The notes under the pieces were generated by a model that saw nothing but the letters and a program-made list of their open reading frames with translations, was not told where the DNA came from and ran no database searches. From positions 1 to 62,628 of the forward strand of contig JACOYE010000013.1 of NCBI GenBank assembly GCA_016182045.1: a DNA stretch of 62,628 nucleotides, in the 5' to 3' direction. This document shows positions 1 to 62,628 of the stretch, one piece after another; position 1 is the first letter of the stretch, and each line of letters opens with the position of its first letter. This stretch comes from Candidatus Microgenomates bacterium (GTDB lineage Bacteria > Patescibacteriota > Microgenomatia > Daviesbacterales > UBA10151). Both the position numbers and the translations under genes were made by a program.

Positions 1-1
1 A

Positions 2-385
2 AGGATAAAAACAGAATATCAGCACAAAGACATAATCCATAGTGGTTTTATCAGTGATGAAGAATTGGTGGCCCTTTATAAAAATGCTTTATGTTTTGTC
101 ATGCCTTCTTTTGAGGAAGGGTTTGGCATTCCGCTTTTAGAAGCCATGGCTTGTGGATGCCCTGTGGTTTCCTCAAATGCTGCTTCTTTGCCTGAGGTAG
201 GAGGAAATGCAGCAATCTATTTTGATGCACACGATCCGACCGATATTGAGCATAAGATTGATATGGTATTAAAATCAGAAAAAATTAGAGCGAATTTGAT
301 AGAAAAAGGACAAAAAAGATATAAACAGTTTAGCTGGGAGAAATTAGCAAAGCAAACTTTGGAGGTATACGAAAGATGCGTGTAG
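2..385 (+). CDS. GT4 (GT-B fold) glycosyltransferase, C-terminal part, 5' end outside window
   Basis: Frame is open from base 2. Motif PSFEEGFGIPLLEAMACGCPVVSSN is the GT4 C-terminal signature. Confidence 0.92.
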   Translation, partial: RIKTEYQHKDIIHSGFISDEELVALYKNALCFVMPSFEEGFGIPLLEAMACGCPVVSSNAASLPEVGGNAAIYFDAHDPTDIEHKIDMVLKSEKIRANLIEKGQKRYKQFSWEKLAKQTLEVYERCV

Positions 386-495
386 CCATAGTTCATGATG
401 ATTTAGTCCAGTGGGGTGGGGCTGAGCTGGAGGTATACGAAAGATGCGTGTAGCCATAGTTCATGATGATTTAGTCCAGTGGGGTGGGGCTGAGC
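360..495 (+). repeat. Perfect 68-bp tandem duplication spanning the stop/start junction of two GT4 genes
   Basis: 360-427 is identical to 428-495 (TGGAGGTATACGAAAGATGCGTG...GGGGCTGAGC). Confidence 0.97.
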
Positions 496-1451
496 GAGTT
501 TTGGGGGGGATTTGTGAAATTTTCCCTGATGCTCCCATCTATACATCGGTTTTCGATTATTCGAATAATCAGTTAGCGCAAAGATTTGCCAGTAAAAAAA
601 TCATCACATCTTTTTTACAAAAAATTCCCGGATGGAAAAAACTTTATAAGGTAATGCTGCCATTTTATCCAATAGCTTTTGAGCAATTTGATTTTTCAGA
701 TTACAATTTGGTAATTTCTCATACTACTCGTTTTGCCAAAGCAGTGATTACCAAACCCCGAACTCGCCATATTTGTTATTGTCACACTCCCCCCAGATTT
801 TTGTGGCATTTTTCAGGTGAGGGAAACTATGGCATCTTGGAACCTTTGATGACCAAGTTAAGAGTATATGATCAGGTATCTGCAAGGAGGGTTGATTACT
901 TTATAGCCGGTTCCCGGAATGCTCAAAAAAGAATAAAGAGAACTTATGGGGTGGACTCTAAAGTAGTCTATCCATTTGTAGATTTACAAAGATTTAAGGA
1001 TGTTGAAACTTTTGACGGAGGATATTTCGTAGTAATGGGCAGACCTTCCGTATATAAGAGGTTTGAGGTGGCAATTGAAGCATGTAAAAAAGTAGGAGTT
1101 CCCTTAAAAATTATCAGTGGTGATTATGATGATGAAATGGTTGTTGAGATTCTGGCAGGATGTAAGGCGCTTATTATTCCCGGAATTGAAGATTTTGGAC
1201 TCTCCAGTTTAGAGGCTCAAGCACTCGGAAAACCGGTAATTGCCTATAGGGCAGGAGGTGCGCTGGAAAATGTGATAGAGGGAGTCACAGGGCTTTTTTT
1301 TGAAGAAGCCAAAGTTTCCAATTTAATTGATACAATTAATCGTTTTAATGATTTAAATCATTGGAACAAGAATATTATTGAAAAAAATGCAAGCGAATTT
1401 GATAAAGAAAAATTCTTTAAAAATTTCAAGCAAGTAGTTGCCTCTTTGTAG
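444..1451 (+). CDS. GT4 glycosyltransferase (WbaZ-like mannosyltransferase type)
   Basis: N-terminal HDDLVQWGGAERV, then YCHTPPRFLW and EDFGLSSLEAQALGKPVIAY motifs. Confidence 0.9.
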   Translation: MRVAIVHDDLVQWGGAERVLGGICEIFPDAPIYTSVFDYSNNQLAQRFASKKIITSFLQKIPGWKKLYKVMLPFYPIAFEQFDFSDYNLVISHTTRFAKAVITKPRTRHICYCHTPPRFLWHFSGEGNYGILEPLMTKLRVYDQVSARRVDYFIAGSRNAQKRIKRTYGVDSKVVYPFVDLQRFKDVETFDGGYFVVMGRPSVYKRFEVAIEACKKVGVPLKIISGDYDDEMVVEILAGCKALIIPGIEDFGLSSLEAQALGKPVIAYRAGGALENVIEGVTGLFFEEAKVSNLIDTINRFNDLNHWNKNIIEKNASEFDKEKFFKNFKQVVASL

Positions 1452-1467
1452 TACACTAATTAATTAC

Positions 1468-2103
1468 ATGTATGATTTTTTGAAAAGATTGATAGATATC
1501 ATAGGATCAATTGTGGGGCTGATTATTGTTTCCCCCATCTTTTTGATGGTGGCTTTAGCAATCAAGCTTGACTCTAAAGGACCAATCCTTGCAGATACAC
1601 CAATGAGAGTTGGCAAAGAGGGTAAACTTTTTAAAATGTATAAATTTCGTTCAATGATTGCTAATGCCCATGATATTTTAAGAACTGACCCAAGTTTTAA
1701 AAAGCTTTATGAAGAGTACAAAAAAAGTAATTTTAAATTAACTAAAGACCCCAGAATTACAAGGGTGGGGAAATTTATCCGTAAGTATTCACTTGATGAA
1801 TTATCCCAGCTCGTCAATGTTTTAAAGGGGGAGATGAGTTTGGTTGGTCCTAGAGCCTATTATCCAGATGAATTAGATCAACAGCAAAAGAGTTATCCAG
1901 AGTCAAAAAAGTTTCTCAGCATCATTTTATCTGGTAAACCAGGTGTGACCGGACTTTGGCAGGTAACGGGCAGGTCTGACATTAATTTTGATAAGAGAGT
2001 TAAGATGGATGCTGAATACGTCCAAAAAAAGTCAATTCTTTTTGATTTTTGGATTATGTTAAAGACCATTCCGGCTGTTGTATCCGGAAGGGGAGCGGTA
2101 TGA
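1468..2103 (+). CDS. Bacterial sugar transferase (polyprenyl-phosphate glycosyl-1-phosphate transferase, WcaJ/WbaP C-terminal type)
   Basis: KRLIDI, one TM helix, FKMYKFRSM, DPRITRVGKFIRKYSLDEL, GEMSLVGPR, KPGVTGLWQV. Confidence 0.93.
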   Translation: MYDFLKRLIDIIGSIVGLIIVSPIFLMVALAIKLDSKGPILADTPMRVGKEGKLFKMYKFRSMIANAHDILRTDPSFKKLYEEYKKSNFKLTKDPRITRVGKFIRKYSLDELSQLVNVLKGEMSLVGPRAYYPDELDQQQKSYPESKKFLSIILSGKPGVTGLWQVTGRSDINFDKRVKMDAEYVQKKSILFDFWIMLKTIPAVVSGRGAV

Positions 2104-2129
2104 ATTTAGAATTTAGAATTGAGAATTAA
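2102..2129 (+). repeat. Heptamer tandem array (GAATTWR x4)
   Basis: GAATTTA GAATTTA GAATTGA GAATTAA in the intergenic region. Confidence 0.8.
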
Positions 2130-2138
2130 GGAATCAAA

Positions 2139-4019
2139 ATGCTTGTTAATCTCAATAAAAAACTGGAAAGGATGGATAGAATATATGTTAAACGGAAAAA
2201 AGGTCGTGGGTTAAAAAGAATTTTGGTGATTCTGATGATTTTAGTTGTCACTACTTTGGTGCCAGGATTCTTTATATTTACGGGTGCTAAGCAAACGATT
2301 AGTCATGGTAAGACATTGATTGCAGCATACAAAAGACAAAACTTTGATCAAATTCAAGATGAAACTTCCGCCATAAAATCCTCCTTTCAAAGGGTTGATT
2401 TTTCTTTAAATTTTCTTTTTTGGCTTAAGATTATTCCTTTTCTGGGAGGGTATTATCAGGATATTAAAGGTTTAACATCAGCTGGGGTTGAGGAGTTAAA
2501 AGCTGCTGAGATTATTTTTGACTCTCTTGAAGGCAATCAGGATGAGTTGGGATTTAGAGGAACGTCTTTATCTGGACCAGAGCGGGTTACTCAGAGTATC
2601 AAACTACTGGGAAAGACGCTACCCCTACTTCCTCAGATAGAAGAAAATCTAAAGAAGGCAGCGGATTCAGTAAAAAAAATAGACACGGGCAAATATCCAG
2701 AAACTATACGAGGTATCAAGATGAGAAGGCTTTTGGAAACAGCCAAAAATTTTATATTGGGGGTAGCTATAGCAGCAGAAGATGGTAGGGATGCCTTAAT
2801 GATAGCACCAAAAGCCTTAGGGTTGCCCAGCGCCAAAACTTATCTTCTTCTTTTCCAAAACGATAAGGAAATTAGACCAACCGGAGGATTCATTACTGCT
2901 TTTGCCACCCTTAAGATTGATCAAGGACAAATAGAATCTACCACTTCTGATGATATTTACAGATTAGATGAGAGGCTTTTGGCAACTTGTGAGTCAAAAA
3001 TTTGTCCCCTCACCCCTCCCCCCCCGATTGTCAAATATTTGCCAGAGGTAACAGGTAAACCAAGATCAGCTTGGAGTATGAGAGATTCCAATATCTCGCC
3101 TGATGTCCCAACTGCTGCCCGGGAATTTGAGAGAATGTATCAGCTTCTGGGAGCCGGTTTTCCTTTTGATGGCATCATCTATATTGATACTCAGGTGGTG
3201 GAGGAGATCATTGATGTAACAGGACCGATTGATGTTTTCGGCACCAAATATTCTGCTGAAATAGATAAACGTTGTAATTGTCCAAATGTAATATACGAGT
3301 TGGAATCATATGCCGAGATTGCTGCCAAAGGGGAGCAGGATCGAAAAGCTATTTTGGGGGTTCTGATGCAGCAGATTCTGGCCCGGGCTATGGGTAGTGA
3401 GGTGGAAAAACTGCCAGAGCTTTTGGAAACTGTGGCCAGGCTTGCTAATCACAAACATATCATGTTTTACATGCATGATTCTTCTGTGCAGAATGCTTTG
3501 TCTAAGCTTAACTGGATAGGTGAAATTAAAGCTTATGATGGAGACTATCTGCACATTAATGATTCTAATTTTGCCGGGGGAAAATCTAATCTTTATGTGA
3601 CTCAAGATGTGAGACAAGAAATAAAAGTTAATAATGGTAAAGTTACGAAAAAAATTACCATTGAATATAAAAATGATCAGCCTTTTAATACCTGGTTAAA
3701 TGCGATCAATCTGGATTATGTCAGATTTTATGTGCCAAAAGGAAGTAAGCTTGTATCTTCCAAGGGATCGGAAGTGACTGTGACCACCATTGAGGATCTG
3801 GGTAAAACTGTGTTTGAGGCATTTATTCAAGTTCGCCCGCAAAATTCCAGAAAATTGGAGATTGAATATGAAATACCATATCAGCCAAAGGAAGGGTATA
3901 AATTACTAATCCAAAAACAACCGGGGGCCAAAGATTTTAAGTATGAAGTTAAATTAAACGGAAAAAAAGTGGAGGATTTTGAATTAGATACTGATAAAGA
4001 GTTCAAGTTTCCGCTATAA
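2139..4019 (+). CDS. DUF4012-domain membrane-anchored protein
   Basis: N-terminal TM, YLLLFQNDKEIRPTGGF, RDSNISPDVP and DGIIYID motifs. Typical neighbour of glycosylation loci. Confidence 0.8.
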   Translation: MLVNLNKKLERMDRIYVKRKKGRGLKRILVILMILVVTTLVPGFFIFTGAKQTISHGKTLIAAYKRQNFDQIQDETSAIKSSFQRVDFSLNFLFWLKIIPFLGGYYQDIKGLTSAGVEELKAAEIIFDSLEGNQDELGFRGTSLSGPERVTQSIKLLGKTLPLLPQIEENLKKAADSVKKIDTGKYPETIRGIKMRRLLETAKNFILGVAIAAEDGRDALMIAPKALGLPSAKTYLLLFQNDKEIRPTGGFITAFATLKIDQGQIESTTSDDIYRLDERLLATCESKICPLTPPPPIVKYLPEVTGKPRSAWSMRDSNISPDVPTAAREFERMYQLLGAGFPFDGIIYIDTQVVEEIIDVTGPIDVFGTKYSAEIDKRCNCPNVIYELESYAEIAAKGEQDRKAILGVLMQQILARAMGSEVEKLPELLETVARLANHKHIMFYMHDSSVQNALSKLNWIGEIKAYDGDYLHINDSNFAGGKSNLYVTQDVRQEIKVNNGKVTKKITIEYKNDQPFNTWLNAINLDYVRFYVPKGSKLVSSKGSEVTVTTIEDLGKTVFEAFIQVRPQNSRKLEIEYEIPYQPKEGYKLLIQKQPGAKDFKYEVKLNGKKVEDFELDTDKEFKFPL

Positions 4020-4027
4020 CTTCATCC

Positions 4028-4681
4028 ATGCAAGCTTTTAAAACAGAAGGGATTATTTTAAAAAGGAAGGATTTTGGGGAGGCGGATCGGATTTTGACTG
4101 TTTTTACCTTACATCGTGGTAAAATTTCAGTTTTGGCAAAGGGGGTCAGACGTATTACTTCTCGGCGTGCAGGCAATGTGGAACTTTTAAATAGAGTCTT
4201 AATGTATCTTTATCCCGGGAAAAATTTTTTGATTCTTACAGAAGCCGAGAGCTTGGATACGTACCAAAAGATAAAAGAGGATTTAACACTATCAACCTAT
4301 GCCTTTCATATCATCGAGCTTGTAGACAAATTGACCGCAGAGAATCAGGAAAATAGGATTCTATATCAACATTTAGTAGAAGTATTGAAAAGATTAGAAA
4401 AAAATCCGCGACAGATTTTAGTTAGAGCTTTTGAAGCAAAAACTTTGTCAAACTTGGGATTTGTTACATTTGATGATACGATCGTACAACGAAATGTAAC
4501 AAAACAACTTGGAGATGTCCAAGAATTATTAAAACAGTTGGAAAACAATCCATGGGATGATATTGAAAGGATTGAAGTAAGTGAAAATCAGGCTCTGGAA
4601 CTTGAACGTGTGTTACGATATCATTTAGAGAGAGTGATAGAAAGTTCACTGAAAAGCAGAAAGTTTTTGAGGAAAATATAA
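4028..4681 (+). CDS. recO: DNA repair protein RecO
   Basis: EGIILKRKDFGEADRILTVFT...GKISVLAKGVRR OB-fold signature. Confidence 0.93.
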   Translation: MQAFKTEGIILKRKDFGEADRILTVFTLHRGKISVLAKGVRRITSRRAGNVELLNRVLMYLYPGKNFLILTEAESLDTYQKIKEDLTLSTYAFHIIELVDKLTAENQENRILYQHLVEVLKRLEKNPRQILVRAFEAKTLSNLGFVTFDDTIVQRNVTKQLGDVQELLKQLENNPWDDIERIEVSENQALELERVLRYHLERVIESSLKSRKFLRKI

Positions 4682-4695
4682 TAATTTCTAGGGTA

Positions 4696-4745
4696 TGTTC
4701 TCGCTACTCGCTCGAACAATAATATTCTTCGAACATAGTGAGAAG
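4696..4745. repeat. Imperfect inverted doublet of short hairpin (REP-like) units
   Basis: GTTCTCGCTACTCGCTCGAACAA followed by TTCTTCGAACATAGTGAGAAG, whose reverse complement CTTCTCACTATGTTCGAAGAA resembles the first unit. Confidence 0.5.
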
Positions 4746-4759
4746 TTACCATAAAGACT

Positions 4760-6175
4760 ATGAACAATAACTTGATGGACAAGATTGTGGCCCTTTGCAA
4801 AAGAAGAGGGTTTATATATCCTGGTTCTGAAATATATGGGGGCTTGGGAGGAACTTGGGACTGGGGACCACTTGGAGTGGAAATGAAAAATAACATTAAG
4901 AAGATTTGGTGGAAAGATGTGGTCCAACTAAGGGAAGATATGGTGGGAATAGATTCCGCCATTATGTTAAATCCGAAGGTATGGGAAGCCTCAGGTCATG
5001 TAGCTGCATTTGCCGATTTTCTGGTTCAATGTCGGACATGTAAGGGAAGATTTAGAATTGACGAACTTGGTTTAGATAAATTTTATAATCCAAACACGCA
5101 AATTTTGGAATTCAAAAGCTATGAAGAGCTGGGTGATATTAATTGTCCAGGAGGTGGCCATAAGTTTGAATTTGATCTCATTGGCGAAGACGATGCAATA
5201 GGATCCGGGCTTAAAGAAGTTAAGATCAAACCACACAAGTTCAATTTATTAGTTCCAGCATATCTGGGAGTCTTAGAAGACAGAAAGCAGCTTATCTATC
5301 TTAGAGGAGAAATTACTCAAGGAGTACATATTAATTTCAAAAATGTTTTAGATTCCACCAGAGTAAAAATTCCTTTTGGAATAGCTCAAATTGGTAAAGC
5401 CTTTCGAAATGAAATCACTCCTGGAAATTTTACTTTTAGATCTCGGGAATTTGAGCAAATGGAAATTCAGTATTACATCAAGCCCCAAGAGCCTGAAGAT
5501 AAAAAGTGGTATGAGTATTGGAAAAATTTCTGGATGGATTGGTATGCTAATTCGGGGATTAAAAAGGAAAATTTGCGCTTTAAAGATCATGAAGAAGGCC
5601 AAAGAGCTCATTATGCCAAAGTAGCAACAGATATTGAATATCAGGCTCCCTGGGGTTGGGCTGAATTTATGGGTATACATCACAGGGGTGATTGGGATTT
5701 ATCCCGTCATCAGCAATATAGTGGCCAGAGTATGAAGTATAAAGATCATGAGACAGGCGAAGAATATACGCCTTTTGATATTGAATCATCAGCAGGAGTG
5801 GATAGATCAGCCTTGTTTTTCCTAATTGATGCTTACTCTGAGGAAAATGGTAGGATTATACTTAAACTTCATCCAAAAATTGCCTCATACAAAGTAGCTG
5901 TATTTCCACTCCTTGCTAATAAGCCTGAGTTAGTAAAAGTTGCACATAAGATTTACCAGGATCTCAAAAAGGATTTTATGGTTGCCTGGGATGACAGGGG
6001 AAATATTGGTGGAAGATATGCCAGCCAAGATGAGATTGGCACTCCATTTTGTATCACAGTGGATTTTCAAAGTTTAGAAGATGAAATGGTCACAGTTCGA
6101 GATAGGGATAGCGCAAAACAGGAAAGAGTTAAAATAGTTGATTTAACAGACTATCTTCATGGTAAGATAGAATAG
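4760..6175 (+). CDS. glyQS: Glycyl-tRNA synthetase, alpha2 (eukaryote-like) type
   Basis: KRRGFIYPGSEIYGG, GKAFRNEITP, FRSREFEQME, IESSAGVDR and an anticodon domain DEIGTPFCITVDF. Confidence 0.95.
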   Translation: MNNNLMDKIVALCKRRGFIYPGSEIYGGLGGTWDWGPLGVEMKNNIKKIWWKDVVQLREDMVGIDSAIMLNPKVWEASGHVAAFADFLVQCRTCKGRFRIDELGLDKFYNPNTQILEFKSYEELGDINCPGGGHKFEFDLIGEDDAIGSGLKEVKIKPHKFNLLVPAYLGVLEDRKQLIYLRGEITQGVHINFKNVLDSTRVKIPFGIAQIGKAFRNEITPGNFTFRSREFEQMEIQYYIKPQEPEDKKWYEYWKNFWMDWYANSGIKKENLRFKDHEEGQRAHYAKVATDIEYQAPWGWAEFMGIHHRGDWDLSRHQQYSGQSMKYKDHETGEEYTPFDIESSAGVDRSALFFLIDAYSEENGRIILKLHPKIASYKVAVFPLLANKPELVKVAHKIYQDLKKDFMVAWDDRGNIGGRYASQDEIGTPFCITVDFQSLEDEMVTVRDRDSAKQERVKIVDLTDYLHGKIE

Positions 6176-6177
6176 TA

Positions 6178-7071
6178 GTGGATAAGTTAAAGATTTGGTT
6201 TGCTGCCCATAAAGTTACAGCCATCCTAGTGATGGCTTTAGTATTAATAGGAATAGGAGGCTTTGCTGCCTTTCAAAAATTCACTTCAAAACCTGCTTCT
6301 CCAATTGAGGAAATAGATTTATCTTTTGATGCCGAAGGCCCTTATGCTCTACTTTTCCCAAGACGTGATGGCAATGCTCTAGTATTAAATCTTAAAAGAA
6401 CCGCCTCATATGATTCTATCACTTATGAGCTTGCTTATACCTCCAAACCTGATGAGACAATTGTTAAGGGCAACAAATCAACTAATCAAGAAGGAACTGT
6501 CGGGGGAAGTATTGATAGGGGGGTAGCGGGAACAATTGATACCAAGGATAAAAAAGGGGAATATGAACAGGAGATTTTATTTGGAACTTGTTCTAAAAAT
6601 GTCTGTAAATATGACAAGGGTGTGGAGAACGGCACTTTGACTTTACATATTAAAAAGGCAGACAAGACATACAGGATGGTTACTCAGTGGCATTTGCAAA
6701 AACCGGACGTGGCTTTGGGCAAATTATCATCAGGAGATGAGCATTTTGTTTATAAACTGGATGAGGACAGGCAAACCTTAAGTCTGGTGGGATTTACCAT
6801 AATAAATGATCTAACAGGAGTACCGAAGCTACCTTTAGGAAAAGATATTTTGGGAAAAGTTTATTCACTAAATGTGCCGATTGCCAAAGATTTATCAACT
6901 GGTCAGGTAACTTATGAACTTTCTGAAAATGCGCCACAGGATGCTAAAATTTATGTATTTTATGGATCTAAAAATGAATGGCAAGAGCTGGATACTAAAA
7001 TTGACGGAAGTAAACTGACAGGTGCAGCCAACGGTGCCGGAATATTTGCAGTTCTAATTCCTAAAAAATAG
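6178..7071 (+). CDS. Membrane-anchored hypothetical surface protein (FGTCSKNVC family)
   Basis: Long ORF with N-terminal TM helix. Shares the motif ILFGTCSKNVCKY with 58603-59037. Confidence 0.85.
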   Translation: MDKLKIWFAAHKVTAILVMALVLIGIGGFAAFQKFTSKPASPIEEIDLSFDAEGPYALLFPRRDGNALVLNLKRTASYDSITYELAYTSKPDETIVKGNKSTNQEGTVGGSIDRGVAGTIDTKDKKGEYEQEILFGTCSKNVCKYDKGVENGTLTLHIKKADKTYRMVTQWHLQKPDVALGKLSSGDEHFVYKLDEDRQTLSLVGFTIINDLTGVPKLPLGKDILGKVYSLNVPIAKDLSTGQVTYELSENAPQDAKIYVFYGSKNEWQELDTKIDGSKLTGAANGAGIFAVLIPKK

Positions 7072-7097
7072 TAACTTCCTGAGGTTTGAAGCTATTT

Positions 7098-7110
7098 AAC
7101 CCCGGGGGTT
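7098..7110. repeat. Short palindrome AACCCCGGGGGTT (REP-like or bidirectional terminator core)
   Basis: Near-perfect palindrome between convergent genes. Confidence 0.4.
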
Positions 7111-7119
7111 GGAATCTAT

Positions 7120-7935
7120 TTATTCTTTTGCAGGCCTAAAGAGGTTAGGATCAACAGCTTGGTTTTTCCCAGCAGGTTTAAACAAATCATCTGCAGTGGG
7201 AGCAGCTTGTGCAAAAAGATCAGTTGTCGGAGTAACTGGTCTATCAGGATAATGAGTTTGTATTTCTATAGCCCAAATTTCAGCATGTCCTCCCGGTACT
7301 CCATATAACCGTCGTGCCATTTGGGCAGCATCAAGAGTTTCTACAATACCTCTTTCACCACTACCAGAAAATGTCATATAGAATAAAACATCTTTAGGTG
7401 TTTTTTCAACCCCATACAAAGTTACCCATTCTCCGCGGCCATTCCAATACCCAGCTTGATCAAAACGAGGAAGTGGGTACAATAACAATGCAAGATTATA
7501 ATCTTGAGTAACACATTTCAATAAGCGCAGATCAATCTCTTGCGGCATACCTTCAGGCATTGTAGGTTCGTTGTGTCGTATTCTTACTTCAGTTTGCTCA
7601 TAAACAAATTTTTCCATTAAAGCGCGTTTTTCTGGATCATACGTAACTGCTCCACCTTGATTAAGTAGACCTTGCGCTGTAGCTGCCTCTGCTAACTGGC
7701 GTTCTGAAATTTGCCTTCCAGAAGCTTCAGCTATTTGAATTGGGCCTGAAAAGAAACACGTTGTACCTAGTTGTTGTCTTCGAGTGGGAAGTCTCCATGC
7801 TGTACTCAGTCCAAGAGGAAGATCTCGAGTAGCTTGATGTATTCGTTCTATAGATGCTTCTACAGCCTGTCTTGTCATAGCTTCTCTGTTAATATTAGTT
7901 GGTTGTATCCTATTGTCTTGAAATTCTTGTGTCAT
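7120..7935 (-). CDS. Hypothetical protein (weak papain/C39-like features)
   Basis: 271-aa ORF preceded by TGaTATAAT 7 nt before ATG. Contains QQLGTTCFFS and GEWVTLYGVE segments. Confidence 0.75.
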   Translation of the reverse strand: MTQEFQDNRIQPTNINREAMTRQAVEASIERIHQATRDLPLGLSTAWRLPTRRQQLGTTCFFSGPIQIAEASGRQISERQLAEAATAQGLLNQGGAVTYDPEKRALMEKFVYEQTEVRIRHNEPTMPEGMPQEIDLRLLKCVTQDYNLALLLYPLPRFDQAGYWNGRGEWVTLYGVEKTPKDVLFYMTFSGSGERGIVETLDAAQMARRLYGVPGGHAEIWAIEIQTHYPDRPVTPTTDLFAQAAPTADDLFKPAGKNQAVDPNLFRPAKE

Positions 7936-8063
7936 AAATACAATTATATCATTTTAAAAAGTAAATGTGACCAAAATTCAATTTTAAAAATCGTAAAAGG
8001 TGATTTATCCAGAGGCAATACGGGAATAGGTGCCCAAATTACCCCTTGACAAGCCTAGTTAAA

Positions 8064-8099
8064 ATGGTGGAGAATGGTTATAGATGGTGAAAAAGGGTG
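8064..8099 (+). promoter_or_regulatory. MraZ operator: four direct repeats at 10-bp period
   Basis: ATGGTG, ATGGTT, ATGGTG, AGGGTG at 8064, 8074, 8084 and 8094, just upstream of mraZ. TTGACA at 8046. Confidence 0.78.
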
Positions 8100-8100
8100 A

Positions 8101-8116
8101 TCCGTCATCTGACGGA
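8101..8116. repeat. Palindrome TCCGTCA-TC-TGACGGA in the mraZ leader
   Basis: Perfect 7-bp arms around a 2-nt centre. Confidence 0.6.
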
Positions 8117-8139
8117 CCCCTTAGTATTCTGCCCAGAAT

Positions 8140-8562
8140 ATGGATGTCCATATGTTTTTGGGCGAATATAAACTTACTTTTTCAGGCAAAGGAAGAATTG
8201 TGCTTCCTAAAAAGATTAGACAAGATATAAAAGGTAAGGGTTTAATCCTAAGCCGAGGTTTTGAGAATTGTATCTGGGGATTTTCGCCTGAAGAGTTTGA
8301 GAAAGAGGCTGAACGTACGCTTGGATCTTCAGCAACAGAAGAACGGGCTAGGATGCTTAGAAGATATCTGTTTTCAGGCAGCGTGCCAACAGAGTTGGAT
8401 GCTCAAGGTCGGTTTGTCATACCATCCGCTCTTTTGACTTACGCCAAAGTGGGGAATGAGGTTGTATTGATAGGCGCGGGTGATCATTTTGAGATTTGGA
8501 ATACTGGATTTTGGAAAAAGCATCTTGAAAAAATAGAAAGAGATTATGGCCGGGTATCATAG
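8140..8562 (+). CDS. mraZ: Transcriptional regulator MraZ
   Basis: MFLGEY...KGRIVLP and a second DAQGRFVIP repeat, IGAGDHFEIW. First gene of dcw. Confidence 0.95.
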   Translation: MDVHMFLGEYKLTFSGKGRIVLPKKIRQDIKGKGLILSRGFENCIWGFSPEEFEKEAERTLGSSATEERARMLRRYLFSGSVPTELDAQGRFVIPSALLTYAKVGNEVVLIGAGDHFEIWNTGFWKKHLEKIERDYGRVS

Positions 8563-9481
8563 ACCTGTTCTTCTGAGGGAAGTAATTGAGGCTTTAAAGG
8601 TGGAGGCTGGGGGGTGGTATTTGGATTGTACTTTGGGTGATGGTGGACACTCTATAGAGATTTTAAAAAAGGGCGGGAATGTGATTGGCTTGGATGTGGA
8701 TCCCCAAGCTTTAGCAAGAGCTAGGGTGAGATTAGGGAAATTAGGGGGATTAGGGAGATTTATTTTATTACGGGGAAATTTTAGAGAACTTAAAAATTTG
8801 TTAGGTAAGCCCCACGTCGCTAAAGCTATGTGGGGCAAGCAGACGGAACCTGAAGGCTTGCGGTTTGAGGGAGTGTTATTTGACTTAGGGGTTTCCAGTT
8901 TGCAACTTGAGACTCCCGAAAGGGGGTTTTCTTTTTCTAAAATAGGCCTCTTAGATATGAGAATGGATCCTACTCTTGGGGTTAGAGCTTTGGATCTGAT
9001 TAAGGCAGGTGGAAGAAAGGAGCTTGATGAATTATTTAAAAATTTGGGTGAAGAAAAATATTCTCGGGCCATTTCTGACGCTGTGGTGCGCGCCCGTGAA
9101 GTAGGTGGAATAAAGACGACAGGAGATCTGGCAGAGTTAGTGATGAATGTTTATAGGAGGGCTGGGGTGAGAACATGGAGGATTCATCCGGCCACCAAAG
9201 TCTTTCAGGCCTTAAGAATTGCAGTTAATGATGAGTTAAATGGCTTAAAGGAGGGACTTAATCAAGTTATAGATTTAATAGAGAACAATGGTCACATTTT
9301 GGTTATTAGTTATCATTCACTTGAGGATAGGATCGTTAAGAATACTTTTAGAAAGTGGGAGAATGAGGGATTTGGTCAGGTTTTGACCAAAAAGCCAACT
9401 ACCCCCTCGGATGAAGAGGTAACAAATAATCCGAGATCTAGATCGGCCAAAATGAGAGTTTTCGAGAAAGGGATTTTATGA
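8546..9481 (+). CDS. rsmH: 16S rRNA m4C1402 methyltransferase RsmH
   Basis: HRPVLL, DCTLGDGGHS, FDLGVSSLQL, LDMRMD, FQALRIAVNDEL, SYHSLEDR, NPRSRSAK. Confidence 0.96.
   Translation: MAGYHRPVLLREVIEALKVEAGGWYLDCTLGDGGHSIEILKKGGNVIGLDVDPQALARARVRLGKLGGLGRFILLRGNFRELKNLLGKPHVAKAMWGKQTEPEGLRFEGVLFDLGVSSLQLETPERGFSFSKIGLLDMRMDPTLGVRALDLIKAGGRKELDELFKNLGEEKYSRAISDAVVRAREVGGIKTTGDLAELVMNVYRRAGVRTWRIHPATKVFQALRIAVNDELNGLKEGLNQVIDLIENNGHILVISYHSLEDRIVKNTFRKWENEGFGQVLTKKPTTPSDEEVTNNPRSRSAKMRVFEKGIL
8809..8836. repeat. REP-like hairpin inserted in frame in rsmH
   Basis: GCCCCAC-GTC-GC-TAAA-GC-TAT-GTGGGGC, read as part of KPHVAKAMWGK. Confidence 0.75.
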
Positions 9482-9774
9482 CGATTATTAAAAAATTTGA
9501 CCCGGATGAAAGACAAAAAAAATTTCCAAAAAAATATTTTCTATTAGCCGTAGTGAGTTTGTTTATTCTGACTATGGTAGAAATTTGGGTTGCCAATACT
9601 GTGGCAGGCTTTGGAGAAAATTTTGCTGAAATATCCAGTTTAAAACAATCACTTAGTTTAGAGAATCAAATTTTGGAAAATGAAATTGCCAAATATGCTT
9701 CTTTAAATTCAGTAGCCTCTCAGTCAGCAAAGCTTGGTTTTTCTAAGATAACAAGTATACAATATATTCGTTGA
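9478..9774 (+). CDS. ftsL: FtsL-like cell division protein
   Basis: Small protein with basic N-terminus, one TM and a coiled coil, located between rsmH and ftsI. Confidence 0.7.
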   Translation: MTIIKKFDPDERQKKFPKKYFLLAVVSLFILTMVEIWVANTVAGFGENFAEISSLKQSLSLENQILENEIAKYASLNSVASQSAKLGFSKITSIQYIR

Positions 9775-11480
9775 TGCGAATATTTGTTATCAAGGTATTC
9801 TTTGCCATCTTTTTTATTGCAATTTTAGCTCGCCTCTTTTATTGGCAAGTAATTTCAGCGCAGCTGCTTCAGGCACGAGCAGAGGGACAATATTTTAAAG
9901 ATACAAAAGTTTTTGCCAAAAGAGGAAGTGTTTTTTTCTCGGACGGTTTTATTTTGGCTTCATCTAATCCAACTTTTAACTTGTATGGTTTACCAAAAGT
10001 TATATCTTCCGAAGAAAGAATGAATACTGCCTACACAATTGCCAAGATAGTACTGGGTAAAGAAAAGGTAGAAAAGGAGGTTGATTTGTTGGCGAAGGAT
10101 TTAGTCGATAAGCTGTCAAAGGACCTTTATTGGGTTCTGCTTGAGAAAAATGTCTCTTATGAGATAAAGAAAAAAATAGAACAGATCAACTTAAAGGGGG
10201 TTGGTTTTGAAACTTCATCCAGTCGTTTCTATCCGGAAGGATCATCTTCCGCCCATCTTTTGGGTTTTGTAGGTTCAGATGCAAAAGGCCAAGATACCGG
10301 CTATTTTGGATTGGAAGGATATTATGATGGAGAGCTTAAAGGGATTTCCGGACTGATCAGACATGAGAGGGATGCATTGGGTCTGCCTATTTTAATAGGA
10401 AGATTTTTAACGAGCAGTGCCAAAAATGGTAAAGATATTATTCTTAACTTGGATAGGTCTGTTCAGTTTATTGTGGAAGAAAATTTAAAAAAGGGAATGG
10501 AAAAATATGGTGCCAGAGCAGCATCGGCAGTGGTAATGGAGCCCAAAACAGGTAACATTTTGGCCATGGCTTCTTTCCCCAACTATCATCCGGCCAAATA
10601 TTTTGATTTTCCCAAAGAAGTTTACAAAAATCCGATTGTGGCAGACTCCTATGAACCAGGATCAACCTTTAAAGTGTTGGTGATGGCAGCAGCATTTAAT
10701 GAGGATTTGGTTGAGCCAGACACAATTTGTGATATCTGTGGCGCTCCTATCTCAATTGGGGGGTTTACTATACGAACATGGAATAATAAATATTTCCCGA
10801 ATACTGTTTTAAAAGATGTCATTATTCATTCAGATAACACTGGGATGGTATTTGTGGGAAAGAAATTGGGATTGGATAAGTTTTATTCCTATTTAGAAAA
10901 TTTTGGCTTAGGTAGTATTACCAATATTGATTTGCAAGATGAGTTCAGTCCGGAGATCAGACCAAAAAATGAGTGGAGAGAAATTGATTTGGCCACAGCA
11001 TCTTTTGGTCAGGGAGTGGCTGTCACACCTATTCAGATGATTAGAGCGGTGGCGGCAATTGCCAATGGAGGAAAGTTGATGGAGCCGCACATGGTAAAAG
11101 TGATCAAAGATGATCAAGGCAGCTTTGAAGTTAAACCAAAGGTGATCAGGCAAATAATCGGAGAGTCAACTGCCAAAATTATCACCGAGATGATGGTAGC
11201 CGCTGTTTCGGAGGGAGAGGCCAAGTGGGCCAAACCAAAAGGTTTTAAAATAGCCGGTAAAACCGGTACTGCCCAAATTCCAGTGGCCGGCCATTATGAT
11301 CCAAATAAAACAATTGCCTCATTTGTGGGATTTGCCCCAGCCGATGATCCTAAATTTGCCATATTAGTCCGCTACGATCAACCTTCAACTTCACCATATG
11401 GTTCAGAGACAGCTGCCCCAACCTTTTTTGAAATTGCCAAAGAACTTTTTAATTATTATAAAATTGCCCCAACTGAGTAG
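9771..11480 (+). CDS. ftsI: Class B penicillin-binding protein (FtsI/PBP2-type transpeptidase)
   Basis: EPGSTFK (SxxK), SDN (SxN) and KTGTAQ motifs, N-terminal TM, dcw position. Confidence 0.9.
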   Translation: MMRIFVIKVFFAIFFIAILARLFYWQVISAQLLQARAEGQYFKDTKVFAKRGSVFFSDGFILASSNPTFNLYGLPKVISSEERMNTAYTIAKIVLGKEKVEKEVDLLAKDLVDKLSKDLYWVLLEKNVSYEIKKKIEQINLKGVGFETSSSRFYPEGSSSAHLLGFVGSDAKGQDTGYFGLEGYYDGELKGISGLIRHERDALGLPILIGRFLTSSAKNGKDIILNLDRSVQFIVEENLKKGMEKYGARAASAVVMEPKTGNILAMASFPNYHPAKYFDFPKEVYKNPIVADSYEPGSTFKVLVMAAAFNEDLVEPDTICDICGAPISIGGFTIRTWNNKYFPNTVLKDVIIHSDNTGMVFVGKKLGLDKFYSYLENFGLGSITNIDLQDEFSPEIRPKNEWREIDLATASFGQGVAVTPIQMIRAVAAIANGGKLMEPHMVKVIKDDQGSFEVKPKVIRQIIGESTAKIITEMMVAAVSEGEAKWAKPKGFKIAGKTGTAQIPVAGHYDPNKTIASFVGFAPADDPKFAILVRYDQPSTSPYGSETAAPTFFEIAKELFNYYKIAPTE

Positions 11481-11595
11481 GCACAAAGGCTATCCAAAAT
11501 CCGCAGGTGTAAACGTATTCCACCCCAAGGGTGTAAGTGTAAGAATATACCATAAAATTGCTCCAAATTGAGTAAGTTTGGTTCTATCTGATATA

Positions 11596-11625
11596 TTGAC
11601 AAGAAATAAGGTGAAGAGTTATATT
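11596..11625 (+). promoter_or_regulatory. Sigma70-type promoter for the small DUF2795-like gene
   Basis: TTGACA (11596) -18 bp- TATATT (11620). A purine-rich AAGGAAGGGGGTGA RBS-like tract lies before the ATG. Confidence 0.75.
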
Positions 11626-11657
11626 TTCTCAGACCATAAAGGAAGGGGGTGAGAAAA

Positions 11658-11876
11658 ATGCAAAATGTTGCTTCAGCAATTGATCACCTAAAAACACATC
11701 AGACTTATCCAGCAACCAAAGCTCAGCTGGTGGCAGAATGTAACAACTTGTCCGATTTTTCAGAAGAGGATAAAACAGAGTTTGCTCAAAACCTTCCAGA
11801 AGGTAGCTACAACTCTGCTGATGATGTTGTAAAGGCACTGGGTTGGCAAACTCAACAACCACAACAAGCGATGTAG
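11658..11876 (+). CDS. Small helical protein, DUF2795/MTH865-like
   Basis: YPATKAQLV...LPEGSYNSADDVVKAL matches the YPA(T/S)K..L..LP...Y.S..DV pattern of DUF2795. Has its own promoter and RBS. Confidence 0.75.
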   Translation: MQNVASAIDHLKTHQTYPATKAQLVAECNNLSDFSEEDKTEFAQNLPEGSYNSADDVVKALGWQTQQPQQAM

Positions 11877-11908
11877 CCTAAGGGGAAACTTCTGTTATAA
11901 TAGGCTCA

Positions 11909-13135
11909 ATGAAAGAGATTATACGCTCATTATTTCCCCAGTGGATGATTAATAAATTTTATCATCTTCCGCGGGCTTTCTTGGCCTATATTTTTTACGG
12001 ATTCCCAACTAGAAACTTAACAGTCATTGGAGTGACCGGGACTGATGGCAAGACCACCACAGTCAATATGATTTATCAGGTTCTAAAATCTGCCGGAAAG
12101 AAAGTTTCCATGGTCTCAACAGTTAATGCTGTGGTGGGTGGTCAACGATACGATACAGGATTCCATGTGACTTCACCAGATCCTCTCTTGGTGCAAAAAT
12201 TTGCCAAAAAAGCTAAAGACAATGGCGATGAGTTCTTAATATTGGAAGTAACCTCACATGCTTTAGATCAGTACAGATTTTGGGGAATTAAATTTGATGT
12301 GGCAGTTATAACCAATGTTACCCATGAACACTTGGATTATCACAAAACTTTTGGAAATTACCTAAATACAAAATTTAAACTTATAAAAGATGTTAAATTT
12401 GCTGTAGTTAATGAAAATTTAAACAGATTGCCACGTCGCTTCGCTCCTCGCAATGACGATAATAAAAGAATGATTACATTTGGACACAACAGAGGAGATT
12501 TTAATCAGGAGGATATTAATTTAAAACTTAAAATACCCGGTGATTATAATGTTGAGAATGCTCTGGCTGCCATAGTAGCTGCTTCAGTTTTAGGTGTTAA
12601 TCAAGAAATAGCGCGTAAATCAGTGGAAAGCTTTAAGGGTATAGTGGGTAGAATGGAGGAGGTTAAAAACAGAAGAGGTTTCAGAATAGTTATTGATTAT
12701 GCCCATACTCCAAACGGTTTGGAGCAAGCCTTAAAAACTCTACGTTCGCAACATCCACAGGGGAAGTTAATCTCACTGATAGGTTGTGAAGGAAAAAGAG
12801 ATGTCGGTAAAAGAAGCTTGATGGGGGAGATTGCCACTAAATTATCTGATATGGTGGTGGTGACTGCAGTTGACCCTAGGGGTCAGATTGATACTATCAA
12901 CAGACAAATAAGTAATGGAGCCAAAAAAGCGGGAGCAAGAATGGATGAAAATTTTTTTATCATAGATGATAGAGCAAAAGCCATCGATTTTGCCATAAAC
13001 AGTTTGGCTAAAAAGGGAGACACGGTGGGAATTTTTGGTAAAGGTCATGAGAGGAGTATGAATCTGGATGGTAAAAAAGAGATACACTGGTCTGATGAGG
13101 AAGCTGTTAAAAAGGCTTTGAACAATGGACAATAA
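11909..13135 (+). CDS. murE: UDP-MurNAc-dipeptide amino-acid ligase MurE (short N-terminus)
   Basis: GVTGTDGKTTT, EVTSHALDQ, TNVTHEHLDYH, GRME, IDYAHTP, GKGHE. Confidence 0.9.
   Translation: MKEIIRSLFPQWMINKFYHLPRAFLAYIFYGFPTRNLTVIGVTGTDGKTTTVNMIYQVLKSAGKKVSMVSTVNAVVGGQRYDTGFHVTSPDPLLVQKFAKKAKDNGDEFLILEVTSHALDQYRFWGIKFDVAVITNVTHEHLDYHKTFGNYLNTKFKLIKDVKFAVVNENLNRLPRRFAPRNDDNKRMITFGHNRGDFNQEDINLKLKIPGDYNVENALAAIVAASVLGVNQEIARKSVESFKGIVGRMEEVKNRRGFRIVIDYAHTPNGLEQALKTLRSQHPQGKLISLIGCEGKRDVGKRSLMGEIATKLSDMVVVTAVDPRGQIDTINRQISNGAKKAGARMDENFFIIDDRAKAIDFAINSLAKKGDTVGIFGKGHERSMNLDGKKEIHWSDEEAVKKALNNGQ
12425..12457 (+). repeat. 33-bp REP-like element in frame inside murE
   Basis: AGATTGCCACGTCGCTTCGCTCCTCGCAATGAC. 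30/33 identical to the reverse complement of 48129-48161. Confidence 0.9.
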
Positions 13136-13715
13136 ATTAAAAATAATTGCCAACTACTTCGGCATGGATAGGGTTAAGTTTAACGAATCTATTGCTCAAT
13201 ATACCAGTTTAAATTTAGGAGGCCCTGCCAAATTATTTTTTATCGCTTTTACTAAAGGGGAGATTATAAAAATGGTTAAAGTTTGTAGAGAATTAAAGTT
13301 GCCTTTTTTTATTTTCGGTACAGGTTCAAAGATTATGCTCTCAGATATAGGTTTTGAAGGAGTAGTCATAAAAAATCGCACCAAAGATATTCATATCCTC
13401 TCTATCAAGGGTAAAGTTTCAAAAGTTGGTATTGGAGTTGATGAAGCTTTGGTTGAAGTAGACTCGGGAGTAAGCATTTCAAAATTTGTGGAATTTTTAG
13501 ATACTCAAGGACTAATGGCAGATGAGTTTAGACAAAGGCCTGGAAGTATTGGGGGGAATATTTTTTTAAATAAATCTTTGCAAAATAAGGTGAAAAGTAT
13601 TAAAGTATTAAATTTGAATTCATCAATCGAAGAAATAGGGGTAGAAAATTTGAGTTTTAAAAAACATATCATTTTGTCGGTAGCATTAAGAATTAAGACA
13701 AAAGAAAGAAAGTAA
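13125..13715 (+). CDS. murB: Truncated MurB-like FAD-binding protein (196 aa, no C-terminal catalytic domain)
   Basis: YTSLNLGGPAKLF, FGTGSKIMLSDIGFEGVVI and PGSIGG resemble the MurB N-terminus. The ORF stops 2 nt before murA. Confidence 0.75.
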   Translation: MDNKLKIIANYFGMDRVKFNESIAQYTSLNLGGPAKLFFIAFTKGEIIKMVKVCRELKLPFFIFGTGSKIMLSDIGFEGVVIKNRTKDIHILSIKGKVSKVGIGVDEALVEVDSGVSISKFVEFLDTQGLMADEFRQRPGSIGGNIFLNKSLQNKVKSIKVLNLNSSIEEIGVENLSFKKHIILSVALRIKTKERK

Positions 13716-13717
13716 AT

Positions 13718-14974
13718 ATGAAATATAAAGTTATCGGCGGACATCGACTGAGTGGAACAATTCGTGTCTCCGGAAATAAAAACTCGGTTTTTCCCTGCGT
13801 GGCTGCAGCACTATTAACTGAAGAAGAAGTAATTTTGGAAAATATTTCCGATATTTCAGATGTAGAAAGATTAATTGAGATTTTGAAAAAATTAGGTGTC
13901 GAAGTTCAAAAAAGTGGTCCAACTTTAAAAATTTTAGCCAGAGAAATAAAAAATACCAGCTTACCTAAGGATTTGATGGGGAAGTTAAGAGGCTCTATGG
14001 TTTTGGTGGGAGCAATACTTGCCAGGAAGAACAAAGTTCATTTTTATCATCCTGGGGGTGATGTGATTGGTAAAAGAAGTATTGAGACTCACCTTGAGGG
14101 ATTTAAAGGCTTGGGAGTGAATTTAAAAAGAGAAGATTTGGAATTTAGGTTAAATTATCAGGAAGATTTTAAAGATCGGGCTATTTTTTTTCTGGAGGCT
14201 TCTGTGACGGCCACGGAAAACTTAATTTTGGCATCTGTTTTGGGCAAAAGAGATGTGATCTTGAAAAATTGTCCTAAAGAACCGCATATTATTGATCTTT
14301 GTAAAATGTTAACTAGAATGGGAGCTAAAATTTTTGGAGTAGGAACAGATGCATTAAAAATTTCAGGTGTTGAAAAACTTAAGGGAGTTAAATTTAGGAT
14401 AGGGATTGATTATGTGGAGGTAGGGACATACGCAGTAGCGGCAGCTATCACAGGAGGAAGACTTACAATCAGCGGTATTGATGATACGGATTTGGATCCA
14501 ATATTTGAACCGTTAAAAAGATTTGGTATACACTCGGATTTTACAAAAGATACTATCACAATCCACTCTGGTAAATTAAAATCTGTTCCGAAGCTGACAA
14601 CCAATCTCTGGCCTGGATTTCCCACCGATCTGATGAGTGCTGCCATTGTTTTGGCGACTCAATCATCTGGGGTAACTTTGTGTCACGATTGGATGTATGA
14701 GGGAAGGATGTTTTTTGTTGATAAATTAATCTCAATGGGAGCAAAAATTATCTTGGCTGATCCTCATAGAGTATTTGTTTACGGATTAAGTAAGCTCAAG
14801 GGAAGAATACTGGAAACCCCGGATATTAGAGCAGGAATGGCTTTGGTTTTAGCCGCCCTCGTTGCCAAGGGTGAGTGTTTGATAAATCAGGCAGAATTGA
14901 TTGAGAGAGGTTATGAGGATGTGGTGGGGAAACTAAAAAAATTAGGTGCCCAAATAGAGAGAATTGATGTATAA
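13718..14974 (+). CDS. murA: UDP-GlcNAc 1-carboxyvinyltransferase MurA
   Basis: SGNKNS, LRGSM, PGGDVIGKRS, SVTATEN, PGFPTDL, PDIRAG, RGYE. Confidence 0.96.
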   Translation: MKYKVIGGHRLSGTIRVSGNKNSVFPCVAAALLTEEEVILENISDISDVERLIEILKKLGVEVQKSGPTLKILAREIKNTSLPKDLMGKLRGSMVLVGAILARKNKVHFYHPGGDVIGKRSIETHLEGFKGLGVNLKREDLEFRLNYQEDFKDRAIFFLEASVTATENLILASVLGKRDVILKNCPKEPHIIDLCKMLTRMGAKIFGVGTDALKISGVEKLKGVKFRIGIDYVEVGTYAVAAAITGGRLTISGIDDTDLDPIFEPLKRFGIHSDFTKDTITIHSGKLKSVPKLTTNLWPGFPTDLMSAAIVLATQSSGVTLCHDWMYEGRMFFVDKLISMGAKIILADPHRVFVYGLSKLKGRILETPDIRAGMALVLAALVAKGECLINQAELIERGYEDVVGKLKKLGAQIERIDV

Positions 14975-16178
14975 TTCTTCAGTGGACATAATAAATCATC
15001 CAATTTGGAAACAAGTTACTCCTTATAAAACTAAAATACCCGCCTTTAAAAAACCGTTACATCTTTTAAAAATTTATCTGGCAAAACAATATGCCCGATT
15101 TTATCCGCCGGAAACTTTTATAGGTGTGACAGGTTCTGTGGGAAAAACAACCACCATTGCTTGTGCTCTGGCAGTTTTATCTCAAAAATACAAAGTGATT
15201 ACTACTATACCAAACTTAGACCCTGTTTTAAACATCCCTCAAACTTTGTTGAAACTAAATCCTACTGTCAAAAAGGCTATTTTGGAAATGGGCATTGAGT
15301 ATCCGGGAGAGATGGATTTTTATCTTTCAATGGTTAAACCAAAAACAGCCATTATAACCCGAATTTATTATGCTCATGCACAGTACCTCGATGGTTTGGA
15401 ACAAATACTAAAAGAGAAAGGGAAACTTGTTGAGCAGTTACCGAAGGATGGGAAAATCATCTTAAATTGGGATGATGTCCTATCCAGGAAACTAGCAGAA
15501 AAATGTCAGGGGGAAGTTATTTATTATGGCAAAGATTCCATGAATTGTACTGTTTGGGCAGGGAATATTAAATTTGAAAACTTTAGAACTACTTTTGAGA
15601 TAAATCATGGGGTGGAAAGGGTTAAGGTCGATTATCAACTTTTAGGTGAGCATCAAGTTTATCCGGCATTGGCTGCTTGCATATTGGGGGTTTTGGAGGA
15701 TATCTCCCTGACTAAGATTAAATTGGCTTTGGAATCAATACAACCGTCTGAGCATAGGTTGCAGGCTCTGAATGGTCCAAATGGATCTATAATTTTAGAT
15801 GATACGTACAATTCTTCCCCTGCGGCGGTAGATGCAGCAATCGATGTCTTGCTACAAGTTCCCGCAAGAAGAAGGCTAATTGTTTTGGGTGAGATGAGAG
15901 AGTTGGGCAAATATTCAGAGATGCTACACAGACAAGTTGCTCAAAGAATTTTCAAAGAAAAACTGGATTTTTGCTTTTTGGGCCAAGGAGATGCCAATAT
16001 CATCACAGATGAGTTAAAAAGTTTGGGATATTGGGAGGAAAAACTGCAGTCAAACTTGCAAAATTCTCAAATTGTCGTCAGGTTACTAAAAACTCTGGGT
16101 AAAGGGGATGTCTGTCTTATTAAAGGTTCGAGAGCCGTAAGATTAGATGAGGTGGTAAATAGAATTACTAAGAGTTAA
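14967..16178 (+). CDS. murF: Mur ligase, MurF type
   Basis: GVTGSVGKTTT, ILEMG, LDDTYNSSP, VLGEMRELG, LIKGSR. Start codon uncertain. Confidence 0.88.
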   Translation: MYNSSVDIINHPIWKQVTPYKTKIPAFKKPLHLLKIYLAKQYARFYPPETFIGVTGSVGKTTTIACALAVLSQKYKVITTIPNLDPVLNIPQTLLKLNPTVKKAILEMGIEYPGEMDFYLSMVKPKTAIITRIYYAHAQYLDGLEQILKEKGKLVEQLPKDGKIILNWDDVLSRKLAEKCQGEVIYYGKDSMNCTVWAGNIKFENFRTTFEINHGVERVKVDYQLLGEHQVYPALAACILGVLEDISLTKIKLALESIQPSEHRLQALNGPNGSIILDDTYNSSPAAVDAAIDVLLQVPARRRLIVLGEMRELGKYSEMLHRQVAQRIFKEKLDFCFLGQGDANIITDELKSLGYWEEKLQSNLQNSQIVVRLLKTLGKGDVCLIKGSRAVRLDEVVNRITKS

Positions 16179-16192
16179 TATTAAATTACAAA

Positions 16193-17206
16193 ATGACGCA
16201 ACTTCTTGGGTTACTGTTAGTTTCTTTTTTCACAACAAGCATCTTTATGGTGCCATTTATTGACCTTCTCTATCTTTTGAAGAAAAGATTTGAAAAGGAA
16301 ACTTTTCTCAAAAGACAATCTGAGACTCCAATTCATGATCAGTTAATGAAGGAAGATATACAGACACCTTCAGGAGGAGGGATATTATTAATTTTGATTT
16401 TGACCCTATTAAGCCTTGTCTACGCTATTTTTAGTAAATCTGTTGATTTTGTAAGCTTGGGTATTTTACTTTTTACTCTTGTCACTTTTGGAACATTGGG
16501 ATTTGTTGATGATGTTAGATTAATTTTTACCCGAAGATCGGGTAAATTCTTGGGTCTTGATAAAAAAAAGATGCTGCTTACTCAACTAATTTTGGCAAGT
16601 TTAGTCTCTACAATGCTTTATTTTGTGGCTGGTTTAAACAATATTTATATTGCTGGGCTAGGAAATTTTATAATTGGTCCCTGGTACATACCTATTGCTG
16701 CTTTTGTGATAGTTTCATTTGCAAACGCCTATAATATTTCTGATGGATTGGATGGTTTATCAGCAGGTCTTTTGACAATATGCCTTTTTGCTTTTTTGGC
16801 CCTTTCTTCTGCCACCTTAAATTTGACCCTGGGATCATTTATTGGAATTTGGATAGGGGCACTTTTTGCTTTTCTATATTTTAATATTTGGCCAGCCAGG
16901 ATTTTTTTGGGAGATGCGGGTACCTTTGGATTTGGGGCAACACTGGCAGTGGTAGGTCTTTTAACAGGCAAAATGTTGGCATTGGCAATTATTGGAGGAA
17001 TGTTTGTGGTGATTGTTGCTTCATCATTGGTTCAAATTTTATCCAAAAAATTTCTATCAAAGAAAATTTTGCCAATTGCTCCAATACATATGTATTTTAA
17101 GTTTATTGGTTGGCCGGAATCCAAGATCGTTGTCAGATTTTGGCTTGCTCAAGCCTTATTTGCCATATTTGGGTTATGGATTGGGTTACTTTCTTCTAAT
17201 ATATGA
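16193..17206 (+). CDS. mraY: Phospho-MurNAc-pentapeptide transferase MraY
   Basis: TPSGGG, GFVDD, NAYNISDGLDGL, FNIWPARIFLGDAG, APIHMYF. Confidence 0.93.
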   Translation: MTQLLGLLLVSFFTTSIFMVPFIDLLYLLKKRFEKETFLKRQSETPIHDQLMKEDIQTPSGGGILLILILTLLSLVYAIFSKSVDFVSLGILLFTLVTFGTLGFVDDVRLIFTRRSGKFLGLDKKKMLLTQLILASLVSTMLYFVAGLNNIYIAGLGNFIIGPWYIPIAAFVIVSFANAYNISDGLDGLSAGLLTICLFAFLALSSATLNLTLGSFIGIWIGALFAFLYFNIWPARIFLGDAGTFGFGATLAVVGLLTGKMLALAIIGGMFVVIVASSLVQILSKKFLSKKILPIAPIHMYFKFIGWPESKIVVRFWLAQALFAIFGLWIGLLSSNI

Positions 17207-18303
17207 GGTTATCTAAGTTTGATCTTCAGTCTCAGAGAAGGGGGTTTGATTTTCCGTTACTTTTTACAGTAGGGCTTCTGATTATTTTTGGTTTGGTGAT
17301 GGTCTATGACGCATCTTCTGTTCAAGCCACCAGAGATTTTAATGACAGTTATTACTATATTAGACAGCAGGTAATTTGGGTAATAATTGGTTGTCTCTCT
17401 ATGATTTTTTTTACCCGGTTTGACTATAAAAAGCTTAAATTTTTAGGTTTGCCTTTACTGCTGATATCATTTTTTCTGCTACTGGCTGTTTTCATACCGG
17501 GTTTAGGGGTTTCCGGCGGAGGAGCACATCGTTGGTTAAATTTGGGCCCCATCACCATTCAACCAGCCGAGATTATCAAGTTGACCGGTGTTATATTTCT
17601 TGCTTCGGTACTTGAAAAAAAGGTGAGACTCCTTCCTTTTATAGTTGTTGTTTTAGCATATACCATTATTACGGCCATTTTGCAAAAAGACTTAGGTTCC
17701 ACTTTGGTGTTTGTAGCAACTGCCACTTTTTTATATTTTGCCAGTGGAGGGTCACTTTGGCATTTTATTATAGCTTTACCGGTGGGACTTTTGGCTCTAA
17801 TTCTTTTAATTTTTACTTCTGGATATCGAGTGAAGAGAGTGATGGCCTTTTTAGATCCTTTTTCCGACACCCAAGGGTATTCTTATCATATCTTGCAAAT
17901 TTTAATCGCCTTAGGGTCTGGGGGGCTGTTTGGTCTAGGGTTAGGTCATTCTAGGCAAAAGTTTGAATATATTCCGGAGGTCTCAACAGATTCTATATTT
18001 GCCATTGTCGGTGAGGAATTAGGATTAGTGGGAGGTATCTTATTAATTTCTCTTTTTGTGGTGCTTTTAATCAGAGGATTTAAAATTGCTCAAAATTGTA
18101 CCGATAATTTTGGCAAAATTTTAAGCTTAGGCTTAACTTCCTGGCTGGGGATTCAGATAATAATAAATTTATCCTCAATGGTGGCTCTTATGCCCTTAAC
18201 AGGTGTGCCGCTGCCTTTTATTTCTTACGGTGGATCAGCGTTGGTTGCAAATTTAACAGCAGTGGGGATTTTACTTAATATCTCCAAACAAAATAACTCA
18301 TAA
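17203..18303 (+). CDS. ftsW: SEDS peptidoglycan polymerase FtsW
   Basis: GAHRWLNLG, IQPAEIIK, QKDLGS, YIPEVSTDSIFA, GVPLPFISYGGS. dcw position. Confidence 0.93.
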   Translation: MRLSKFDLQSQRRGFDFPLLFTVGLLIIFGLVMVYDASSVQATRDFNDSYYYIRQQVIWVIIGCLSMIFFTRFDYKKLKFLGLPLLLISFFLLLAVFIPGLGVSGGGAHRWLNLGPITIQPAEIIKLTGVIFLASVLEKKVRLLPFIVVVLAYTIITAILQKDLGSTLVFVATATFLYFASGGSLWHFIIALPVGLLALILLIFTSGYRVKRVMAFLDPFSDTQGYSYHILQILIALGSGGLFGLGLGHSRQKFEYIPEVSTDSIFAIVGEELGLVGGILLISLFVVLLIRGFKIAQNCTDNFGKILSLGLTSWLGIQIIINLSSMVALMPLTGVPLPFISYGGSALVANLTAVGILLNISKQNNS

Positions 18304-19206
18304 ATGAAAAAAATTAGTAAAATTCCTTGGGCAGAATCTATTTGGTTTTTTGACATAGATGATACTTTGATAGATACAGCCGGAACCACCTTGTCTGTAT
18401 CAGAAGGGATTATGAGAGTATTCCAGGCAAAACACACTGTGGAAGAGACACTAAGGGTTCGCGATAACTTTAATGATATTTTCAATCTAATGATGATAGG
18501 TTACAGAGTTAAAAATAAAGAGGATTGGCAACAAGTACCAGGAGAAAAGGAAGCATTTGAAAAACTCCTGCAAGATATAGGAAAGTCTCAGAATAGAGTA
18601 AAAGAAAGATATGGAACTTCTAAAAAATGGAGTAGAGAAGTTTTTATAAAATTTGCCGCAGATAAGACAGGTATACAAGTTACTCCAGAATTAGTACATG
18701 AGGCAGCAGATGCATACTGGGTTACTCTCACAGAACAAACCATGGTATATCCTCAGGCTTTTGATTTGATACAAGTAATCAAAAGACATAATCGGCCAAT
18801 TTATTTACTTACAAGCTCTGACGGAAGGCTAAATATGGATGATGAGGGACAGTTTGATTATGATCCTAGATACTCCGAAGCACTAAAAAGACAAAGAATA
18901 GAATTATTGAGGGAAAGAGGAGTTAATTTTAATGCTTTATCCATTGGTGATCCTGAAGATAAACCTCATCTAGATTTTTTTGAAAAGGCAATAAAAATAG
19001 CTGAACGTGATTTAGGAAAACCAATTGTTTTTAAGAATGCTATTATGGTTGGCGATTCTTTTGGGGGTGATTTGTAAACTCCCAAGGGAAAAATGAGATT
19101 TGGCCTAGTAGTGTTATTCCAAAAGGACAAAGAAGATACAGAGATCGTTGATGAACGTCAAATAATTACGGGAAAATTATCAGAAGTAGCTAATTTTTTA
19201 ATTTAA
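18304..19206 (+). pseudogene. HAD-superfamily hydrolase with an in-frame TAA at 19075
   Basis: Motif I FFDIDDTLIDT and motif IV MVGDSFGGDL* followed in the same frame by 42 more sense codons (TPKGKMRFGLVVLF...ANFLI*). Confidence 0.75.
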
Positions 19207-19217
19207 GGAGTCTCCTT
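19205..19217. repeat. REP palindrome AAGGAG-T-CTCCTT downstream of RAYT
   Basis: Direct reading of the sequence. Confidence 0.85.
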
Positions 19218-19223
19218 GTGAGG

Positions 19224-19907
19224 CTAAAAATCATTCTCTAAAGTCAAATCTTGAAGTATTTCAAAATCATCTTGTTCGCTTACAAAGGTTTGGTAAGAGA
19301 GTTTTGGGTTAGTTTTGGAAAAGTAATATAATACTTCATCTGGCTTTACCCATTCTGTTTTTCTTTTTCCTAAATACTCATCATATGAGCATGGTTGAGT
19401 TTGCAAGGAGTCTCCTTGCAAACTCAACGCTTGTTTATGGATATAGCGGGATAGATGAAGAAATTGATTTTCGTGAGTAATTAAAACTGCTTTGTATACA
19501 TCTTGAAATAATGAACCTACCCTGTTGTATTTACGATTAAAATACATAGTGTACCTTGTACATAATGATCTCATAAATTTATTAATTGTTTGGGCTGATT
19601 TTTGTTTAATAAAGAAATGAAAGTGATTGGGCATTAAACAATAGGCAATTAAAGATACTTCATCAGCAAAATTATTTAATCTAAGTTTTTTTAATATCGT
19701 ATCCTTTTCCCTGTAAGAAACACTTGGATCTCCAAGCATTTTTCTTAAAGTTTCCTCATCCTTGGGCAGTAAATATTCTTTTAAATATCCCAGGAATACT
19801 CCATAATCCTGTTCATCTATAAAAATTGTCCTCTTCTCAACCCCGCGATTATATAAGTGGTAATAACTATCATCTACATACATTTTCAGAGAATTACGTG
19901 CCGGCAT
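19224..19907 (-). CDS. REP-associated tyrosine transposase (RAYT, IS200-like Y1_Tnp)
   Basis: YYHLYNRGVEKRTIF, LIAYCLMPNHFHF (HUH), YFNRKYNRVGSLFQ, SRYIH. Confidence 0.92.
   Translation of the reverse strand: MPARNSLKMYVDDSYYHLYNRGVEKRTIFIDEQDYGVFLGYLKEYLLPKDEETLRKMLGDPSVSYREKDTILKKLRLNNFADEVSLIAYCLMPNHFHFFIKQKSAQTINKFMRSLCTRYTMYFNRKYNRVGSLFQDVYKAVLITHENQFLHLSRYIHKQALSLQGDSLQTQPCSYDEYLGKRKTEWVKPDEVLYYFSKTNPKLSYQTFVSEQDDFEILQDLTLENDF
19394..19428. repeat. Perfect 35-bp palindrome inside the RAYT coding sequence
   Basis: GTTGAGTTTGCAAGGAG-T-CTCCTTGCAAACTCAAC, 17-bp arms. Confidence 0.95.
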
Positions 19908-19937
19908 AATTCCATCTTACTATATTTTCATTAGGCA

Positions 19938-19953
19938 CACAAGGAGTCTCCTG
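19938..19953. repeat. REP palindrome copy upstream of RAYT
   Basis: CACAAGGAGTCTCCTG. Confidence 0.8.
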
Positions 19954-20001
19954 GCACGGTTGTGGTTGAATCGGGTTCAGGTATAACGTATCATTACCTA
20001 T

Positions 20002-21114
20002 ATGAAAATACTGATTACCGGGGCGCATTTTACACCGGCGGTGGCTTTAATAGAGGAGTTAAACAAAAGGGATGATGTGGATACTTTGTATGTTGGTAGA
20101 TCTACTACCCTTGAGGGTGACCCAACTCCTTCGCAAGAATCAAAGGTCTTACCCCAGATGGGAGTTAAATTTATTCCGATTATCAGCGGCAGATTGCAGA
20201 GGACTTTTACTCTTTACACTATTCCCTCCCTTTTAAAGATACCCATTGGAATAATCCAAGCCATCTTTATTATTTTATCCAAAAAACCTGACCTGATTTT
20301 ATCTTTTGGTGGTTATGTGGGGTTGCCTTTAGTATTTGTTGGATGGTTATTTTCTATTCCAATAATAGTTCACGAACAAACTTTAGTTTCCGGTTTGGCT
20401 AACAAAATTTCCTTCCTGTTTGCAGATAGAATTGCTCTTTCATTTGATGGATTCCACAAATTAGATGGTAAACAGATTGTAATTACTGGAAATCTAATAA
20501 GAGATAAGGTGCTTCATCCGAATTACAGCGACTTGGGGGATGAGTATCATAAATTGTTCACAATTGCCAAGAAAGAAAAGCTACCCGTAGTCTTGATTAT
20601 GGGTGGGAATCAAGGCTCACACACCATTAATAAAACAGTGGAGGGTTGTCTGGATAAACTGACAAAAATGGCATGTGTTGTCCATATAACTGGGGACAAC
20701 AAGTTTAAAGATTTTGAAAGATTGGAAGAGTTACAAGGTCATCGTTATTTAGTAAAAAAATGGATTGGTGATGAATATGGTGCAGTTTTATCAAGAGTAG
20801 ATTTTGTTATTTCCCGAGCAGGCATAAATACTCTTACCGAGTTAGCTTATCTAGGGAAACCCGCTTTGGTTATTCCCATACCCTATCTTTATCAGGATGA
20901 ACAAAATAAAAATGCCAAATATTTTGAAGGCTTAGGACTTACTAAAATATTACCTCAGGCAAAATTATCTAAAAAAACTTTAATTAAAAATATTAAATTG
21001 ATTTTAGACCAATTGGATCGGTTGAAAGAAAAAGCCAAAAAAGCCAAAAGCGTTGTTACTGCTGATGCCGCCAAAAGATTAGCATTGGAGGCTTTACTTT
21101 TAGTAAATCGTTAA
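20002..21114 (+). CDS. murG: Lipid II GlcNAc transferase MurG
   Basis: TGAHFTP, FGGYV, HEQT, GNLIR, GGNQGS, SRAG, DEQNKNA. Confidence 0.92.
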   Translation: MKILITGAHFTPAVALIEELNKRDDVDTLYVGRSTTLEGDPTPSQESKVLPQMGVKFIPIISGRLQRTFTLYTIPSLLKIPIGIIQAIFIILSKKPDLILSFGGYVGLPLVFVGWLFSIPIIVHEQTLVSGLANKISFLFADRIALSFDGFHKLDGKQIVITGNLIRDKVLHPNYSDLGDEYHKLFTIAKKEKLPVVLIMGGNQGSHTINKTVEGCLDKLTKMACVVHITGDNKFKDFERLEELQGHRYLVKKWIGDEYGAVLSRVDFVISRAGINTLTELAYLGKPALVIPIPYLYQDEQNKNAKYFEGLGLTKILPQAKLSKKTLIKNIKLILDQLDRLKEKAKKAKSVVTADAAKRLALEALLLVNR

Positions 21115-21134
21115 AGTTTGGGTATAATTAATTC

Positions 21135-21986
21135 ATGTGGAAAAGATCTAAAGGGAGGATCAAAAGGAGAAATGGAAAATTCATCAGCGGCAGTTTGTCA
21201 AAATTAATTCTAATCCTTCTCATAATTTTAATCCTAACATCCGCCTATCTTTTTATTAACTCAAATTTATTTACCATTAAAAATATCGACATTGAAGCCC
21301 ATGATATATCTTGTGTTGATAATTCTGACTTGAAGCATTCATCAAAGCTTCTTGGACAAAATTTGATCTTTACAAATTATTCAACAATAAAAAAAGAATT
21401 TACAGATAAATTTATTTGTATAAAATCTGTTGAGAGCGCAAGATTTTTCCCGGATAGAGTTAGGCTACAAGTTTTTGGTAGAAAGCCGGTTGCAAGTTTA
21501 ACCCCCCTAAAATTCGAAGAAGCAACAAGTTCTTCTGTATTGGAAAAATTTTCCTCACCGGTCGCATCAGAGAGTGCATATAAGGTAGAAGAAACAGCAT
21601 CGGACACTTATTTAGTTGATATAGAGGGAGTAATTTTTGCCAAAAATTCAGATCAAGCCGATATTCCTAAGCTTATCATTGATGAGCAAAATTTATCCTT
21701 AGGTCTAAAAGTAGCTCAAGATATAATTAAAAATTCAATACTTATTTTTGATAAACTCAACACTTTTGGAGTAGAAGTTGAAGATGCAAAAATATACTCA
21801 AAAGAATTTCTTTTAGTTAATGGAGAACCTAGAATTATTTTCAGGTTAGTTAATAATTTGGATATTCAACTTGCGTCTTTACAATTAATCTTAAATAAGG
21901 CTAAAATAGACAAAGAAAAGTTGGAATTTATCGATCTTAGATTTGATAAACCAATAGTGCGCTTTGCCCCCAAAAAAAATGGCTAA
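21135..21986 (+). CDS. ftsQ: Cell division protein FtsQ/DivIB
   Basis: TM, then POTRA-like region (RFFPDRVRLQV) and C-terminal FIDLRFDKPIVR. Located before ftsA. Confidence 0.8.
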   Translation: MWKRSKGRIKRRNGKFISGSLSKLILILLIILILTSAYLFINSNLFTIKNIDIEAHDISCVDNSDLKHSSKLLGQNLIFTNYSTIKKEFTDKFICIKSVESARFFPDRVRLQVFGRKPVASLTPLKFEEATSSSVLEKFSSPVASESAYKVEETASDTYLVDIEGVIFAKNSDQADIPKLIIDEQNLSLGLKVAQDIIKNSILIFDKLNTFGVEVEDAKIYSKEFLLVNGEPRIIFRLVNNLDIQLASLQLILNKAKIDKEKLEFIDLRFDKPIVRFAPKKNG

Positions 21987-23283
21987 AGATAAAGTAATTT
22001 GTGGAATTGATGTAGGATCATCAAAAATTGCTACTTTGATTGCTTCGGTAGATGATACCGATAGAATCAATCTAATTGGAGTCTCCTCAGTTGGTTCTAA
22101 AGGTGTTAGAAAAAATCAGGTGGTTGATATAGAAGAGACAATTGATGCTATTACTGAGTCTATTGAGGCAGCTGAGAGAATGGCAGGTTATTCAATTTCC
22201 CAAAGCTATGTGTCGGTAGGAGGACCACAAATTGAAAGTATCAACTCTCATGCAGTGGTGGCGGTTGCTCAACCTGAGGGCGAGATTAAAGAGGGAGATG
22301 TTTTAAGAGTCAATGATGCTGCCAAGGCAGTTCCTCTGGCTGCTTCCAGAGAAGTACTTCATGTAATTCCCCGTACCTTTACCGTTGATGGGCAAGAAGG
22401 TATTAGAGACCCGATTGGTATGACCGGAGTTCGTCTGGAGACCCAGACGCATATTATTACTGGATCATCAACATCAATGCGTAATCTTGTCAAATGTGTT
22501 CAGGAGGTGGGCATAGATGTTTTGGAGTTGGTCTTTGACGGCGTTGCTTCATCTTTAGCGGTTTTAACAGATACGGAGAAAGAGCTGGGAGTCGTTTTGG
22601 TGGATATAGGAGGGGAAGCCACAGATGTGGTGATATTTGTGGACGGATCTGTGGCATACTCAGCGGTTATTCCCATAGGAGCAAGACATATCACCTCCGA
22701 TATGGCAGTAGGTTTAAGGGTGTCTTTAGAATCCGCAGAAAAGATTAAGCTGTCTTTAGGAAAATCACTAAAAACACCGGCTGTTTCGGAGGAGGATAAA
22801 GAGGAAAGTTTAAAAATTTCAAACTCCGGTAAAAAGAAAGAAGAAGAGATGTTAGATATTAAATCCTTAGGAATTGAAGAAGATATTCAAAAAATATCCA
22901 GAAAAGCTGTTATTGACGGTATTATTAGGCCAAGACTGCAGGAAATTTTTAAATATGTGGGAAAGGAAATTAAAAAAAGCGGCTTTGGTACGCAAATTCC
23001 TTCAGGGTTGGTTATTTGCGGTGGTGGTGCACAAACAGTTGGAGTTTTAGATCAAGCCAAGTATGTACTGGGTTTTCCTGCCAGAATAGGCAAAATTGAA
23101 GGTCTGTCCGGTTTAATTGATGAGATAGACTCCCCCTCTTTTGCCGCCGCCGCCGGATTAATATTGTATGGAGGAGGTCAAACGCCAAAAGGTGAGTTGC
23201 ATATTCCGGTTTTATCCGGTAACTTGCCAATTAAAGGGGTAATTCAGAAAGCAGTATCATTAGTAAAATCTTTCCTGCCATAA
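21979..23283 (+). CDS. ftsA: Cell division protein FtsA
   Basis: GIDVGSSKI, DPIGMTGVRLE, VDIGGEATD, AEKIK, CGGGA. Confidence 0.96.
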   Translation: MAKDKVICGIDVGSSKIATLIASVDDTDRINLIGVSSVGSKGVRKNQVVDIEETIDAITESIEAAERMAGYSISQSYVSVGGPQIESINSHAVVAVAQPEGEIKEGDVLRVNDAAKAVPLAASREVLHVIPRTFTVDGQEGIRDPIGMTGVRLETQTHIITGSSTSMRNLVKCVQEVGIDVLELVFDGVASSLAVLTDTEKELGVVLVDIGGEATDVVIFVDGSVAYSAVIPIGARHITSDMAVGLRVSLESAEKIKLSLGKSLKTPAVSEEDKEESLKISNSGKKKEEEMLDIKSLGIEEDIQKISRKAVIDGIIRPRLQEIFKYVGKEIKKSGFGTQIPSGLVICGGGAQTVGVLDQAKYVLGFPARIGKIEGLSGLIDEIDSPSFAAAAGLILYGGGQTPKGELHIPVLSGNLPIKGVIQKAVSLVKSFLP

Positions 23284-23295
23284 ATATTTTGGGAC

Positions 23296-23325
23296 TTGAT
23301 ATTGCCGATTATTATTTGCTATATT
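23296..23325 (+). promoter_or_regulatory. Putative ftsZ promoter
   Basis: TTGATA (23296) -18 bp- TATATT (23320). Confidence 0.6.
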
Positions 23326-23338
23326 CTGCCAAGAAAGT

Positions 23339-23394
23339 ATATCAAGTATCATGTATCAGGTATCATGACACATGACCCTTGACTCATGACGCAC
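23339..23394. repeat. Period-7 array filling the ftsZ 5' leader
   Basis: ATATCAA GTATCAT GTATCAG GTATCAT GACACAT GACCCTT GACTCAT GACGCAC, then T-ATG. Confidence 0.8.
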
Positions 23395-23395
23395 T

Positions 23396-24553
23396 ATGTT
23401 AATTAAACCTGATGTACAAAGATTCGCCAAAATTAAAGTGATTGGGTTAGGCGGAGGAGGCTCTAACTCCTTAAATTCCATGATTTCTCTTCAGCAGATT
23501 CAAGGTGTGGAATTTGTGGCTGTTAACACTGATGCCCAAGCGTTAATGAACAACCAATCTCCCACCAAGGTTCAAATTGGTGAAAATTTGACCCGGGGTT
23601 TAGGCTCGGGGGGTGACCCGGAAATTGGACTTCAGGCAGCTGAGGAATCGACCCCAAAACTGCAGGATGTTTTAGGTGATGCAGATATGGTTTTTCTAAC
23701 TGCGGGCATGGGTGGGGGCACTGGAACAGGATCCATCCCTATTGTGGCCCAGATTGCCAGAGGATTGGGTGCTTTAACAGTGGCTGTAGTCACCAAACCC
23801 TTTTCTTTTGAAGGTACCAGAAGGATGGTAGTGGCAGAGGAGGGACTGGAGAAACTAAAAGATAAGGTTGATGCTTTAATAATTATTCCAAACCAAAGGT
23901 TACTCGAGACGGTTGAAAAAAATATGACACTTCAGGAGGCTTTTAAATTGGCTGATTCTGTTTTGGGTCAGGGAGTTCAAGGGATATCTGATTTAATAAC
24001 TGTGCCAGGTTTGATTAATGTGGATTTTGCAGATGTTAAGGCTATCATGGCCAATGCCGGTTCGGCTTTAATGGGAATTGGTTTGGCGGGAGGTGAGAAT
24101 AGAGCATCTGCGGCAGCCAGGATGGCAATCGCCTCACCACTCCTTGAGGTTTCTATTGAGGGAGCCAAGGGAGTGCTTTTCAATATTGTGGGAGGAGCGG
24201 ATCTTTCAATGACAGAGGTTAATGAGGCAGCCCAAATTATTGCCCAGGCTGCTGATCCGGATGCCAATATTATATTTGGAGCTACCATTAAAGAAGATCA
24301 GCTGGATCAAGTCAAAATTTCGGTAATAGCCACAGGTTTTGATGAAACCAGAAGAAGGTTGCGGGAATATGTGGGAACAGGCATCGGTTCTGCCAGCTTA
24401 CAGCCCGGATGGAGTGCTCCCTCAGATGGAGCAGATGATACTCAGACCCCACAAGCTGTAGAAAGTACCGAAGAAGAACAACCAACGCAAAAGAAGGTGG
24501 AAGAAGAGGAAGAAGATTTGGAAATCCCGGCATTTTTAAGATCCAACCGGTAA
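23396..24553 (+). CDS. ftsZ: Cell division GTPase FtsZ
   Basis: GLGGGGSN, AGMGGGTGTG, PFSFEG, LINVDFAD, C-terminal DLEIPAFLR. Confidence 0.98.
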   Translation: MLIKPDVQRFAKIKVIGLGGGGSNSLNSMISLQQIQGVEFVAVNTDAQALMNNQSPTKVQIGENLTRGLGSGGDPEIGLQAAEESTPKLQDVLGDADMVFLTAGMGGGTGTGSIPIVAQIARGLGALTVAVVTKPFSFEGTRRMVVAEEGLEKLKDKVDALIIIPNQRLLETVEKNMTLQEAFKLADSVLGQGVQGISDLITVPGLINVDFADVKAIMANAGSALMGIGLAGGENRASAAARMAIASPLLEVSIEGAKGVLFNIVGGADLSMTEVNEAAQIIAQAADPDANIIFGATIKEDQLDQVKISVIATGFDETRRRLREYVGTGIGSASLQPGWSAPSDGADDTQTPQAVESTEEEQPTQKKVEEEEEDLEIPAFLRSNR

Positions 24554-24600
24554 AAAACCTATAGTTTGAATTTGTAACTTCTTGTTGTAGAATACCTTCT

Positions 24601-25011
24601 ATGACTAGTGTAGAAAACCCAAATGAGATGTCTAAAGTGTGTACCTTAATTCTTTGTCTGAAAATGATCAGAGGAATGTGACTTAGTTCATAGATTTTAT
24701 GACCTCGATGAGAGGGACATTAGGAAGCATTAGGATAGCAATTTTAGCAGTTGGTAGCTCAACAAAGTCAGAAGAATTAAGAGAGCATCCAGTGAGAGAT
24801 ATTGATCTTCTAATTCTTAACTCTGACCCACATGGATCTGATGTTCGGTACGGAGTAGGCAGACAAATTAAGGGTTTGATAAGAAAGTTTCTTGAAAGTA
24901 GGTTCTACTTTACTTAGAAGATGACATGACATTTGGATGAGCAGATTACAAATGAGAGGAGAGAAAAAAGATACTTTAGTGTATTATATGAAGATTGATT
25001 CATCTAAATAA
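24601..25011 (+). pseudogene. Decayed nucleotidyltransferase-fold gene
   Basis: AVGSS...RDIDLLIL (GS..DxD) in 24699-24917. Upstream in-frame TAG at 24684, a frameshift near 24638, and further fragments to 25011. Confidence 0.5.
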
Positions 25012-25041
25012 ACCCCTTAAGTAAGGCTTCCATTAGAATAT

Positions 25042-25073
25042 TGACATTTTTAACCGATCGGCGGAAAATGTCA
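25042..25073. repeat. 32-bp palindromic site, left copy, overlapping the promoter of the PaaX-like gene
   Basis: TGACATTTTTAA-CCGATCGG-CGGAAAATGTCA. TTGACA at 25041 and GAAAAT at 25064 are 17 bp apart. Confidence 0.9.
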
Positions 25074-25078
25074 ATAAT

Positions 25079-25711
25079 ATGGATGAAGAGAAAATTGATA
25101 AACTTGCCAAGGTTTTAAGTAAACAAATCGATAAAGAAATCTTTGAAAGAAAGTATGCGCCAATCCGTGAAGTTTTAAAATTAGTTGGCGCAGGCGCTTT
25201 TCTAGCAGCTACTATTGCAATTCCCAACTTACCTTTAGCACTTAAGCCTTTTCTTAATTACAAAAGAAAAAATGAGATGAAAGCATGGAAAAGGTTTAAT
25301 ATCCCGTATCTTAAGAGAGCTATACAAAGATTAGAGAAACAAAAGTTGGTGGAGATAGATGTACAAGACGGCATCCAAATTGTCAAAATTACAAATCAAG
25401 GTAGACAAAAAATAATTAAATTTGCTTTAGATGAGTTAGAAATAAAAAAACCTAAGATCTGGGATAGGAAATGGAGACTAATAAGTTTTGATTTACCAGA
25501 AAAACTGGTAAGGATTAGGAAAATTTTGGTAGAATACCTTATTGCTTGGGGATTTTACCCACTGCACAAAAGCGTTTATCTCCATGTCTATCCTTGTCTT
25601 AAAGAAGTGGACTTCTTGAGAGAATACTTAGGAGTAAGCAAATATATTAGAGTTTTTGTAGTAAGTACCGTTGAAAATGATGAGATATTTAAAGATTACT
25701 TTGGTGTATAG
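25079..25711 (+). CDS. PaaX-like protein: winged HTH plus Cas2-like (ferredoxin-fold) domain
   Basis: LKRAIQRLEKQKLV...ITNQG (wHTH), then WDRKWRLISFDLPE...GFYPLHKSVYL (PaaX central / Cas2-like). Confidence 0.88.
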   Translation: MDEEKIDKLAKVLSKQIDKEIFERKYAPIREVLKLVGAGAFLAATIAIPNLPLALKPFLNYKRKNEMKAWKRFNIPYLKRAIQRLEKQKLVEIDVQDGIQIVKITNQGRQKIIKFALDELEIKKPKIWDRKWRLISFDLPEKLVRIRKILVEYLIAWGFYPLHKSVYLHVYPCLKEVDFLREYLGVSKYIRVFVVSTVENDEIFKDYFGV

Positions 25712-25715
25712 CTAG

Positions 25716-25747
25716 TGACAAAAATAACCGATCGGCAAATTTTGTCA
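25716..25747. repeat. 32-bp palindromic site, right copy
   Basis: TGACAAAAATAA-CCGATCGG-CAAATTTTGTCA, starting 5 nt after the stop codon. Confidence 0.9.
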
Positions 25748-25873
25748 AAAATTTTATAATTGCTCAAGAATACCGCGCCCTTTCACGGGTGGGGAAGATT
25801 CATTTTAATGGTATATTATATTTCTAATCAGTTGCTAGTCTCTGATTTCATATTCTGATAAAATATCTCCATT

Positions 25874-28717
25874 ATGTCTAAATTTAAACCAGTATCGTCA
25901 CAGGTAGATTTTGCGAAGCTTGAAGAAGAAATTTTAAAGTTTTGGAAGGAAGATAAAACATTTGAAAAATCTGTTAGTAGTAGGCCTGAAGATAAAAAGT
26001 GGACTTTTTTGGATGGACCTCCTTTTGTAACAGGTACTCCTCACTACGGTTCGCTCCTATCTTCCATCCCAAAAGATGTATTTGGAAGATATTGGACGAT
26101 GAAAGGTTACAGAGTCAGAAGAGTTTGGGGATGGGACGGACATGGTCTTCCTGTTGAAAATAAAGTGGAGATTGAACTTAACATCAAACGAAAGAGAGAT
26201 ATTGAGGAAAAAGTGGGAGTTAAGAAGTTTATTGAAGAATGTTTACGCTATGTTAATCAAACTTCATCAGAATGGGAATGGTATGTTATGCATATAGGCA
26301 GGTGGGTTGATTTTAAGAATGCTTATAAAACCTGGGATCTGCCGTACATGGAATCAGTCATGTGGGTCTTCAAGCAAATGTACAATAAAGGTTTAATCTA
26401 CAAAGGCTTAAGAGTATCTCTTTATTGTCCTCACTGCGCTACACCCATCTCCAACTTTGAGGTGGCTATGGATGCAGATAATTATAAGGATGTGGTAGAA
26501 CCTACGGCTGTTTACAAATACCAACTTAAAGATGAGCAAAACACCTATATTTTGGCCTGGTCAACTACTCCTTGGAATAAGATTGTCACACCAGCTTTGG
26601 CTGTTAACCCAAAATTAACTTATGTAAAAATAAACCAAGCAGATGAAAAATATATTTTAGCAAAATCAGCCATAAAAACACTCAAAGGAGATTATAAAAA
26701 GTTAGCAGAATTTAAAGGTAAAGATTTAATAGGTAAGGAATTTATACCCCACTACACCTTTTATAAAATTGATCCAGGTAAAAAAGCATTTATCATTATT
26801 GGAGATGAGTTTGTAACAGCAAAGGAGGGAACAGGGGTGGTGACTTTGGCAGTTTATGGAGAAGAAGATTTGGCTGTTATGCAAAAGGAAAACATCCAGA
26901 TGGTGTTTCATATTGATGAGGAGGGGGTAATAAATAATGAGGTGCCGCTATTCGGAAGTATGTATTATTTAGATGCGAATGAAGCAGTAATAAAAGATTT
27001 ACAAGAAAGAGGATTGATATATAGAGTAGATGATTATACTCACTCGGTTGCCCATTGTTGGAGATGTGCCACCAGACTTTTTTATGCTCCAAAAGATGCC
27101 TGGTATGTAAATGTGCAGAAAATAAAACCTCAACTTTTTAAGAACAATGAATCTATAAATTGGTTTCCTAAACATTTTAAATATGGAAGGTTTGCCAGAA
27201 GTATGGAAGCAGCTCCTGATTGGAATATTTCTCGAAACAGATATTGGGGTTCTCCAGTTCCAGTTTGGGAATGTGAATGTGGTGAAAGGATCGTTCCAGG
27301 ATCAGTTCAAGAGCTGGAGGAGCTTAGTGATAAAAGAATAACTAATTTACATAAACCTGATATTGATGAGATAGAAATAAAATGTCCCCAGTGTGGCAGA
27401 AAAGCCAAAAGAGTACCAGAGGTTTTAGATTCCTGGATTGAAGCTGGTTCTGCCTCGTTTGCTGAAAGGCATTTCCCTTTTGAAAAAGGAATAAACTTAG
27501 AAGATTTTTTCCCACCTGATTTTATTGCCGAATATACAGGTCAAATCAGGGCCTGGTTTTATGTTCTACATGTCATAGGGGCTGCTCTTTATGATTCACC
27601 AGCTTTTAAGAATGTGTTAGTAGAAGGTGTGATGCTGGGGACTGATGGGAGAAAAATGAGTAAAAATTATAACAATTACCCTGATCCGAAGGAAGTAATG
27701 ATCAAATATGGAGGAGATGCCTTGCGTCTTTACCTTTTGGGCTCACCTGTTATGAAGGGAGAAGATGTTAACTTTTCCAATGATGGTGTACCTGAAGTAA
27801 CCAGAGGATATCTTTTAATTTTGTGGAATTCATATAAGTATTTTGTAGATTATGCCAATACCTTTAACTGGGATTGTAATTTGGAAGATGCAAAAAATGC
27901 TAAAAATTTCTTAAATATATTAGATAAATGGATTTTGGCTAAATTAACTAAATTGGTGATAGATTTAAAGAATAATTATGAAAATTATGACACTTCAACT
28001 ATTGTTAAACTTTTAAGAGATTTTGTTGTAAACGATTTATCAACTTGGTATATCAGAAGAAGCAGAGAAAGAATTAGCGGGGATGATATTAAAGACAGAA
28101 ATGTTGGTTTTAGTGTGTTATATGGAGTATTGGTGACATATACAAAAGTTTTAGCACCAATTGCTCCATTCATTGCAGAAGAAATTTATAAAAATCTAAC
28201 AGCAGAAGAATCTGTACATCTACAAACCTTTCCAGAAGGCGATAGATCTCTTTTAAACGAAGAACTTGTTGGTGCTATGAAAATTGTAAGGAAAATAGCA
28301 GAGATTAGCCATGCGAAAAGAAAAGAGGCTCAAATTAGGTTAAGACAGCCTTTGGCTAAATTAACTTACCAGCTAAATGAAAATTTGGGCAAAGATTTAG
28401 AACAAATTTTAGCAGATGAGTTAAATGTAAAAGATATTGAATACAAAAAGTCCTCATCAAAAGAGCCAAAAATTGAATTGGATACAAAAATTACTCTTAC
28501 ACTTCAAAAGGAGGGTGAGGCTAGAGAGCTTATTAGAATGATACAGCAAAGAAGAAAAGAACATAATTTAACTTTGAAGGATAAAACCAAAATTTTTGCT
28601 CCTTTCTGGCCTTCCGATTTTGAAAAACAAATACTATCCAGTACGGCTTCAGTGTCTATTTCTTTGGCAGATGAATTTAAAGTGGTGAAAGTGGAAGATG
28701 ATCCTAACAAAAATTAA
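25874..28717 (+). CDS. ileS: Isoleucyl-tRNA synthetase (IleRS2-like)
   Basis: DGPPFVTGTPHYG, WDGHGLPVE, AWSTTPW, WNISRNRYWG, GQIRAWFY, KMSK. Confidence 0.95.
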   Translation: MSKFKPVSSQVDFAKLEEEILKFWKEDKTFEKSVSSRPEDKKWTFLDGPPFVTGTPHYGSLLSSIPKDVFGRYWTMKGYRVRRVWGWDGHGLPVENKVEIELNIKRKRDIEEKVGVKKFIEECLRYVNQTSSEWEWYVMHIGRWVDFKNAYKTWDLPYMESVMWVFKQMYNKGLIYKGLRVSLYCPHCATPISNFEVAMDADNYKDVVEPTAVYKYQLKDEQNTYILAWSTTPWNKIVTPALAVNPKLTYVKINQADEKYILAKSAIKTLKGDYKKLAEFKGKDLIGKEFIPHYTFYKIDPGKKAFIIIGDEFVTAKEGTGVVTLAVYGEEDLAVMQKENIQMVFHIDEEGVINNEVPLFGSMYYLDANEAVIKDLQERGLIYRVDDYTHSVAHCWRCATRLFYAPKDAWYVNVQKIKPQLFKNNESINWFPKHFKYGRFARSMEAAPDWNISRNRYWGSPVPVWECECGERIVPGSVQELEELSDKRITNLHKPDIDEIEIKCPQCGRKAKRVPEVLDSWIEAGSASFAERHFPFEKGINLEDFFPPDFIAEYTGQIRAWFYVLHVIGAALYDSPAFKNVLVEGVMLGTDGRKMSKNYNNYPDPKEVMIKYGGDALRLYLLGSPVMKGEDVNFSNDGVPEVTRGYLLILWNSYKYFVDYANTFNWDCNLEDAKNAKNFLNILDKWILAKLTKLVIDLKNNYENYDTSTIVKLLRDFVVNDLSTWYIRRSRERISGDDIKDRNVGFSVLYGVLVTYTKVLAPIAPFIAEEIYKNLTAEESVHLQTFPEGDRSLLNEELVGAMKIVRKIAEISHAKRKEAQIRLRQPLAKLTYQLNENLGKDLEQILADELNVKDIEYKKSSSKEPKIELDTKITLTLQKEGEARELIRMIQQRRKEHNLTLKDKTKIFAPFWPSDFEKQILSSTASVSISLADEFKVVKVEDDPNKN

Positions 28718-29759
28718 TTTACCCACTACTATTTGCAGTTTGCTACTTCTTTCTACAGGAATTTTAGTAATTTCTACTTCATCACAGGATTTGGCACTGC
28801 AGCAGTTAATCTTTGCTTTGATTGGGACCGCCGCATTTTTATTTGTTTCGTATTTTGATTACCGTTCCATAAAGAATTTAATAATCCCCTTATACATATC
28901 AATACTGCTACTTTTAGTTTTACTATCATTTTTAGGGGTAGAGACAAGAGGTTCAATTAGATGGATTCCTCTGGGTTTTTTTAACATCCAGCCCTCGGAA
29001 TTTACCAAGCCGATCTTAATTTTAGTGTTGGCCTTTTTCTGGTCCAAAAATTTTCCTAATTGGAAAAATATACTAATAAGCTTTTTGTGGGCTCTGCCAT
29101 TAATTTTATTAATTTTCAGACAACCTGATTTGGGATCGGCGTTGACTTTGGGAGCAGTTTGGTTTGGGATGTTAGTTGCTTCACAAGTTTCATTCAAAAA
29201 GATTGTCGTTTTGGCAGCAGTTGCCATGTTAATAATTCCCATGGGTTGGTTATCTCTTCATGATTACCAAAGACAACGGATAACCAGCTTTTTAGCGCCG
29301 CATTCAGATCCATTGGGAAGAGGTTATAATTTAATTCAATCCACCATAGCAGTTGGTTCGGGACAGTTCCTTGGCCGTGGCTTGGGTAGAGGAACTCAAT
29401 CAAGACTACAATTTTTACCGGAATTTAGAACCGATTTTATATTCGCATCGATTGCAGAAGAAATGGGATTTATAGGATCTGTGATCATTTTGTCAATTTA
29501 CTTATTTTTAATCACTTATTTTTTAAAACTATCAGAGAAAACGTTTGATTTATTCGGTCATTTGATTGTTTTTGGAGTAATGTCAATGTTGCTTTTCCAA
29601 ACAACAGTTAATATCGGTATGAATATAGGATTGATACCGATTACAGGAATCACCCTACCCTTAATTTCATATGGGGGCAGTTCTTTGGTGGCAACTTTGA
29701 TCTCTTTGGGACTGGTGGCCTCCGTTGCCAGATTTAAAAGAAGGGTTTATCCTGATTAG
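28698..29759 (+). CDS. rodA: SEDS protein RodA
   Basis: IRWIPLG, IQPSEF, QPDLGSA, GYNLIQSTIAVGSG, LPEFRTDFIF, GITLPLISYGGS. Confidence 0.9.
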   Translation: MILTKINLPTTICSLLLLSTGILVISTSSQDLALQQLIFALIGTAAFLFVSYFDYRSIKNLIIPLYISILLLLVLLSFLGVETRGSIRWIPLGFFNIQPSEFTKPILILVLAFFWSKNFPNWKNILISFLWALPLILLIFRQPDLGSALTLGAVWFGMLVASQVSFKKIVVLAAVAMLIIPMGWLSLHDYQRQRITSFLAPHSDPLGRGYNLIQSTIAVGSGQFLGRGLGRGTQSRLQFLPEFRTDFIFASIAEEMGFIGSVIILSIYLFLITYFLKLSEKTFDLFGHLIVFGVMSMLLFQTTVNIGMNIGLIPITGITLPLISYGGSSLVATLISLGLVASVARFKRRVYPD

Positions 29760-29769
29760 TTGGGCAGGG

Positions 29770-29799
29770 TTGACAGTGATGTTTAATAAAGAGTAGAAT
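29770..29799 (+). promoter_or_regulatory. rplU promoter (leaderless arrangement)
   Basis: TTGACA (29770) -18- TAGAAT (29794) -7 nt- ATG. Confidence 0.75.
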
Positions 29800-29806
29800 C
29801 TTTTCC

Positions 29807-30118
29807 ATGTTAAAATATGCAATTTGCCAAATTTCGGGAAAGCAATATCAGGTTTTTCCAAACAAAATTTTAGAGGTTGATTTTCTAGGTGAGGAAATTA
29901 AAAATATTGAGGTTAATGTTTTGTTGCTTTGTGAAGATGGGAAGATTAAATTGGGAAAGCCTTTTCTAAAAGAAAAGTTAAACTTAAAAGTTTTAGATCA
30001 TAAAAAGGGAGAAAAGATTAGGATTGCGAAATTTCATGCCAAAGCTAATTTTAGACGATTAAAAGGTTTTAGACCAAAATATACGAATATTTTATGGGAT
30101 GTGAAAAAGATATATTGA
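29807..30118 (+). CDS. rplU: 50S ribosomal protein bL21
   Basis: YAICQISGKQYQV, KGEKIRIAKF, GFRPKYT. Confidence 0.92.
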   Translation: MLKYAICQISGKQYQVFPNKILEVDFLGEEIKNIEVNVLLLCEDGKIKLGKPFLKEKLNLKVLDHKKGEKIRIAKFHAKANFRRLKGFRPKYTNILWDVKKIY

Positions 30119-30143
30119 CTTAATTTTCCACAGAAGTTATACT
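30115..30143 (+). promoter_or_regulatory. rpmA promoter
   Basis: TTGACT (30115) -17- TATACT (30138). Confidence 0.75.
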
Positions 30144-30219
30144 CCACTTGCCCTTGTCAAAAATTGTCAAATAGAGCAATTTTTGCAAGCGATCTCGCGC
30201 GCAAGGAGGCGCGCTCCGA

Positions 30220-30465
30220 TTGGCTCATAAAACAGGCGGATCAACAACCAGAAAAAATAGAGATTCAATCTCCAAGAGATTGGGTGTCAAAAAATATGGT
30301 GGCGAAAAGGTAATGCCAGGTAATATTATTGTCCGCCAAAAAGGAACAAGGTTTTATCCAGGTGCAGGTACCGAGCAAGGTAATGACTACACAATTTTTG
30401 CTACCTCTTCCGGGAAGATTCTCTTTAAGAAAAAGTTAAACAAAACTTATATTGTTGTAGCTTAA
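30220..30465 (+). CDS. rpmA: 50S ribosomal protein bL27 (TTG start)
   Basis: AHKTGGSTTRKNRDSISKRLGVK, GNIIVRQKGT. Confidence 0.94.
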   Translation: MAHKTGGSTTRKNRDSISKRLGVKKYGGEKVMPGNIIVRQKGTRFYPGAGTEQGNDYTIFATSSGKILFKKKLNKTYIVVA

Positions 30466-30473
30466 GCTAATTT

Positions 30474-31364
30474 ATGGATCAAGATCAAGTTTTTGAGTTA
30501 GAAATTGATTTGCTTCAACCAAATCCTTTACAACCCAGAGGTCTGATCACTCCTGAGTCATTATCAGAGCTGGCGGAGTCTATCAGAGCTCATGGTATTT
30601 TAGAGCCATTAGTGGTTGCCAAAACACCGGCTGGTTTCCAAATTATCGCTGGCGAAAGACGATGGAGAGCTGCCAGGGTGGTGGGATTAGGCAAGGTGCC
30701 AGTTATAATTAGGGAAACCAGTCCTCAAGGTATGCTGGAGATGGCTATTGTGGAAAATGTTCAAAGGATAGATCTTAATCCTCTGGAACGCGCTCAAGCC
30801 TACAAAAGGTTGATGGAGGAGTTTGGGTTATCCAATGGAGAAATTTCAGAAAGAGTTTCCAAGTCCCCTTCCTATATTTCAAACACCATCAGACTGTTAA
30901 CTTTACCTGACGCTATAAAAGATGCACTGATGTCCGGTGCAGCCACCGAAGGTCATGCCAGAGCTCTGGCAGCCCTGGAGGATCCCCGTTTGATCATCGA
31001 GGGCTATAAGGAAGTTTTAAAGAGAAACTTGTCGGTAAGAGGTACTGAGGAATTGGTTAGAAGAATGAGGGCCCAGCAGGGAATAGGCCCCAGAAAATCA
31101 GCTATTACCGAATCAATGCATATTGTTTCCGACCAGTTGGATCAAATTCAATCTGATCTAGTTTCCACTCTTTCTCAAAGAATAGCAAAATCATCCGTAA
31201 AATGTATTCAGACCGGTAAAAAAGCCAAGCTGGAAATATTGGTTGAGGGTGATCCTAATCTCACAACTCCTTTACTTGAAGATATGCGTCAGGCAATTGT
31301 GGGATATTTTAGGCTTAAGGAACAGAACGAACCAAGCCAAAATCCCCTGGAGGCCAATATCTGA
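30474..31364 (+). CDS. parB: ParB/Spo0J partition protein
   Basis: PNPLQPR, GILEPLVV, IIAGERRWRA, IVENVQRIDLNPLE, GHARAL. Confidence 0.93.
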   Translation: MDQDQVFELEIDLLQPNPLQPRGLITPESLSELAESIRAHGILEPLVVAKTPAGFQIIAGERRWRAARVVGLGKVPVIIRETSPQGMLEMAIVENVQRIDLNPLERAQAYKRLMEEFGLSNGEISERVSKSPSYISNTIRLLTLPDAIKDALMSGAATEGHARALAALEDPRLIIEGYKEVLKRNLSVRGTEELVRRMRAQQGIGPRKSAITESMHIVSDQLDQIQSDLVSTLSQRIAKSSVKCIQTGKKAKLEILVEGDPNLTTPLLEDMRQAIVGYFRLKEQNEPSQNPLEANI

Positions 31365-31905
31365 AGAAGGTTTTGCCGACAATTTCCTCTCTGGTGATAG
31401 CACCCCACTCTCTTGAATCTGATGAATGATTGCGGTTGTCTCCAAAAACAAAGTATTGGTTTGCGCCTGCTTTAATCTCGACGCCTTCTGTTAAAAATGA
31501 TCCGGCGTGAGTTGAAGTAGCGGGTGGTAGATAAGGTTCTTTAAGCAACCCACCGTTAAGATACACCGCGTTTCCTTCCACCTTTAAGGTATCATCAGGT
31601 AGGGCTATTATTCGTTTAATAAAATCTTGAGTTTCATCTCTGGGATTTTTTAAGACAATAATGTCACCTCTTTGGGGAGAACCAAATCTGTAGCTGAGTT
31701 TGTCTGTTAGGATGTAGTCACCGTTATGGAAAGTAGGTACCATAGAATTGCCGGAAACTTTGTGAGGTTGAGCCACAAACAAATAAATCAGGGCAAAAAT
31801 AGCCCCAAAAACGACTAAAGTTTGGATAAAGTCTACAAGATGTGAGCCAATATTTTCAAAAAAGCTTTTGCGTTCTTCGGTGTAATAATAAAATTGCTCT
31901 GCCAT
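31315..31905 (-). CDS. lepB: Signal peptidase I
   Basis: VSGNSMVPT (Ser), DFIKRII (Lys), FVFGDNRNHSSDSREWG. Confidence 0.95.
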   Translation of the reverse strand: MAEQFYYYTEERKSFFENIGSHLVDFIQTLVVFGAIFALIYLFVAQPHKVSGNSMVPTFHNGDYILTDKLSYRFGSPQRGDIIVLKNPRDETQDFIKRIIALPDDTLKVEGNAVYLNGGLLKEPYLPPATSTHAGSFLTEGVEIKAGANQYFVFGDNRNHSSDSREWGAITREEIVGKTFFRYWPPGDFGLVRSVP

Positions 31906-31989
31906 AAACTTCTTTTAAAAACACATTCTTCATTATCTCAGACTGTTAAGTTGAGATGCAAGAGTGAGGGTGTTAAAATGTCTAGGTTT

Positions 31990-32061
31990 GGACACTTAGC
32001 TCAGCGGCAGAGCGTCTCGTTCACATCGAGAAGGCCGAAGGTTCAAATCCTTCAGTGTCCA
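31990..32061 (+). tRNA. tRNA-Val(CAC)
   Basis: Cloverleaf GGACACT/AGTGTCC, anticodon loop TT-CAC-AT, TTCAAAT T-loop. Confidence 0.95.
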
Positions 32062-32159
32062 CATAAGCATGCATAAAATTCATTCTGTTTCTAATAATCA
32101 TTTAGCTGATAGTTTTTCTTTGTTTGATTTTACACCAATCCTCATCTATGATATTGATC

Positions 32160-32930
32160 ATGCAAAATTTAATAAAATATAAAGATCTTTACTGGCAGCT
32201 TACCTTTAGGGAAATAAATGCAAGGTACAAACAATCTGTCCTAGGATATGCCTGGGCTATTATTGTTCCCTTGATGAATCTAATTGTTCTGAGTATTGTT
32301 TTCTCATATCTTTTTAGAGTACCTACAGGTAATATCCCTTATCCAATATTTCTATTTGTAGCCTTAGTTCCCTGGACTTTTTTCTCAAATTCTCTAGTTG
32401 CAGCCACAGGCAGTATTATGGAAAATGGCGCTTTAATCACTAAAGTAAAATTACCCCGAGAAATTATTCCCCTCTCAGCAATTGGTTCTAAATCAATTGA
32501 TTTAATATTGACCTTTTTAATTTTATTAGTACTTTTATTTATTTATAAAGTTGAATTTCATCAAACATTTATATTGGTTCCTTTTATTTTTATTTTTCAG
32601 CTTACCTTTATGGTAGGAGTGGCTTTTTTTCTGTCTGCCACTAATGTATTTTTTAGAGATATTGGCAATGTCTTAGGTATTTTTTTAACAATTTGGATGT
32701 ATTTAACTCCGGTTATCTACTCCCCGCAGATGATTCCTGATAACCTTAAGCTTCTTTTTTATCTAAATCCGATGACATCCATTATTAATGCTTATAGAGA
32801 TACCATACTATATGGCAACTTACCAAATTTTGCCCAAATGTCCTATGTGATTTTTATTTCTGGCTTACTTTTAGTTTTAGGATATCTTTATTTTAAAAAG
32901 AGATCTAAACAATTTGCTGATGTGATATGA
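32160..32930 (+). CDS. wzm: ABC-2 polysaccharide exporter permease Wzm
   Basis: REINARYKQSVLGYAW, PYPIFLF, FFRDIG, TPVIYS, LNPMT. Start may be 32124. Confidence 0.92.
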   Translation: MQNLIKYKDLYWQLTFREINARYKQSVLGYAWAIIVPLMNLIVLSIVFSYLFRVPTGNIPYPIFLFVALVPWTFFSNSLVAATGSIMENGALITKVKLPREIIPLSAIGSKSIDLILTFLILLVLLFIYKVEFHQTFILVPFIFIFQLTFMVGVAFFLSATNVFFRDIGNVLGIFLTIWMYLTPVIYSPQMIPDNLKLLFYLNPMTSIINAYRDTILYGNLPNFAQMSYVIFISGLLLVLGYLYFKKRSKQFADVI

Positions 32931-33652
32931 AACCTATTATTAAGTTAAGTCGGGTCAGTAAAAAATATAGAAGAGGTCAAAGATTACTTTTAAAACAAGC
33001 CATCCTCGATTTTTTTAAGCCCCAGAGAGAAGAAGATTTTTGGGCATTAAAAGATGTTTCATTTAATGTGATGAGAGGAGAAGTATTGGGAATTATAGGT
33101 GCTAACGGTTCTGGTAAAAGTACCATCCTTAAACTGATGGCGGAAGTAATTTTTCCCACCAAAGGAGAAGTTGAAGTTAATGGGAAAATTAGTCCTTTAA
33201 TAGAACTTGGGGCTGGTTTTCACCCAGAATTAACTGGTCGGGAAAATATTTATCTTAATGGAACTATTTTAGGTCTAACTACCAATCAGATAGATGAAAA
33301 ATTCGATAGCATTGTTAAATTTGCCCAGCTGGAAGAGTTTATAGATACTGCTGTCAAACATTATTCTTCCGGAATGTATATGAGATTGGGCTTTGCTATC
33401 GCCATCCATGTTGATCCGGACATACTTCTGGTTGATGAAATTTTGGCGGTGGGGGATATCGCATTTCAAAAAAAATGTTTAGATAAAATGAAATCCTTCC
33501 ATGAGATGGGAGTAACCATAGTGATTATTTCTCATGCCCTGGATTTAATTCAAACTTTTTGTCAAAGAGTAATCCTGCTTCAGAATGGAGTAGTGGTAAC
33601 TTCAGGTAGTCCTCAAAAGGTAATAGAGAAATATAGAAAAATAATGAACTAA
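32927..33652 (+). CDS. wzt: ABC polysaccharide exporter ATPase Wzt
   Basis: FWALKDVSF, GANGSGKST, YSSGM, LLVDE, SH. Confidence 0.94.
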   Translation: MKPIIKLSRVSKKYRRGQRLLLKQAILDFFKPQREEDFWALKDVSFNVMRGEVLGIIGANGSGKSTILKLMAEVIFPTKGEVEVNGKISPLIELGAGFHPELTGRENIYLNGTILGLTTNQIDEKFDSIVKFAQLEEFIDTAVKHYSSGMYMRLGFAIAIHVDPDILLVDEILAVGDIAFQKKCLDKMKSFHEMGVTIVIISHALDLIQTFCQRVILLQNGVVVTSGSPQKVIEKYRKIMN

Positions 33653-35523
33653 TGTTAAGCGAGTTTAAAAGACTTTCTAAAATTGCATATCATCATCCCA
33701 GTAAAATTTTCAAAGCAGTCTATGTGTTACTTTGGCAGGGTCCCAAAGTCTTTAGACAAAAAGTAAGAAGACAAGATATATTACAAGATTATAATGCCTA
33801 TATTAATACTCAGTATTTAAAATGGTTTCAAAAAAATTATCCTTCAAAGCAGGAGTTTAGGAAACAGCAAGCTATAAAATTTAAATATCAGCCTAAAATT
33901 TCTATCATTACTCCCACTTTCAATACGCCGGAAAAATTTTTGAGAGATTGTATAGAGTCTGTTCTAAATCAAAGTTATTTTAACTGGGAGCTTTGTATTT
34001 GTGATGATGCCTCAACTAATTCAAATGTAAAAAAAATTATCAAAAATTATGCCAAGAAAGATAGTAGAATTAAATATATTTTCCGAGAGACTAATGGTCA
34101 CATTAGCGAAGCTTCTAATTCTGCCTTAAGTTTAGCTACAGGTGAATTTATAGCTTTTTTGGATCACGACGATTTACTTTGGCCAAATGCCTTATTTGAA
34201 ATTGTTAAGATTTTAAATAAAAATCCTTGGTTAGATTTTATTTACTCTGATGAAGATAAATTGGATGAGGATGGTAAAATCCACTTAGAGCCATTTTTTA
34301 AACCTGATTGGAGTCCTGATTATTTAAGATCTATAAATTATATTACTCACTTGTCTGTAATTAGAAAATTACTTATAAACAAAGTTGGAGGATTTAGGAG
34401 AGGTTTTGAGGGTGCCCAAGATTGGGATTTGTTTTTAAGAGTTTCCAGGCAGACTTCAAAAATTTCACACATCAGCAAAATTTTGTACAGTTGGAGAAAA
34501 TCTCCTCTTTCTTCGGCTTCTGAAAAATCAATATCAAATATTAAAAATTTTGCTTTTAAGATACAAAAAAAAGTTTTAGAGGATGATATGGTTGCCAGAG
34601 GATATAAAGGAAAAGTCATATCTACTAAATACTTAGGGCTTTGGAGAGTTAAATACAATATTTTAGGAAAACCCTTAGTTTCGATAATTATTCCAACCAA
34701 AGATAATTTTTATTATTTAAATAGCTGTTTAGAATTAATACTTACTAAAACATCTTATCCAAATTATCAACTAATTATTGTTGACGGGGGATCAAAAGAT
34801 AAAAAAATTTGGGACTTATATAAAGTAATACAAAAAAAGCATCAAAAAACAAAAATAATTAAATGGACTCAGGACTTTAACTTTTCTTCTGTTTGTAATT
34901 TTGGTGAAAGGTTTAGTGACGGAGAATACTTACTTTTTTTAAATGATGATACTCAGATAAAAAGTAATGATTGGATTGAATCAATGCTGGAGCATGCCCA
35001 AAGGGAGGAAGTTGGAAGCGTGGGAGTTAAACTACTTTTTCCAAATAATAGAATTCAACATGCAGGTATTGTGCTTGGAATTGCTGGAGGATTAGTCAGA
35101 AAAGGAGTAGCTGGCCATCCTTTTAAAAATTTTTATGATAAAAAAATAAATGCAGGTTATTCAAAAATAGTTGATGCAATAAGAAATTGTTCAGCGGTCA
35201 CAGCAGCTTGTTTAATGATCTCAAAAGATAAATTTAGAAAAGTAGGGGGGTTTGATCCTAAATTTAAAATTGCTTTTAATGATGTTGATTTCGGACTGAG
35301 GATTTTGGAAAAGGATTTATTAAATCTTTATACACCTTTCACAGTTTTATTTCATCATGAATCAGTTTCTGTGGGAAAGGTAGGGGAAGGAAATAGGGAT
35401 GCAAAAGAATTTTTAAATGAGGTTAGATTAATGCATCAGCGCTGGGGAGAGAGATTACTCAGAGACCCTTATTATAACGTAAACCTTACCCTAAAAAATG
35501 AAGAATATACTTTAAATATATGA
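33652..35523 (+). CDS. Double-domain GT2 glycosyltransferase
   Basis: Two GT-A modules: ICDDAS...FLDHDD and IVDGGS...LNDDT, then VTAACL, FNDVD. Confidence 0.9.
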   Translation: MLSEFKRLSKIAYHHPSKIFKAVYVLLWQGPKVFRQKVRRQDILQDYNAYINTQYLKWFQKNYPSKQEFRKQQAIKFKYQPKISIITPTFNTPEKFLRDCIESVLNQSYFNWELCICDDASTNSNVKKIIKNYAKKDSRIKYIFRETNGHISEASNSALSLATGEFIAFLDHDDLLWPNALFEIVKILNKNPWLDFIYSDEDKLDEDGKIHLEPFFKPDWSPDYLRSINYITHLSVIRKLLINKVGGFRRGFEGAQDWDLFLRVSRQTSKISHISKILYSWRKSPLSSASEKSISNIKNFAFKIQKKVLEDDMVARGYKGKVISTKYLGLWRVKYNILGKPLVSIIIPTKDNFYYLNSCLELILTKTSYPNYQLIIVDGGSKDKKIWDLYKVIQKKHQKTKIIKWTQDFNFSSVCNFGERFSDGEYLLFLNDDTQIKSNDWIESMLEHAQREEVGSVGVKLLFPNNRIQHAGIVLGIAGGLVRKGVAGHPFKNFYDKKINAGYSKIVDAIRNCSAVTAACLMISKDKFRKVGGFDPKFKIAFNDVDFGLRILEKDLLNLYTPFTVLFHHESVSVGKVGEGNRDAKEFLNEVRLMHQRWGERLLRDPYYNVNLTLKNEEYTLNI

Positions 35524-36494
35524 GTAAACCGCTAGTTTCTGTAATAATTCCAAATTGGAATGGAGTGGAATTATTAAAATTGAGTCTGCCATCTCTTGAG
35601 AAACAATCCTTTAAGAGTTTGGAAATCATTATTGTTGATAATGGTTCAACAGATAACTCTATAAAATATATAAATGATACTTTTCCGAAAGTGAAAGTTA
35701 TTAAGCTGGAGAGAAATTATGGTTTTGCCAAGGCTGTCAATATTGGAATAAAGAAAACAAACGGCAAATATATAATATTTTTAAACAATGACACAGAAAT
35801 AGATAAAAGTTGTATTCAATATCTGGTGCAAGCTGTTCTTAGGAAAAGTAATGTTGGTTTTATTCAGGCAAAAAGTCTGAATTTTAAAAAAAGAAATATC
35901 ATCGATAATGCCTCGGATACAATTGATGCTGTCGGTCATTTGAAAACATATGGTTTAGGAGAGAATGATGGTCCTAAATTTAGATCAGCCGGGTATATTT
36001 TTTTAGCATCAGGAAACGGCACTCTTTTTAAAAGAGAAGTCTTTGATCAGGTGGGTCTTTTTGATGAGGATTATTTTTTCTATATGGAGGATGCGGATTT
36101 CTGTTTACGGGCCCAACTTAAAGGATTTAAGGGTTGGTTTGAGCCAAAGGCAAAAATTTATCATTTAAGAGGAGCAACTTCCTCAAAAAATCCCCAATTT
36201 TTTGACTGTCAGGTTTTTCGCAATATGACCATGACAATAATTAAAGATTTTCCCAATAAATTATTACTGAAAGATTTTAACTTGCTAAAAATTATTTTGG
36301 TCCACTTAAATACAATTAAATATTTATTTTCTAAAGGTTATTTTTTCTCTGTTCTAAAATCTGAATGGGATATAGTTAGGAGTTTAGGAAAACTTCTTAA
36401 AAAAAGGAAGGAAATTCAGTCGAGTAAGATAGTGGATGATCAATATATAATTGAAAATATTGCCCCCAAAAATTTTTTACCTAAATTATATTGA
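35520..36494 (+). CDS. GT2 family glycosyltransferase
   Basis: IPNWNG, VDNGSTD, NYGFAKAVN, LNNDT, YMEDADF. Confidence 0.92.
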   Translation: MSKPLVSVIIPNWNGVELLKLSLPSLEKQSFKSLEIIIVDNGSTDNSIKYINDTFPKVKVIKLERNYGFAKAVNIGIKKTNGKYIIFLNNDTEIDKSCIQYLVQAVLRKSNVGFIQAKSLNFKKRNIIDNASDTIDAVGHLKTYGLGENDGPKFRSAGYIFLASGNGTLFKREVFDQVGLFDEDYFFYMEDADFCLRAQLKGFKGWFEPKAKIYHLRGATSSKNPQFFDCQVFRNMTMTIIKDFPNKLLLKDFNLLKIILVHLNTIKYLFSKGYFFSVLKSEWDIVRSLGKLLKKRKEIQSSKIVDDQYIIENIAPKNFLPKLY

Positions 36495-36509
36495 TGGTTA
36501 TTGAGTGAG

Positions 36510-37238
36510 CTAAGGAGTGAAGATGACCCTTCTGACAATCTCAGATGAATTTGAGGCTTGATCGATGGCTTTTATAGTAAAAATATTCTCACCGTCATTT
36601 AACGATTGATCGGTTGAGAAATTACCGTCTTTATCCACAATTACCCTGCTGTCATTGATGAAAACTTTTGCTTCCGCCTCAGTTTTACCTGTCAATTTTA
36701 ATCTTCTCTCCCCTGAAATTTGTTTACCATCTTCAGGTTCTGTCACTTCCAGAAGAGGTTTTTCATTATCAAAAATGATTTTGATGGTTTTAGATGATAA
36801 ACTTTCTTTCCCCTTCTCATCAACGGTCTTTCCCCAGATGTTGTTTGTCCCTAAAGCCAGTTCGACATTTTCTATCAGAAAACTGCCATCAGATTGGGCA
36901 TTGACTTCCTTTGTTGATCCCTCATCCAAGTAAAGCCTGACTAGAATGTTTGGAGAGGCGTAACCTTGGATATTGATCTGGGGACTGTTGGTTGCCTCAT
37001 AGGGAATATTGAAAACTGGGGGAGCTAAGCTAGCGTTTTCAGAAGATTCTAAGACAAGTTTTGCGGGAGGTTTCACCAGGCTGTTGATATAACCTAAAGC
37101 ATTTATAAAAAATGGTAATATCCAGCTGATAGTGGCGTAGATTAAGAAAATTACCAGAATTAGAGTGAGGATAAAGTTTCTTTTGCTTTTTCTGGCAAGC
37201 TTGCGGGTTGATCTCCTAGAACGGTATCTGTAGGCCAT
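36510..37238 (-). CDS. Membrane-anchored protein with two bacterial Ig-like domains
   Basis: Basic N-terminus, TM, then repeats with G.N.I..KA.D..GN patterns. Confidence 0.8.
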   Translation of the reverse strand: MAYRYRSRRSTRKLARKSKRNFILTLILVIFLIYATISWILPFFINALGYINSLVKPPAKLVLESSENASLAPPVFNIPYEATNSPQINIQGYASPNILVRLYLDEGSTKEVNAQSDGSFLIENVELALGTNNIWGKTVDEKGKESLSSKTIKIIFDNEKPLLEVTEPEDGKQISGERRLKLTGKTEAEAKVFINDSRVIVDKDGNFSTDQSLNDGENIFTIKAIDQASNSSEIVRRVIFTP

Positions 37239-37281
37239 AATTTTAGTATAACATTAAAAATTTGGTAAAATACCTTGGATT

Positions 37282-37352
37282 GCGGGATTAGTACACCGGT
37301 AGTATGCCACCTTCCCAAGGTGGAGAAGCCAGTTCGATTCTGGTATCCCGCT
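37282..37352 (+). tRNA. tRNA-Gly(CCC)
   Basis: GCGGGAT/ATCCCGC acceptor, loop TT-CCC-AA, TTCGATT T-loop. Confidence 0.95.
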
Positions 37353-37370
37353 CACCACGTCTGACTTAGC

Positions 37371-39863
37371 TCACAACTTTTCCAAAGCATCATGCATTTG
37401 CTTTGTGGATTCTTCATATGGGGCATCTTTAGCAAATGTTAAGGGTTTGCCAACTTTAATCCAGATCCTTTTTCTTTTTTTGGGTAGATTTTCGATAAAC
37501 TTTCCCTCCATAGATGGGAAAATCTCCATATATTTGGGATCAATTTTTATAGGGACAACCGGGACTTGGCATTCTGTTGCCAAGAGGCCAATACCAGGTT
37601 TAAATTCCAAAAGGCTACCATCCTCTGAAAAGGTTCCTTCGGGAGCCATCAGAATGGAAAATCCTCTATCTAAAAATTCACCTGTTAACTCTAAGGATGC
37701 TTTGACTTTTTCTTCTTTATCAAAAGGAAAAGCGGCGCCAAAGATTTCTATAAAAAAGCGGCGCCACTCTTTCCAAAGATCAGCACTTACCACAATGACC
37801 AGTCTTTCCCTTATCTTTTGTGGTAACACCCGTAACACACACAATCCGTCCATAACGGCGATGTGATTAAAATAAAAAATTGCGGGAAGTTTTAAATCTT
37901 TTAAGTTTTCCTTACCCGATACTTCTATAGGAACAAAGATGTTATGGAGCGGGAATACCAGAAGTTTTTGCAGCAATGTTCGGATTATCATTGTTTGAGA
38001 AGCATAGAGAAATTCATTTATGGGAATTTCCTCAATAGTTTCAGGCGCATCTTTAATTAATCGCCTAAGATCTTTTAAAGAAGTTTGCGGGCTAATTTTT
38101 ATCTCAGAAATTGCCACTGCAAATTTTTGTTCAATTGAAGACAAAAGTTCCACTCTGCCCAAGGAGTCAATTTTAAGGTCGGTGCCTAAGGTAGACGTTT
38201 CTTTTATTTTTGAAGAAGAGATATGGGTGATTTGGGAAATTATGGAAATCAGCTGGTCTTGTGATTTAACCTCTTCTGATCTCTTGTCGCCTTTATGGCT
38301 TCTCGAAGAGACGGCCAGCGTCACTTTTTTTCTATCAATTTTTAAGATCGGAGTTCTTGGGAAATCTTCACCTTGCCATATACTCCATTCCAAAATTTGC
38401 TCATGGGAAGCAAGTTTTTGATTGATATCGCGGATGATTGTATCAAGTTTACTGGGATATTTGGTAATGATTGCAGCATGAACTGTCTCGCCTTCTTCTC
38501 GTTTTACACCAATAACACAAGATTCTGAAACCAAAGGATGAGCATTTAATTTTTTCTCCAAATCCTCTGGATAAACTTTTCTTCCATCAGGTAGGACAAT
38601 TCTGAAAGCCTCACGGCCCGTGATGTATAAATAGCCATTCTTATCAAGCTTCCCAACATCGCCTGTTCGGTACCAGCCATCGCAAAAGGCTGCTTTGGTT
38701 TTTTCCTCATCCTCAAAATAGCCGAGAGAAATGTTAGGACCATGTGCTTCAATCTCATGAGTTTCTGGATTTATCCGGACTTCCATCTTTGGTAGGATTT
38801 TACCCACAGACCCCAAGTGCCTGGCGGATGGAGTATTGATTGTTAAAGCCGCCGTTGTCTCGGTCGCCCCATATCCTTCAAAAATCTCAACTCCCAATGC
38901 CTCCCATTTTTGGGCCAGTTTTAGATCAAGGGGAGCAGAACCAGAGCCAAAAAACTTTAACTTTCCACCCAAATTTTGGTGAATCTTTGAAAAAAGAAGA
39001 CGCCTTAGAAAGACGGGTAAGATTGGTGCGATACGGTTTGCCATTTGAAACTGTGCTGTTTTGCCATCTTCAGCCACTCGCCGCTCGATTCCATTCATCA
39101 ACAGTCGAAGGACTTGCGGTACCAGAGCAACAGAGGTGATTTTGCTTTTGCGCATGGTCTTCAGAATAGTCAAAGTATTGATCCTTTCAAGATAGGTTAC
39201 TGTAATGCCGGATTGGAATGGTGCCAAAAAATCAACCACTTGCTCAAAAGCATGGGATAAAGGTAATAAAGATAAGGCATGCCACTCTTTTTTAAATGGG
39301 AAAGCTTTTGTGAGCGCTTCAACATCGGATAAGAAATTGCCATGAGTTAACATTACTCCTTTGGGAGTACCTGTGGTACCAGAAGTAAAAGCAATTTCTG
39401 CCAAATCATTTTGGTAGGTAGCTGGTAGTGGGTAGTGGATAGTGGGTAGTAAATGAACAAGGTCGACCAGATCTTCTAAACGAAAACTTTCTTTAACTAA
39501 TCTTCCGAAACTACCAGGGATAAATTTTCCCTTAAAACCTATCTGACATTTAGCCTTTTCCAAAAAGATTTTGAGTGTTTCTTCTGTAGTGCGGATATCA
39601 ATAGGGACTGCAACAGCCCCCATAAGCCATATACCAAAGTACAAAATAGGGTACTCGGGCATATTTGGGGCCCAAATAACCACTTTATCTCCCTTTTTAA
39701 GACCCTTTTGCTGTAAAAATGTGGCTGTTTTGAGTGAGAGTAGATAGATATCCTCAAAACTAAATCTTTGTGTTCTCAAACCACGTTTAATCTGATAGGC
39801 AATTCTATCTTGATATTTTTGCGAATTTTCCTTTAAAAACTCACCAAGATTTTGCATTTTCAT
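37371..39863 (-). CDS. Acyl-AMP ligase + acyl carrier + PlsC-type acyltransferase fusion (Aas-like, reversed domain order)
   Basis: FTSGTTGTPKG, GYGATE and YRTGD (ANL). IDSLGRVEL (ACP Ser). FNHIAVMD and PEGT (acyltransferase). Confidence 0.9.
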   Translation of the reverse strand: MKMQNLGEFLKENSQKYQDRIAYQIKRGLRTQRFSFEDIYLLSLKTATFLQQKGLKKGDKVVIWAPNMPEYPILYFGIWLMGAVAVPIDIRTTEETLKIFLEKAKCQIGFKGKFIPGSFGRLVKESFRLEDLVDLVHLLPTIHYPLPATYQNDLAEIAFTSGTTGTPKGVMLTHGNFLSDVEALTKAFPFKKEWHALSLLPLSHAFEQVVDFLAPFQSGITVTYLERINTLTILKTMRKSKITSVALVPQVLRLLMNGIERRVAEDGKTAQFQMANRIAPILPVFLRRLLFSKIHQNLGGKLKFFGSGSAPLDLKLAQKWEALGVEIFEGYGATETTAALTINTPSARHLGSVGKILPKMEVRINPETHEIEAHGPNISLGYFEDEEKTKAAFCDGWYRTGDVGKLDKNGYLYITGREAFRIVLPDGRKVYPEDLEKKLNAHPLVSESCVIGVKREEGETVHAAIITKYPSKLDTIIRDINQKLASHEQILEWSIWQGEDFPRTPILKIDRKKVTLAVSSRSHKGDKRSEEVKSQDQLISIISQITHISSSKIKETSTLGTDLKIDSLGRVELLSSIEQKFAVAISEIKISPQTSLKDLRRLIKDAPETIEEIPINEFLYASQTMIIRTLLQKLLVFPLHNIFVPIEVSGKENLKDLKLPAIFYFNHIAVMDGLCVLRVLPQKIRERLVIVVSADLWKEWRRFFIEIFGAAFPFDKEEKVKASLELTGEFLDRGFSILMAPEGTFSEDGSLLEFKPGIGLLATECQVPVVPIKIDPKYMEIFPSMEGKFIENLPKKRKRIWIKVGKPLTFAKDAPYEESTKQMHDALEKL
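39423..39450 (-). repeat. Heptamer array (TAGTGGG-like x4) inside the ligase CDS
   Basis: TGGTAGTGGGTAGTGGATAGTGGGTAGT, encoding LPTIHYPLP. Confidence 0.7.
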
Positions 39864-41167
39864 TTTAGCTCATCTGATAATTTATAGCCCTTGATGAAAA
39901 TTAAGAATCCAATGAGGGTGGCAAAACCTGCAATTGGTCCAATCAGACGAATGCCTAATGAATGAGTAGTGGTGGCTCCGAAGAGTGATAGAGAGGTGCC
40001 AAATATTAAACTTGATAAAGCAAAGGAAAATTTTTGCAAGGTATTTTGCATGCCATAATATATGGCTTCACGTCTAAGTCCTGTTTTTGTTTCGTCATAA
40101 TCTATCACATCCGCCAAAATGGCATTAGGGAAAACAAATTGGCCGGCAAGAGCTATTCCAATTAGAGCTACCAAAATAAATGTTTGAATAATCGGGGTGG
40201 TTAGGGGAATAAGTCCTACAAAAGCAAGCAGTGGAAAAAGCAGGGAAAGGGTAAACATGGAGCGGGAATAGGCCCATTTTTTACCATAGATTTTTGCCAA
40301 AAGATTGTGAGCTGGTAAAGAGATGACCATGCTGGTTAAGAGTATGCCCATAAACAGCGCCACCCATCCTTCAGAAAGATTAAGAACGATTGTGGTATAA
40401 AAGGGTACCAAAGCGGTTAAAAGATTAAGACCCAAAGAGAAAAGGATAAAAGCAAAAGAGAATACTAAAAATTGTTTGTTTCTTAAGGTAGCAATTAATG
40501 CCTGATAAAGATTTAAATTTTTGACAATTTTCCGCTCGAGGAGAATTTTGTCAATTTTCTTCCTGATTCCCAAAATGGCAATCCAAAAGGCAATAAGTCC
40601 GATAATTCCCAAACTTGCGCCCATTGCCAAAAAACCAAACCGCTGGATTAACAGAGCGGATCCAACAAGACCTATCCCAGCCCCAATTACCCCGAAGAGC
40701 ACTCTCCATGCAGAGGTTGAGACCCGATCTTTGGATGTTTTAGCAATCTCTGGCAAAATGCCCTCATAAGGTGCGGATACTATGGTATAAGTTAAGAAGA
40801 AAAACTGTAGGACAATGAAAAAATAAATGGCATTTATGGTGGTCTGATTTGGGGTTGGAGAAAGCCACAACAGAAAAAAACTTAAAGCTAAAAAGGGTGC
40901 CCCCAAAAATATATAAGGGAATCTTCTGCCCCAGCGGGATTTTGTTCTATCAGATAAATGACCAATTAAAGGATCATCAAAAGCTTCAATAAATCTACCG
41001 ATACCCAAAAGAACTCCTAAAAGGCCCAGTGGAATTAACGCCTTATTTGGATCACCCCTGCCTGCCCAAAAGAAGATCAACCAAGCAGTTAGGGCCTGAA
41101 AAGTGACATTTTCCCCCAAGCCACCTATGGCAAAAATTATTTGATCTTTAACTGGTAGACTTTTCAT
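39860..41167 (-). CDS. MFS transporter, GPH/MelB (MFS_2) family
   Basis: EAFDDPLIGHLSDRTKSRWGRRFPYI and ADVIDYDETKTGLRREAIYYG. About 12 TM segments. Confidence 0.92.
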   Translation of the reverse strand: MKSLPVKDQIIFAIGGLGENVTFQALTAWLIFFWAGRGDPNKALIPLGLLGVLLGIGRFIEAFDDPLIGHLSDRTKSRWGRRFPYIFLGAPFLALSFFLLWLSPTPNQTTINAIYFFIVLQFFFLTYTIVSAPYEGILPEIAKTSKDRVSTSAWRVLFGVIGAGIGLVGSALLIQRFGFLAMGASLGIIGLIAFWIAILGIRKKIDKILLERKIVKNLNLYQALIATLRNKQFLVFSFAFILFSLGLNLLTALVPFYTTIVLNLSEGWVALFMGILLTSMVISLPAHNLLAKIYGKKWAYSRSMFTLSLLFPLLAFVGLIPLTTPIIQTFILVALIGIALAGQFVFPNAILADVIDYDETKTGLRREAIYYGMQNTLQKFSFALSSLIFGTSLSLFGATTTHSLGIRLIGPIAGFATLIGFLIFIKGYKLSDELK

Positions 41168-41522
41168 CTAATATGGCCACAAATTGGGCAATAACATAAT
41201 TGCCGTCGTGAGAAATGGATAGGGAAGAATTGAAAATTGAAAATTGCCCGCTTCGCCGCGAGGCGAGAAAATTGAAAATTTTAGCTTGGGGTGCACCATC
41301 TGGTTGGTGGGTAATCTGAATATTATGCCATGAGTTTGGAGGGAGGGATAAGGCTTTTATTGCTGCTTCCTTAGCTGCGAAAATTCCAGCCAGATGCTCA
41401 AGTTGTTGATTTTCCAGTTCTTTTGCCAGGAAAACTCTTCTTAAAAAATTTTCTCCGCCATTTTTGAGAGCATTTTTAAATCGTGGTAGATATATCAGAT
41501 CAACTCCTGTTAATATTTTCAT
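41148..41522 (-). CDS. acpS: Holo-ACP synthase
   Basis: GVDL, LAGIFAAKEAAIKAL, GAP, SISHDGNYVIA. Confidence 0.92.
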   Translation of the reverse strand: MKILTGVDLIYLPRFKNALKNGGENFLRRVFLAKELENQQLEHLAGIFAAKEAAIKALSLPPNSWHNIQITHQPDGAPQAKIFNFLASRRSGQFSIFNSSLSISHDGNYVIAQFVAILDEKSTS

Positions 41523-41563
41523 CTCCCTACATTATGCCATTTTGAGGTAAAATATGAAATCAG

Positions 41564-41634
41564 GCCGAAGTAGTTTAGTGGTAAAACATTACTTTCGTAA
41601 AGTAACATCGTGGGTTCAATTCCCACCTTCGGCT
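41564..41634 (+). tRNA. tRNA-Thr(CGT)
   Basis: GCCGAAG/CTTCGGC acceptor, loop TT-CGT-AA. Confidence 0.95.
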
Positions 41635-41662
41635 CACCACAATCAGTTTACATGATTGTGGC

Positions 41663-43462
41663 TCATCTGCTGGTCTCTATTAAGGCTTGTTTGGCAAGTT
41701 GGTTTTGGGGATCTTTGGAAAGCACTTGGGAAAAGACCTCCTTGGCTTTATTTTTATCCCCCATTGTTAAATAAACAATCCCCAAATTATTCCACAGGTT
41801 TAAATTTTTTTGATTAACAGAGAGAGCTTTTTGGATATTCTCAAGTGCTAAATCATATTTTTTCTGAGTAAAATAAATTGCGGCAATATTTTGATAAGAT
41901 TGCCAGAGATTAGGATTAAATTCGGTGGCCTTCTTATAATTTTCCAAAGCTCTTTCCTGATCATTTAGCTCCACATAGGTGTTGGCCAAATTATGATAAG
42001 CATCGGCGTAGTTTGGTTTTAACATAATGGCTGTTTGAAATTCCTGCAAGGCTTTTTGTTTATCACCCCATCGTCCGTAAACATCTCCCAAATTATTATG
42101 GGTATTGGGTGAGGAAGGTGAGGTTTTACCTGTGGCAATCCAAAGATTGTCCTCGTTTTTCCAATCAATATTTCTAATAATGGTTCTTACTGAAAGTACA
42201 ATTACGCAAACTACCACCAATATATAAATAAATGCTGACAATTGTTTTTTTAATCTAACTAAGAGGGATAATACTAGGGCAACTATGGTAAAAATGCCTA
42301 CGGAGGGAAGGTATAAATACCTTTCTGCCACAATCCAATTTAGTCTAAAGGGAGTCAAAGTAGGAGCTAGGCTAATTGAGAAAAACGACAGCCAGAAAAA
42401 GACAGATCTATTTTTTATGAAAGTTACCAGGAATGCCACAAATAATAGAATCGTTATCCCGGCTCTTATACTAAAGGAGGGGATAGAAAATTGCAGTTCA
42501 GAGTGATAGAGAGTTAAAGTTTTTGGCCAAAACAACAGTTCAAAATAAGAACTTATGGCTGTAGGTAATAATAAAAAGATATTATCCACCCCTCTTTCCT
42601 GATAATGGACGGATTGTAAGGTGCTGACACGACTGGGTAAGGAGATAAGGGAGAAAAAAAGGTAAAAAATAGTTATCACCAAATACGGTATAGTTTTTTT
42701 CCAGTTTTTTTTCAGATTACCAAATGATATTTCCCAAACAGGAAAAATTAGAAAAAGAGCCAAAGGCATTTGAGGGTGAGAGGCGAAGGTAAACAAAAAA
42801 AAGATAATGGAAAAGTAATAATATTTTCTTTTTCTATCTGAAAGAAGATAAAATAGTAAAGAGAGTAAAAAGAAAAAAGCATATTGAGTATATTGCCCAC
42901 CCGATATCCAAACTACAGCTTCTGCAATGGCTGGATGAACGGCAAAAAGAGCAGCTGCCGTAAATGCAACTAAAGATTTTTGATAAATTTTTCTGACTAT
43001 GAAAAATATTAATACTGCAGAGCCAAAATGGAATACGAAATTACCAAATCTGAAAAAGGCAGGATTTAAATCTCCAATATGAAAAGTAATCCAATAAATA
43101 ATATGCCTTATTGCACCGGTTGGGTAAGTACTGATGATATGTCCAAAATCACCAATTAGTGGGTTATTTTTAATCTCTGCGATATCATCTGAGACAAAGG
43201 CATTATTTAAGGCATTTGTGTAAGTTATGAGAATTAAAATAGCTAAAATTAATATATAAATCCAACTTTTCCAAGTCCATCTCTTAGTCCCTTCTGTTTC
43301 CCGAGAGTATGATAGTTTACTTGTTAATTTTTCTTCACCCCAGCGTTTTCTGATATATTCTGAAATAATTTTTTCATCAACCTTTAAATAGTTGGCCATC
43401 TCATAAAGGGATGAATCTCTGATATGTTTTTTGATATATTTTTTCTGGTCGTGGGAAAGCAT
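41663..43462 (-). CDS. TMTC-like GT-C membrane glycosyltransferase with C-terminal TPRs
   Basis: NAFVSDD luminal loop, ALFAVHPAIAEAV, AERYLYLPS, RNIDWKNE, and TPRs such as AHYNL-like DAYHNLA. Confidence 0.85.
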   Translation of the reverse strand: MLSHDQKKYIKKHIRDSSLYEMANYLKVDEKIISEYIRKRWGEEKLTSKLSYSRETEGTKRWTWKSWIYILILAILILITYTNALNNAFVSDDIAEIKNNPLIGDFGHIISTYPTGAIRHIIYWITFHIGDLNPAFFRFGNFVFHFGSAVLIFFIVRKIYQKSLVAFTAAALFAVHPAIAEAVVWISGGQYTQYAFFFLLSLLFYLLSDRKRKYYYFSIIFFLFTFASHPQMPLALFLIFPVWEISFGNLKKNWKKTIPYLVITIFYLFFSLISLPSRVSTLQSVHYQERGVDNIFLLLPTAISSYFELLFWPKTLTLYHSELQFSIPSFSIRAGITILLFVAFLVTFIKNRSVFFWLSFFSISLAPTLTPFRLNWIVAERYLYLPSVGIFTIVALVLSLLVRLKKQLSAFIYILVVVCVIVLSVRTIIRNIDWKNEDNLWIATGKTSPSSPNTHNNLGDVYGRWGDKQKALQEFQTAIMLKPNYADAYHNLANTYVELNDQERALENYKKATEFNPNLWQSYQNIAAIYFTQKKYDLALENIQKALSVNQKNLNLWNNLGIVYLTMGDKNKAKEVFSQVLSKDPQNQLAKQALIETSR

Positions 43463-43520
43463 AAACTGAATAATTTTATTCAGTAGTTAGATTTTATTCA
43501 AGAGTGGAATTATTTAGAAG

Positions 43521-44222
43521 TTAACGGGGAATGGTCAAGACCATACCTGGAAAGATTAGATCGGGATTGGTGATGTTGTTGGCTTTGGCAATTCTGTCAT
43601 AGGCATATATATCCTCATAGGCTCTGCCTGCTATTTTAGACAACCAGTCGCCTTCTACTACAGTATAAGTGGTACCGGTGATCTTAGGTCCCCAATCTTG
43701 TTGAGTAATTGTTATATCAGGTGCGCCTTTTGTTCCCGGAGCCGCATCAGAAGGCACTTTTTCGGGTTCCGCAGTCGGAGAGGGCTGGATTGTTGCCGCC
43801 TCTGTGGGAGAGGGTTGGGGAGTAGTTACACCTTCTAGCTTTGGTATCTGAAGAACTTGACCTACCTCTATCTGGTCGGGATTTGAGAGCTTATTTTCTT
43901 TGACAATTGCTTCATATTTGTAACCGTCGTTATAATATTTTTGGGCAATCAAAAATAAGGTATCGTCTTCTTTAACAGTATATTTGCCAGGCAGGTTTTC
44001 TACTGATACATCTTCCTGCTCTGTTTCAGTTTGTTGAGAAGGTCCAAGATCTGCTTGGTTTCTGTTAAAATAATTAAATACCAGTATCCCGATTACTAAA
44101 ACAATCAGAGCACCAAGGATTAAACTCAATCTGGATTGATTAGCTTGTACCTCTTTACTTACTCTATCAAGGTATGTTTCACCCTCCTCAGCTTTGTTTG
44201 TTTTTGCAGGTTGTCTGGCCAT
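43521..44222 (-). CDS. Membrane-anchored double-LysM protein
   Basis: YTVKEDDTLFLIA...NPDQIEVGQVLQIP and YTVVEGDWLSKIA...NPDLIFPGMVLTIP. P/S/T-rich linker. Confidence 0.95.
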   Translation of the reverse strand: MARQPAKTNKAEEGETYLDRVSKEVQANQSRLSLILGALIVLVIGILVFNYFNRNQADLGPSQQTETEQEDVSVENLPGKYTVKEDDTLFLIAQKYYNDGYKYEAIVKENKLSNPDQIEVGQVLQIPKLEGVTTPQPSPTEAATIQPSPTAEPEKVPSDAAPGTKGAPDITITQQDWGPKITGTTYTVVEGDWLSKIAGRAYEDIYAYDRIAKANNITNPDLIFPGMVLTIPR

Positions 44223-44337
44223 TTTTTTTGAGGCAGTTCGCGAATTAGCGTATCAGGAGCAGCAATTACAATGCTTTTTATCCTATAATGACACATTTGT
44301 CAAGAGGGTAAATAGTTTGTTACAATATGCTCAGTTT

Positions 44338-44413
44338 GGGGCCGTAGTGAACCGGTCATCACGTCTCCCTGTCACGGAGAAGATAGCGGGTTCGATTCCC
44401 GTCGGCCCCGCCA
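44338..44413 (+). tRNA. tRNA-Asp(GTC), CCA encoded
   Basis: GGGGCCG/CGGCCCC acceptor, loop CT-GTC-AC, G-CCA end. Confidence 0.96.
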
Positions 44414-44417
44414 CTAA

Positions 44418-46166
44418 ATGGAAATTTCCAATTCTAAATTAACTAAAATCCTCAGGAATGTAGCCGCAGCTTATACTATTAAGGGAATTGGCAATATATT
44501 TCAAATACGAGCCTATGAGAATGCTGCGGATTCTGTGGAACGTTCCACCTCTGAAGTACAAGATTTGTGGGAAGAAGACAGACTTGATGAGGTACCTGCT
44601 TTGGGAGAAAAAATTAGGCAGTATCTGGATGAATTATTTAAAACGGGTAGAGTAAAGCACTTTGAAGAGGTGGAAAAAGGTATTCCTGAAGTTGTTTTTG
44701 ACCTTTTGAATGTACCAGGGGTAGGTCCTAAAACAGCCCAGAATTTAGCCAACTTAGGCGTAGAGAGTATTGAAGATCTCCAAAAACAAATTAAATCCGG
44801 AGAATTAGTCAAAAAAGACTTTTCCGGCAAAATTGCCCAGAATTTAATGGCTGGAATTAGAGAAATGAAAAGTAGAACAGGAAGAATACTTTTGCCTTAT
44901 GCTACAGCTCAGGCTACTAAAGTAGTAAATTATTTAAAAAGAAGTCCGGAGGTGATCGATACTTATCCTTTAGGTTCACTGCGCAGGATGGTAGCCACAG
45001 TTGGAGATCTGGATTTTTCTGCCAGTTCAAATCACCCGGCAAAAGTAGTTGAATATTTTTGTCAGATACCGGGAGTAACCAGAGTAATTGATAAAGGGCC
45101 AAATAAAGCCACAGTGGTTTTAAAAAGCGGTTTACAGCTGGATTTGTTGGTTGGTAAGCCGGATTCATATGGAGCCCTGCTGCAGCATTTTACAGGCTCT
45201 AAGGCACATAATATTAGGTTAAGAACATATGCTCAAGAAAAGGTCTACTCTTTATCTGAGTATGGTGTTAAACGTATGGAAGGTGGAAATCTCATAAAAA
45301 CAGAAACGGAAGACGAATTTTATAAACTACTGGGAATGGATACACCAGCACCCGAGATTAGAGAAGATACAGGAGAAATTGAGGCTGCAATAGCCCATAA
45401 ACTCCCCAAATTAGTCGAGTCTAAGGAAATAAAGGGTGATTTGCATCTGCATTCCAATTATCCCATTAGAAGTCCTTCTCACGGTCCTGGAGCAGACTCC
45501 ATAGAGGAGATAGTTAAAAAGGCTAAGCAACTGGGATATCAATTTGTGGGGATTTCTGATCACCCTCCTGGTTTCACTACAAGCAGTAAGGATGAAACAA
45601 TAAATTGGGTTCAAAAGAGGACAAAAAGTATTCAATCCATAAAAAGGAATACAAAAAGTATTCGAGTACTAAATGGTCTCGAAGTAGATATCCTAGGAAA
45701 TGGTGAATTGAGCGTACCGGATGAGGCATTAGCCATATTAGATTATTGTATAGCGGGAATCCATTCCGGACATAGGGGTTCCAAAGAAACTATTACCAAA
45801 AGATTAATGTCTGTCTTGGAAAATCCTTATGTGGATATAATTTCTCATCCGACCAATAGATTATTAAACGAGAGAGATTCATCAGATGCTGACTGGGATC
45901 AAATTTTTAAATATGCAGCTAGAAATAAAAAGCTTTTGGAAATAAATGCTTTTCCGAACAGATTAGATCTAAGAGATGATTTGGTAAGACAGGCACTAAA
46001 ATTTGGGGTTAAATTTATTATTAACACTGATGCTCATATGGTGAATCAGATGGACAATATGCTGTTTGGAGTGGCTGTGGCAAGACGGGGGTGGGCAGAA
46101 GCCAAAGATATTGTAAATACTTGGGACTGGACAGATTTTGCTAAATGGTTTAAGATTAAAGAGTAA
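44418..46166 (+). CDS. polX: DNA polymerase X with PHP exonuclease
   Basis: GSLRR...GDLD, LLQHFTGS. PHP motifs DLHLHS, ISDH, EVD, SHP, NTDAH. Confidence 0.95.
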   Translation: MEISNSKLTKILRNVAAAYTIKGIGNIFQIRAYENAADSVERSTSEVQDLWEEDRLDEVPALGEKIRQYLDELFKTGRVKHFEEVEKGIPEVVFDLLNVPGVGPKTAQNLANLGVESIEDLQKQIKSGELVKKDFSGKIAQNLMAGIREMKSRTGRILLPYATAQATKVVNYLKRSPEVIDTYPLGSLRRMVATVGDLDFSASSNHPAKVVEYFCQIPGVTRVIDKGPNKATVVLKSGLQLDLLVGKPDSYGALLQHFTGSKAHNIRLRTYAQEKVYSLSEYGVKRMEGGNLIKTETEDEFYKLLGMDTPAPEIREDTGEIEAAIAHKLPKLVESKEIKGDLHLHSNYPIRSPSHGPGADSIEEIVKKAKQLGYQFVGISDHPPGFTTSSKDETINWVQKRTKSIQSIKRNTKSIRVLNGLEVDILGNGELSVPDEALAILDYCIAGIHSGHRGSKETITKRLMSVLENPYVDIISHPTNRLLNERDSSDADWDQIFKYAARNKKLLEINAFPNRLDLRDDLVRQALKFGVKFIINTDAHMVNQMDNMLFGVAVARRGWAEAKDIVNTWDWTDFAKWFKIKE

Positions 46167-46235
46167 TTTATGAGCAATGATTTAAGAATAATGATTTTAA
46201 GTTCATAAATCATATTTCATAAATCCTAAATCATG
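46166..46235. repeat. Inverted pair of degenerate heptamer arrays filling the polX-lemA gap
   Basis: ATTTATGAGCAATGATTTAAGAATAATGATTTTAAG, then TTCATAAATCATATTTCATAAATCCTAAATCATG. Confidence 0.75.
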
Positions 46236-46781
46236 ATCGGATATATAATTATAGGAATTTTAATAGTTTTAGCTTTATGGTTATTATTTACCTATAATTC
46301 ACTTATCACCTTAAGGAATAGAGTCAGAGAAGCTTGGTCACAGATTGACGTTCAACTTAAGAGACGGTCTTCTTTAATTCCTAATTTAGTTGAAGCTGTT
46401 AAGGGTTATGCTAAGCATGAAAGAGGGGTTTTTACTGAAGTAACCAAGGCAAGAACGGCTTTGATGGGTGCCAAAAATCCTGGTGAGGCTGCCCAAGCAA
46501 ACAATATGCTAACCGGAGCTTTAAAATCCCTTTTTGCTGTGGCTGAAGGTTACCCGGAGCTTAAGGCTTCGGAAAATTTTAAGCAGCTTCAGGAAGAACT
46601 TTCCGATACAGAAACAAAAGTGGCTGCCTCAAGACAATTTTATAACACCAATGTTTTGGATTTGAATAATTCTCTGGAGCAATTTCCGTCAAATTTAGTG
46701 GGTCAATGGTTTAGCTTCCAAAAAGAAGAATTCTTCAAAGCTTCTGAGCAAGAGAAGAAAGATATTGAAGTTACATTCTAG
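46233..46781 (+). CDS. lemA: LemA family protein
   Basis: [49 protein letters not shown]. Confidence 0.96.
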
Positions 46782-46808
46782 AGATTGCTTCGTTACACTC
46801 GCAATGAC
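46782..46808 (+). repeat. REP-like element (AGATTGC...CTCGCAATGAC family)
   Basis: AGATTGCTTCGTTACACTCGCAATGAC. Confidence 0.85.
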
Positions 46809-46836
46809 ACCCAAAAAGTGATAAAATTTAGCCACT

Positions 46837-47790
46837 ATGGCAACTGTTAACACTGCTTGGGATCATGTTTCAGGGAATATTTTCAAAACATGGTTAATCA
46901 TGTTTTTCTTTTCCGCGTTCACTGTAGGAGTTATTTATGTAATAGCCCGTGGTTTTGGGTATGGAGAAGTAGGGGGGTTAGGGATTGTGGGATTTGCTTT
47001 GATTATGGCTGGAGTAATGAATTTTATTTCTTACTACTGGTCAGATAAGATCGTTTTAGGAATATCTGGAGCAAAGTCTATCGAGAAAAAGGATAACCCT
47101 GAAGTTTATAGAATTGTGGAGAACCTTTGTATTGCTGCAGGCTTACCCTTACCCAAAATTTATATCATTGATGATACTGCCACCAATGCTTTTGCCACAG
47201 GTAGAGACCCCAAGCATGCAGCCATTGCTTTTACTAAAGGAATTTTACAAAAACTTAATAAGCACGAGTTGGAAGGAGTCACTGCTCATGAGTTGTCTCA
47301 TGTAGGAAACAGAGACACTTTGCTGATGGCAGTTGTGTCAGTATTGGTGGGAACAATTGCTCTGCTGGCTGATTTTTTCTTAAGAAGTATGTTCTATGGT
47401 GGTAGAGATAGAGAGGGGAGAGGAAATCAGTTATTTGTTATTTTGGCCATTGTAGCAGCCATACTGGCTCCGATTGTGGCAACTTTAATCCAACTGGCAG
47501 TATCCAGAAGAAGAGAGTTTTTAGCGGACGCATCAGGAGTACTACTGACTAGGTATCCACAAGGTTTAGCCAATGCCTTGTTGAAAATTTCAGCCGATAA
47601 GGAGCCTTTGGAAGTGGCCAATCGTGGGACAGCCCACTTATATATAGTTAACCCCCTAAAAGGGCAGGAAGCCAAACAATGGCTGGTTGGTCTTTTTAAT
47701 ACCCATCCTCCCATTCAAGCCCGGATAAAAGCTCTTCAGGAAATGGAAGGTTTGTCCGCCGAAGCTTCAGCAAAGGCGGGAAAAGTTTAG
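46837..47790 (+). CDS. htpX: M48 zinc metalloprotease HtpX
   Basis: NAFATGR, GVTAHELSH (HExxH), SRRREFLAD, THPP. Confidence 0.94.
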   Translation: MATVNTAWDHVSGNIFKTWLIMFFFSAFTVGVIYVIARGFGYGEVGGLGIVGFALIMAGVMNFISYYWSDKIVLGISGAKSIEKKDNPEVYRIVENLCIAAGLPLPKIYIIDDTATNAFATGRDPKHAAIAFTKGILQKLNKHELEGVTAHELSHVGNRDTLLMAVVSVLVGTIALLADFFLRSMFYGGRDREGRGNQLFVILAIVAAILAPIVATLIQLAVSRRREFLADASGVLLTRYPQGLANALLKISADKEPLEVANRGTAHLYIVNPLKGQEAKQWLVGLFNTHPPIQARIKALQEMEGLSAEASAKAGKV

Positions 47791-47802
47791 TATAATCCAA
47801 AT

Positions 47803-48096
47803 ATGAAATTGACAGAAGAGCAGGTAAAACATGTAGCTAAACTTGCCAATTTACCACTTACATCTGAGGAAGAAGAGAAATATTCGGAGCAGCTCTCTAA
47901 AATCCTTGATTATATAGAGCAATTAAACTCAGTTGACACCAAAGATGTGGAACCTACTTTTAATGTTTCAGGTCAGAGTAATGTAATGAGTGAAGATACA
48001 ACTGTTCCTTCACTATCACAAGAAGATGCATTATTGAATGCCTCCAAAAAAGAGAAAGGATTTTTTGTGACAAAAGGAGTATTTGAGGAAGAATAA
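47803..48096 (+). CDS. gatC: Asp/Glu-tRNA amidotransferase subunit C
   Basis: VKHVAKLANL, LSKILDYIEQL, DVEPT. Confidence 0.95.
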   Translation: MKLTEEQVKHVAKLANLPLTSEEEEKYSEQLSKILDYIEQLNSVDTKDVEPTFNVSGQSNVMSEDTTVPSLSQEDALLNASKKEKGFFVTKGVFEEE

Positions 48097-48161
48097 GATT
48101 GCCACGCCACTTCGTGGCTCGCAATGACGTCATCGCGAGGAGCGTAGCGACGTGGCGATCT
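48096..48161. repeat. Tail-to-tail doublet of 33-bp REP-like elements (BIME-like)
   Basis: AGATTGCCACGCCACTTCGTGGCTCGCAATGAC + GTCATCGCGAGGAGCGTAGCGACGTGGCGATCT. Confidence 0.9.
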
Positions 48162-48170
48162 AATTAAATC

Positions 48171-49459
48171 ATGGACGTAACTAAATTAACCTTAACAGAG
48201 ACTTTAGACGCCTTAAAAAGAAAAGATTTTTCTGAAGAGGAATTAAACAATGCTTATTTGGATAGCATTAATACTCTAAATTCAAAGCTAAATATTTTTT
48301 TAGAAGTTAAAAAAAATACTCGCGGTATACCTGCGGCAATTAAAGATGTAATTATAACCCGAGGAATTAAAACTACAGCGGGGTCAAAAATTTTGAGTAA
48401 TTTTATACCTCCATATAATGCTACAGTAATGGATAGACTTTCGGAACAAAATATTTCTGTTATTGGAAAGACCAATTGTGATGAGTTTGCAAAGTTACAG
48501 GTGGATCTTCCAGTGGTTCAGCTGCGGCCGTTGCTGCTGATCTCTGTGTATTTGCTCTTGGTTCTGATACAGGTGGTTCAATACGTCAACCTTCGTCGCT
48601 TTGCGGAGTGGTGGGTTTAAAATCAACTTATGGTCGTGTCTCAAGGTATGGTTTAATTGCCATGGCTTCATCTTTAGACTCAATAGGTCCAATTACTAAA
48701 TCCGTGGAAGATGCGGCTTTAGTATTAGAATGGATTTCTGGTCCTGATGGATATGACTCCAACTCTACGAGAGAAAAGTTTATGATGCAACCTTCGAGGT
48801 TGAAAGCTGGATTAAAGGGTTTAAAAGTAGGAGTACCTAAGGAATATTTTGGAGAAGGTTTGGACCCTAAAATGAAAAAAATAATTGAGGAGGCAATTAA
48901 AAAGCTTGAGGAGTTAGGTGCAGAAATAGTTGAGGTGAGTTTGCCTCACAGCCCATATGCTTTAGCAACATATTACATAATCGTTCCTTCTGAAGTTTCT
49001 TCTAATATGGCCAGGTATGATGGGATTAGATTTGGTGGTAGTAGGGAGGATATTGGACCAGAGGTTAAAAGAAGAATAATGCTGGGAACTTATGCTCTAT
49101 CTTCTGGCTATTATGATGAGTATTATGCAAAGGCTGCCAAAGTCAGAACTTTAGTAAAAAAAGATTTTGAAATAGTCTTTGAGAAAGTGGATGTCATAGT
49201 TGGTCCGGTCTCCCCCACCACAGCATGGAATTTAGGAGAAAAGATAAACGATCCCTTAACAATGTATTTATCTGATATTTACACCATTTCTGCTAATTTA
49301 GCAGGCATTCCAGGATTGTCTATTCCTTGTGGATTTTCTGACGGATTGCCTGTGGGTCTTCAGATTTTAGGGAAACAATGGGATGAAGAGACAATATTAA
49401 GAGTTGGTTATGCGTATGAACAAGTAACAGAGTGGCATAAGGAGAAACCCAAACTATGA
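48171..49459 (+). pseudogene. gatA: gatA with an internal deletion and frameshift at about 48490 (real lesion or assembly error)
   Basis: GKTNCDEF(A) joins out of frame to [15 protein letters not shown]...DTGGSIRQP. The usual MGSS-ENS...T-NPW segment is absent. Confidence 0.85.
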
Positions 49460-50829
49460 CACAGTATGAACCTGTTATTGGGCTTGAGGTACATGTTGAA
49501 CTTAATACCAAATCCAAAATGTTTTGTAGGTGTAGCGCTGATTATTTTGGAAAAGAACCTAATACTCATACATGCCCTGTATGTCTGGGGCTGCCGGGAG
49601 CTTTACCTTACATAAATGAGGAGGCTATAAATAAATGTCTACAAATTGGTTTGGCTTTGAATTGTAGTATTTCAGAAAAATCTCTCTTTGAAAGAAAAAA
49701 TTATTTTTATCCGGATCTTCCCAAAGGATACCAGATTTCTCAATATAGATGGCCGCTTTGTATAAATGGACATATAGAGGTGGAAGATGAAAATGGCAAT
49801 GCTCTAATGATACGAATCAATAGAGCACACCAGGAGGAGGACACAGGTAAGTTGACCCATATAGGAAGAGAGACTCTCATAGATTTTAATAGAAGTGGTA
49901 TTCCACTGGTAGAGATAGTTACAGAGCCGGATTTTCATTCAACTGCTCAAGTTAAAGACTATGCCAAGAAGCTCCAGCAGCTATTTAGATATTTAGGTGT
50001 TTCAAATGCAGACATGGAGCGCGGTGATATGCGACTAGAGGCTAATGTTTCGGTCGGAAAATCGAATGGACACCCCAAGGGTGTAGCTCGAAGTTTGCCA
50101 AACTATAGGGTTGAATTAAAGAATATAAATTCTTTTAGATTTATGGTGGCTGCTATTGAATATGAAATTAAACGACAAATTATCGCATTAGAGAGGGGAG
50201 AAAAACTTACTCAAGAAACTAGAGGTTGGGATGAGGATAAAAAGTGTACATATTTACAAAGAAGCAAAGAAGAGGCTCATGATTACCGCTATTTTCCCGA
50301 ACCAGATCTTCCTGAATTAATTTTGAGTAAAGAAAAAATCCAAAAATTAAAAGATTCACTTCCGAAATTGCCTGTCGAAAGAGCGCAACAGCTAATAGAA
50401 ATGGGTATTCCCAAAAATATTGCATTTGCGTCAGTGGTAACAGTACAAAGAGCGGATTATATTCAAAGAGCTATTGAATACTCCAAAGCTCGGGGTGTAG
50501 ATATGGTGGGGATAGTGAACTATATAATAAATAGAAACATATATGCTCGTGGTGTCCCGCCGGAACAGGCAGTCTCTGACTACCAAACTCAAACTACTAA
50601 TATTATTTCAGATCAAGGGGAATTAGAAAAATTAGCAAAACAGGCAATTAAGGAAAATCCAAGAGCTGTTGAGGATTATAAGCAAAGCTTGCTTTCGTCT
50701 GGCGACGAAAGTAAAGCAGGTAACCCTAATGCTATTCAGGTTTTAATAGGTGCCATGATGAAAAAGACATCTGGTAAGGCAGATGCTTCGAAGTTACAGG
50801 GTATACTAAAACTGCTACTTGAAAAGTGA
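49456..50829 (+). CDS. gatB: Asp/Glu-tRNA amidotransferase subunit B
   Basis: [58 protein letters not shown]. Confidence 0.96.
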
Positions 50830-50860
50830 TAGTATAGAGCTGCTAAAATAGGTAAGTCAG

Positions 50861-50895
50861 AGATCCTTCGCTAACGCTCAGGACGGCTCATGACA
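50861..50895 (+). repeat. REP-like element related to the AGAT..CTTCG..CTC..ATGAC family
   Basis: AGATCCTTCGCTAACGCTCAGGACGGCTCATGACA. Confidence 0.55.
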
Positions 50896-50908
50896 GAGGA
50901 AGAATTAT

Positions 50909-53900
50909 ATGAGTCGGTTTGTTCATCTTCATGGCCATACAGAATACTCTCTTTTAGATGGTCTATCCAAGATTCCAAAGCTGGTTAAAACAGTAAAAGA
51001 TTTCGGGATGGATGCTGTGGCGATAACAGATCATGGGGTAATGTATGGTGCCATAGAGTTTTATAAACAGTGTCGCGATGCAGGGATAAAACCCATTGTG
51101 GGAGTTGAGCTGTATGTTGCCAAAAGATCTCACAAGGATAAAGAAGGAAAATTAGATAGCGAACCTTTTCATTTAACGGTTCTGGCTAAAAACTACCAGG
51201 GTTATCTTAATTTGATGAAGCTGACAACTTTGGCTCATGTGGAAGGGTATTACTACAGACCAAGAGTTGATAAAAAATTATTAAAAGAATTTTCAGAAGG
51301 TCTAATCGCTTTATCGGGCTGCCCGTCGTCAGAATTTATTAGAAGTTTGCATGATCCTAAAAAGGCAGAAGAAGTTGCCAAAAGTTATTTGGAAATTTTT
51401 GGTGAGGGAAATTTTTATTTTGAGTTGCAACGCCATCCTTATCAAGACAATTTGGAAGTTGCCAAAGATGAGATAGTCATCAAAGAACTTCAAGATCTGG
51501 TTAAAATCCAGCAAATGATGGAAAGAGGGGTATTGGAGCTCTCCCCAAAATTAGGAATTCCCATTGTTGCCACCAATGATTTCCATTACATTCAAAAAGA
51601 TGATGCGGAAGCTCAGGATGCTTTACTTTGTATTCAGACCGGCAAGTTTATTCAAGATAGTAATCGACTACGGATGATTGATACTCCGGATTATTATGTA
51701 AAGTCAGCCAAAGAAATGGCTGAGGACTTTGCTGATTTACCCCAAGCCGTTGAAAATACCCTCAAGATTGCCAATATGGTGGATTTGGAGATTCCTTTAG
51801 GTGTAGCCCGTTTCCCCTTGTTCCAAACTCCCGCCGGGTTATCTTCCATGGAATATTTAAAGGAACTTACCTATAGGAAAGCTGGGGAAAAGTTAGAACT
51901 TACACCCGAGGTTAACAAACGACTGGAATACGAACTGGGCGTCATCGAAAAAAAGAAATATGCCGATTATTTTTTGGTGGTATGGGATTTTATGGAATGG
52001 GCACATCAAAATGGGGTCATCACCACCACCAGAGGTTCTGCGGCAGGCTCGTTAGTATTATATTGTTTGGGAGTAACTAATTTAAACCCTTTAGATTATT
52101 TGCTTCCTTTTGAGCGTTTTCTGACAGTTGAAAGACCTACCCTGCCTGATATTGATGCCGATATGGCTGATGATAAGAGAGATCAAGTCATAAAATACGT
52201 TATGGATAAGTATGGAGATGACAAAGTGGCTCATATCGTCACCTTTGGAACAATGATGGGAAGAGCTGCCATTAGGGATGTAGGTAGGGTTTTAGGATTA
52301 AGTTATGCTGAGGTGGACAGAATTGCCAAACTGATCCCCCCTCCTCATCAGGGTTTTCATAAACCCCTGCCTGATGCTATCAGAGAGGTGCCGGAACTGG
52401 CCCAATTCTACAGAAACGATCCTCAGGTTAAGCGCTTGCTTGATTTGGCGATAAAGATTGAGGGTACCATTAGGCATGCTTCCGTTCATGCGGCAGGAAT
52501 TGTGATAGCCCCCGAGGAAATTACCAACTTTACTCCCCTGCAAAAAGAGTCAAATGGGGACAAGTTGGTTACCCAATACGACATGTTTGCTGTGGAGGAT
52601 GCTGGTTTGGTTAAAATGGACTTTTTAGGTATCAGGAACTTATCCATTTTAGGCGGGGCAGTGGAATTTGTTAGAGAAAATAGGGGCTTGGATGTAGATA
52701 TAAATAATATTCCTCTTAATGATAAAAAAGCCTTTGAGCTTCTATCCAAGGGTGAAACCATGGGTATATTCCAGTTGGAAGGGTCGGGAATGACCAGGTA
52801 TTTGGTGGATCTTAAACCCAAAAATATTTTTGATATTCAAGCTATGGTAGCTTTATATAGACCCGGTCCGATGAGTGTGATTCCGGAATATATTGCCCGC
52901 AAACAAAACGTACAAAAAATCCAATATTTTGATCCACGGATGAAGGAATTTACCGAAACATCTTTGGGACTTCTGATTTATCAGGATGATGTGTTACTGA
53001 CCGCCATAAATATTGCCGGCTATTCGTGGGAAGAGGCAGATAAGTTCCGCAAAGCCATGGGTAAAAAGATTCCCACCGAGATGGCCAAACAAAAAGGGAA
53101 GTTTGTCGATGGTTGTGTCAAAAATGGCATGAGAAGAGCAAAAGCGGAAGAACTCTTTTCTTTAATCGCTCCTTTCGCAGCCTATGGTTTTAACAAGGCT
53201 CATGCCGCCTCATATGCCATGGTGGCTTACCAGACTGCTTATATGAAGGCCAATTTCCCGGTTGAATTTATGGCTGCTGCAATGACCGCCGAGTCGTCGG
53301 ACACAGACAAAATTGCCGCGGCCATAGATGAGTGTAAAAGATTGGAAATTGTGGTTTTACCTCCGGACATTAATAAATCAGAAGTTGGATTTTCTTTGGA
53401 AAAACTTAAGAGTTTAACTAAAGAGGATCTGGATCGTAGTTTAAGCGTGGAGGTGGGGATGGAAAAAAGTGAGGTCAAGCTCGCTACGCGAAGCGAGCAA
53501 GGTATCCGCTTTGGTTTATCTGCCATCAAAAATGTGGGTGAGGGAGCTATAGACTCGATTCACAAAGCAAGGGAAGAGGAGGAGTTTACATCACTTTGGG
53601 ATTTGTGCTCAAGAGTGGACACCAGATTGGTTAACAGAAAAACTTTGGAGAGTTTAATAAAGGCAGGCGCTTTGGATAATTTAGGTAAAAGAAGCGCTCA
53701 GCTTTTAATATTAGATCAGTGTTTGGAAGAGTCCCATAAATTGAATAAAAATAAATTGTCCGGACAGGTGTCCTTATTTGAGGGAAGAGACGACTTAGGA
53801 AGCTTGGTGATCAAACTGCCTGAAGTTGAAGAAATGCCCCTGGAACAACTGTTGGCTTTTGAGAAAGATTTACTGGGTTTTTACTTACATGAACCACCGT

Positions 53901-54475
53901 ATTTGTCAAAACTAAACTTATTAGGTCGATTTGTTAGTTGCAGACTGGTTGATTTGACTGATAATTATATTGGACAAAAATTAAGTTTGGGTGGAGTAAT
54001 TACGGAAGTAAAAAAAGTTTTAACCAAAAGGAGTGCTCAGGAGATGGCCTTTATTAGAGTGTCTGATGGGATGTCGGATATTGAAGCAGTGGTGTTCCCC
54101 GCCACTTTTGCCCAATCCAAGGATTTTTTAGCCAGGGACCAGGTAGTTCTGATTGCCGGAAGAGTTGACAAAAGAGAGGAGGAACTATCCTTAGTTTGTG
54201 AGACTATTGATCTTTTTGACCCGCAAAATATGGAAAATTTGGATATTGAGAACCTGGTTGAAATATATGTTCCTTCCGGTACGGATGTGACTACCCTGCA
54301 GTCTATTAACAGGACTTTAAGAGGACATCCGGGAGATGTACCGGTGGTTTTGCTATTACCTAATGGGGGATCGGAGCTTAGAAGAATGAATTTGCCATTT
54401 TCCATTAGTCCTAACCCAACCCTTCAGGAAGAGATTAGAAAGCTTTTAGGTAAGGAGTCTTTCAGGCGCTTGTAG
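50909..54475 (+). CDS. dnaE: DNA polymerase III alpha subunit
   Basis: FVHLHGHTEYSLLDG, GRGS-like TRGSAAGS, PDIDAD, KMDFLG, FNKAHA, IRFGL, OB fold. Confidence 0.97.
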   Translation: MSRFVHLHGHTEYSLLDGLSKIPKLVKTVKDFGMDAVAITDHGVMYGAIEFYKQCRDAGIKPIVGVELYVAKRSHKDKEGKLDSEPFHLTVLAKNYQGYLNLMKLTTLAHVEGYYYRPRVDKKLLKEFSEGLIALSGCPSSEFIRSLHDPKKAEEVAKSYLEIFGEGNFYFELQRHPYQDNLEVAKDEIVIKELQDLVKIQQMMERGVLELSPKLGIPIVATNDFHYIQKDDAEAQDALLCIQTGKFIQDSNRLRMIDTPDYYVKSAKEMAEDFADLPQAVENTLKIANMVDLEIPLGVARFPLFQTPAGLSSMEYLKELTYRKAGEKLELTPEVNKRLEYELGVIEKKKYADYFLVVWDFMEWAHQNGVITTTRGSAAGSLVLYCLGVTNLNPLDYLLPFERFLTVERPTLPDIDADMADDKRDQVIKYVMDKYGDDKVAHIVTFGTMMGRAAIRDVGRVLGLSYAEVDRIAKLIPPPHQGFHKPLPDAIREVPELAQFYRNDPQVKRLLDLAIKIEGTIRHASVHAAGIVIAPEEITNFTPLQKESNGDKLVTQYDMFAVEDAGLVKMDFLGIRNLSILGGAVEFVRENRGLDVDINNIPLNDKKAFELLSKGETMGIFQLEGSGMTRYLVDLKPKNIFDIQAMVALYRPGPMSVIPEYIARKQNVQKIQYFDPRMKEFTETSLGLLIYQDDVLLTAINIAGYSWEEADKFRKAMGKKIPTEMAKQKGKFVDGCVKNGMRRAKAEELFSLIAPFAAYGFNKAHAASYAMVAYQTAYMKANFPVEFMAAAMTAESSDTDKIAAAIDECKRLEIVVLPPDINKSEVGFSLEKLKSLTKEDLDRSLSVEVGMEKSEVKLATRSEQGIRFGLSAIKNVGEGAIDSIHKAREEEEFTSLWDLCSRVDTRLVNRKTLESLIKAGALDNLGKRSAQLLILDQCLEESHKLNKNKLSGQVSLFEGRDDLGSLVIKLPEVEEMPLEQLLAFEKDLLGFYLHEPPYLSKLNLLGRFVSCRLVDLTDNYIGQKLSLGGVITEVKKVLTKRSAQEMAFIRVSDGMSDIEAVVFPATFAQSKDFLARDQVVLIAGRVDKREEELSLVCETIDLFDPQNMENLDIENLVEIYVPSGTDVTTLQSINRTLRGHPGDVPVVLLLPNGGSELRRMNLPFSISPNPTLQEEIRKLLGKESFRRL

Positions 54476-54505
54476 AGTTGGGTTATTTTGTGATACTATT
54501 CCAGC

Positions 54506-54841
54506 ATGATTTCCACAAAATTTGGTGATCAAAACGTTCATGTTGGGGATACTTTAAGAGTGTATTCCAAAGTGGAAGAGAGTGGAAAGGTGAGAGTTCA
54601 GGTTTTTGAAGGAATTTTAATAAGAGTTAGAGGTAGAGGAGAGAATGAGCAAAGATCTTCTTCGAATAAAACTTTTACTGTTAGAAGAATAGGTGCAGGG
54701 GGAATTGGGGTGGAAAGAACCTGGCCTTTAGATAGTAGGTCCTTGGTTAAGATTGAGTTGAAGAAAAAAGCTACAAAGGTAAGAAGATCCAAGCTTTATT
54801 ATTTAAGAGATTTAGCTGGTAGAAGTGCTGTAAGGGTATAA
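54506..54841 (+). CDS. rplS: 50S ribosomal protein bL19 with a 7-aa insertion
   Basis: GDTLRV, QVFEG, FTVRRIG..GIGVERTWP, VRRSKLYYLR. Confidence 0.94.
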   Translation: MISTKFGDQNVHVGDTLRVYSKVEESGKVRVQVFEGILIRVRGRGENEQRSSSNKTFTVRRIGAGGIGVERTWPLDSRSLVKIELKKKATKVRRSKLYYLRDLAGRSAVRV

Positions 54842-54845
54842 AATA

Positions 54846-54953
54846 AATTTACAATTTTCAATTTAACAATTTACAATGAATTTTCAATATTTAAATTTTC
54901 AAACATTGAAACATTGAAATTTGATTGAAAATTAAAAATTGGTCATTGAAAAT
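54846..54953. repeat. Inverted pair of AATTTTC-type heptamer arrays between rplS and rnhB
   Basis: Left AATTTAC/AATTTTC units, right TTGAAAA/CATTGAAA units (reverse-complement family). Confidence 0.8.
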
Positions 54954-54960
54954 TTCTTCA

Positions 54961-55572
54961 ATGGTTACTCCCACTTTAGATATTGAGAAGACACTTTGGA
55001 ATTCAGGTTACACCTATATTTGCGGACTAGATGAAGTAGGCAGAGGCTCGTTTGCCGGACCGGTTTGTGCAGGAGCTGTCATTTTCCCTAAAAATTGCAA
55101 GTTGATGGATGGTGTTTTAGATTCCAAGTTATTGAAGCCCAGACAAAGAGAGCAGTTAGCTAAAGATATTAAGAATAAAGCATTAGCATGGTCTGTTGCG
55201 GAAGTGGGAGTAGCCAAGATTAACAAGATTGGTATCGGTAAAACAACTCAGATGGCTTTCAGAAAAGCTGTTAAGCTGCTGGAAAAGAACCCTGATTACA
55301 TTTTAATAGATGCTTTTTATATTAAACACTTAAACAGGAAAAAGCAGAAAGCTGTTAAGGATGGAGATAAAATTTGTGCCTCCATTGCTGCGGCCTCCAT
55401 AATTGCCAAAGTGCATAGAGATAAGTTAATGAAAAAACTTAATCGTAAATATCCCCACTATGGTTTTGGAAAACATAAAGGGTATGGCACAAAAAGACAT
55501 CAGGAAGCTATTAAGAAATATGGATTAAGTAGAATTCACAGAACCTCTTTTGACTTGCAGAAGTTTCTTTAA
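54961..55572 (+). CDS. rnhB: Ribonuclease HII
   Basis: GLDEVGRG, DSK, LIDA, GDKICASIAAASIIAKV, HKGYGT, HRTSF. Confidence 0.96.
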   Translation: MVTPTLDIEKTLWNSGYTYICGLDEVGRGSFAGPVCAGAVIFPKNCKLMDGVLDSKLLKPRQREQLAKDIKNKALAWSVAEVGVAKINKIGIGKTTQMAFRKAVKLLEKNPDYILIDAFYIKHLNRKKQKAVKDGDKICASIAAASIIAKVHRDKLMKKLNRKYPHYGFGKHKGYGTKRHQEAIKKYGLSRIHRTSFDLQKFL

Positions 55573-55587
55573 TCTGTCATTCTGAAC

Positions 55588-55953
55588 GTGATGATAACTA
55601 CTAAACCTAAAGGTAACTATGGGGAGGATTTAGCTTGTGAATATTTGAAAAAGCATGGTTACAAGATTTTGGAGAGAAACTTTAGGATCAGGGGTGGGGA
55701 AATAGATATTGTTGCCAAAGATGATGACTATTTGGTGTTTGTGGAGGTTAAAACCCGCTGGTCTGATGAATATGGTCCTCCGGCCGAATCGATGACTCCC
55801 TGGAAAATTAGATATTTATTAAAAACAGCTCAATTTTATTTATTAAAAATTGATTGGGGTGATAAACCATTCAGATTAGATTTTGTTTCTGTTGATTTTT
55901 CAGATGATGGAAATAAGCCGACAATAGAATTAATTAAAAATATTACTTCTTAG
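55588..55953 (+). CDS. yraN: YraN (UPF0102) nuclease-fold protein
   Basis: GEDLACEYL, GGEIDIVA, VFVEVKTR, RLDFV. Confidence 0.92.
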   Translation: MMITTKPKGNYGEDLACEYLKKHGYKILERNFRIRGGEIDIVAKDDDYLVFVEVKTRWSDEYGPPAESMTPWKIRYLLKTAQFYLLKIDWGDKPFRLDFVSVDFSDDGNKPTIELIKNITS

Positions 55954-56854
55954 GCTTTCTTTGGTTTTCTCCCACGGCAAAGGGAATTTCTTCCCAATCG
56001 TGTACTTTGCGGATCTTTTTGTTAATATTCCAGACAGTTTCCAAAAGTTTGGGTTGAATACCCAAATCTTTGGCCCGGCCAATTAAAGCTACCATGTCTT
56101 TGGGGAAACATTTTCCACCAAAACCACGGGAAGTTGTGACATCCATATGACTGCCGCCAATCCTTCTATCTGCCGCCACCATGCTTTTGACTTCCTCATA
56201 TTTGATACCCAAGACTTGACAAATATCAAACATCTCATTGGCAAATATTACCTTGGTGGAAAGAAAGGCATTGGCCATATATTTGACCATCTCAGCCGTG
56301 GTAGTATCTGTTTGGAAGATTTTCATATGAGGGAATCTTTGACGGAATAGGGCAATCACCCGTCTTGAGGTTAAATCATTGTTGGCGCCAATGACAGTAC
56401 GATCGGCATTTATAAAGTCTTCTAAATAATTGGCCTCAGTTAAAAATTCCGGATTAAAACAAAAATTACTCTTGGGATACCTTTTTTCAAAATTGGCAGT
56501 GGTGCCGGGAACTATAGTAGACTTAATGACAATAATTTTGTCCGTTCCATTAGTCATCTTGGTAATTTGGGCAATTGTATCTTCAATGATAGATAAATCA
56601 ATTCCTGATTCGTCCGCTCTCATTGGTGTGGGCAGACAGATAAAGATAAATTCTGAATCACTCACCACATCCTCTAAGGGAGAGCTCTCTTTAAACTTAT
56701 CGTAATATTTGATGTGGTATTTATCGGCAACTTCTGGCTGAGAAAACCCGTAAGCTAAAGCTTGGCCAACAATGCCAAAGCCGATAATGCCAATATCAGC
56801 GGGAGAAATCCAGTCGGCAGATATCATGGAACCGTTTGGTTTGGTATTTGCCAT
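55943..56854 (-). CDS. UDP-glucose/GDP-mannose dehydrogenase family, short form
   Basis: GFGIVG, ICLPTP, IKSTIVPGT, NPEFLTE, KYMAN, GFGGKCFPKD. No C-terminal domain. Confidence 0.9.
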   Translation of the reverse strand: MANTKPNGSMISADWISPADIGIIGFGIVGQALAYGFSQPEVADKYHIKYYDKFKESSPLEDVVSDSEFIFICLPTPMRADESGIDLSIIEDTIAQITKMTNGTDKIIVIKSTIVPGTTANFEKRYPKSNFCFNPEFLTEANYLEDFINADRTVIGANNDLTSRRVIALFRQRFPHMKIFQTDTTTAEMVKYMANAFLSTKVIFANEMFDICQVLGIKYEEVKSMVAADRRIGGSHMDVTTSRGFGGKCFPKDMVALIGRAKDLGIQPKLLETVWNINKKIRKVHDWEEIPFAVGENQRKPKK

Positions 56855-56887
56855 TTACTCTAAAGAGTATAAAATGGTTGTGGTGGT

Positions 56888-57298
56888 ATGTCAATGAGAG
56901 TTATTAAAAAAGTAGCTTTGGCTCACTTTAAAGATAAAAAAATGCTTCAAGTTAGAACCGGGAAACAAGACAAAGTGTTTTACACCCTAGGAGGTAAACT
57001 TAAGGAGGGGGAATCTGATATTGATTGTTTAAAAAGAGAGGTTTGGGAGGAAATTGGTTGTAAGATTGATGAGTCCTCATTAAAATATTTAACTACTTTT
57101 GAAGATGTGGCTCATGGCAAAGAGGAGACGCTACTTAATATCAGACTCTATGAAGGAGAATTAATTGGTAAACCAAAACCATCCTCGGAGGTTGTGGAAA
57201 TAGGCTATTTTGACACCACCTCTCCCAAAAAATACTTATCCACAATTGCCCAAAGAACAATTTTCCCCTGGTTAAAAAAGCATGGATTTATAAATTGA
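56888..57298 (+). CDS. NUDIX hydrolase
   Basis: GGKLKEGESDIDCLKREVWEEIG Nudix box. Confidence 0.93.
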   Translation: MSMRVIKKVALAHFKDKKMLQVRTGKQDKVFYTLGGKLKEGESDIDCLKREVWEEIGCKIDESSLKYLTTFEDVAHGKEETLLNIRLYEGELIGKPKPSSEVVEIGYFDTTSPKKYLSTIAQRTIFPWLKKHGFIN

Positions 57299-57317
57299 GA
57301 TAAAATTTTTATGGCTC

Positions 57318-57346
57318 TTGACAACTGGTGTATCTTAGTTTAGATT
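57318..57346 (+). promoter_or_regulatory. Promoter of the 22-aa-repeat gene (leaderless)
   Basis: TTGACA (57318) -17- TAGATT (57341) -6 nt- ATG. Confidence 0.8.
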
Positions 57347-57352
57347 ATAATC

Positions 57353-57913
57353 ATGTCTGCTTTAACAGCTGCTGTTAAAAATACACTGACCTCCTTACTT
57401 TCCGGAGCTTCGGATGTGGTATCTACCGCCCAAGGCGTAGCCAAAGATAACGTGATTCAGGCAATCAAAGGGGTGGGAGAGGTGGCAACCTCGGGTACTG
57501 CCGCAATTTCCGATGTAGTGACAGGCGGTATAGAGGCTTTGTCTTCTGCCGGATCTTCTGTAACTGAGGGTGTGGTGGGGTTGGTCAGAGGTGCTGTGGA
57601 TGGAGCAAAAGAGGTAGGTGTTGACACGACGGAAGCAGCAGGAGAGGCAGCCTCAACAGCTGTTAAAACTGTTGCAAATTTTGGCGGAGATGTGGGTGAG
57701 ACTGCAGTGTCGGCTGTCAAAGGATCAATTGATGCGGCAGGGGATATTGGGGGTGATACTGCCACTTTGGCAAAAAGTGCGGTTTTGGGAGCTATCAGAG
57801 CTGCAGATGAGATAGGATCAGAAGCGGGAGCCACAGTCAGAAAAGCCTTACTTAATGCGGCAGCACTACCCCATGACATTATAGATGCCCTCTTGACAGG
57901 TAAAACAGAGTAA
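57353..57913 (+). CDS. Ala/Gly/Val-rich protein of about seven 22-aa amphipathic repeats
   Basis: Repeats such as TAVSAVKGSIDAAGDIGGDTAT / LAKSAVLGAIRAADEIGSEAGA. Dedicated promoter. Confidence 0.85.
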   Translation: MSALTAAVKNTLTSLLSGASDVVSTAQGVAKDNVIQAIKGVGEVATSGTAAISDVVTGGIEALSSAGSSVTEGVVGLVRGAVDGAKEVGVDTTEAAGEAASTAVKTVANFGGDVGETAVSAVKGSIDAAGDIGGDTATLAKSAVLGAIRAADEIGSEAGATVRKALLNAAALPHDIIDALLTGKTE

Positions 57914-57944
57914 TTCTCTTTTTATGGTTACTGTTCTGGTTAGT

Positions 57945-58553
57945 TTATTCAACTACTTCTTCTCCTTCGAAAATGACATCCGAGGAGTCTGATGTCCCTT
58001 GTGAGGCAGTTGTGTCTGGCGAAACAAAGGTAAATTCAGCCAGAATCCCCTCATATACTTTCATCCAAAAATCCTGCTCTATCAAAGGTAGCTCAATAGT
58101 GAAAAGTACTCCCTGATCTAAAGCTGCGGTGAGTAATCTATCAGAAGTTCTCACCTCTAACCCGTTAAGATTTCCCAATCTCACCTCTTTGGAGATATTA
58201 TCAGGAGGAATTTTGTTTTCTTTCAACCAGTCATCTAAAGAGGTAAATTTGCTGTCAGTAATTTTTATGGTAATACTGCCATTGACATCCTGAGAAAATA
58301 GTTGTAAATCTGCATATGTAGTGGTGTCCTCTATTTCTGCTTTGGAAATAGACAGATTATCCGGATAACTAAAGCTAAAGCCGGAAGGATCTGTATATTC
58401 AATATAAGTTTGTGAAGGTTTAACTTCCTTCACAGTTTTAACAAGGTTAGATTGCGGACTGGACAAAGGATTTTGTTGCCTAAGATAAAGTAAGATTAGA
58501 CCTATAACTGTTAATCCTACAGCCCCAGCTAAGAGAATAATTTTTTTCTTCAC
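57945..58553 (-). CDS. Membrane-anchored hypothetical protein (PsbP/Mog1-like fold suspected)
   Basis: TM, then YTDPSGFSFSYP. TGtTATACT 7 nt before GTG. Confidence 0.8.
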   Translation of the reverse strand: MKKKIILLAGAVGLTVIGLILLYLRQQNPLSSPQSNLVKTVKEVKPSQTYIEYTDPSGFSFSYPDNLSISKAEIEDTTTYADLQLFSQDVNGSITIKITDSKFTSLDDWLKENKIPPDNISKEVRLGNLNGLEVRTSDRLLTAALDQGVLFTIELPLIEQDFWMKVYEGILAEFTFVSPDTTASQGTSDSSDVIFEGEEVVE

Positions 58554-58602
58554 TAAATTCAGTATAACATGGTATGCTAGTCACATATGTTAATTAATAT
58601 CT

Positions 58603-59037
58603 ATGAATAAACGGTTTCTTTTCCTTATCATTTTACTTACGATGCTTCTTTTCCCTAAAAATACAGAGGCAAAAGTTCTTCCTCAATCTGTTAAAGCTGC
58701 TCCCAAACAGGCAGTGACAAAATCAGCTGGTACAACTATTACAGTTTCTCCCAGACTTCGATCAGATAGAAAAGCTTTAATTATCAATTTCTCCAATCTG
58801 CAAAATGCCAAGAGTGTTTCTTATATGTTAGTATACAAGACAGCCATTCAGGAGGAGGCAGCTATGGGTGCGCTCAATTTAGCTGGAGCAACAGGTGATA
58901 GATCTGAGCTGCTGTTTGGTACCTGTTCAAAAAATGTTTGTAGATACCACAACAACATTAAAGATGCCAGGTTTGAGGTTTCCTATACTGCCAAAACAGG
59001 TAAAAAATACCTTAAAAAATTCAAAATAAAAGTCTAG
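58603..59037 (+). CDS. Secreted hypothetical protein (FGTCSKNVC family)
   Basis: Signal peptide ending ...TEA-K. Motif ELLFGTCSKNVCRY shared with 6178-7071. Confidence 0.85.
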   Translation: MNKRFLFLIILLTMLLFPKNTEAKVLPQSVKAAPKQAVTKSAGTTITVSPRLRSDRKALIINFSNLQNAKSVSYMLVYKTAIQEEAAMGALNLAGATGDRSELLFGTCSKNVCRYHNNIKDARFEVSYTAKTGKKYLKKFKIKV

Positions 59038-59111
59038 TACCGCGTACGGGAGTCGAACCCGTGATTTCTGGGATGAAAGCCCAGTGTCCTAGGCCACTAG
59101 ACGAACGCGGC
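59038..59111 (-). tRNA. tRNA-Glu(TTC)
   Basis: GCCGCGT...CTGGG-CTTTCAT-CCCAG...GGGTTCGACTCCC-GTACGCGGT-A. Confidence 0.95.
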
Positions 59112-59177
59112 GATCAAACTCGCCAGCCGAATCAGACTCGGTGGCATGCATCAAAATTATATCCCAGAGCGGAGGGG

Positions 59178-59945
59178 TTATTCAACTAAGATAGAGGCGC
59201 TCATAACATCTGCATGAGCGCTGCAGTGGTAAGGATAGATTCCCGGTTGGTTAAAAACTAGGGAAAATTGATCTCCATTTTTGAGAGCCTTGGAGTTTTG
59301 ATCTGGGTAATAAGTGTGGGCTGGGTGAGAATCGGTATTAATGTAATGCTCAACATCGTCATCATTGACCCAGGTGACCTTGGTCCCTTTGGAAATTTTG
59401 ACGTATCTAGGATCAAAGGCAATATTTTTAAGATTGATAGTGACTTGTTTTTGACCTGTCATGTCAATATAAACTGAGGATTGCCTTCGATCAATTTTAA
59501 ATTGAAAATTACCGTCATGACAGGATTTGTCCGGCCAGCAAGCTTTGTAAATTATATTGTAGATTCCATCTAGGGAATTGGAGTCCATACCTCTCCTCAA
59601 CGACAGTTTATTGGAATCAATGATGGTTTCGCCTATGCCATATTCTTTTCCATCCTTGGTGATTGAGATTGACGAAGGTGGAGTTAAATCAAAATTAAAA
59701 TTTATGACCACATTTATGGGTACTCCTGCCAAGACAGAACCATGCTCCGGAGTATTACTCTCATAATGAGCACTTTTTTTAGGATCACTAAATCGTGTGG
59801 TGGTATCTAAAGTCTGAGTTGATTCCTGAGGTGGAGTAAGTTCTGGGGAAGGTGAGGGAGTTGATTTATTACCAATCAGAAAAAATCCTCCTAAAATAGT
59901 GGCCAAAATTGCTATAATGATTCCTACAACTAGTTTATTCATCAA
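59178..59945 (-). CDS. Membrane-anchored CopC-like + cupredoxin fusion
   Basis: HYESNTPEHG..INFNFDL..DKSCHDG (CopC-like). H...YHCSAHADVM (type-1 Cu site). Confidence 0.85.
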   Translation of the reverse strand: MMNKLVVGIIIAILATILGGFFLIGNKSTPSPSPELTPPQESTQTLDTTTRFSDPKKSAHYESNTPEHGSVLAGVPINVVINFNFDLTPPSSISITKDGKEYGIGETIIDSNKLSLRRGMDSNSLDGIYNIIYKACWPDKSCHDGNFQFKIDRRQSSVYIDMTGQKQVTINLKNIAFDPRYVKISKGTKVTWVNDDDVEHYINTDSHPAHTYYPDQNSKALKNGDQFSLVFNQPGIYPYHCSAHADVMSASILVE

Positions 59946-60000
59946 ACTTACCCTATCAAATTATTCAAATTGAGTCAAATGAAGTATAATATTTGAGTCT

Positions 60001-60072
60001 GGTCCGGTAGCTCAACGGTAGAGCAGTGCCCTTTTAAGGCATTGGTTCAGGGTTCGAATCCCTGCCGGATCA
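60001..60072 (+). tRNA. tRNA-Lys(TTT)
   Basis: GGTCCGG/CCGGATC acceptor, loop CT-TTT-AA. Confidence 0.95.
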
Positions 60073-60167
60073 CAAGTTAACAGTTGTTAAAAATAGATAA
60101 CAGAAGTTAACAGAAACTTATTAATAATTATTGCTAATCGATCAGCTTTCTGAAATACTGTACTTAT

Positions 60168-60929
60168 ATGGAAATCGAGAATACAAACCAACAACAAGTA
60201 CCCATTCAGAATCCTATTCAAAACCAATCAACTCCTTTAACAAGTCAATCCAACCTATCTAAAAAGATTGTAATAATCCTAGCTATTATTGTTGCCCTTT
60301 CTGCTTTTGGAGTAGGTGGATATTTTTTGGGAGCAAATAAAAATCAAACAATACCTCAACCTCAACAAGCTGTAGCTCCATCCATAGTTACTCAACCCTC
60401 TCCCACAAACACTCCGAACTCTGCTGAAGATTCTACAACTTCTACTTGGAAGACATATCAAGATTCAAAATACGGTTTTAGTTTCAGATATCCTTCTAAT
60501 GCTCAAATTAGCACCGGAACAGTTGCTAGCATGCTATCTCGTCAAGAAGATAATGGTATCAATATTAAACCTCCTTACGAAGCACCATATGATAAGTGGT
60601 GGACGATGGATTTGGTAGTTAGAGACAATCCTCAGGGCACTGATGCACAAATGATTATCAATAATTACATTGAGGAACTTAAAAAAACTTGTAGTCCTCC
60701 AGCATGTGGTACTCCTACAATGATTCAGAATACCCTAAAATCCTACCAGAATGGAGTAGTTAATGGATACATTTTTCATATTGGTGCAGAAACAGATTCT
60801 GCAATGGTAGTTTTAACTAGAGGAAACAAAACATACGTATTTAGAATGAGTGGAGATCAAGGGTATGTTACTGATTCAGGATTAAAAATCTTTGATCAGA
60901 TTCTTTCTACTTTCAAATTCACTAATTAA
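60168..60929 (+). CDS. Membrane-anchored hypothetical protein, P/S/T linker and PsbP-like ectodomain
   Basis: Q/P-rich N-terminus, TM, WKTYQDSKYGFSFRYP, C-terminal FDQILSTFKF. Confidence 0.85.
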   Translation: MEIENTNQQQVPIQNPIQNQSTPLTSQSNLSKKIVIILAIIVALSAFGVGGYFLGANKNQTIPQPQQAVAPSIVTQPSPTNTPNSAEDSTTSTWKTYQDSKYGFSFRYPSNAQISTGTVASMLSRQEDNGINIKPPYEAPYDKWWTMDLVVRDNPQGTDAQMIINNYIEELKKTCSPPACGTPTMIQNTLKSYQNGVVNGYIFHIGAETDSAMVVLTRGNKTYVFRMSGDQGYVTDSGLKIFDQILSTFKFTN

Positions 60930-61181
60930 AGTAAATTATTTATCTATTATGAATACTTATACATTTTTCAGACCAAATAAATAAGCAAATTCTGAGTTTA
61001 GACCGTCAGATAGGAATAAATTGAAGAATTCTCGCAGTCTGTGCAATATCTCGTGAGGATCACAGGATGATATAAGTTTTTTGGCACTAATTTAGCTTCA
61101 GGATTTTACTAAAAATCCATTATTTTTGAGCCTATAACCAAGAACCCAAGCGGGATTCGAACTCATGTTTAGATTGTTGTA

Positions 61182-61352
61182 TCAATCTTCTTTATTTTCC
61201 AGGTCCGGATCACCAATATCCCCTTCCCAGTTGTCTCCATAAAAATACTGCATTAAACCACAACAAAGTTGATAAACAAAAGTCTGTATTCCTTTTAATT
61301 CTTCATAAGATGCATTAGGATAGTATTTTCTGATTACATCAAGTGGTAACAT
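61182..61352 (-). CDS. 56-aa hypothetical protein (below the ORF-track cut-off)
   Basis: MLPLDVIRKYYPNASYEELKGIQTFVYQLCCGLMQYFYGDNWEGDIGDPDLENKED*, preceded by an AGGGGGTGA RBS-like tract. Confidence 0.6.
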   Translation of the reverse strand: MLPLDVIRKYYPNASYEELKGIQTFVYQLCCGLMQYFYGDNWEGDIGDPDLENKED

Positions 61353-61423
61353 TCTCAATTATCACCCCCTTAGAAATACTCGAAATTCGTCCTAATTCTC
61401 TAAAAATGATAAAATGAATCCTG

Positions 61424-62628
61424 ATGAAACAAATTTTTGCCGCAGTTTTTGTAATCATAGTCATTATCAGTTTTATCGTAGTAGCGTTCACTTTAACCCA
61501 AGTTCAGCAGGAGGAGCAAAGACTGAAAGATGGCCTTGAGCAGAGATCCATATTACTTGCCGAGAGCTTAAAAGAAACAGTCCAGCCGAATTTTATTAAC
61601 AAATCAGATCAGCAATTACAAAAATTAGTTGATAAGTTCGAAGATAAACAGAGATTGGCTGGTATGGCTATTTACGACAATAAGGGAGATACTATCGCAA
61701 CCTCCTCGAGTCTGATTGCAAATGTATTAAAAACCCAAAAAATTGCTGAAGAAGCTATGGATTCAGATGCGGTAAATGGGGATTTTGTAGAGTTAACTAA
61801 TGAAAAAATGTATCTTTTAGCCACCCCGCTGCATGATCAAGGAAGTGTAGTGGGCGCGCTAATGATCGCTCAAGATGCCAGCTATATCGATACCAGATTA
61901 AATGAAATTTGGAGAACTAATCTTTTGAGGCTGTTTATCCAGGCATCTTTGATATCTATAGCAATCCTGCTTATTATCCGTTGGCTCATCTATGAACCTA
62001 TACGAGGTTTAGTAAAATTTTTAAAATTAGCCAGAACGGGAGACCTGGAACAAAACTTTCCCAGTTTACCTACTAACTTTTTCTTCAGACCGCTCATTAA
62101 AGAAATTTCAAATATCAGAGGAAGCCTGATGGAGGCAAGAATTACAGCAAACGAGGAAGCAAAGTTGGGACTTCAAAAATTAGACTCCCCCTGGACCGAA
62201 CAACGCTTAAAAGTATTTATTAAGGACGTTTTAAAAGACAGGACTATTTTTATGGTTTCCAATAGAGAGCCATATATTCACACGAAAAGAGGGAGGAACA
62301 TTAATTATTACATTCCCGCAAGCGGCATGGTAACTGCAATTGAGCCAATCATGCAGGCCTGTGGAGGAATGTGGATCGCCCAGGGAAGCGGTGATGCTGA
62401 TAAGCTAACAGTTGATCAAAACGATAAGTTAAGAGTCCCTCCTGATGAACCTAAATATACCCTCAAAAGAATCTGGCTGACCGAAAAAGAAGAAACAGGG
62501 TACTACTACGGCTTTTCCAATGAAGGTTTATGGCCTCTTTGTCATATAGCCTATACCCGGCCTACTTTTAAAAAAGAAGACTGGGAGGAATATAAAAAAG
62601 TAAACGGCAAATTTGCGCAGACTATTCT
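61424..62628 (+). CDS. otsA: Two-TM sensor-like domain fused to trehalose-6-phosphate synthase (GT20); runs off the window end, so absent from the ORF track
   Basis: Open frame to the end. TM1, about 130-aa ectodomain, TM2, EP linker, then VSNREPY, SGMVTA, WIAQG, YYYGFSNEGLWPLCH, WEEYKKVN (OtsA signatures). Confidence 0.9.
   Translation, partial: MKQIFAAVFVIIVIISFIVVAFTLTQVQQEEQRLKDGLEQRSILLAESLKETVQPNFINKSDQQLQKLVDKFEDKQRLAGMAIYDNKGDTIATSSSLIANVLKTQKIAEEAMDSDAVNGDFVELTNEKMYLLATPLHDQGSVVGALMIAQDASYIDTRLNEIWRTNLLRLFIQASLISIAILLIIRWLIYEPIRGLVKFLKLARTGDLEQNFPSLPTNFFFRPLIKEISNIRGSLMEARITANEEAKLGLQKLDSPWTEQRLKVFIKDVLKDRTIFMVSNREPYIHTKRGRNINYYIPASGMVTAIEPIMQACGGMWIAQGSGDADKLTVDQNDKLRVPPDEPKYTLKRIWLTEKEETGYYYGFSNEGLWPLCHIAYTRPTFKKEDWEEYKKVNGKFAQTI

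Follow-up and report, generated by a model that had tools for sequence, protein, structure and literature searches.

REP families are normally species-specific, and REPs carry a GTAG-type head. Rickettsia palindromic elements (RPEs) are found in Rickettsia only, have a length of about 100-150 bp, and encode conserved peptides of about 30-50 aa (Ogata et al., Science 2000; reviewed in PMC10969869). The NTS/SRM repeats, which form hairpins in ssDNA from a palindromic core of 20-50 nt, are associated with small GIY-YIG nucleases of ssDNA (SsnA); they include the dRS3 of Neisseria (Chenal et al., Nat Commun 2025, PMC11893778). In the NTS (CGTCATTCCCGCGMAVGCGGGAATCYRG), the GTC flank is needed for cleavage and the C after the palindrome is critical for binding by SsnA; in Neisseria, NTS and SsnA modulate the integration of transforming DNA (PMC11893778). 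Finally, GCGNAGC and GCGNNAGC are known to form extraordinarily stable DNA mini-hairpins (PMC13037366).

The repeat described here lies inside murE, in a window of 62.6 kb (the whole stretch of 62,628 nucleotides that was analysed) from a Candidatus Daviesbacteria (CPR) genome. The plus strand at positions 12425-12457 reads AGATTGCCACGTCGCTTCGCTCCTCGCAATGAC and is part of the open reading frame 11909-13135, where it is translated into RLPRRFAPRND, residues 173-183 of MurE. The sequence-only reading of this DNA had given the same sequence, coordinates, frame, and peptide, and both the reading frame and the translation confirmed them. It had also pointed to an identity of 30 out of 33 positions with the reverse complement of 48129-48161, which is correct: with 3 mismatches, this site (minus strand) is the only other one in the window within 3 mismatches of the murE unit, and matches were found in 0 of 100 dinucleotide-preserving shuffles, with 0 expected by chance. 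The unit is also identical over 32 of 32 positions to one in another Daviesbacteria locus (L130). In its canonical reading, on the minus strand, it is a solo SRM-like hairpin-repeat unit, GTCATTGCGAGGAGCGAAGCGACGTGGCAATCT, made of a 5-bp outer stem (ATTGC/GCAAT) and a GCGAAGC mini-hairpin motif at the centre. Under nearest-neighbour DNA parameters the solo unit folds at -3.6 kcal/mol (z +0.5), a model from which the bonus for GCGNAGC loops may be missing, and such a weak hairpin counts against reading it as a hairpin repeat. Short motifs gave little signal on their own. The decamer TCGCAATGAC is not enriched in the window (4 found for 1.8 expected), and GCGAAGC, with 5 occurrences for 2.0 expected, is not significant alone: 8 of 100 shuffles reach 5, and ordinary coding sequence accounts for two of the five sites. 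A scan for GTCAT followed by a 7-bp stem and ATC found 3 sites against 1.0 expected in Markov shuffles. Such a generic scan is too loose to serve as evidence, and the significance of the repeat thus rests on sequence identity and on the family profile. The search of Rfam matched tRNAs alone and gave no family for the units. None of the intergenic units is a sense-strand terminator, and the murE site does not look like a terminator either.

The family profile, built from 18 units and searched over the window with nhmmer, retrieved 4 copies, among them the one in murE (12426-12457, E 4e-8). Two others (48097-48128 and 48129-48160; E 8.6e-7 and 1.9e-6) form a head-to-head doublet at 48096-48161, in the gap that separates gatA from the stop codon of gatC, with one unit on the minus strand (48096-48128) and one on the plus strand (48129-48161). 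This doublet is a 66-nt imperfect palindrome, and its region (48090-48167) folds as ssDNA at -17.3 kcal/mol (z -3.2). The stretch 48096-48129 is 85% identical to the murE unit over 34 nt. The last copy is a short-form unit, GTCATTGCGAGTGTAACGAAGCAATCT, on the minus strand at 46782-46808 (profile match 46783-46808, E 0.0025), directly after the stop codon of a LemA-family gene. Relatives had been proposed at 48096, 46782, and 50861. The first two are profile matches, whereas the element at 50861-50894 (GTCCTGAGCG..CGAAGGATC; minus strand, ..GTCCTGAGCGTTAGCGAAGGATCT) went undetected by the profile and is a weak relative of a more distant type, related by architecture only. The intergenic copies adjoin gene ends: they are found next to the stops of LemA and gatC and in the gap between gatB and dnaE. 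A unit length of 33 bp, a multiple of 3, had also been put forward; this describes the murE copy but not the family, where units range from 26 to 33 nt and the copy in locus L001 has 27 nt.

Read as GTCAT-ATTGC...GCAAT-C, the unit shows the layout of NTS/SRM hairpin repeats. The minus strand of the murE unit reads CGTCAT-TGCGAGG... and carries the oriented (H)GTC(W)(Y) 5' flank that directly precedes the palindrome in SRM/NTS. The GTCAT start is present in all 4 units of the window and in those of six other loci (L001, L004, L130, L093, L131, and L177), and every unit has ...GGCAAT-C-T, i.e., the cytosine 3' of the palindrome that is a feature of SRM/NTS. The published SRM string (HGTCWYN(0-2)YYVSBRHN(0-5)WNVSBRGN(0-2)RNCYNB) matched no unit on either strand of the window, where it hit a lone unrelated site at 18866; the mismatch falls on the YY positions, as the unit has a TTGCG stem in place of TTCCC. 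An exact 24-mer of the unit is found in at least 12 phyla, with at least 120 genome-scan matches. They include Alpha-, Beta-, and Gammaproteobacteria, Bacillota, Planctomycetota, Nitrospirota, Desulfobacterota, Omnitrophota, and Chloroflexota, as well as Bacteroidota, Spirochaetota, Marinimicrobia, Aminicenantes, and Patescibacteria. The 24-mer is also present in 93 viral contigs. Judged by this distribution, the family is not lineage-specific. Units of the exact murE subtype stand beside genes encoding GIY-YIG proteins of about 100 aa in three phyla: on both sides of the gene in Chryseobacterium and in an Oscillospiraceae MAG, and as two upstream units in a Phycisphaerae MAG. In L177, for example, a unit at 548-579 is followed by the gene at 583-900 and by a second unit at 913-944, and the layout is similar in L093 and L131. 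The proteins are single-domain (PF01541, 54-61 bits), and neither NCBIfam nor the PDB gave them a finer class. None of the 93 viral contigs has a GIY-YIG gene adjoining the 24-mer, and a search for GIY-YIG/Ssn genes was negative both in the window and in some 1 Mb of CPR sequence surrounding murE. We infer that an Ssn-type nuclease may be the partner of the unit in the Daviesbacteria genome.

The gene carrying the repeat (11909-13135, plus strand) encodes a UDP-MurNAc-tripeptide synthetase of 408 aa, which matches TIGR01085 at 362.6 bits (cutoff 257.3) and has both the Mur_ligase_M (PF08245) and the Mur_ligase_C (PF02875) domains. The N-terminal domain is absent from this protein and from all its Daviesbacteria orthologs. 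The 80 invariant columns of an alignment of 67 MurE sequences are all present, and the AlphaFold model (pLDDT 85.8) has a Foldseek TM of 0.80-0.83 to solved MurE structures. As in L001-L003, the gene is part of a dcw cluster, with ftsI, a murB-like gene, murA, murF, mraY, ftsW, and murG as neighbours. In the AlphaFold model, the unit sits between the strands 164-168 and 187-192, in a predicted linker of low confidence (local pLDDT 62-66, and below 50 at residues 182-185). At this position, 80 CPR MurE genes and T. maritima 4BUB have a canonical helix segment, N-x-D-D-xSYxxL. The alignment with close orthologs did not return the expected 11-aa indel: the segment is hypervariable in the 67-sequence alignment, so that a clean indel cannot be demonstrated, and with the repeat it is just 2-8 residues longer than in canonical MurE, i.e., of about the same length, so that the event may be a replacement. 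The MurE genes and loci compared include no empty-site allele, and most Daviesbacteria MurE genes lack the unit.

In two other Daviesbacteria lineages, L001 (as a 27-nt form) and L002/L003, the unit occupies the same murE site between the same flanks; the L002/L003 copy has decayed to AGATTGTTACGCAATGCTTCCAATGACG within an intact murE. The copies of the window and of L001 remain at the family consensus despite about 29% protein divergence, which pure neutral decay does not predict. Between these two genes, third codon positions are identical in 44 of 58 cases within residues 145-205, against 161 of 347 elsewhere (p 2e-5). The identity at third positions of these residues is also raised between L001 and L002 and between the window and L002, and an equal elevation is seen in 0 of 33 control pairs. 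This test for a synonymous-site patch was used in place of a neighbour-joining tree of the 67 MurE sequences, which is star-like, does not place the three carriers as sisters, and is too unresolved to be used. A shared allele within a patch of raised synonymous identity suggests a single event spread by recombination.

Repeats are also read in frame in other proteins. In the sequence-only reading, peptide insertions in the core proteins of this lineage had been put down to a repeat family, a claim that holds and extends to PilD, AcpS, DnaE, and the MurE loops of other CPR. In the gene of AcpS (holo-ACP synthase, 41148-41522), the alignment of AcpS proteins and the DNA of orthologs document a second in-frame repeat at 41226-41280 (minus strand), with heptamer arms and a GC hairpin core, (AATTTTC)2-TCGCCTCGCGGCGAAGCGGGCAA-(TTTTCAA)2, translated as KIFNF-LASRRSGQ-FSIFN. 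Its 25-nt core is also present in the MurE loop of L083. A third in-frame hairpin lies in the gene of DnaE (50909-54475), at 53478-53500 on the plus strand (AGCTCGCTACGCGAAGCGAGCAA, with a 7-bp GC stem), and encodes KLATRSEQ. It is single-copy in the window, absent from all the loci fetched, and replaced by an 8-residue gap in the closest ortholog (P0361, 77% identical). GCGAAGC stands at the centre of three of these elements: the unit in murE, the core in AcpS, and the hairpin in DnaE. In another Daviesbacterium (L130), an identical unit is in frame in PilD, as VIARSEATWQS, and some PilD orthologs have no insert at this site. Across CPR lineages, at least five types of repeats occupy one MurE loop: the GTCATTGCGAG unit (window, L001, and L002), two other GTCAT hairpins (L004; -7.8 and -6.4 kcal/mol, z -5.0 and -3.1, with GCGAAAGC at the centre of one of them), a GTCC...GGAC palindrome (L205 and L206), a GC core with heptamer arms (L083), and pure 33-nt heptamer arrays (L055, L012, and L011). 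AcpS and PilD have the same two classes of repeats, at one site each. Heptamer arrays were not found outside murE in the same loci and are thus not abundant local repeats. The idea that hairpins hide in all the CPR MurE loops was dropped, as stems of at least 8 bp are found in about 5 of 84 loops for about 3 expected.

We favour the reading, to which we give a probability of roughly 0.65, that a solo SRM-like unit is embedded in the murE linker and translated as a tolerated peptide, and that the allele has spread laterally. The unit would belong to a cross-phylum group of single-strand hairpin repeats, with a GTCAT flank and an ATTGC...GCAAT palindrome around GCGAAGC, followed by C, which elsewhere flank genes of small single-domain GIY-YIG proteins, predicted to be ssDNA nucleases of the Ssn type. 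One copy would have become embedded in the ATP-binding domain, within the linker that follows its conserved Asn168 strand, presumably by insertion rather than by replacement or conversion. This loop is a short helix in canonical MurE, and Daviesbacteria seem to tolerate almost any 7-29 residues there. Since 5 of the 6 reading frames through the unit are open, a frame-preserving copy would simply be translated, as a disordered surface peptide. MurE would keep its function with this peptide, which may be neutral. The allele would have arisen once and would now be shared by three or more divergent lineages of Daviesbacteria, in the form of a patch of about 180 bp whose similarity suggests lateral spread by homologous recombination. 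Several results weigh against this reading: the lack of a GIY-YIG gene in the DNA searched, the mismatch to the published SRM string, the weak fold of the solo unit, the lack of an empty-site allele among the murE genes compared, the near-canonical length of the segment, and the consensus state of the window and L001 copies.

An artefactual origin, be it a chance resemblance, an assembly chimera, or native MurE sequence as the source of the intergenic copies, is extremely unlikely. The window is a metagenome contig, where mis-joins through repeats can occur, but the reading frame and the invariant MurE residues are all intact, the same murE arrangement is present in the independent assemblies L001, L002, and L003, the shuffles gave no match, and hundreds of unrelated genomes carry the 24-mer outside murE. 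The sequence-only reading had itself favoured a REP-type element that a RAYT would plausibly mobilise. A RAYT-like Y1 (IS200-type) transposase is indeed encoded in the window, between ftsW and murG (19224-19907, minus strand). The gene is single-copy, has a 66% identical ortholog at the same position in L001 (PF01797, 45.7 bits), and is absent from this position in L002/L003, where the murE copy is decayed. Moreover, the doublet at 48096-48161 resembles a REPIN, and the PilD unit of L130 has a Y1 homolog some 660 bp away. However, the window's Y1 gene is not flanked by the murE unit as by a cognate REP: it has its own palindrome, AAGGAGTCTCCTT, at 19205-19217, 19405-19417 (in frame inside the gene), and 19941-19953. 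Each of the six CPR Y1 genes examined (window, L001, L130, L012, L034, and L046) has such a palindrome of its own, on both sides in four of them; these palindromes differ between genomes, and none is of the GTCAT type. The unit lacks the GTAG-type 5' tetranucleotide, its 24-mer is identical across phyla where a REP family would normally be confined to a species, and it flanks GIY-YIG genes in three phyla. The NCBIfam RAYT model (REP_Tyr_transpos) scores the Y1 protein at 38.6 bits, below its cutoff of 80, and no finer class came from NCBIfam or the PDB. The Y1 gene was rejected as the partner of the unit. As far as the neighbourhoods of these genes can tell, the murE element is unlikely to be a REP that owes its movement to a RAYT, and we consider that account quite improbable.

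Selection on DNA or RNA might have kept the murE copy, instead of mere tolerance: the unit could serve Ssn as a cleavage site and so restrict or steer the recombination of incoming ssDNA in the dcw cluster, as the NTS of Neisseria, or a structure that affects the expression of murE. The consensus state of two copies, the raised synonymous identity over some 60 surrounding codons, the effect of NTS/Ssn on the integration of transforming DNA, and the unusual stability of the GCGAAGC mini-hairpin in ssDNA all fit this idea. Yet the copy in L002/L003 has decayed next to an intact murE, the unit is missing from most Daviesbacteria MurE genes, the solo unit folds weakly at a site that has no Rfam match and is not terminator-like, and a recent recombination patch explains the synonymous identity equally well; we regard such selection as unlikely. 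It is similarly hard to believe that the MurE loop is an active target, preferred by hairpin and heptamer repeats for some feature of its DNA and not for its permissiveness alone. The accumulation of at least five types of repeats in this loop and of two classes at single sites in AcpS and PilD speaks for it. Against it, the point of insertion in the MurE loop shifts by as much as about 10 codons from one lineage to another, its repeats display neither a common target sequence nor a duplication, the sampling is biased (every locus was fetched through murE), and purifying selection on an essential enzyme of 400 aa would by itself confine the survivors to a dispensable segment. A bolder scenario, which we offer tentatively and hold to be possible rather than probable, takes GTCAT-type SRM-like units and GC-hairpin cores on AT-rich heptamer arrays as two classes of ssDNA-hairpin cassettes. 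They would be exchangeable, would repeatedly colonise, flip, and replace one loop per essential protein (MurE, AcpS, PilD, and DnaE), and would spread by short recombination patches. The turnover of loops would then be active and site-preferring, driven by hairpin-specific nucleases or replication slippage, in Daviesbacteria/Microgenomates and perhaps in CPR generally.

The usual picture of CPR genomes is that of streamlined genomes with little mobile DNA. SRM-type units occur in these tiny genomes, where they can be translated inside essential enzymes, and the same protein loops are repeatedly struck by different repeats. Selfish or nuclease-linked repeats may thus be rewriting protein loops in the Daviesbacteria lineage, by whichever route the murE unit arrived. 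These loci provide concrete sites where repeat movement, the action of Ssn or Y1, and the repeat-derived share of protein-loop diversity in uncultivated bacteria can be tested. They also hold a caution for practice: when metagenomic proteins contain peptides such as RLPRRFAPRND, VIARSEATWQS, FSPRGEAG, or NFQFSIFNFQ, these are translations of repeat DNA and not protein motifs.

The murE unit joins two things known separately, the palindromic repeats inside genes of Rickettsia and the Ssn/SRM hairpin repeats. Like an RPE, it is a palindromic repeat in frame in a housekeeping gene, translated where the fold tolerates it. It differs in its family, which spans many phyla with units of 26-33 nt (9-11 aa), and in its own size: at 33 nt and 11 aa, it falls outside the 100-150 bp and 30-50 aa of RPEs. 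With REP/REPIN systems it shares short GC-rich palindromes, an inverted doublet at gene ends, and a single-copy syntenic Y1 gene in the window, but the Y1 genes stand beside other palindromes, and the unit, devoid of a GTAG-type head, is identical across phyla. The work on mini-hairpins is oligonucleotide biophysics and defines no genomic repeat family or mobility mechanism (PMC13037366). The study of NTS/SRM repeats describes neither translated copies inside essential genes nor CPR bacteria (Chenal et al. 2025, PMC11893778). Unlike the published repeats, whose stem is ATTCCCGC.., the unit has a stem in ATTGCGAG.., and the window has no Ssn gene and a low copy number (4 in 62.6 kb). Like them, it has an oriented GTCAT 5' flank, a palindrome running from ATT.. 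to ..AAT and then a C, and a loop of the GCGNAGC/GCGNNAGC type; it is multi-copy, often adjoins genes, and crosses phyla, and its subtype flanks, in other genomes, single-domain GIY-YIG genes of about 100 aa.

The 33-nt hairpin repeat at 12425-12457 (AGATTGCCACGTCGCTTCGCTCCTCGCAATGAC) lies within the ORF at 11909-13135, where it is translated in frame as RLPRRFAPRND, residues 173-183 of MurE. The protein scores 362.6 bits with TIGR01085 (cutoff 257.3), has the Mur_ligase_M and Mur_ligase_C domains, and departs from none of the 80 columns that are invariant among 67 aligned sequences. The sole other match in the window at three mismatches or fewer is on the minus strand at 48129-48161 (30/33), and dinucleotide-preserving shuffles gave a match to the murE unit in 0 of 100 cases. 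This second copy forms a head-to-head palindrome with an 85% copy at 48096-48129. When a family profile built from 18 units was run on the window, it returned four copies: the one in murE and three intergenic ones (48097-48128, 48129-48160, and 46783-46808), which adjoin gene ends. The repeat embedded in murE is thereby confirmed, as are its frame, its likeness to 48129-48161, and the related copies that the sequence-only reading had placed at 48096 and 46782; the one it had placed at 50861 is of a more distant type and was missed by the profile. Folded as ssDNA with standard parameters, the solo unit is weak and the doublet strong. The murE unit can be read openly in five of its six frames.

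We also made some observations elsewhere in the window. Directly downstream of the doublet, gatA (48171-49459) is broken into two ORFs, with a frame shift after ...NCDEFA and about 20 conserved residues apparently missing; the gene may be a pseudogene, vary between strains, or have been misassembled. At 360-495, 68 nt are perfectly duplicated in tandem across the beginning of a glycosyltransferase gene (444-1451), perhaps recently, perhaps only in the assembly. A GC-rich palindrome, GCGCGC-AAGGAG-GCGCGC, is found at 30185-30228, between the ORFs at 29807-30118 and 30474-31364.

Read on the minus strand, the murE unit is CGTCAT-TGCGAGGAGCGAAGCGACGTGGCAAT-CT, and its family crosses phyla. When each GTDB species was represented by one genome, the exact 24-mer had at least 120 matches, and those listed include Alpha-, Beta-, and Gammaproteobacteria, Bacillota, Planctomycetota, Nitrospirota, Desulfobacterota, Omnitrophota, Chloroflexota, Bacteroidota, Spirochaetota, Marinimicrobia, Aminicenantes, and Patescibacteria, another Daviesbacterium (L130) being among them. 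It is also present in 93 viral or proviral contigs of IMG/VR (L208-L287), several of which have it 2-3 times; its surroundings in them yielded no GIY-YIG gene. Such contigs are a possible vehicle of its spread across phyla. The unit shares its architecture with the Neisseria NTS (CGTCATTCCCGCGMAVGCGGGAATCYRG), since generalised to SRMs; these hairpin repeats border small ssDNA nucleases with a single GIY-YIG domain (SsnA), and in the repeat the three bases preceding the palindrome serve cleavage and the C following it serves binding (Chenal et al. 2025, PMC11893778). The subtype of the murE unit falls outside the published degenerate string for SRMs. Units of this exact subtype adjoin a GIY-YIG gene (about 100 aa; PF01541, 54-61 bits) in three phyla: they lie at 548-579 and 913-944 around the gene at 583-900 in Chryseobacterium (L177), on either side of the gene in an Oscillospiraceae locus (L093), and twice upstream of it in Phycisphaerae (L131), where a truncated GTCATTGCGAG.. 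copy stands downstream. No such gene was found in the window nor in the murE loci of CPR bacteria (about 1 Mb). At the centre of the unit lies GCGAAGC, and GCGNAGC is known as an extraordinarily stable DNA mini-hairpin (PMC13037366). The shared architecture and the GIY-YIG genes beside units elsewhere suggest that the partner of the family would be an Ssn-type nuclease and not a Y1 protein.

The sequence-only reading had instead taken the unit for a REP plausibly mobilised by a RAYT, for which the window offers a RAYT-like Y1 (IS200-type) gene at 19224-19907, between ftsW and murG, with a syntenic ortholog (66% identical) in the Daviesbacterium locus L001; two further Daviesbacteria loci, L002 and L003, have no Y1 gene at this position. 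We find this origin improbable. The Y1 protein scores 38.6 bits with the NCBIfam RAYT model, below the cutoff of 80, and its gene is flanked by AAGGAGTCTCCTT (19205-19217 and 19941-19953), a third copy of which lies in frame within the gene itself (19405-19417). In L001, the upstream (12297) and internal (12844) palindromes are GCAAGGCCWGGCCTTGCAAGGC instead, so gene and hairpin co-vary, and the Y1 homologs of L130, L012, L034, and L046 have still other palindromes, each on either side. None of the Y1-flanking palindromes in the window, L001, and these four further CPR homologs is of the GTCAT type. Since Y1 genes stand beside their own palindromes, a REP-RAYT system is probably present in these genomes, with cognate repeats other than the murE unit, and the assignment of that unit to a REP-type family with a RAYT partner was probably wrong. 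Beside the Y1 gene, a HAD-type hydrolase ORF (18304-19077) stops early and coding-like sequence seems to continue in another frame (19078-19223), a possible frameshift.

The nearest MurE homologs, labelled Candidatus Daviesbacteria in their sources, are just 71% identical and all of about 390-420 aa, without the N-terminal domain. An AlphaFold model of the window's MurE (mean pLDDT 85.8) matches solved MurE structures at TM 0.80-0.83. It places the unit in the central domain, between the strands 164-168 (FAVVN) and 187-192 (RMITFG), in the sole internal stretch whose pLDDT is 62-66, with values under 50 at residues 182-185. This low-confidence linker between two strands is a candidate for the surface loop suggested by the sequence-only reading. 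Among 67 Daviesbacteria orthologs, the segment, with 7 to 29 residues from N168 to T190, is hypervariable in sequence as well as in length. The canonical segment, as seen in 80 wider CPR MurE and in T. maritima (4BUB), consists of N-x-D-D, a short helix-like xSYxxLkxx, and G-K-i-T-Y-G. The window's segment, repeat included, exceeds these by only 2-8 residues, which indicates that the repeat stands in for a dispensable ancestral element; in so variable a segment, the clean 11-aa indel expected from the sequence-only reading is not demonstrable. Upstream of murE, a 430-bp insert after ftsI (11481-11908), absent from L001-L003, has a small ORF (11649-11876) that matches DUF2795 weakly and below cutoff (21.3 bits), a stretch that nearly duplicates the 3' end of ftsI (~11460-11480 and ~11550-11575), and, at 11519-11537, a CCACCCCAAGGGTGTAAG palindrome of a type found flanking Y1 genes in L130 and L046.

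The murE allele is shared between lineages as a patch. At the DNA level, L001 (the 71% identical MurE) has AGATTGCCACGCTTCGCTCGCAATGACG at the same site within the same flanks, and L002/L003 have a decayed version, AGATTGTTACGCAATGCTTCCAATGACG; a tree of poor resolution does not group the three carriers as closest relatives. Third-codon-position identity rises in residues 145-205 between the window and L001 (44/58 vs 161/347 elsewhere, p 2e-5), between L001 and L002 (39/55 vs 179/346, p 0.006), and, at same-amino-acid codons only, between the window and L002 (24/32 vs 113/233, p 0.004), p-values that are indicative only because these residues were picked around the loop after viewing the sliding-window profile. 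No comparable rise appeared in any of 33 control pairs that lack a common repeat. The simplest reading would be a single origin, followed by homologous recombination carrying a short patch between lineages.

Other repeats occupy the same loop, in a sample where every locus was fetched via murE. A 66% identical MurE (L004) has two other GTCAT hairpins (GTCATTCCTGCGAAAGCAGGAATC and GGATCCTGAATCAAGTTCAGGATGAC), L205 and L206 have a GTCC...GGAC palindrome, and a 40% identical MurE (L083) has a GC core, TCTCGCCTCGCGGCGAAGCGGGCAA, between (AATTTCT)2 arms. In several distant CPR lineages the loop is made of tandem heptamers read in frame, as 33-nt arrays in L055 (10522-10554) and L012 (4617-4649) and as shorter runs in L011 (1988-2007) and L025 (10504-10518); none was found beyond murE in the 4-21 kb around each of these four genes. 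Site-specific targeting of the loop is possible, but insertion points lie several codons apart between lineages and no common target was seen at them, and we therefore favour a selection filter, the loop being the one dispensable segment of MurE. In the CPR locus L032, inverted doublets of GTCATTGCGA-type units lie on both sides of a 329-aa ORF (11180-11275, 13336-13407, and 14372-14443), and an NTS-like GTCATTCCCGC...GCGGGAATC unit directly follows murE.

The proposal that repeats generate peptide insertions in core proteins is supported and extends beyond MurE. Among about 22 GTCAT-type units in ~1.07 Mb of CPR DNA, those within genes are in murE and in the prepilin peptidase PilD of L130 (minus strand; gene 2526-3437, unit 3121-3152). 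The latter unit equals that of murE at 32/32 positions and is read on the opposite strand, as VIARSEATWQS, a peptide present in three PilD orthologs, with variants in others; the PilD loop is hypervariable, as in MurE, and the site is empty in the shortest orthologs. Many orthologs have NFQFSIFNFQ-type peptides in the protein alignment (PilD DNA was inspected in L130 only), matching heptamer-array readings in AcpS and MurE DNA. A Y1 gene (1824-2462) neighbours the L130 prepilin peptidase. The holo-ACP synthase AcpS (41148-41522, minus strand) has an in-frame cassette (41226-41280) read as KIFNF-LASRRSGQ-FSIFN, in which heptamer arms enclose a GC hairpin core, TCGCCTCGCGGCGAAGCGGGCAA. Among 55 AcpS orthologs, the base state I.N.KF.I.N corresponds to tandem heptamers in the DNA, with varied GC-hairpin peptides mid-array (e.g. 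PAGKAG, FASPRGE, SLRG, LPVPSEVEGS), and in L301 the entire cassette is inverted. DnaE (50909-54475) has an 8-residue insertion, KLATRSEQ, relative to its closest ortholog (77% identical), in a region that varies among DnaE sequences; it is encoded by a perfect 7-bp GC hairpin (GCTCGCT-ACGCGA-AGCGAGC, 53478-53500) that is single-copy, with no family found. The C-terminus of an M48 peptidase, ...SAEASAKAGKV, is encoded by a GC hairpin (CCGCC..GGCGG, 47756-47780) and is an apparent repeat-derived tail.

A unit of this family is thus translated in murE, within a variable low-confidence linker. It would have come by insertion or templated replacement, would be tolerated thanks to its five open frames and a dispensable linker, and the patch would then have moved by recombination. 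Neutral tolerance alone fails to explain the consensus kept in the window and L001 copies; the patch may have recombined recently, the copies may have been converted by others, or selection may act at the DNA level. Of the sequence-only reading, the in-frame residence and the general phenomenon stand, and the family and its partner probably do not: these are probably SRM/NTS-type repeats in essential genes of CPR bacteria, behaving like the palindromic elements (RPEs) of Rickettsia.

Follow-up and report, generated by a model that had tools for sequence, protein, structure and literature searches.

A shortened murB in the dcw cluster

The 62,628-nucleotide stretch of Candidatus Microgenomates DNA analysed here (the window) carries a division and cell-wall (dcw) gene cluster in the order mraZ, rsmH (mraW), ftsL, ftsI, a small DUF2795-like open reading frame (ORF), murE, sMurB, murA and murF. 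The cluster continues after murF with mraY, ftsW, a HAD hydrolase gene, a transposase gene, murG, an ftsQ-like gene, ftsA and ftsZ; the transposase is of the IS200/Y1 type and lies on the minus strand between the HAD hydrolase gene and murG. The gene that we call sMurB, a shortened relative of murB, and its closest neighbours are laid out as follows.

murE, 11909–13135, plus strand: 408 amino acids (aa), lacking the N-terminal domain; lies upstream of sMurB in almost every related locus.
murE/sMurB overlap, 13125–13135, plus strand: 11 nt, with the sMurB start codon over the murE stop.
sMurB, 13125–13715, plus strand: 196 aa with an ATG start; MurB domains 1 and 2 only, PCMH FAD-binding fold.
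murA, 13718–14974, plus strand: 418 aa, TIGR01072 444.5 bits; follows sMurB in the window's subclade only.
murF, 14964–16178, plus strand: 404 aa; directly 3′ of sMurB in genera with murA elsewhere.

A first reading of this DNA, made from the sequence only, had described a 196-aa ORF that overlaps the murE stop and ends just before murA. The coordinates bear this out, the gap between the sMurB stop and the murA ATG at 13718 being 2 nt. The overlap of start and stop is an arrangement that would permit translational coupling of murE and sMurB, and similarly tight junctions recur around sMurB in related loci, as overlaps of 8–22 nt or as gaps of 1–8 nt.

Domain content and predicted fold

In Pfam, sMurB matches FAD_binding_4 (PF01565; E = 8.8e-11, residues 38–149, 42.1 bits against a gathering cut-off of 26.4) over profile positions 4–107 of 139. 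This is the only Pfam family matched; the ORF gives no Pfam match to MurB_C (PF02873), which agrees with the earlier description of a protein that lacks the C-terminal domain. The NCBIfam MurB equivalog models are likewise matched only in their N-terminal half and with scores far under every cut-off: the best of them, NF010480, aligns over positions 14–172 of 303 with 76.6 bits (cut-off 259), and TIGR00179 scores 36.1 bits (cut-off 144.5).

An AlphaFold2 model of sMurB built from 50 family members (pLDDT 92.8, pTM 0.86) superposes with its residues 1–196 on residues 15–212 of Staphylococcus aureus MurB (PDB 1hsk; VIA Z 17.8, rmsd 2.0 Å over 182 residues). The best Foldseek match is another MurB structure, 3tx1 (E = 2e-14). 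MurB structures are matched at Z 15–18, followed by other PCMH/VAO flavoenzymes at Z 14–15. Because the whole model aligns with residues 15–212 of 1hsk, sMurB ends, in the model, at the boundary between domains 2 and 3 and comprises the complete FAD-binding fold (MurB domains 1 and 2). The MurBs compared (1hsk, 3tx1, 4pyt and 1mbb; TIGR00179 and NF010480) share this fold of domains 1 and 2 with sMurB at 20–24% identity, and differ from it in having MurB_C, the Arg of the YRxS motif and the GNAGAYG loop, all of which are absent from sMurB.

Residues lost, kept and newly conserved

Motifs were compared in an alignment of 35 short forms with 66 full-length MurBs. Three regions of sMurB stand out.

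Altered first glycine loop, 13317–13331, plus strand: GTGSK, residues 65–69, where full-length MurBs have GxGSN.
Signature block, 13362–13469, plus strand: VIKNR..I....IKGKVS..GIGV(E/D)EA..EVDSG, residues 80–115; a long beta-hairpin, where conservation within the short family is highest.
Retained second glycine loop, 13539–13556, plus strand: PGSIGG, residues 139–144; the next loop of MurB, GNAGAYG, has been deleted.

The GTGSK and LSFKK sequences that the first reading had singled out lie, as it had proposed, in sMurB, at residues 65–69 and 176–180, respectively. The change in the first loop is a property of the short form generally: the Asn of GxGSN, present in 98% of the full-length MurBs, is replaced by Lys in 91% of the short forms (GxGSK), and G65 and G67 are at least 97% conserved in both groups. 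The alignment columns for YRxS and for the GNAGAYG loop are empty in the short forms and occupied in the full-length MurBs. Of the stretch PGxxGGAxxGNAGAYG, the short forms have lost A145, G148, N149 and A150; G143 is conserved in 100% and G144 in 91% of them, and P139 in only 46%. The TT..IGG motif is relaxed to about 50–60%, and D74, G76 and G132 are relaxed as well. We take the catalytic residues of MurB to be, in Escherichia coli, R159 (the Arg of YRxS), S229 and E325. In sMurB the Arg is deleted with the YRxS columns, as it is in all short forms, and the Ser and Glu belong to the missing domain.

Other positions have been held or have become fixed. At least 90% of the short forms keep G65, G67, S/T68, S114–G115, S/T141 and G143–G144, such that both pyrophosphate-side glycine loops are common to MurB and sMurB; these are presumably the loops that face the ADP/pyrophosphate half of FAD in this fold. 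New conservation appears in the N-terminal helix (L7, G13 and K18), at A41, E46 and L57 and, foremost, in the hairpin block (VIKNR..IK..IKGKVS..GIGVEEA..E.DSG), which the model builds as strands at residues 89–99 and 102–113 and in which K95, G96, K97, G104, E111, S114 and G115 are at least 90% conserved among the short forms. Several residues of sMurB are more conserved than in the active MurBs of the same alignment. The short form is also basic (median pI 9.4, net charge +7), whereas the corresponding region of the family's own full-length MurB has a pI of 6.1 and a charge of −1.

These features bear on the idea that sMurB is a cofactor or nucleotide binder, for FAD or an ADP- or UDP-containing ligand, with a new redox, sensor or regulatory activity that is independent of Mur complexes. 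The score for FAD_binding_4 above its gathering threshold, the complete and confidently modelled PCMH domain and the glycine and hydroxyl residues kept in at least 90% of short forms all speak for it, and the conserved Lys that replaces the Asn of GxGSN could still contact phosphate. However, the elements that wrap around the isoalloxazine ring have been lost or eroded (GNAGAYG loop and YRxS Arg deleted, TT..IGG relaxed), the Pfam profile is matched only in part, and without domain 3 most of a flavin would lie open to solvent. We consider an independent activity of this kind rather unlikely.

Distribution and constraint of the short form

A word-indexed protein search with sMurB returned 676 matches, the best 120 of which are all 193–212 aa long and 61–77% identical; the named members among these 120 are from Candidatus Daviesbacteria or Microgenomates. 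An exhaustive search of representatives clustered at 50% identity found about 40 short clusters (185–203 aa) that cover the whole query, and full-length MurBs rank only after all of them. The genomes compared are MAG-based and from uncultured organisms. The short form occurs in all 23 sampled genera of the window's GTDB family and, by profile search, in 84 of 95 genomes of that family, closed genomes included. In all of the roughly 36 related loci examined it occupies the slot in the dcw cluster. Its length is conserved at about 194 aa (range 192–198 aa), and length and reading frame are maintained down to about 30% identity. In the 11 family genomes without sMurB, either MurA or MurF is missing too or completeness is 64%, and these genomes therefore probably represent assembly gaps, with the dcw contig unassembled, rather than losses; one of them (G200) has only a Mur-ligase-like gene outside a dcw cluster.

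Outside the family the picture is different. Nearly all MurB matches in 120 genomes from other Patescibacteria families lie in open frames of at least 284 aa, the exceptions being one fragment at a contig end and one 211-aa ORF (in G041). We also looked for independent short MurB families elsewhere and rejected the candidates, because the other short matches seem to be fragments, judging from a 'partial' label, from cluster mates of 296–322 aa or from their position on contigs of about 1 kb. We found no literature on truncated MurB in CPR bacteria. In databases the short form is named 'FAD-binding protein', 'hypothetical protein' or 'UDP-N-acetylmuramate dehydrogenase', and the last of these record names is wrong.

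A frameshift, a misassembly of this MAG or a recent deletion might explain the length of the ORF; the short length itself is all that speaks for this. The same short ORF in 84 independent genomes, closed ones among them, and in hundreds of metagenome proteins rules out recent deletion or misassembly and leaves an artefact with next to no probability. The sequence-only reading had itself named a full-length MurB at this position in relatives as what would point to such an event; across the roughly 36 loci none was found within the family, and full-length forms occupy the slot only in sister families.

Selection on the gene was measured as codon-level dN/dS (NG86) in 24 genomes, comprising the window's clade and 13 genomes of one genus. 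The median dN/dS of sMurB (0.135) is like those of MurE (0.132) and MurA (0.135), as are the median dN values (0.232, 0.239 and 0.252, respectively); for sMurB dN/dS ranges from 0.08 to 0.19, with 0.08 for the closest pair (dS 0.14). sMurB is thus under purifying selection as strong as that on its essential neighbours MurE and MurA. This value, together with the 192–198-aa length range, answers the question that the first reading had raised about constraint on the short form in relatives.

The same numbers weigh against a non-functional relic, whose DNA would be kept only because downstream dcw genes depend on signals in it (translational coupling or internal promoters, for example). Such a relic would fit the start that overlaps the murE stop and the stop 2 nt from murA, and the position of murB within the dcw cluster of Bacillus subtilis has been reported to matter, as cited in PMC10214165 (its ref. 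26). However, a dN/dS of 0.08–0.19 and a divergence equal to that of MurE and MurA indicate selection on the protein itself, length and frame persist down to about 30% identity, and several positions vary less than they do in active MurBs. We regard a relic as very improbable.

Origin of the short form

Gene order places sMurB where related lineages have a complete enzyme. The slot before murA is occupied by a full-length MurB of 291–363 aa, after further Mur-ligase genes, in 10 genomes of sister families from the same class, and the dcw position of this sister-family MurB is that of sMurB. As it is only sister families that have a full-length MurB there, the truncation is an old one that has become fixed. 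Within the family the surroundings vary: the window's subclade has murE-sMurB-murA-murF, many other genera have murE-sMurB-murF with murA elsewhere, and in one genome (G020) sMurB follows ftsI, not murE. The position between murE and murA that the sequence-only reading had emphasized therefore stands for this window and does not extend to the family, as murF lies downstream in many of its genera.

In a tree of the N-terminal domains (101 rows), all short forms group together in a single clade with a long stem (SH-aLRT 99), and the family's own full-length MurBs form a separate clade, placed in the free tree with other Patescibacteria MurBs. The tree alone is not decisive, because an AU test does not reject a single clade of sMurB and the family's full-length MurB (p = 0.58). 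A rare length difference in the hairpin is informative here. The segment from N84 to S114 measures 29 aa in 34 of 35 short forms and 28–34 aa in the 8 closest full-length MurBs, compared with 15 aa in 16 of 18 full-length MurBs of the family and in most other Patescibacteria MurBs. These closest full-length relatives are 'long-hairpin' MurBs, whose named cluster members (for example KKR34438.1 and MBM3283031.1) belong to Candidatus Gottesmanbacteria, with 36–43% identity in the N-terminal domain; they have the same 14-residue extension between N84 and S114 and, unlike sMurB, possess MurB_C and the flavin motifs, and their hairpin sequence is far less conserved than that of the short family. 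The extension links the short form to Gottesmanbacteria-type full-length MurBs and not to the family's full-length MurB. We conclude that a long-hairpin MurB resident in the dcw cluster was cut back in the ancestor of one GTDB family, whose records are named Candidatus Daviesbacteria. This conclusion draws on synteny and on the hairpin indel; the family's full-length MurB, which is of the standard type, may be a xenolog or an old paralog.

A likely reductase and the early pathway

The genome has a second, complete MurB. A contig other than the window (C11) encodes a 337-aa protein with both FAD_binding_4 (68.5 bits) and MurB_C (70.7 bits) and with the motifs YRDS, PGSFFKN and EPEV. Given these intact motifs, this protein is the likely reductase. 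MurC and MurD are encoded on a further contig (C13), and with MurA, MurE, MurF, MraY and MurG in the window the cytoplasmic pathway is, as judged from gene content, complete without sMurB as an enzyme. The sequence-only reading had inferred that the ORF is a paralog without catalysis or with a new use, and that another MurB or salvage supplies UDP-MurNAc; the gene on C11 supports a non-catalytic paralog beside another MurB. It had pointed to either a full MurB or a separate MurB_C gene; the former is present and the latter is not, as C11 alone carries MurB_C in a Pfam scan of this genome. Two weak Pfam matches to MurB_C elsewhere in the genome were rejected, one being a DUF5667 protein and the other EF-P. 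We judge it very probable that sMurB is a conserved non-reductase derivative of MurB.

Across the family, MurB_C is present in 83 of 95 genomes and was not found in 12, 11 of which have sMurB. Seven of these sMurB genomes without a MurB_C match are at least 90% complete: G005 (closed, in one contig), G008, G011, G160, G164, G165 and G182. In G005 and in the MAG G008, MurA, MurC and MurD were likewise not found; in the MAGs G011, G164 and G165, MurC and MurD were not found and MurA is present; G160 and G182 have both MurA and MurC. Gaps in MAGs can account for some of these absences of MurB, MurC and MurD, but not for those in the closed genome G005. All seven keep murE-sMurB-murF, or murE-sMurB-murA where murA adjoins, and G005, G008 and G011 have mraY-ftsW-murG downstream.

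The seven genomes are also the best case for a split enzyme, in which sMurB would be the FAD half of MurB, and substrate binding and catalysis would fall to a domain encoded as a separate protein: five of them (G011, G160, G164, G165 and G182) have MurA and so would need a reductase. A stand-alone FAD domain is familiar from the heteromeric molybdo-flavoenzymes of the CoxM/CutM/XdhB type, which have separate FAD-binding subunits with partners encoded alongside. Those subunits resemble sMurB in presenting a PCMH-type FAD domain as a separate polypeptide and differ from it in their retained flavin binding, their adjacent partner genes and their FAD_binding_5 domain, whereas for sMurB no partner domain was found. 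A separate MurB_C gene was found neither in this genome nor in the closed genome G005, and a complete MurB exists besides sMurB in most of the family (the 83 genomes above). In addition, the Arg of YRxS and the flavin loop belong to the half that was retained, yet they have been deleted. We therefore judge a split MurB improbable.

Because sMurB is kept between murE and murF where MurA and full-length MurB were not found, it seems not to be tied to either of them, its constant companions by gene order being murE and murF. A role with MurA specifically appears less likely than one with MurE and MurF, because murF is the downstream gene in many genera of the family.

A candidate role with MurE and MurF

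Mur enzymes have long been proposed to act as a complex. Natural Mur chimeras, MurC–MurB among them, and the MurE–MurF complex are precedents for physical coupling (PMC10214165, PMC4803751), and mur gene order reflects association (PMC10214165). MurC–MurB fusions of 730–823 aa also occur among the distant matches of our searches. These cases resemble that of sMurB in that MurB and Mur ligases can be physically coupled; they differ in that sMurB is unfused and has lost its catalytic equipment, and in its case a complex is hypothetical. A search for longer proteins at E ≤ 1e-20 gave no Rosetta-stone case in which the short form is joined to a partner. A 429-aa protein (P0160) has only the first 125 residues of the short form, joined to an unassigned tail.

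An ancestral dcw MurB was pared down to domains 1 and 2, losing domain 3, the catalytic residues and the GNAGAYG loop, and a separate full-length MurB elsewhere in the genome is the likely reductase. We propose that the shortened protein, co-produced with MurE as the start/stop overlap suggests, is a pseudoenzyme that would serve the late cytoplasmic Mur steps (MurE/MurF) as an adaptor without redox activity or as a subunit that binds a ligand. Contact might be made through the conserved basic hairpin (IKGKVS..GIGVEEA..E.DSG), and the two retained glycine loops may still hold an ADP- or pyrophosphate-type ligand; as a counterpoint, these loops could be purely structural. Adjacency to murE is not universal, as G020 illustrates, which is a counterpoint to a partnership with MurE. 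The mechanism, an adaptor or ligand-binding subunit acting with MurE and MurF, draws on gene position and conservation, and we offer it tentatively, as falling somewhat short of an even chance. The explanation as a whole, in which a truncated dcw MurB now works as a Mur adaptor pseudoenzyme, seems to us evenly poised between holding and failing.

Implications

The short form is a Mur enzyme that has been stripped of catalysis and has long been kept at a fixed position of the dcw cluster, as constrained as its essential neighbours. It offers a clean case of the birth of a pseudoenzyme after a second copy took over catalysis. For annotation, short forms should not be counted as MurB when the peptidoglycan capacity of CPR bacteria is inferred, and several family genomes have no other MurB-like gene.

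We know of no dedicated non-catalytic organiser of Mur enzymes, and sMurB is a testable candidate either for that role or for a new ligand-sensing function. A stronger version, in which Daviesbacteria-type CPR bacteria cannot do without it as a non-catalytic subunit for organising or regulating the MurE and MurF steps, is possible but doubtful. If true, sMurB would have been retained even in lineages that have apparently lost MurA to MurD and obtain an early precursor from elsewhere. The cytoplasmic part of the peptidoglycan pathway would then have its first dedicated scaffold, a protein derived from one of the pathway's own enzymes.

Shortened Mur ligases in the dcw cluster

Truncation in the dcw cluster of the window is not confined to sMurB, the short MurB homologue encoded between murE and murA. 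The MurE and MurF encoded there also lack the N-terminal domain: their NCBIfam profiles are matched only from around position 73 for MurE and 68 for MurF. Because MurE is also about 400 amino acids (aa) long in sister families that have full MurB, the N-terminal reduction is older than the MurB truncation. A predicted promoter and a small open reading frame (ORF) lie upstream of murE, and a transposase gene breaks up the cluster ahead of murG.

Features of the dcw cluster (window coordinates)
11596–11625, predicted sigma-70-like promoter, good match (11/12)
11649–11876, small 75-aa ORF, weakly matching DUF2795, in the space of 428 nt that separates ftsI from murE
11909–13135, MurE, 408 aa, without N-terminal domain
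14964–16178, MurF, 404 aa, without N-terminal domain
18304–19077, HAD-family hydrolase gene, after ftsW
19224–19907, minus strand, IS200/Y1-type transposase gene, opposite in strand to the cluster

Other short or rearranged MurB-like proteins

In a genome from another Patescibacteria family (G041:C3:77400–77918), a 211-aa open frame matched the MurB model only at 2–97 and 239–282, and may be a different MurB with an internal deletion. P0160, a 429-aa metagenomic protein, shares 44% identity with sMurB over its first 125 residues; Pfam gave no match in its other roughly 300 residues. A chimera is one possible explanation of this protein, as are read-through and a genuine fusion. The ESM Atlas holds clusters of 191–219-aa proteins with FAD_binding_4 only (score 0.90 by features), which are commonest in Bacillota, one having 401 members. 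These proteins may be fragments, or else short MurB-like proteins that arose independently.

Early Mur genes within the family

The full-length MurB gene of the window's genome (contig C11, L004:192–935) adjoins a gene for an NAD-dependent epimerase/dehydratase and has no dcw context; MurC and MurD are divergently placed on contig C13. Neither full MurB nor MurC or MurD was found in five family genomes, one closed (G005) and four 91–99% complete (G008, G011, G164 and G165), and MurA was likewise not found in G005 and G008. MurE takes UDP-MurNAc-dipeptide as its substrate. The order murE–sMurB–murF–mraY–ftsW–murG is kept in G005, G008 and G011 (loci L018, L032 and L019, respectively), and in G165 murA directly follows sMurB. 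Judging by the sMurB tree, the genomes without full MurB, MurC and MurD span at least two separate lineages of the family.

Follow-up and report, generated by a model that had tools for sequence, protein, structure and literature searches.

PaaX is a repressor of Escherichia coli and Pseudomonas that responds to phenylacetyl-CoA. The E. coli protein binds the operator TGATTC(N27)GAATCA, and steric hindrance is the way in which it represses its own promoter (PMC9493321). As of a 2022 review, no complex of a PaaX-type protein with DNA had been solved (PMC9493321). In CPR bacteria, very few recognisable regulators are found, and almost none with a known binding site. In this regard, a gene from a Candidatus Microgenomates bacterium encodes a protein for which PaaX is the best fold match, with a winged helix followed by a Cas2-like domain corresponding to the middle domain of PaaX, and in both systems short inverted repeats with a wide spacing lie over the regulator's own promoter, here in the form TGACA-N22-TGTCA and with predicted binding. 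The CPR protein differs from PaaX in having only 210 aa, without the C-terminal effector domain, and there are no paa genes nearby. Moreover, its half-sites are spaced by 22 nt instead of 27, the sequence between them has a conserved, symmetric centre, and the family keeps a second operator right after the stop codon together with a leaderless mRNA. Our search of the literature on PaaX, PaaX-like families and Cas2-like winged-helix proteins found nothing on this CPR family. We propose, with a probability of roughly 0.6, that the gene encodes an autoregulated minimal PaaX-type repressor, which would bind as a dimer to 34-bp operators flanking its own gene.

The gene lies in a contig of 62,628 nt (JACOYE010000013.1, assembly GCA_016182045.1; Daviesbacterales, UBA10151), which was analysed over its whole length and is referred to here as the window. 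Its neighbours are ftsA, ftsZ, ileS and ftsW, no CRISPR-like repeat array was found in the window, and no cas1 gene is among the open reading frames listed for the 22-29 kb interval that surrounds it. A first-pass annotation had described two 32-mers around the PaaX-like gene, and both are in place, TGACATTTTTAACCGATCGGCGGAAAATGTCA on the left (25042-25073) and TGACAAAAATAACCGATCGGCAAATTTTGTCA on the right (25716-25747), with the ATG 5 nt past the former and the stop codon ending 4 nt before the latter. The 12-mer common to both, TAACCGATCGGC, has exact matches in the window at those two places only, and an independent repeat search returned a 40-nt direct repeat with a spacing of 674 nt as well as an inverted repeat with 19-nt arms. 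The natural unit of the site, however defined by 32-mers at the start, is a 34-bp sequence of the form TTGACAAA-N18-TTTGTCAA (Table 1). Such sites are rare, since TGACA-N22-TGTCA occurs three times in the window against 0.07 expected, a number reached by none of 100 shuffles. A weight matrix derived from the sites of other genomes and then scanned over the 62.6 kb gave high scores to the same three sites, with 4.6 bits for the next-best position of the window and 10.5 for the best one in shuffled sequence, which leaves exactly three sites.

Table 1. Position of the PaaX-like gene, its predicted operators and related features in the window
Feature	Position	Strand	Remarks
Segment present in this lineage, from the ftsZ stop codon to the conserved ileS leader	24554..25845		Absent from two relatives
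Upstream 34-bp dyad operator (predicted), TTGACATTTTTAACCGATCGGCGGAAAATGTCAA	25041..25074		Weight matrix 28.1 bits; holds promoter
Gene of the PaaX-like protein, 210 aa	25079..25711	+	ORF between both 32-mers; PaaX_M match
Downstream 34-bp dyad operator (predicted), GTGACAAAAATAACCGATCGGCAAATTTTGTCAA	25715..25748		Weight matrix 33.3 bits; starts 4 nt after the stop
Candidate outward ileS promoter, TCGGCA-17-TATAAT	25732..25760	+	10/12 hexamer matches; proposed from the hexamers only
Third predicted operator, TTGACAATTTTCCGCTCGAGGAGAATTTTGTCAA	40521..40554		Weight matrix 36.6 bits, best in window

The PaaX/Cas2-like fold that had been suggested for the protein was confirmed by a match to Pfam PaaX_M (PF20803, Cas2-like) over residues 127-200 (E 2.3e-14, 53.6 bits against a cut-off of 24) and by structural comparison of an AlphaFold model, for which the best Foldseek match was E. 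coli PaaX (8a39, E 3.3e-4), followed by lower matches to Cas2 proteins, Rv0674 and 3l09, with 3kfw also listed. The TM-score is low (0.34), because the orientation of the domains is uncertain and the model has a pLDDT of 70. The protein begins with N-terminal helices, continues with the winged helix, whose recognition helix spans about residues 75-87 and includes R80, and ends with the Cas2-like ferredoxin-fold domain (about 127-205), where D138, E141 and K164 are found. Asp138, invariant in the family and placed at the end of strand 1, would align by HMM coordinates with the metal-binding Asp of Cas2. The full-length PaaX equivalog (TIGR02277) reached only 18 bits against a cut-off of 264.55, and the N-terminal PaaX wHTH (PF07848) and C-terminal PaaX_C (PF08223) domains gave no match, as Pfam at E<=1 gives only PaaX_M, a weak GntR and a weak Cas2. 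The chain stops at residue 210 and therefore leaves no room for a C-terminal ligand or effector domain. The match to Pfam Cas2 is below threshold (11 bits against 23.8), and that of PADLOC to Cas2 (E 8.5e-4) covers residues 132-168 only. Membership of a defence system was also considered and rejected, the PADLOC matches to Cas2, WH and Csa3 being all sub-threshold. No transposase, HUH/Y1 or recombinase domain was detected in the protein with Pfam, NCBIfam or PADLOC. A hydrophobic stretch (residues 33-57) was examined as a possible membrane anchor; helix 1 of the winged helix is favoured for this region, which presumably resembles the N-terminal pattern of PaaX and where the model is of low confidence.

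A comparison of 75 distinct homologous loci of Microgenomates (CPR) showed that the sites belong to the gene family. An upstream site was recovered at 60 of 62 loci, a downstream one at 60 of 65, and the full pair at 46 of 53. Across 505 kb, about 120 high-quality sites were counted, nearly all of them adjoining a member of this family. Distant paralogs have palindromes of their own, with different arms and a different recognition helix, so that the idea that homologs carry their own flanking pairs held both in the family and in this distant subfamily. Every contig contains one copy of the site-bearing family. The gene contexts elsewhere are formed by unrelated housekeeping genes, with no synteny of the PaaX-like gene among the first ten loci. 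At several loci (L002, L006, L074, L075 and L078) the next gene downstream is convergent, and the downstream site is thus intrinsic to the cassette rather than to the neighbouring gene.

The left site contains the promoter of the bracketed gene, as the first-pass annotation had proposed. The promoter scan placed a -35 TTGACA at 25041-25046 and, after a 17-nt spacer, a -10 GAAAAT at 25064-25069, with the ATG 10 nt past the -10, which makes the mRNA effectively leaderless. In the family logo of the upstream copies, T1T2 are kept (~95%), as are T24 A25 ... T29, giving TTGACA-N17-TAnnnT, and among the 50 distinct upstream sites with an in-frame ATG, the first one lies 2-5 nt past the site in 31. 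The downstream site also has promoter-like hexamers on both strands, and the candidate ileS promoter of Table 1 overlaps the right half of this operator.

The symmetry of the sites is that of double-stranded DNA. Complementary cells across the site amount to 82.7%, against 66% in shuffles and 35-43% in register-shifted controls, and the covariation score of 0.418 (0.136 in shuffles) was not reached by any of 500 shuffles. The innermost position pairs, 16/19 and 17/18, covary without a bias for G.T over A.C, and 46 of 57 upstream and 50 of 55 downstream sites have a self-complementary tetranucleotide at the centre. A symmetry running through the exact centre is that of a duplex, not of an RNA hairpin. 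Selection on symmetry had thus been correctly recognised, although what is selected would be a duplex read by a dimer and not a hairpin used in recombination.

A second kind of covariation links the protein with its sites. Among upstream and downstream sites, arm position 3 deviates only in L021 and L027 (CACA/TGTG) and in L049 (AACA/TGTT), and the substitution R80Q occurs in exactly these lineages, whereas the sister locus L018 keeps both R80 and GACA. The three sites of P0120, another protein with Q80, all read TTCACAAA...TTTGTGAA. This association of residue 80 with the arms comes from two independent lineages only; together with the precedent of PaaX, it backs the earlier suggestion that the protein of the gene itself binds the flanking 34-bp sites, which is probable. 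The centre of the site, in turn, shows a strong covariation with the Cas2-like domain, at residues 164 and 141. Here, a blind test of the residue-164 association with three E164 proteins gave the centres GGTC, GGTC and GATC, and the third site of the window has a TCGA centre despite K164, different from those of the flanking sites. With a mixed blind test and this exception, the rule that residue 164 specifies the central 4 bp is put forward only as a hypothesis.

Altogether, these data are best accommodated by an autoregulated repressor. The Cas2-like domain would most likely be a dimerisation module joined to the winged-helix DNA-binding domain, and the dimer would bind the two-fold-symmetric 34-bp operators, with the recognition helix, including Arg80, reading the GACA/TGTC arms at a centre-to-centre distance of 28 bp. 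In the upstream operator the -35 is formed by the left arm, and the other arm would fall between the -10 and the start of the leaderless mRNA; since operator and sigma-70-type promoter of the gene coincide here, binding would shut off the transcription of the gene. The downstream copy may be a second operator, involved in looping or acting as a protein roadblock or insulator, which is a guess on our part; either role would free expression from the influence of the surroundings, and would account for the joint movement of the gene and both sites. Some features fit less easily. A gene with its own operator on either side is a non-standard layout for a repressor, and half-sites 28 bp apart are on different faces of straight B-DNA, so that a wide dimer or bent DNA would be needed. 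Moreover, a plain dimerisation role leaves unexplained the invariant Asp138 and the strictly palindromic centres, which are similar to restriction sites.

The third site of the window, absent from the first-pass annotation, which had only the two flanking copies, suggests that further operators may define a small regulon. It is located inside the coding region for the central loop of an MFS_2 transporter gene (39860-41167, minus strand), which belongs to an operon for lipid scavenging encoding acpS, the transporter and an acyl-ACP-synthetase-acyltransferase. Orthologs of the transporter gene (L100 and L101) have a site at the same position, though the encoded loop peptide is hypervariable. These cells are lipid auxotrophs and would depend on such an operon, and one member of the putative regulon would be this intragenic site.

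Other explanations of the palindromes can be weighed on the same data. As RNA or single-stranded DNA hairpins, they would terminate transcription intrinsically, stabilise the mRNA 3' end or be REP-like elements, and indeed the sites fold at -8 to -12 kcal/mol (z-scores of -2.0 to -4.2) and the downstream copy is found at the 3' end of the mRNA. However, self-complementary central 4 nt and covarying pairs 16/19 and 17/18 are nothing that a hairpin loop can require, the absence of a G.T excess over A.C speaks against RNA pairing, and most of the upstream copy precedes the transcript start. The downstream RNA folds at only -8 kcal/mol with large internal loops and is followed by the tail AAAAATTTTATAA, with no U-tract and no call at this site in the terminator scan. 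We regard the hairpin reading as very improbable, and its RNA hairpin or terminator form is rejected on account of the covarying innermost pairs, the central 4 nt, palindromic in about 85-90% of sites, the lack of a G.T bias and of a U-tract, and the weak folding. It is also improbable that the palindromes are generic symmetric promoters, or sites of another conserved host factor of which the gene is merely a regulated target. The hexamers on both strands of each site would agree with this, and ordinary promoters of this genome are also of the TTGACA type (e.g., at 11597), but sites restricted to three in the window and almost entirely to one gene family, arm changes that coincide with a change in the recognition helix of this very protein, and the different arms and helix of the distant subfamily all argue for the protein itself as the reader. 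The least probable case is that of centromere-like or chromosome-organising sites, where the protein would be a ParB- or Noc-like organiser and not a gene regulator. The small number of sites in each genome, grouped around the gene of the protein, and the position of this gene in a cell-division cluster both in the window and in L007 are what such an organiser would show; against it, the gene context is not conserved, there is no linked partner NTPase, and a site that coincides exactly with the promoter of the gene and its leaderless start speaks for control of transcription.

A further question is whether the unit moves. The segment that this lineage has between ftsZ and ileS contains a 72-aa ORF (24699-24917) besides the bracketed cassette. 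In two relatives (L092 and L093), ileS follows ftsZ after 32-35 nt with no cassette between them, and their ileS leader aligns to the window from about 25846 onward. In L007 the cassette is found between ftsI and murE in the dcw cluster, where the window has a different small gene, and a diverged duplicate of the ftsI 3' end was recognised by eye beside it. Two inversions of the unit with respect to its flanks, L004 against L009 and L039 against L044/L051, have their breakpoints in the site-containing intervals; both separate genomes that are ~70-77% identical, and near-identical pairs are collinear with the gene in the same orientation. The proposal of a moving unit is partly upheld by the different loci in relatives, the uninterrupted ftsZ-ileS junctions and the inversions, but not as recent switching, and the empty site with a single 32-bp copy that it had predicted does not exist at the junctions of L092 and L093, which have no solo palindrome.

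A mobile, invertible or domesticated cassette, with the Cas2-fold domain as a metal-dependent nuclease or recombinase at the palindrome centres, in the way of a REPtron, a small IS or an integron cassette, would make sense of several facts. Both sites always travel with the gene through unrelated contexts, relocation took place within the conserved dcw cluster, the inversion breakpoints fall where the sites are, and a duplicate of ftsI accompanies the L007 cassette. Moreover, both sites of a locus have the same central 6-mer in 38 of 47 loci, compared with 12% between loci, L068 and L091 have additional sites around other genes, and Asp138 is invariant while the centre covaries with residues 141 and 164. 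We nevertheless consider it unlikely. The site-bearing family is single-copy per contig, protein divergence tracks that of the host (FtsZ 93% with protein 82%, FtsZ 88% with protein 62%), and no transposase, HUH or recombinase domain was detected. No target-site duplication or att-like repeats surround the cassette in the window, and flank duplications were significant in only 3 of 44 loci tested (L026, L078 and L079), besides the one seen in L007, so they are not a general feature of the cassette. A phage association was looked for with a motif scan of 2.9 million viral contigs, which gave two non-palindromic chance matches with no homolog nearby. The two similar palindromes are mutual inverted repeats, and occasional RecA-type recombination between them would be enough to produce the rare inversions as well as the homogenised centres, with no need of a dedicated enzyme. 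The nuclease or self-targeting activity that had been advanced is not supported, and nuclease or mobile-element activity is unproven. A specific form of it, in which the Cas2-fold domain sits on the dyad axis, reads the centre through residues 141 and 164, and nicks or exchanges strands with the pair of invariant Asp138, seems to us quite doubtful. If true, however, the cassette would represent a chemically new type of domesticated, REPtron-like element, with a minimal site-specific nuclease or recombinase of Cas2 fold that from time to time inverts or relocates the gene encoding it, and could hint at a role of Cas2-like proteins before CRISPR; in that case, with the Cas2-like domain acting on the site centre, the finding would be much more important.

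For the autoregulated repressor, sequence alone provides a lineage-wide regulator with a predicted operator at single-base resolution and a leaderless promoter design, a testable residue-to-base recognition rule (Arg80 with G3), and a first predicted regulon member in a lipid-scavenging operon. The operator at both gene ends, unusual for a repressor, suggests a portable and self-insulated regulatory unit, and the co-varying operators and proteins of the family are natural material for work on how PaaX-type dimers recognise long split operators.

The same ferredoxin-like fold relates the C-terminal domain of the CPR protein to Cas2, a subunit of CRISPR adaptation, and to related endoribonucleases such as VapD, but here it is fused to a DNA-binding domain, matches Pfam Cas2 below threshold and has no CRISPR array. 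REPtrons (RAYT plus REP) and IS200/IS605 elements offer a different parallel, that of a gene present once and inherited vertically, which lies between short imperfect palindromes that co-evolve with the protein and have a few extra copies elsewhere. They differ in their HUH/Y1 domain, for which the CPR protein has no counterpart, in having hundreds of sites instead of three per 62.6 kb, and in a single-strand hairpin with a free loop where the CPR sites show duplex symmetry through the exact centre. Integron attC sites are 57-141 bp long, and the CPR site is 34 bp, with no integrase gene or cassette array seen with it; likewise, the DDE, serine or tyrosine recombinases, target duplications and multiple copies of insertion sequences have no equivalent here. 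What the CPR cassette does share with IS terminal inverted repeats and attC is that the gene is enclosed by predicted sites of its protein and has its -35 within the terminal repeat, that the outer site is conserved around an inner part that is variable but symmetric, and that the gene forms a portable unit with its sites.

The two 32-bp palindromes between which the first-pass annotation had placed a PaaX/Cas2-fold gene were both recovered at the same coordinates, with an ORF of 210 aa enclosed. The exact 12-mer common to both (TAACCGATCGGC) is found nowhere else in the window, where the pattern TGACA-N22-TGTCA occurs three times against 0.07 expected, and an independent repeat search returned a 40-nt direct repeat, with copies 674 nt apart, together with an inverted repeat with 19-nt arms. 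The natural unit of the site is 34 bp long, TTGACAAA-N18-TTTGTCAA, and covers 25041-25074 and 25715-25748; a third 34-bp copy had been overlooked. In a scan of the window with a weight matrix trained on sites of other genomes, the three copies scored 28.1, 33.3 and 36.6 bits respectively, the third one being the top-scoring predicted operator of the window, with 4.6 bits at the next-best position and a shuffle maximum of 10.5. Altogether, the original observation is confirmed and extended.

Database relatives of the protein number 534, with 61-82% identity among the matches listed, which come from Gottesman-, Levy- and Daviesbacteria-type MAGs; 10 genome and 80 metagenome loci were retrieved for the comparison of sites. 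Among the 75 distinct loci of the main subfamily, the upstream site was found in 60/62 judgeable cases, the downstream site in 60/65 and both in 46/53, which bears out the earlier proposal that each homolog should have its own palindrome pair; loci scored as missing a site mostly hold degenerate copies visible by eye. The spacing between the two outer 8-mers (the arms) is always exactly 18 nt. In logos of the distinct sites (57 upstream, 55 downstream), G3 reaches 95%, A4, C5, A6, T29, G30, T31 and C32 reach 93-100% and C15 and G20 reach 93-98%; positions 13-14 and 21-22 vary but are G+C-rich, and the central four nucleotides vary. A distant subfamily (L081-L089, about 40% identity) lacks these arms and carries its own flanking palindromes with other ones (e.g., ATCTATC...GATAGAT, ACACTA...TAGTGT), together with a different recognition helix. 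The centres of these palindromes are of the CGC-TATA-GCG type, and two paralogs of this subfamily (L084 and L088) lie ~10 kb apart on one contig (Ga0233422_10000141). A short homolog in locus L009 ends after about residue 141, with most of the Cas2-like domain gone and the downstream palindrome abutting the premature stop codon; this could reflect either a deletion with one end at the site or an artefact of co-assembly.

Across 121 distinct sites, 82.7% of the symmetric position pairs are complementary, versus 66% with shuffled partners and 35-43% in register-shifted controls, and the covariation score is 0.418 versus 0.136, a value that none of 500 shuffles reached. Covariation extends to the innermost pairs (16/19 and 17/18), and 46 of the 57 upstream sites and 50 of the 55 downstream ones have a self-complementary central tetranucleotide, versus 6% expected. 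Pairing of these four bases is impossible in a hairpin, which excludes this reading; the symmetry is therefore two-fold and belongs to the DNA duplex, the kind that a symmetric dimer reads. Moreover, G.T mismatches are in no excess over A.C (34:27 and 18:15), RNA folding of the sites is weak (-8 to -12 kcal/mol), and no U-tract follows the sites, which a terminator scan leaves uncalled.

Departures from G3 (and C32) occur, among all upstream and downstream sites, in three loci only: L021 and L027, where both copies of each have the arms TTCACAAA...TTTGTGAA, and L049, where both read TAAACAAA...ATGTTTA. Arg80 of the recognition helix, otherwise invariant, is Gln in exactly these three lineages, and the sister lineage L018 keeps both Arg80 and GACA. 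The only Q80 protein among the database matches listed (P0120) has TTCACAAA...TTTGTGAA at all three sites of its locus and falls in the L021/L027 clade, which therefore implies two independent R80Q events, not three. Such a joint change of four to six arms and a single residue of the helix is to be expected if a regulator and its operators co-evolve.

Upstream copies keep T1T2 (about 95%) and T24 A25 ... T29, that is, TTGACA-N17-TAnnnT, positions that are less well kept in the more symmetric downstream copies; a promoter scan of the window called TTGACA-17-GAAAAT at 25041-25069. In 31 of the 50 distinct upstream sites having one, the first in-frame ATG lies 2-5 nt past the site (position 36-39), where transcription from that -10 is predicted to start, suggesting leaderless transcripts in most lineages. 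The predicted promoter of the gene is the upstream site itself; with one arm over the -35 and the other over the start region, a dimer bound there would keep RNA polymerase out. Autorepression by the gene product, as put forward in the first-pass annotation, is well supported by comparative evidence: promoter overlap, covariation between arms and residue 80, and the precedent of PaaX.

In 19 loci the downstream site starts at most 5 nt from the stop codon, and in 41 of the 68 measured the distance does not exceed about 32 nt. It is kept even where the next gene is convergent and is therefore intrinsic to the cassette, not to the neighbour. It may serve as an additional operator, either through DNA looping or by acting as a roadblock or insulator, which would free expression from its context and explain why the pair survived relocations. 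In the window, the site overlaps a candidate outward ileS promoter (TCGGCA-17-TATAAT, promoter scan), a feature of possible relevance given that ileS is cut off from ftsZ by the insertion; a role as antisense promoter is equally possible. Between this site and ileS there is a G+C-rich stem-loop (CCGCGCCCTTTCACGG), terminator-like on the minus strand, and directly 5' of the ileS start codon a short palindrome (ATATTCTGATAAAATAT in the window, ATATTCTGTTAGAATAT in L093), conserved with or without the cassette, which may be a separate control element of ileS. On the ftsZ side, a 72-aa ORF without Pfam match may be the remnant of a DUF5680 gene, since the closest relative has a 198-aa DUF5680 gene at this position. 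Elsewhere in the window, a perfect tandem duplication (68-bp unit, 2.0 copies, 100% identity) could be recent or an assembly artefact.

The central 6-mer is common to the upstream and downstream copies of a locus in 38 of 47 cases, versus 12% between loci. Centres differ by lineage (CGATCG, CACGTG, CCATGG, GCGGCC, CTCGAG, CAATTG, TGATCA), and non-palindromic ones (e.g., CAAA, TTTG) also occur, in the same orientation at both ends. The class of centre is associated with two residues of the Cas2-like domain, 164 and 141: GATC or GTAC centres are found with K164 plus E141, GGCC with Q164, and ACGT, CATG and TCGA with E164, mostly combined with K141. This association has a single clean sister contrast (L052 versus L053/L056) and is not strict, three blind-picked E164 proteins having GGTC, GGTC and GATC centres, and the third site of the window has a TCGA centre although the protein has K164. 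Two readings remain, namely contact of the Cas2-like dimer with the centre or homogenisation of neighbouring copies by recombination.

The third site falls within the part of an MFS_2 transporter gene that encodes the central cytoplasmic loop; this gene is flanked by the holo-ACP synthase gene (acpS) and an 830-aa acyl-ACP-synthetase/acyltransferase gene, the three forming one operon. The loop peptide is hypervariable across 62 orthologs, yet two of them, L100 (1022-1055) and L101 (4593-4626), have a high-quality site at the same position in the gene (TTGACAAAATACCGCTCGAGCGGAAAATTGTCAA and TTGACAAAAATAGACGGCCGTCAAATTTTGGCAA, respectively) with different centres. At this position, the peptide follows from the DNA site and not vice versa, and the transporter gene is a predicted regulon member. 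In five loci, extra sites lie close to the cassette and bracket other genes or precede them. Among these genes are one for a 155-aa membrane protein in L068, DUF5674 and a small ORF in L091 and what looks like fmt in L059, and the extra sites have the same centre as the local cassette sites.

Cassette neighbours, named from translated ORFs and not from database searches, vary by genome: a ribosomal-protein operon, an apparent AlkD-like gene, yebC plus a TPR gene, the dcw cluster or glycosyltransferase-like genes. The FtsZ of the window organism groups with Microgenomates/Daviesbacteria-like CPR bacteria. In two relatives (L092 and L093; FtsZ 88% identical), ileS follows ftsZ after 32-35 nt with no site at the uninterrupted junction; the single 32-bp copy that the first-pass annotation envisaged at an empty locus is absent from both. 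A third relative has three other genes there, and the closest one (FtsZ 93%) has ftsZ, DUF5680, cassette and next gene, as in the window. The FtsZ of L092 is identical to that assigned by NCBI to Microgenomates bacterium Gr01-1014_7, in a contig of which (L007) the cassette lies between ftsI and murE, next to a divergent repeat of the 3' end of ftsI; the window has there an unrelated small gene. This interval in the window holds a 75-aa ORF resembling DUF2795 by eye, with its own TTGACA-type promoter at about 11597. Moreover, the cassette is inverted with respect to conserved flanks in L009 versus L004 and in L039 versus L044/L051. A 327-aa ORF, Fic-family-looking by eye, is upstream of the cassette in L069, downstream in L078 and L079, which keep a similar fragment on the opposite side, and absent from L074.

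Altogether, these comparisons indicate that the cassette has moved during evolution. The varying neighbours, the empty ftsZ-ileS junctions and the two inversions would also suit the mobile self-targeting element with a Cas2-fold nuclease that had been proposed, but the marks of an active element are absent: there is no target duplication around the cassette in the window, flank duplications are rare among the loci compared, each contig has one copy, near-identical genomes are collinear with no orientation difference, and the divergence of the protein parallels that of FtsZ. Neither was a recombinase or transposase domain detected in the protein (Pfam, NCBIfam, PADLOC), nor a link to viruses in viral contigs. 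Past relocation and inversion thus stand, whereas the active element and its nuclease are not supported, though conceivable. Since similar palindromes such as these two form inverted repeats of one another, homologous recombination between them, even if rare, would suffice to account for the inversions and the shared centres alike.

Positions of the cassette, its sites and associated features
Feature	Sequence	Position	Strand	Remark
Left 32-mer	window	25042-25073		upstream of ORF
ORF, 210 aa	window	25079..25711	+	between both 32-mers
Right 32-mer	window	25716-25747		downstream of ORF
MFS_2 transporter gene	window	39860-41167	-	houses third site 40521-40554
Tandem duplication	window	360-495
ftsI-murE interval	window	11481-11908		75-aa ORF 11649-11876
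72-aa ORF	window	24699-24917		between ftsZ and cassette
Stem-loop	window	25773-25788
Pre-ileS palindrome	window	25850-25866
Pre-ileS palindrome	L092	6166-6184
Pre-ileS palindrome	L093	6173-6189
Cassette between ftsI and murE	L007	3879-4860		diverged ftsI repeat (last ~55 nt) at about 4727-4785
Short homolog	L009	3758-4285
327-aa Fic-like ORF	L069	1-826
327-aa Fic-like ORF	L078	5749-6732
327-aa Fic-like ORF	L079	1302-2285
Extra sites	L068	814-1421
Extra sites	L091	3741-4539
Extra sites	L059	2214-2247 and 6401-6434
Extra site	L050	399-432
Extra site	L078	4512-4545

In Pfam, the single match of the 210-aa protein above threshold is to the Cas2-like central domain of PaaX (E 2.3e-14, residues 127-200), GntR and Cas2 being below threshold; it scores 18 bits with the NCBIfam PaaX profile, whose cut-off is 264, and its PADLOC Cas2 match has an E of 8.5e-4. 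In the AlphaFold model, with a pLDDT of 70 for the whole chain and of about 90 for the C-terminal domain, helices are followed by a winged helix (H66-73, H75-87 and a wing of two strands), a linker helix and a ferredoxin-like domain. The PDB entry that the model matches best is 8a39, the PaaX of E. coli; next come numerous Cas2 structures, along with the PaaX-like Rv0674 and 3l09. Profile scores and structural matches therefore make it a distant two-domain relative of PaaX without the C-terminal effector domain. It is neither an ortholog of PaaX nor a Cas2 of the CRISPR type, and no CRISPR array is present in the window. In the literature on PaaX-like and Cas2-like winged-helix proteins, this family was not found characterised. 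PaaX of E. coli binds TGATTC(N27)GAATCA, likewise a pair of short inverted half-sites separated by a long spacer, and represses the promoter of its own gene sterically (PMC9493321). The cassette gene is a variation on this PaaX-type repressor theme, with a self-bracketing layout that is unusual and conserved.
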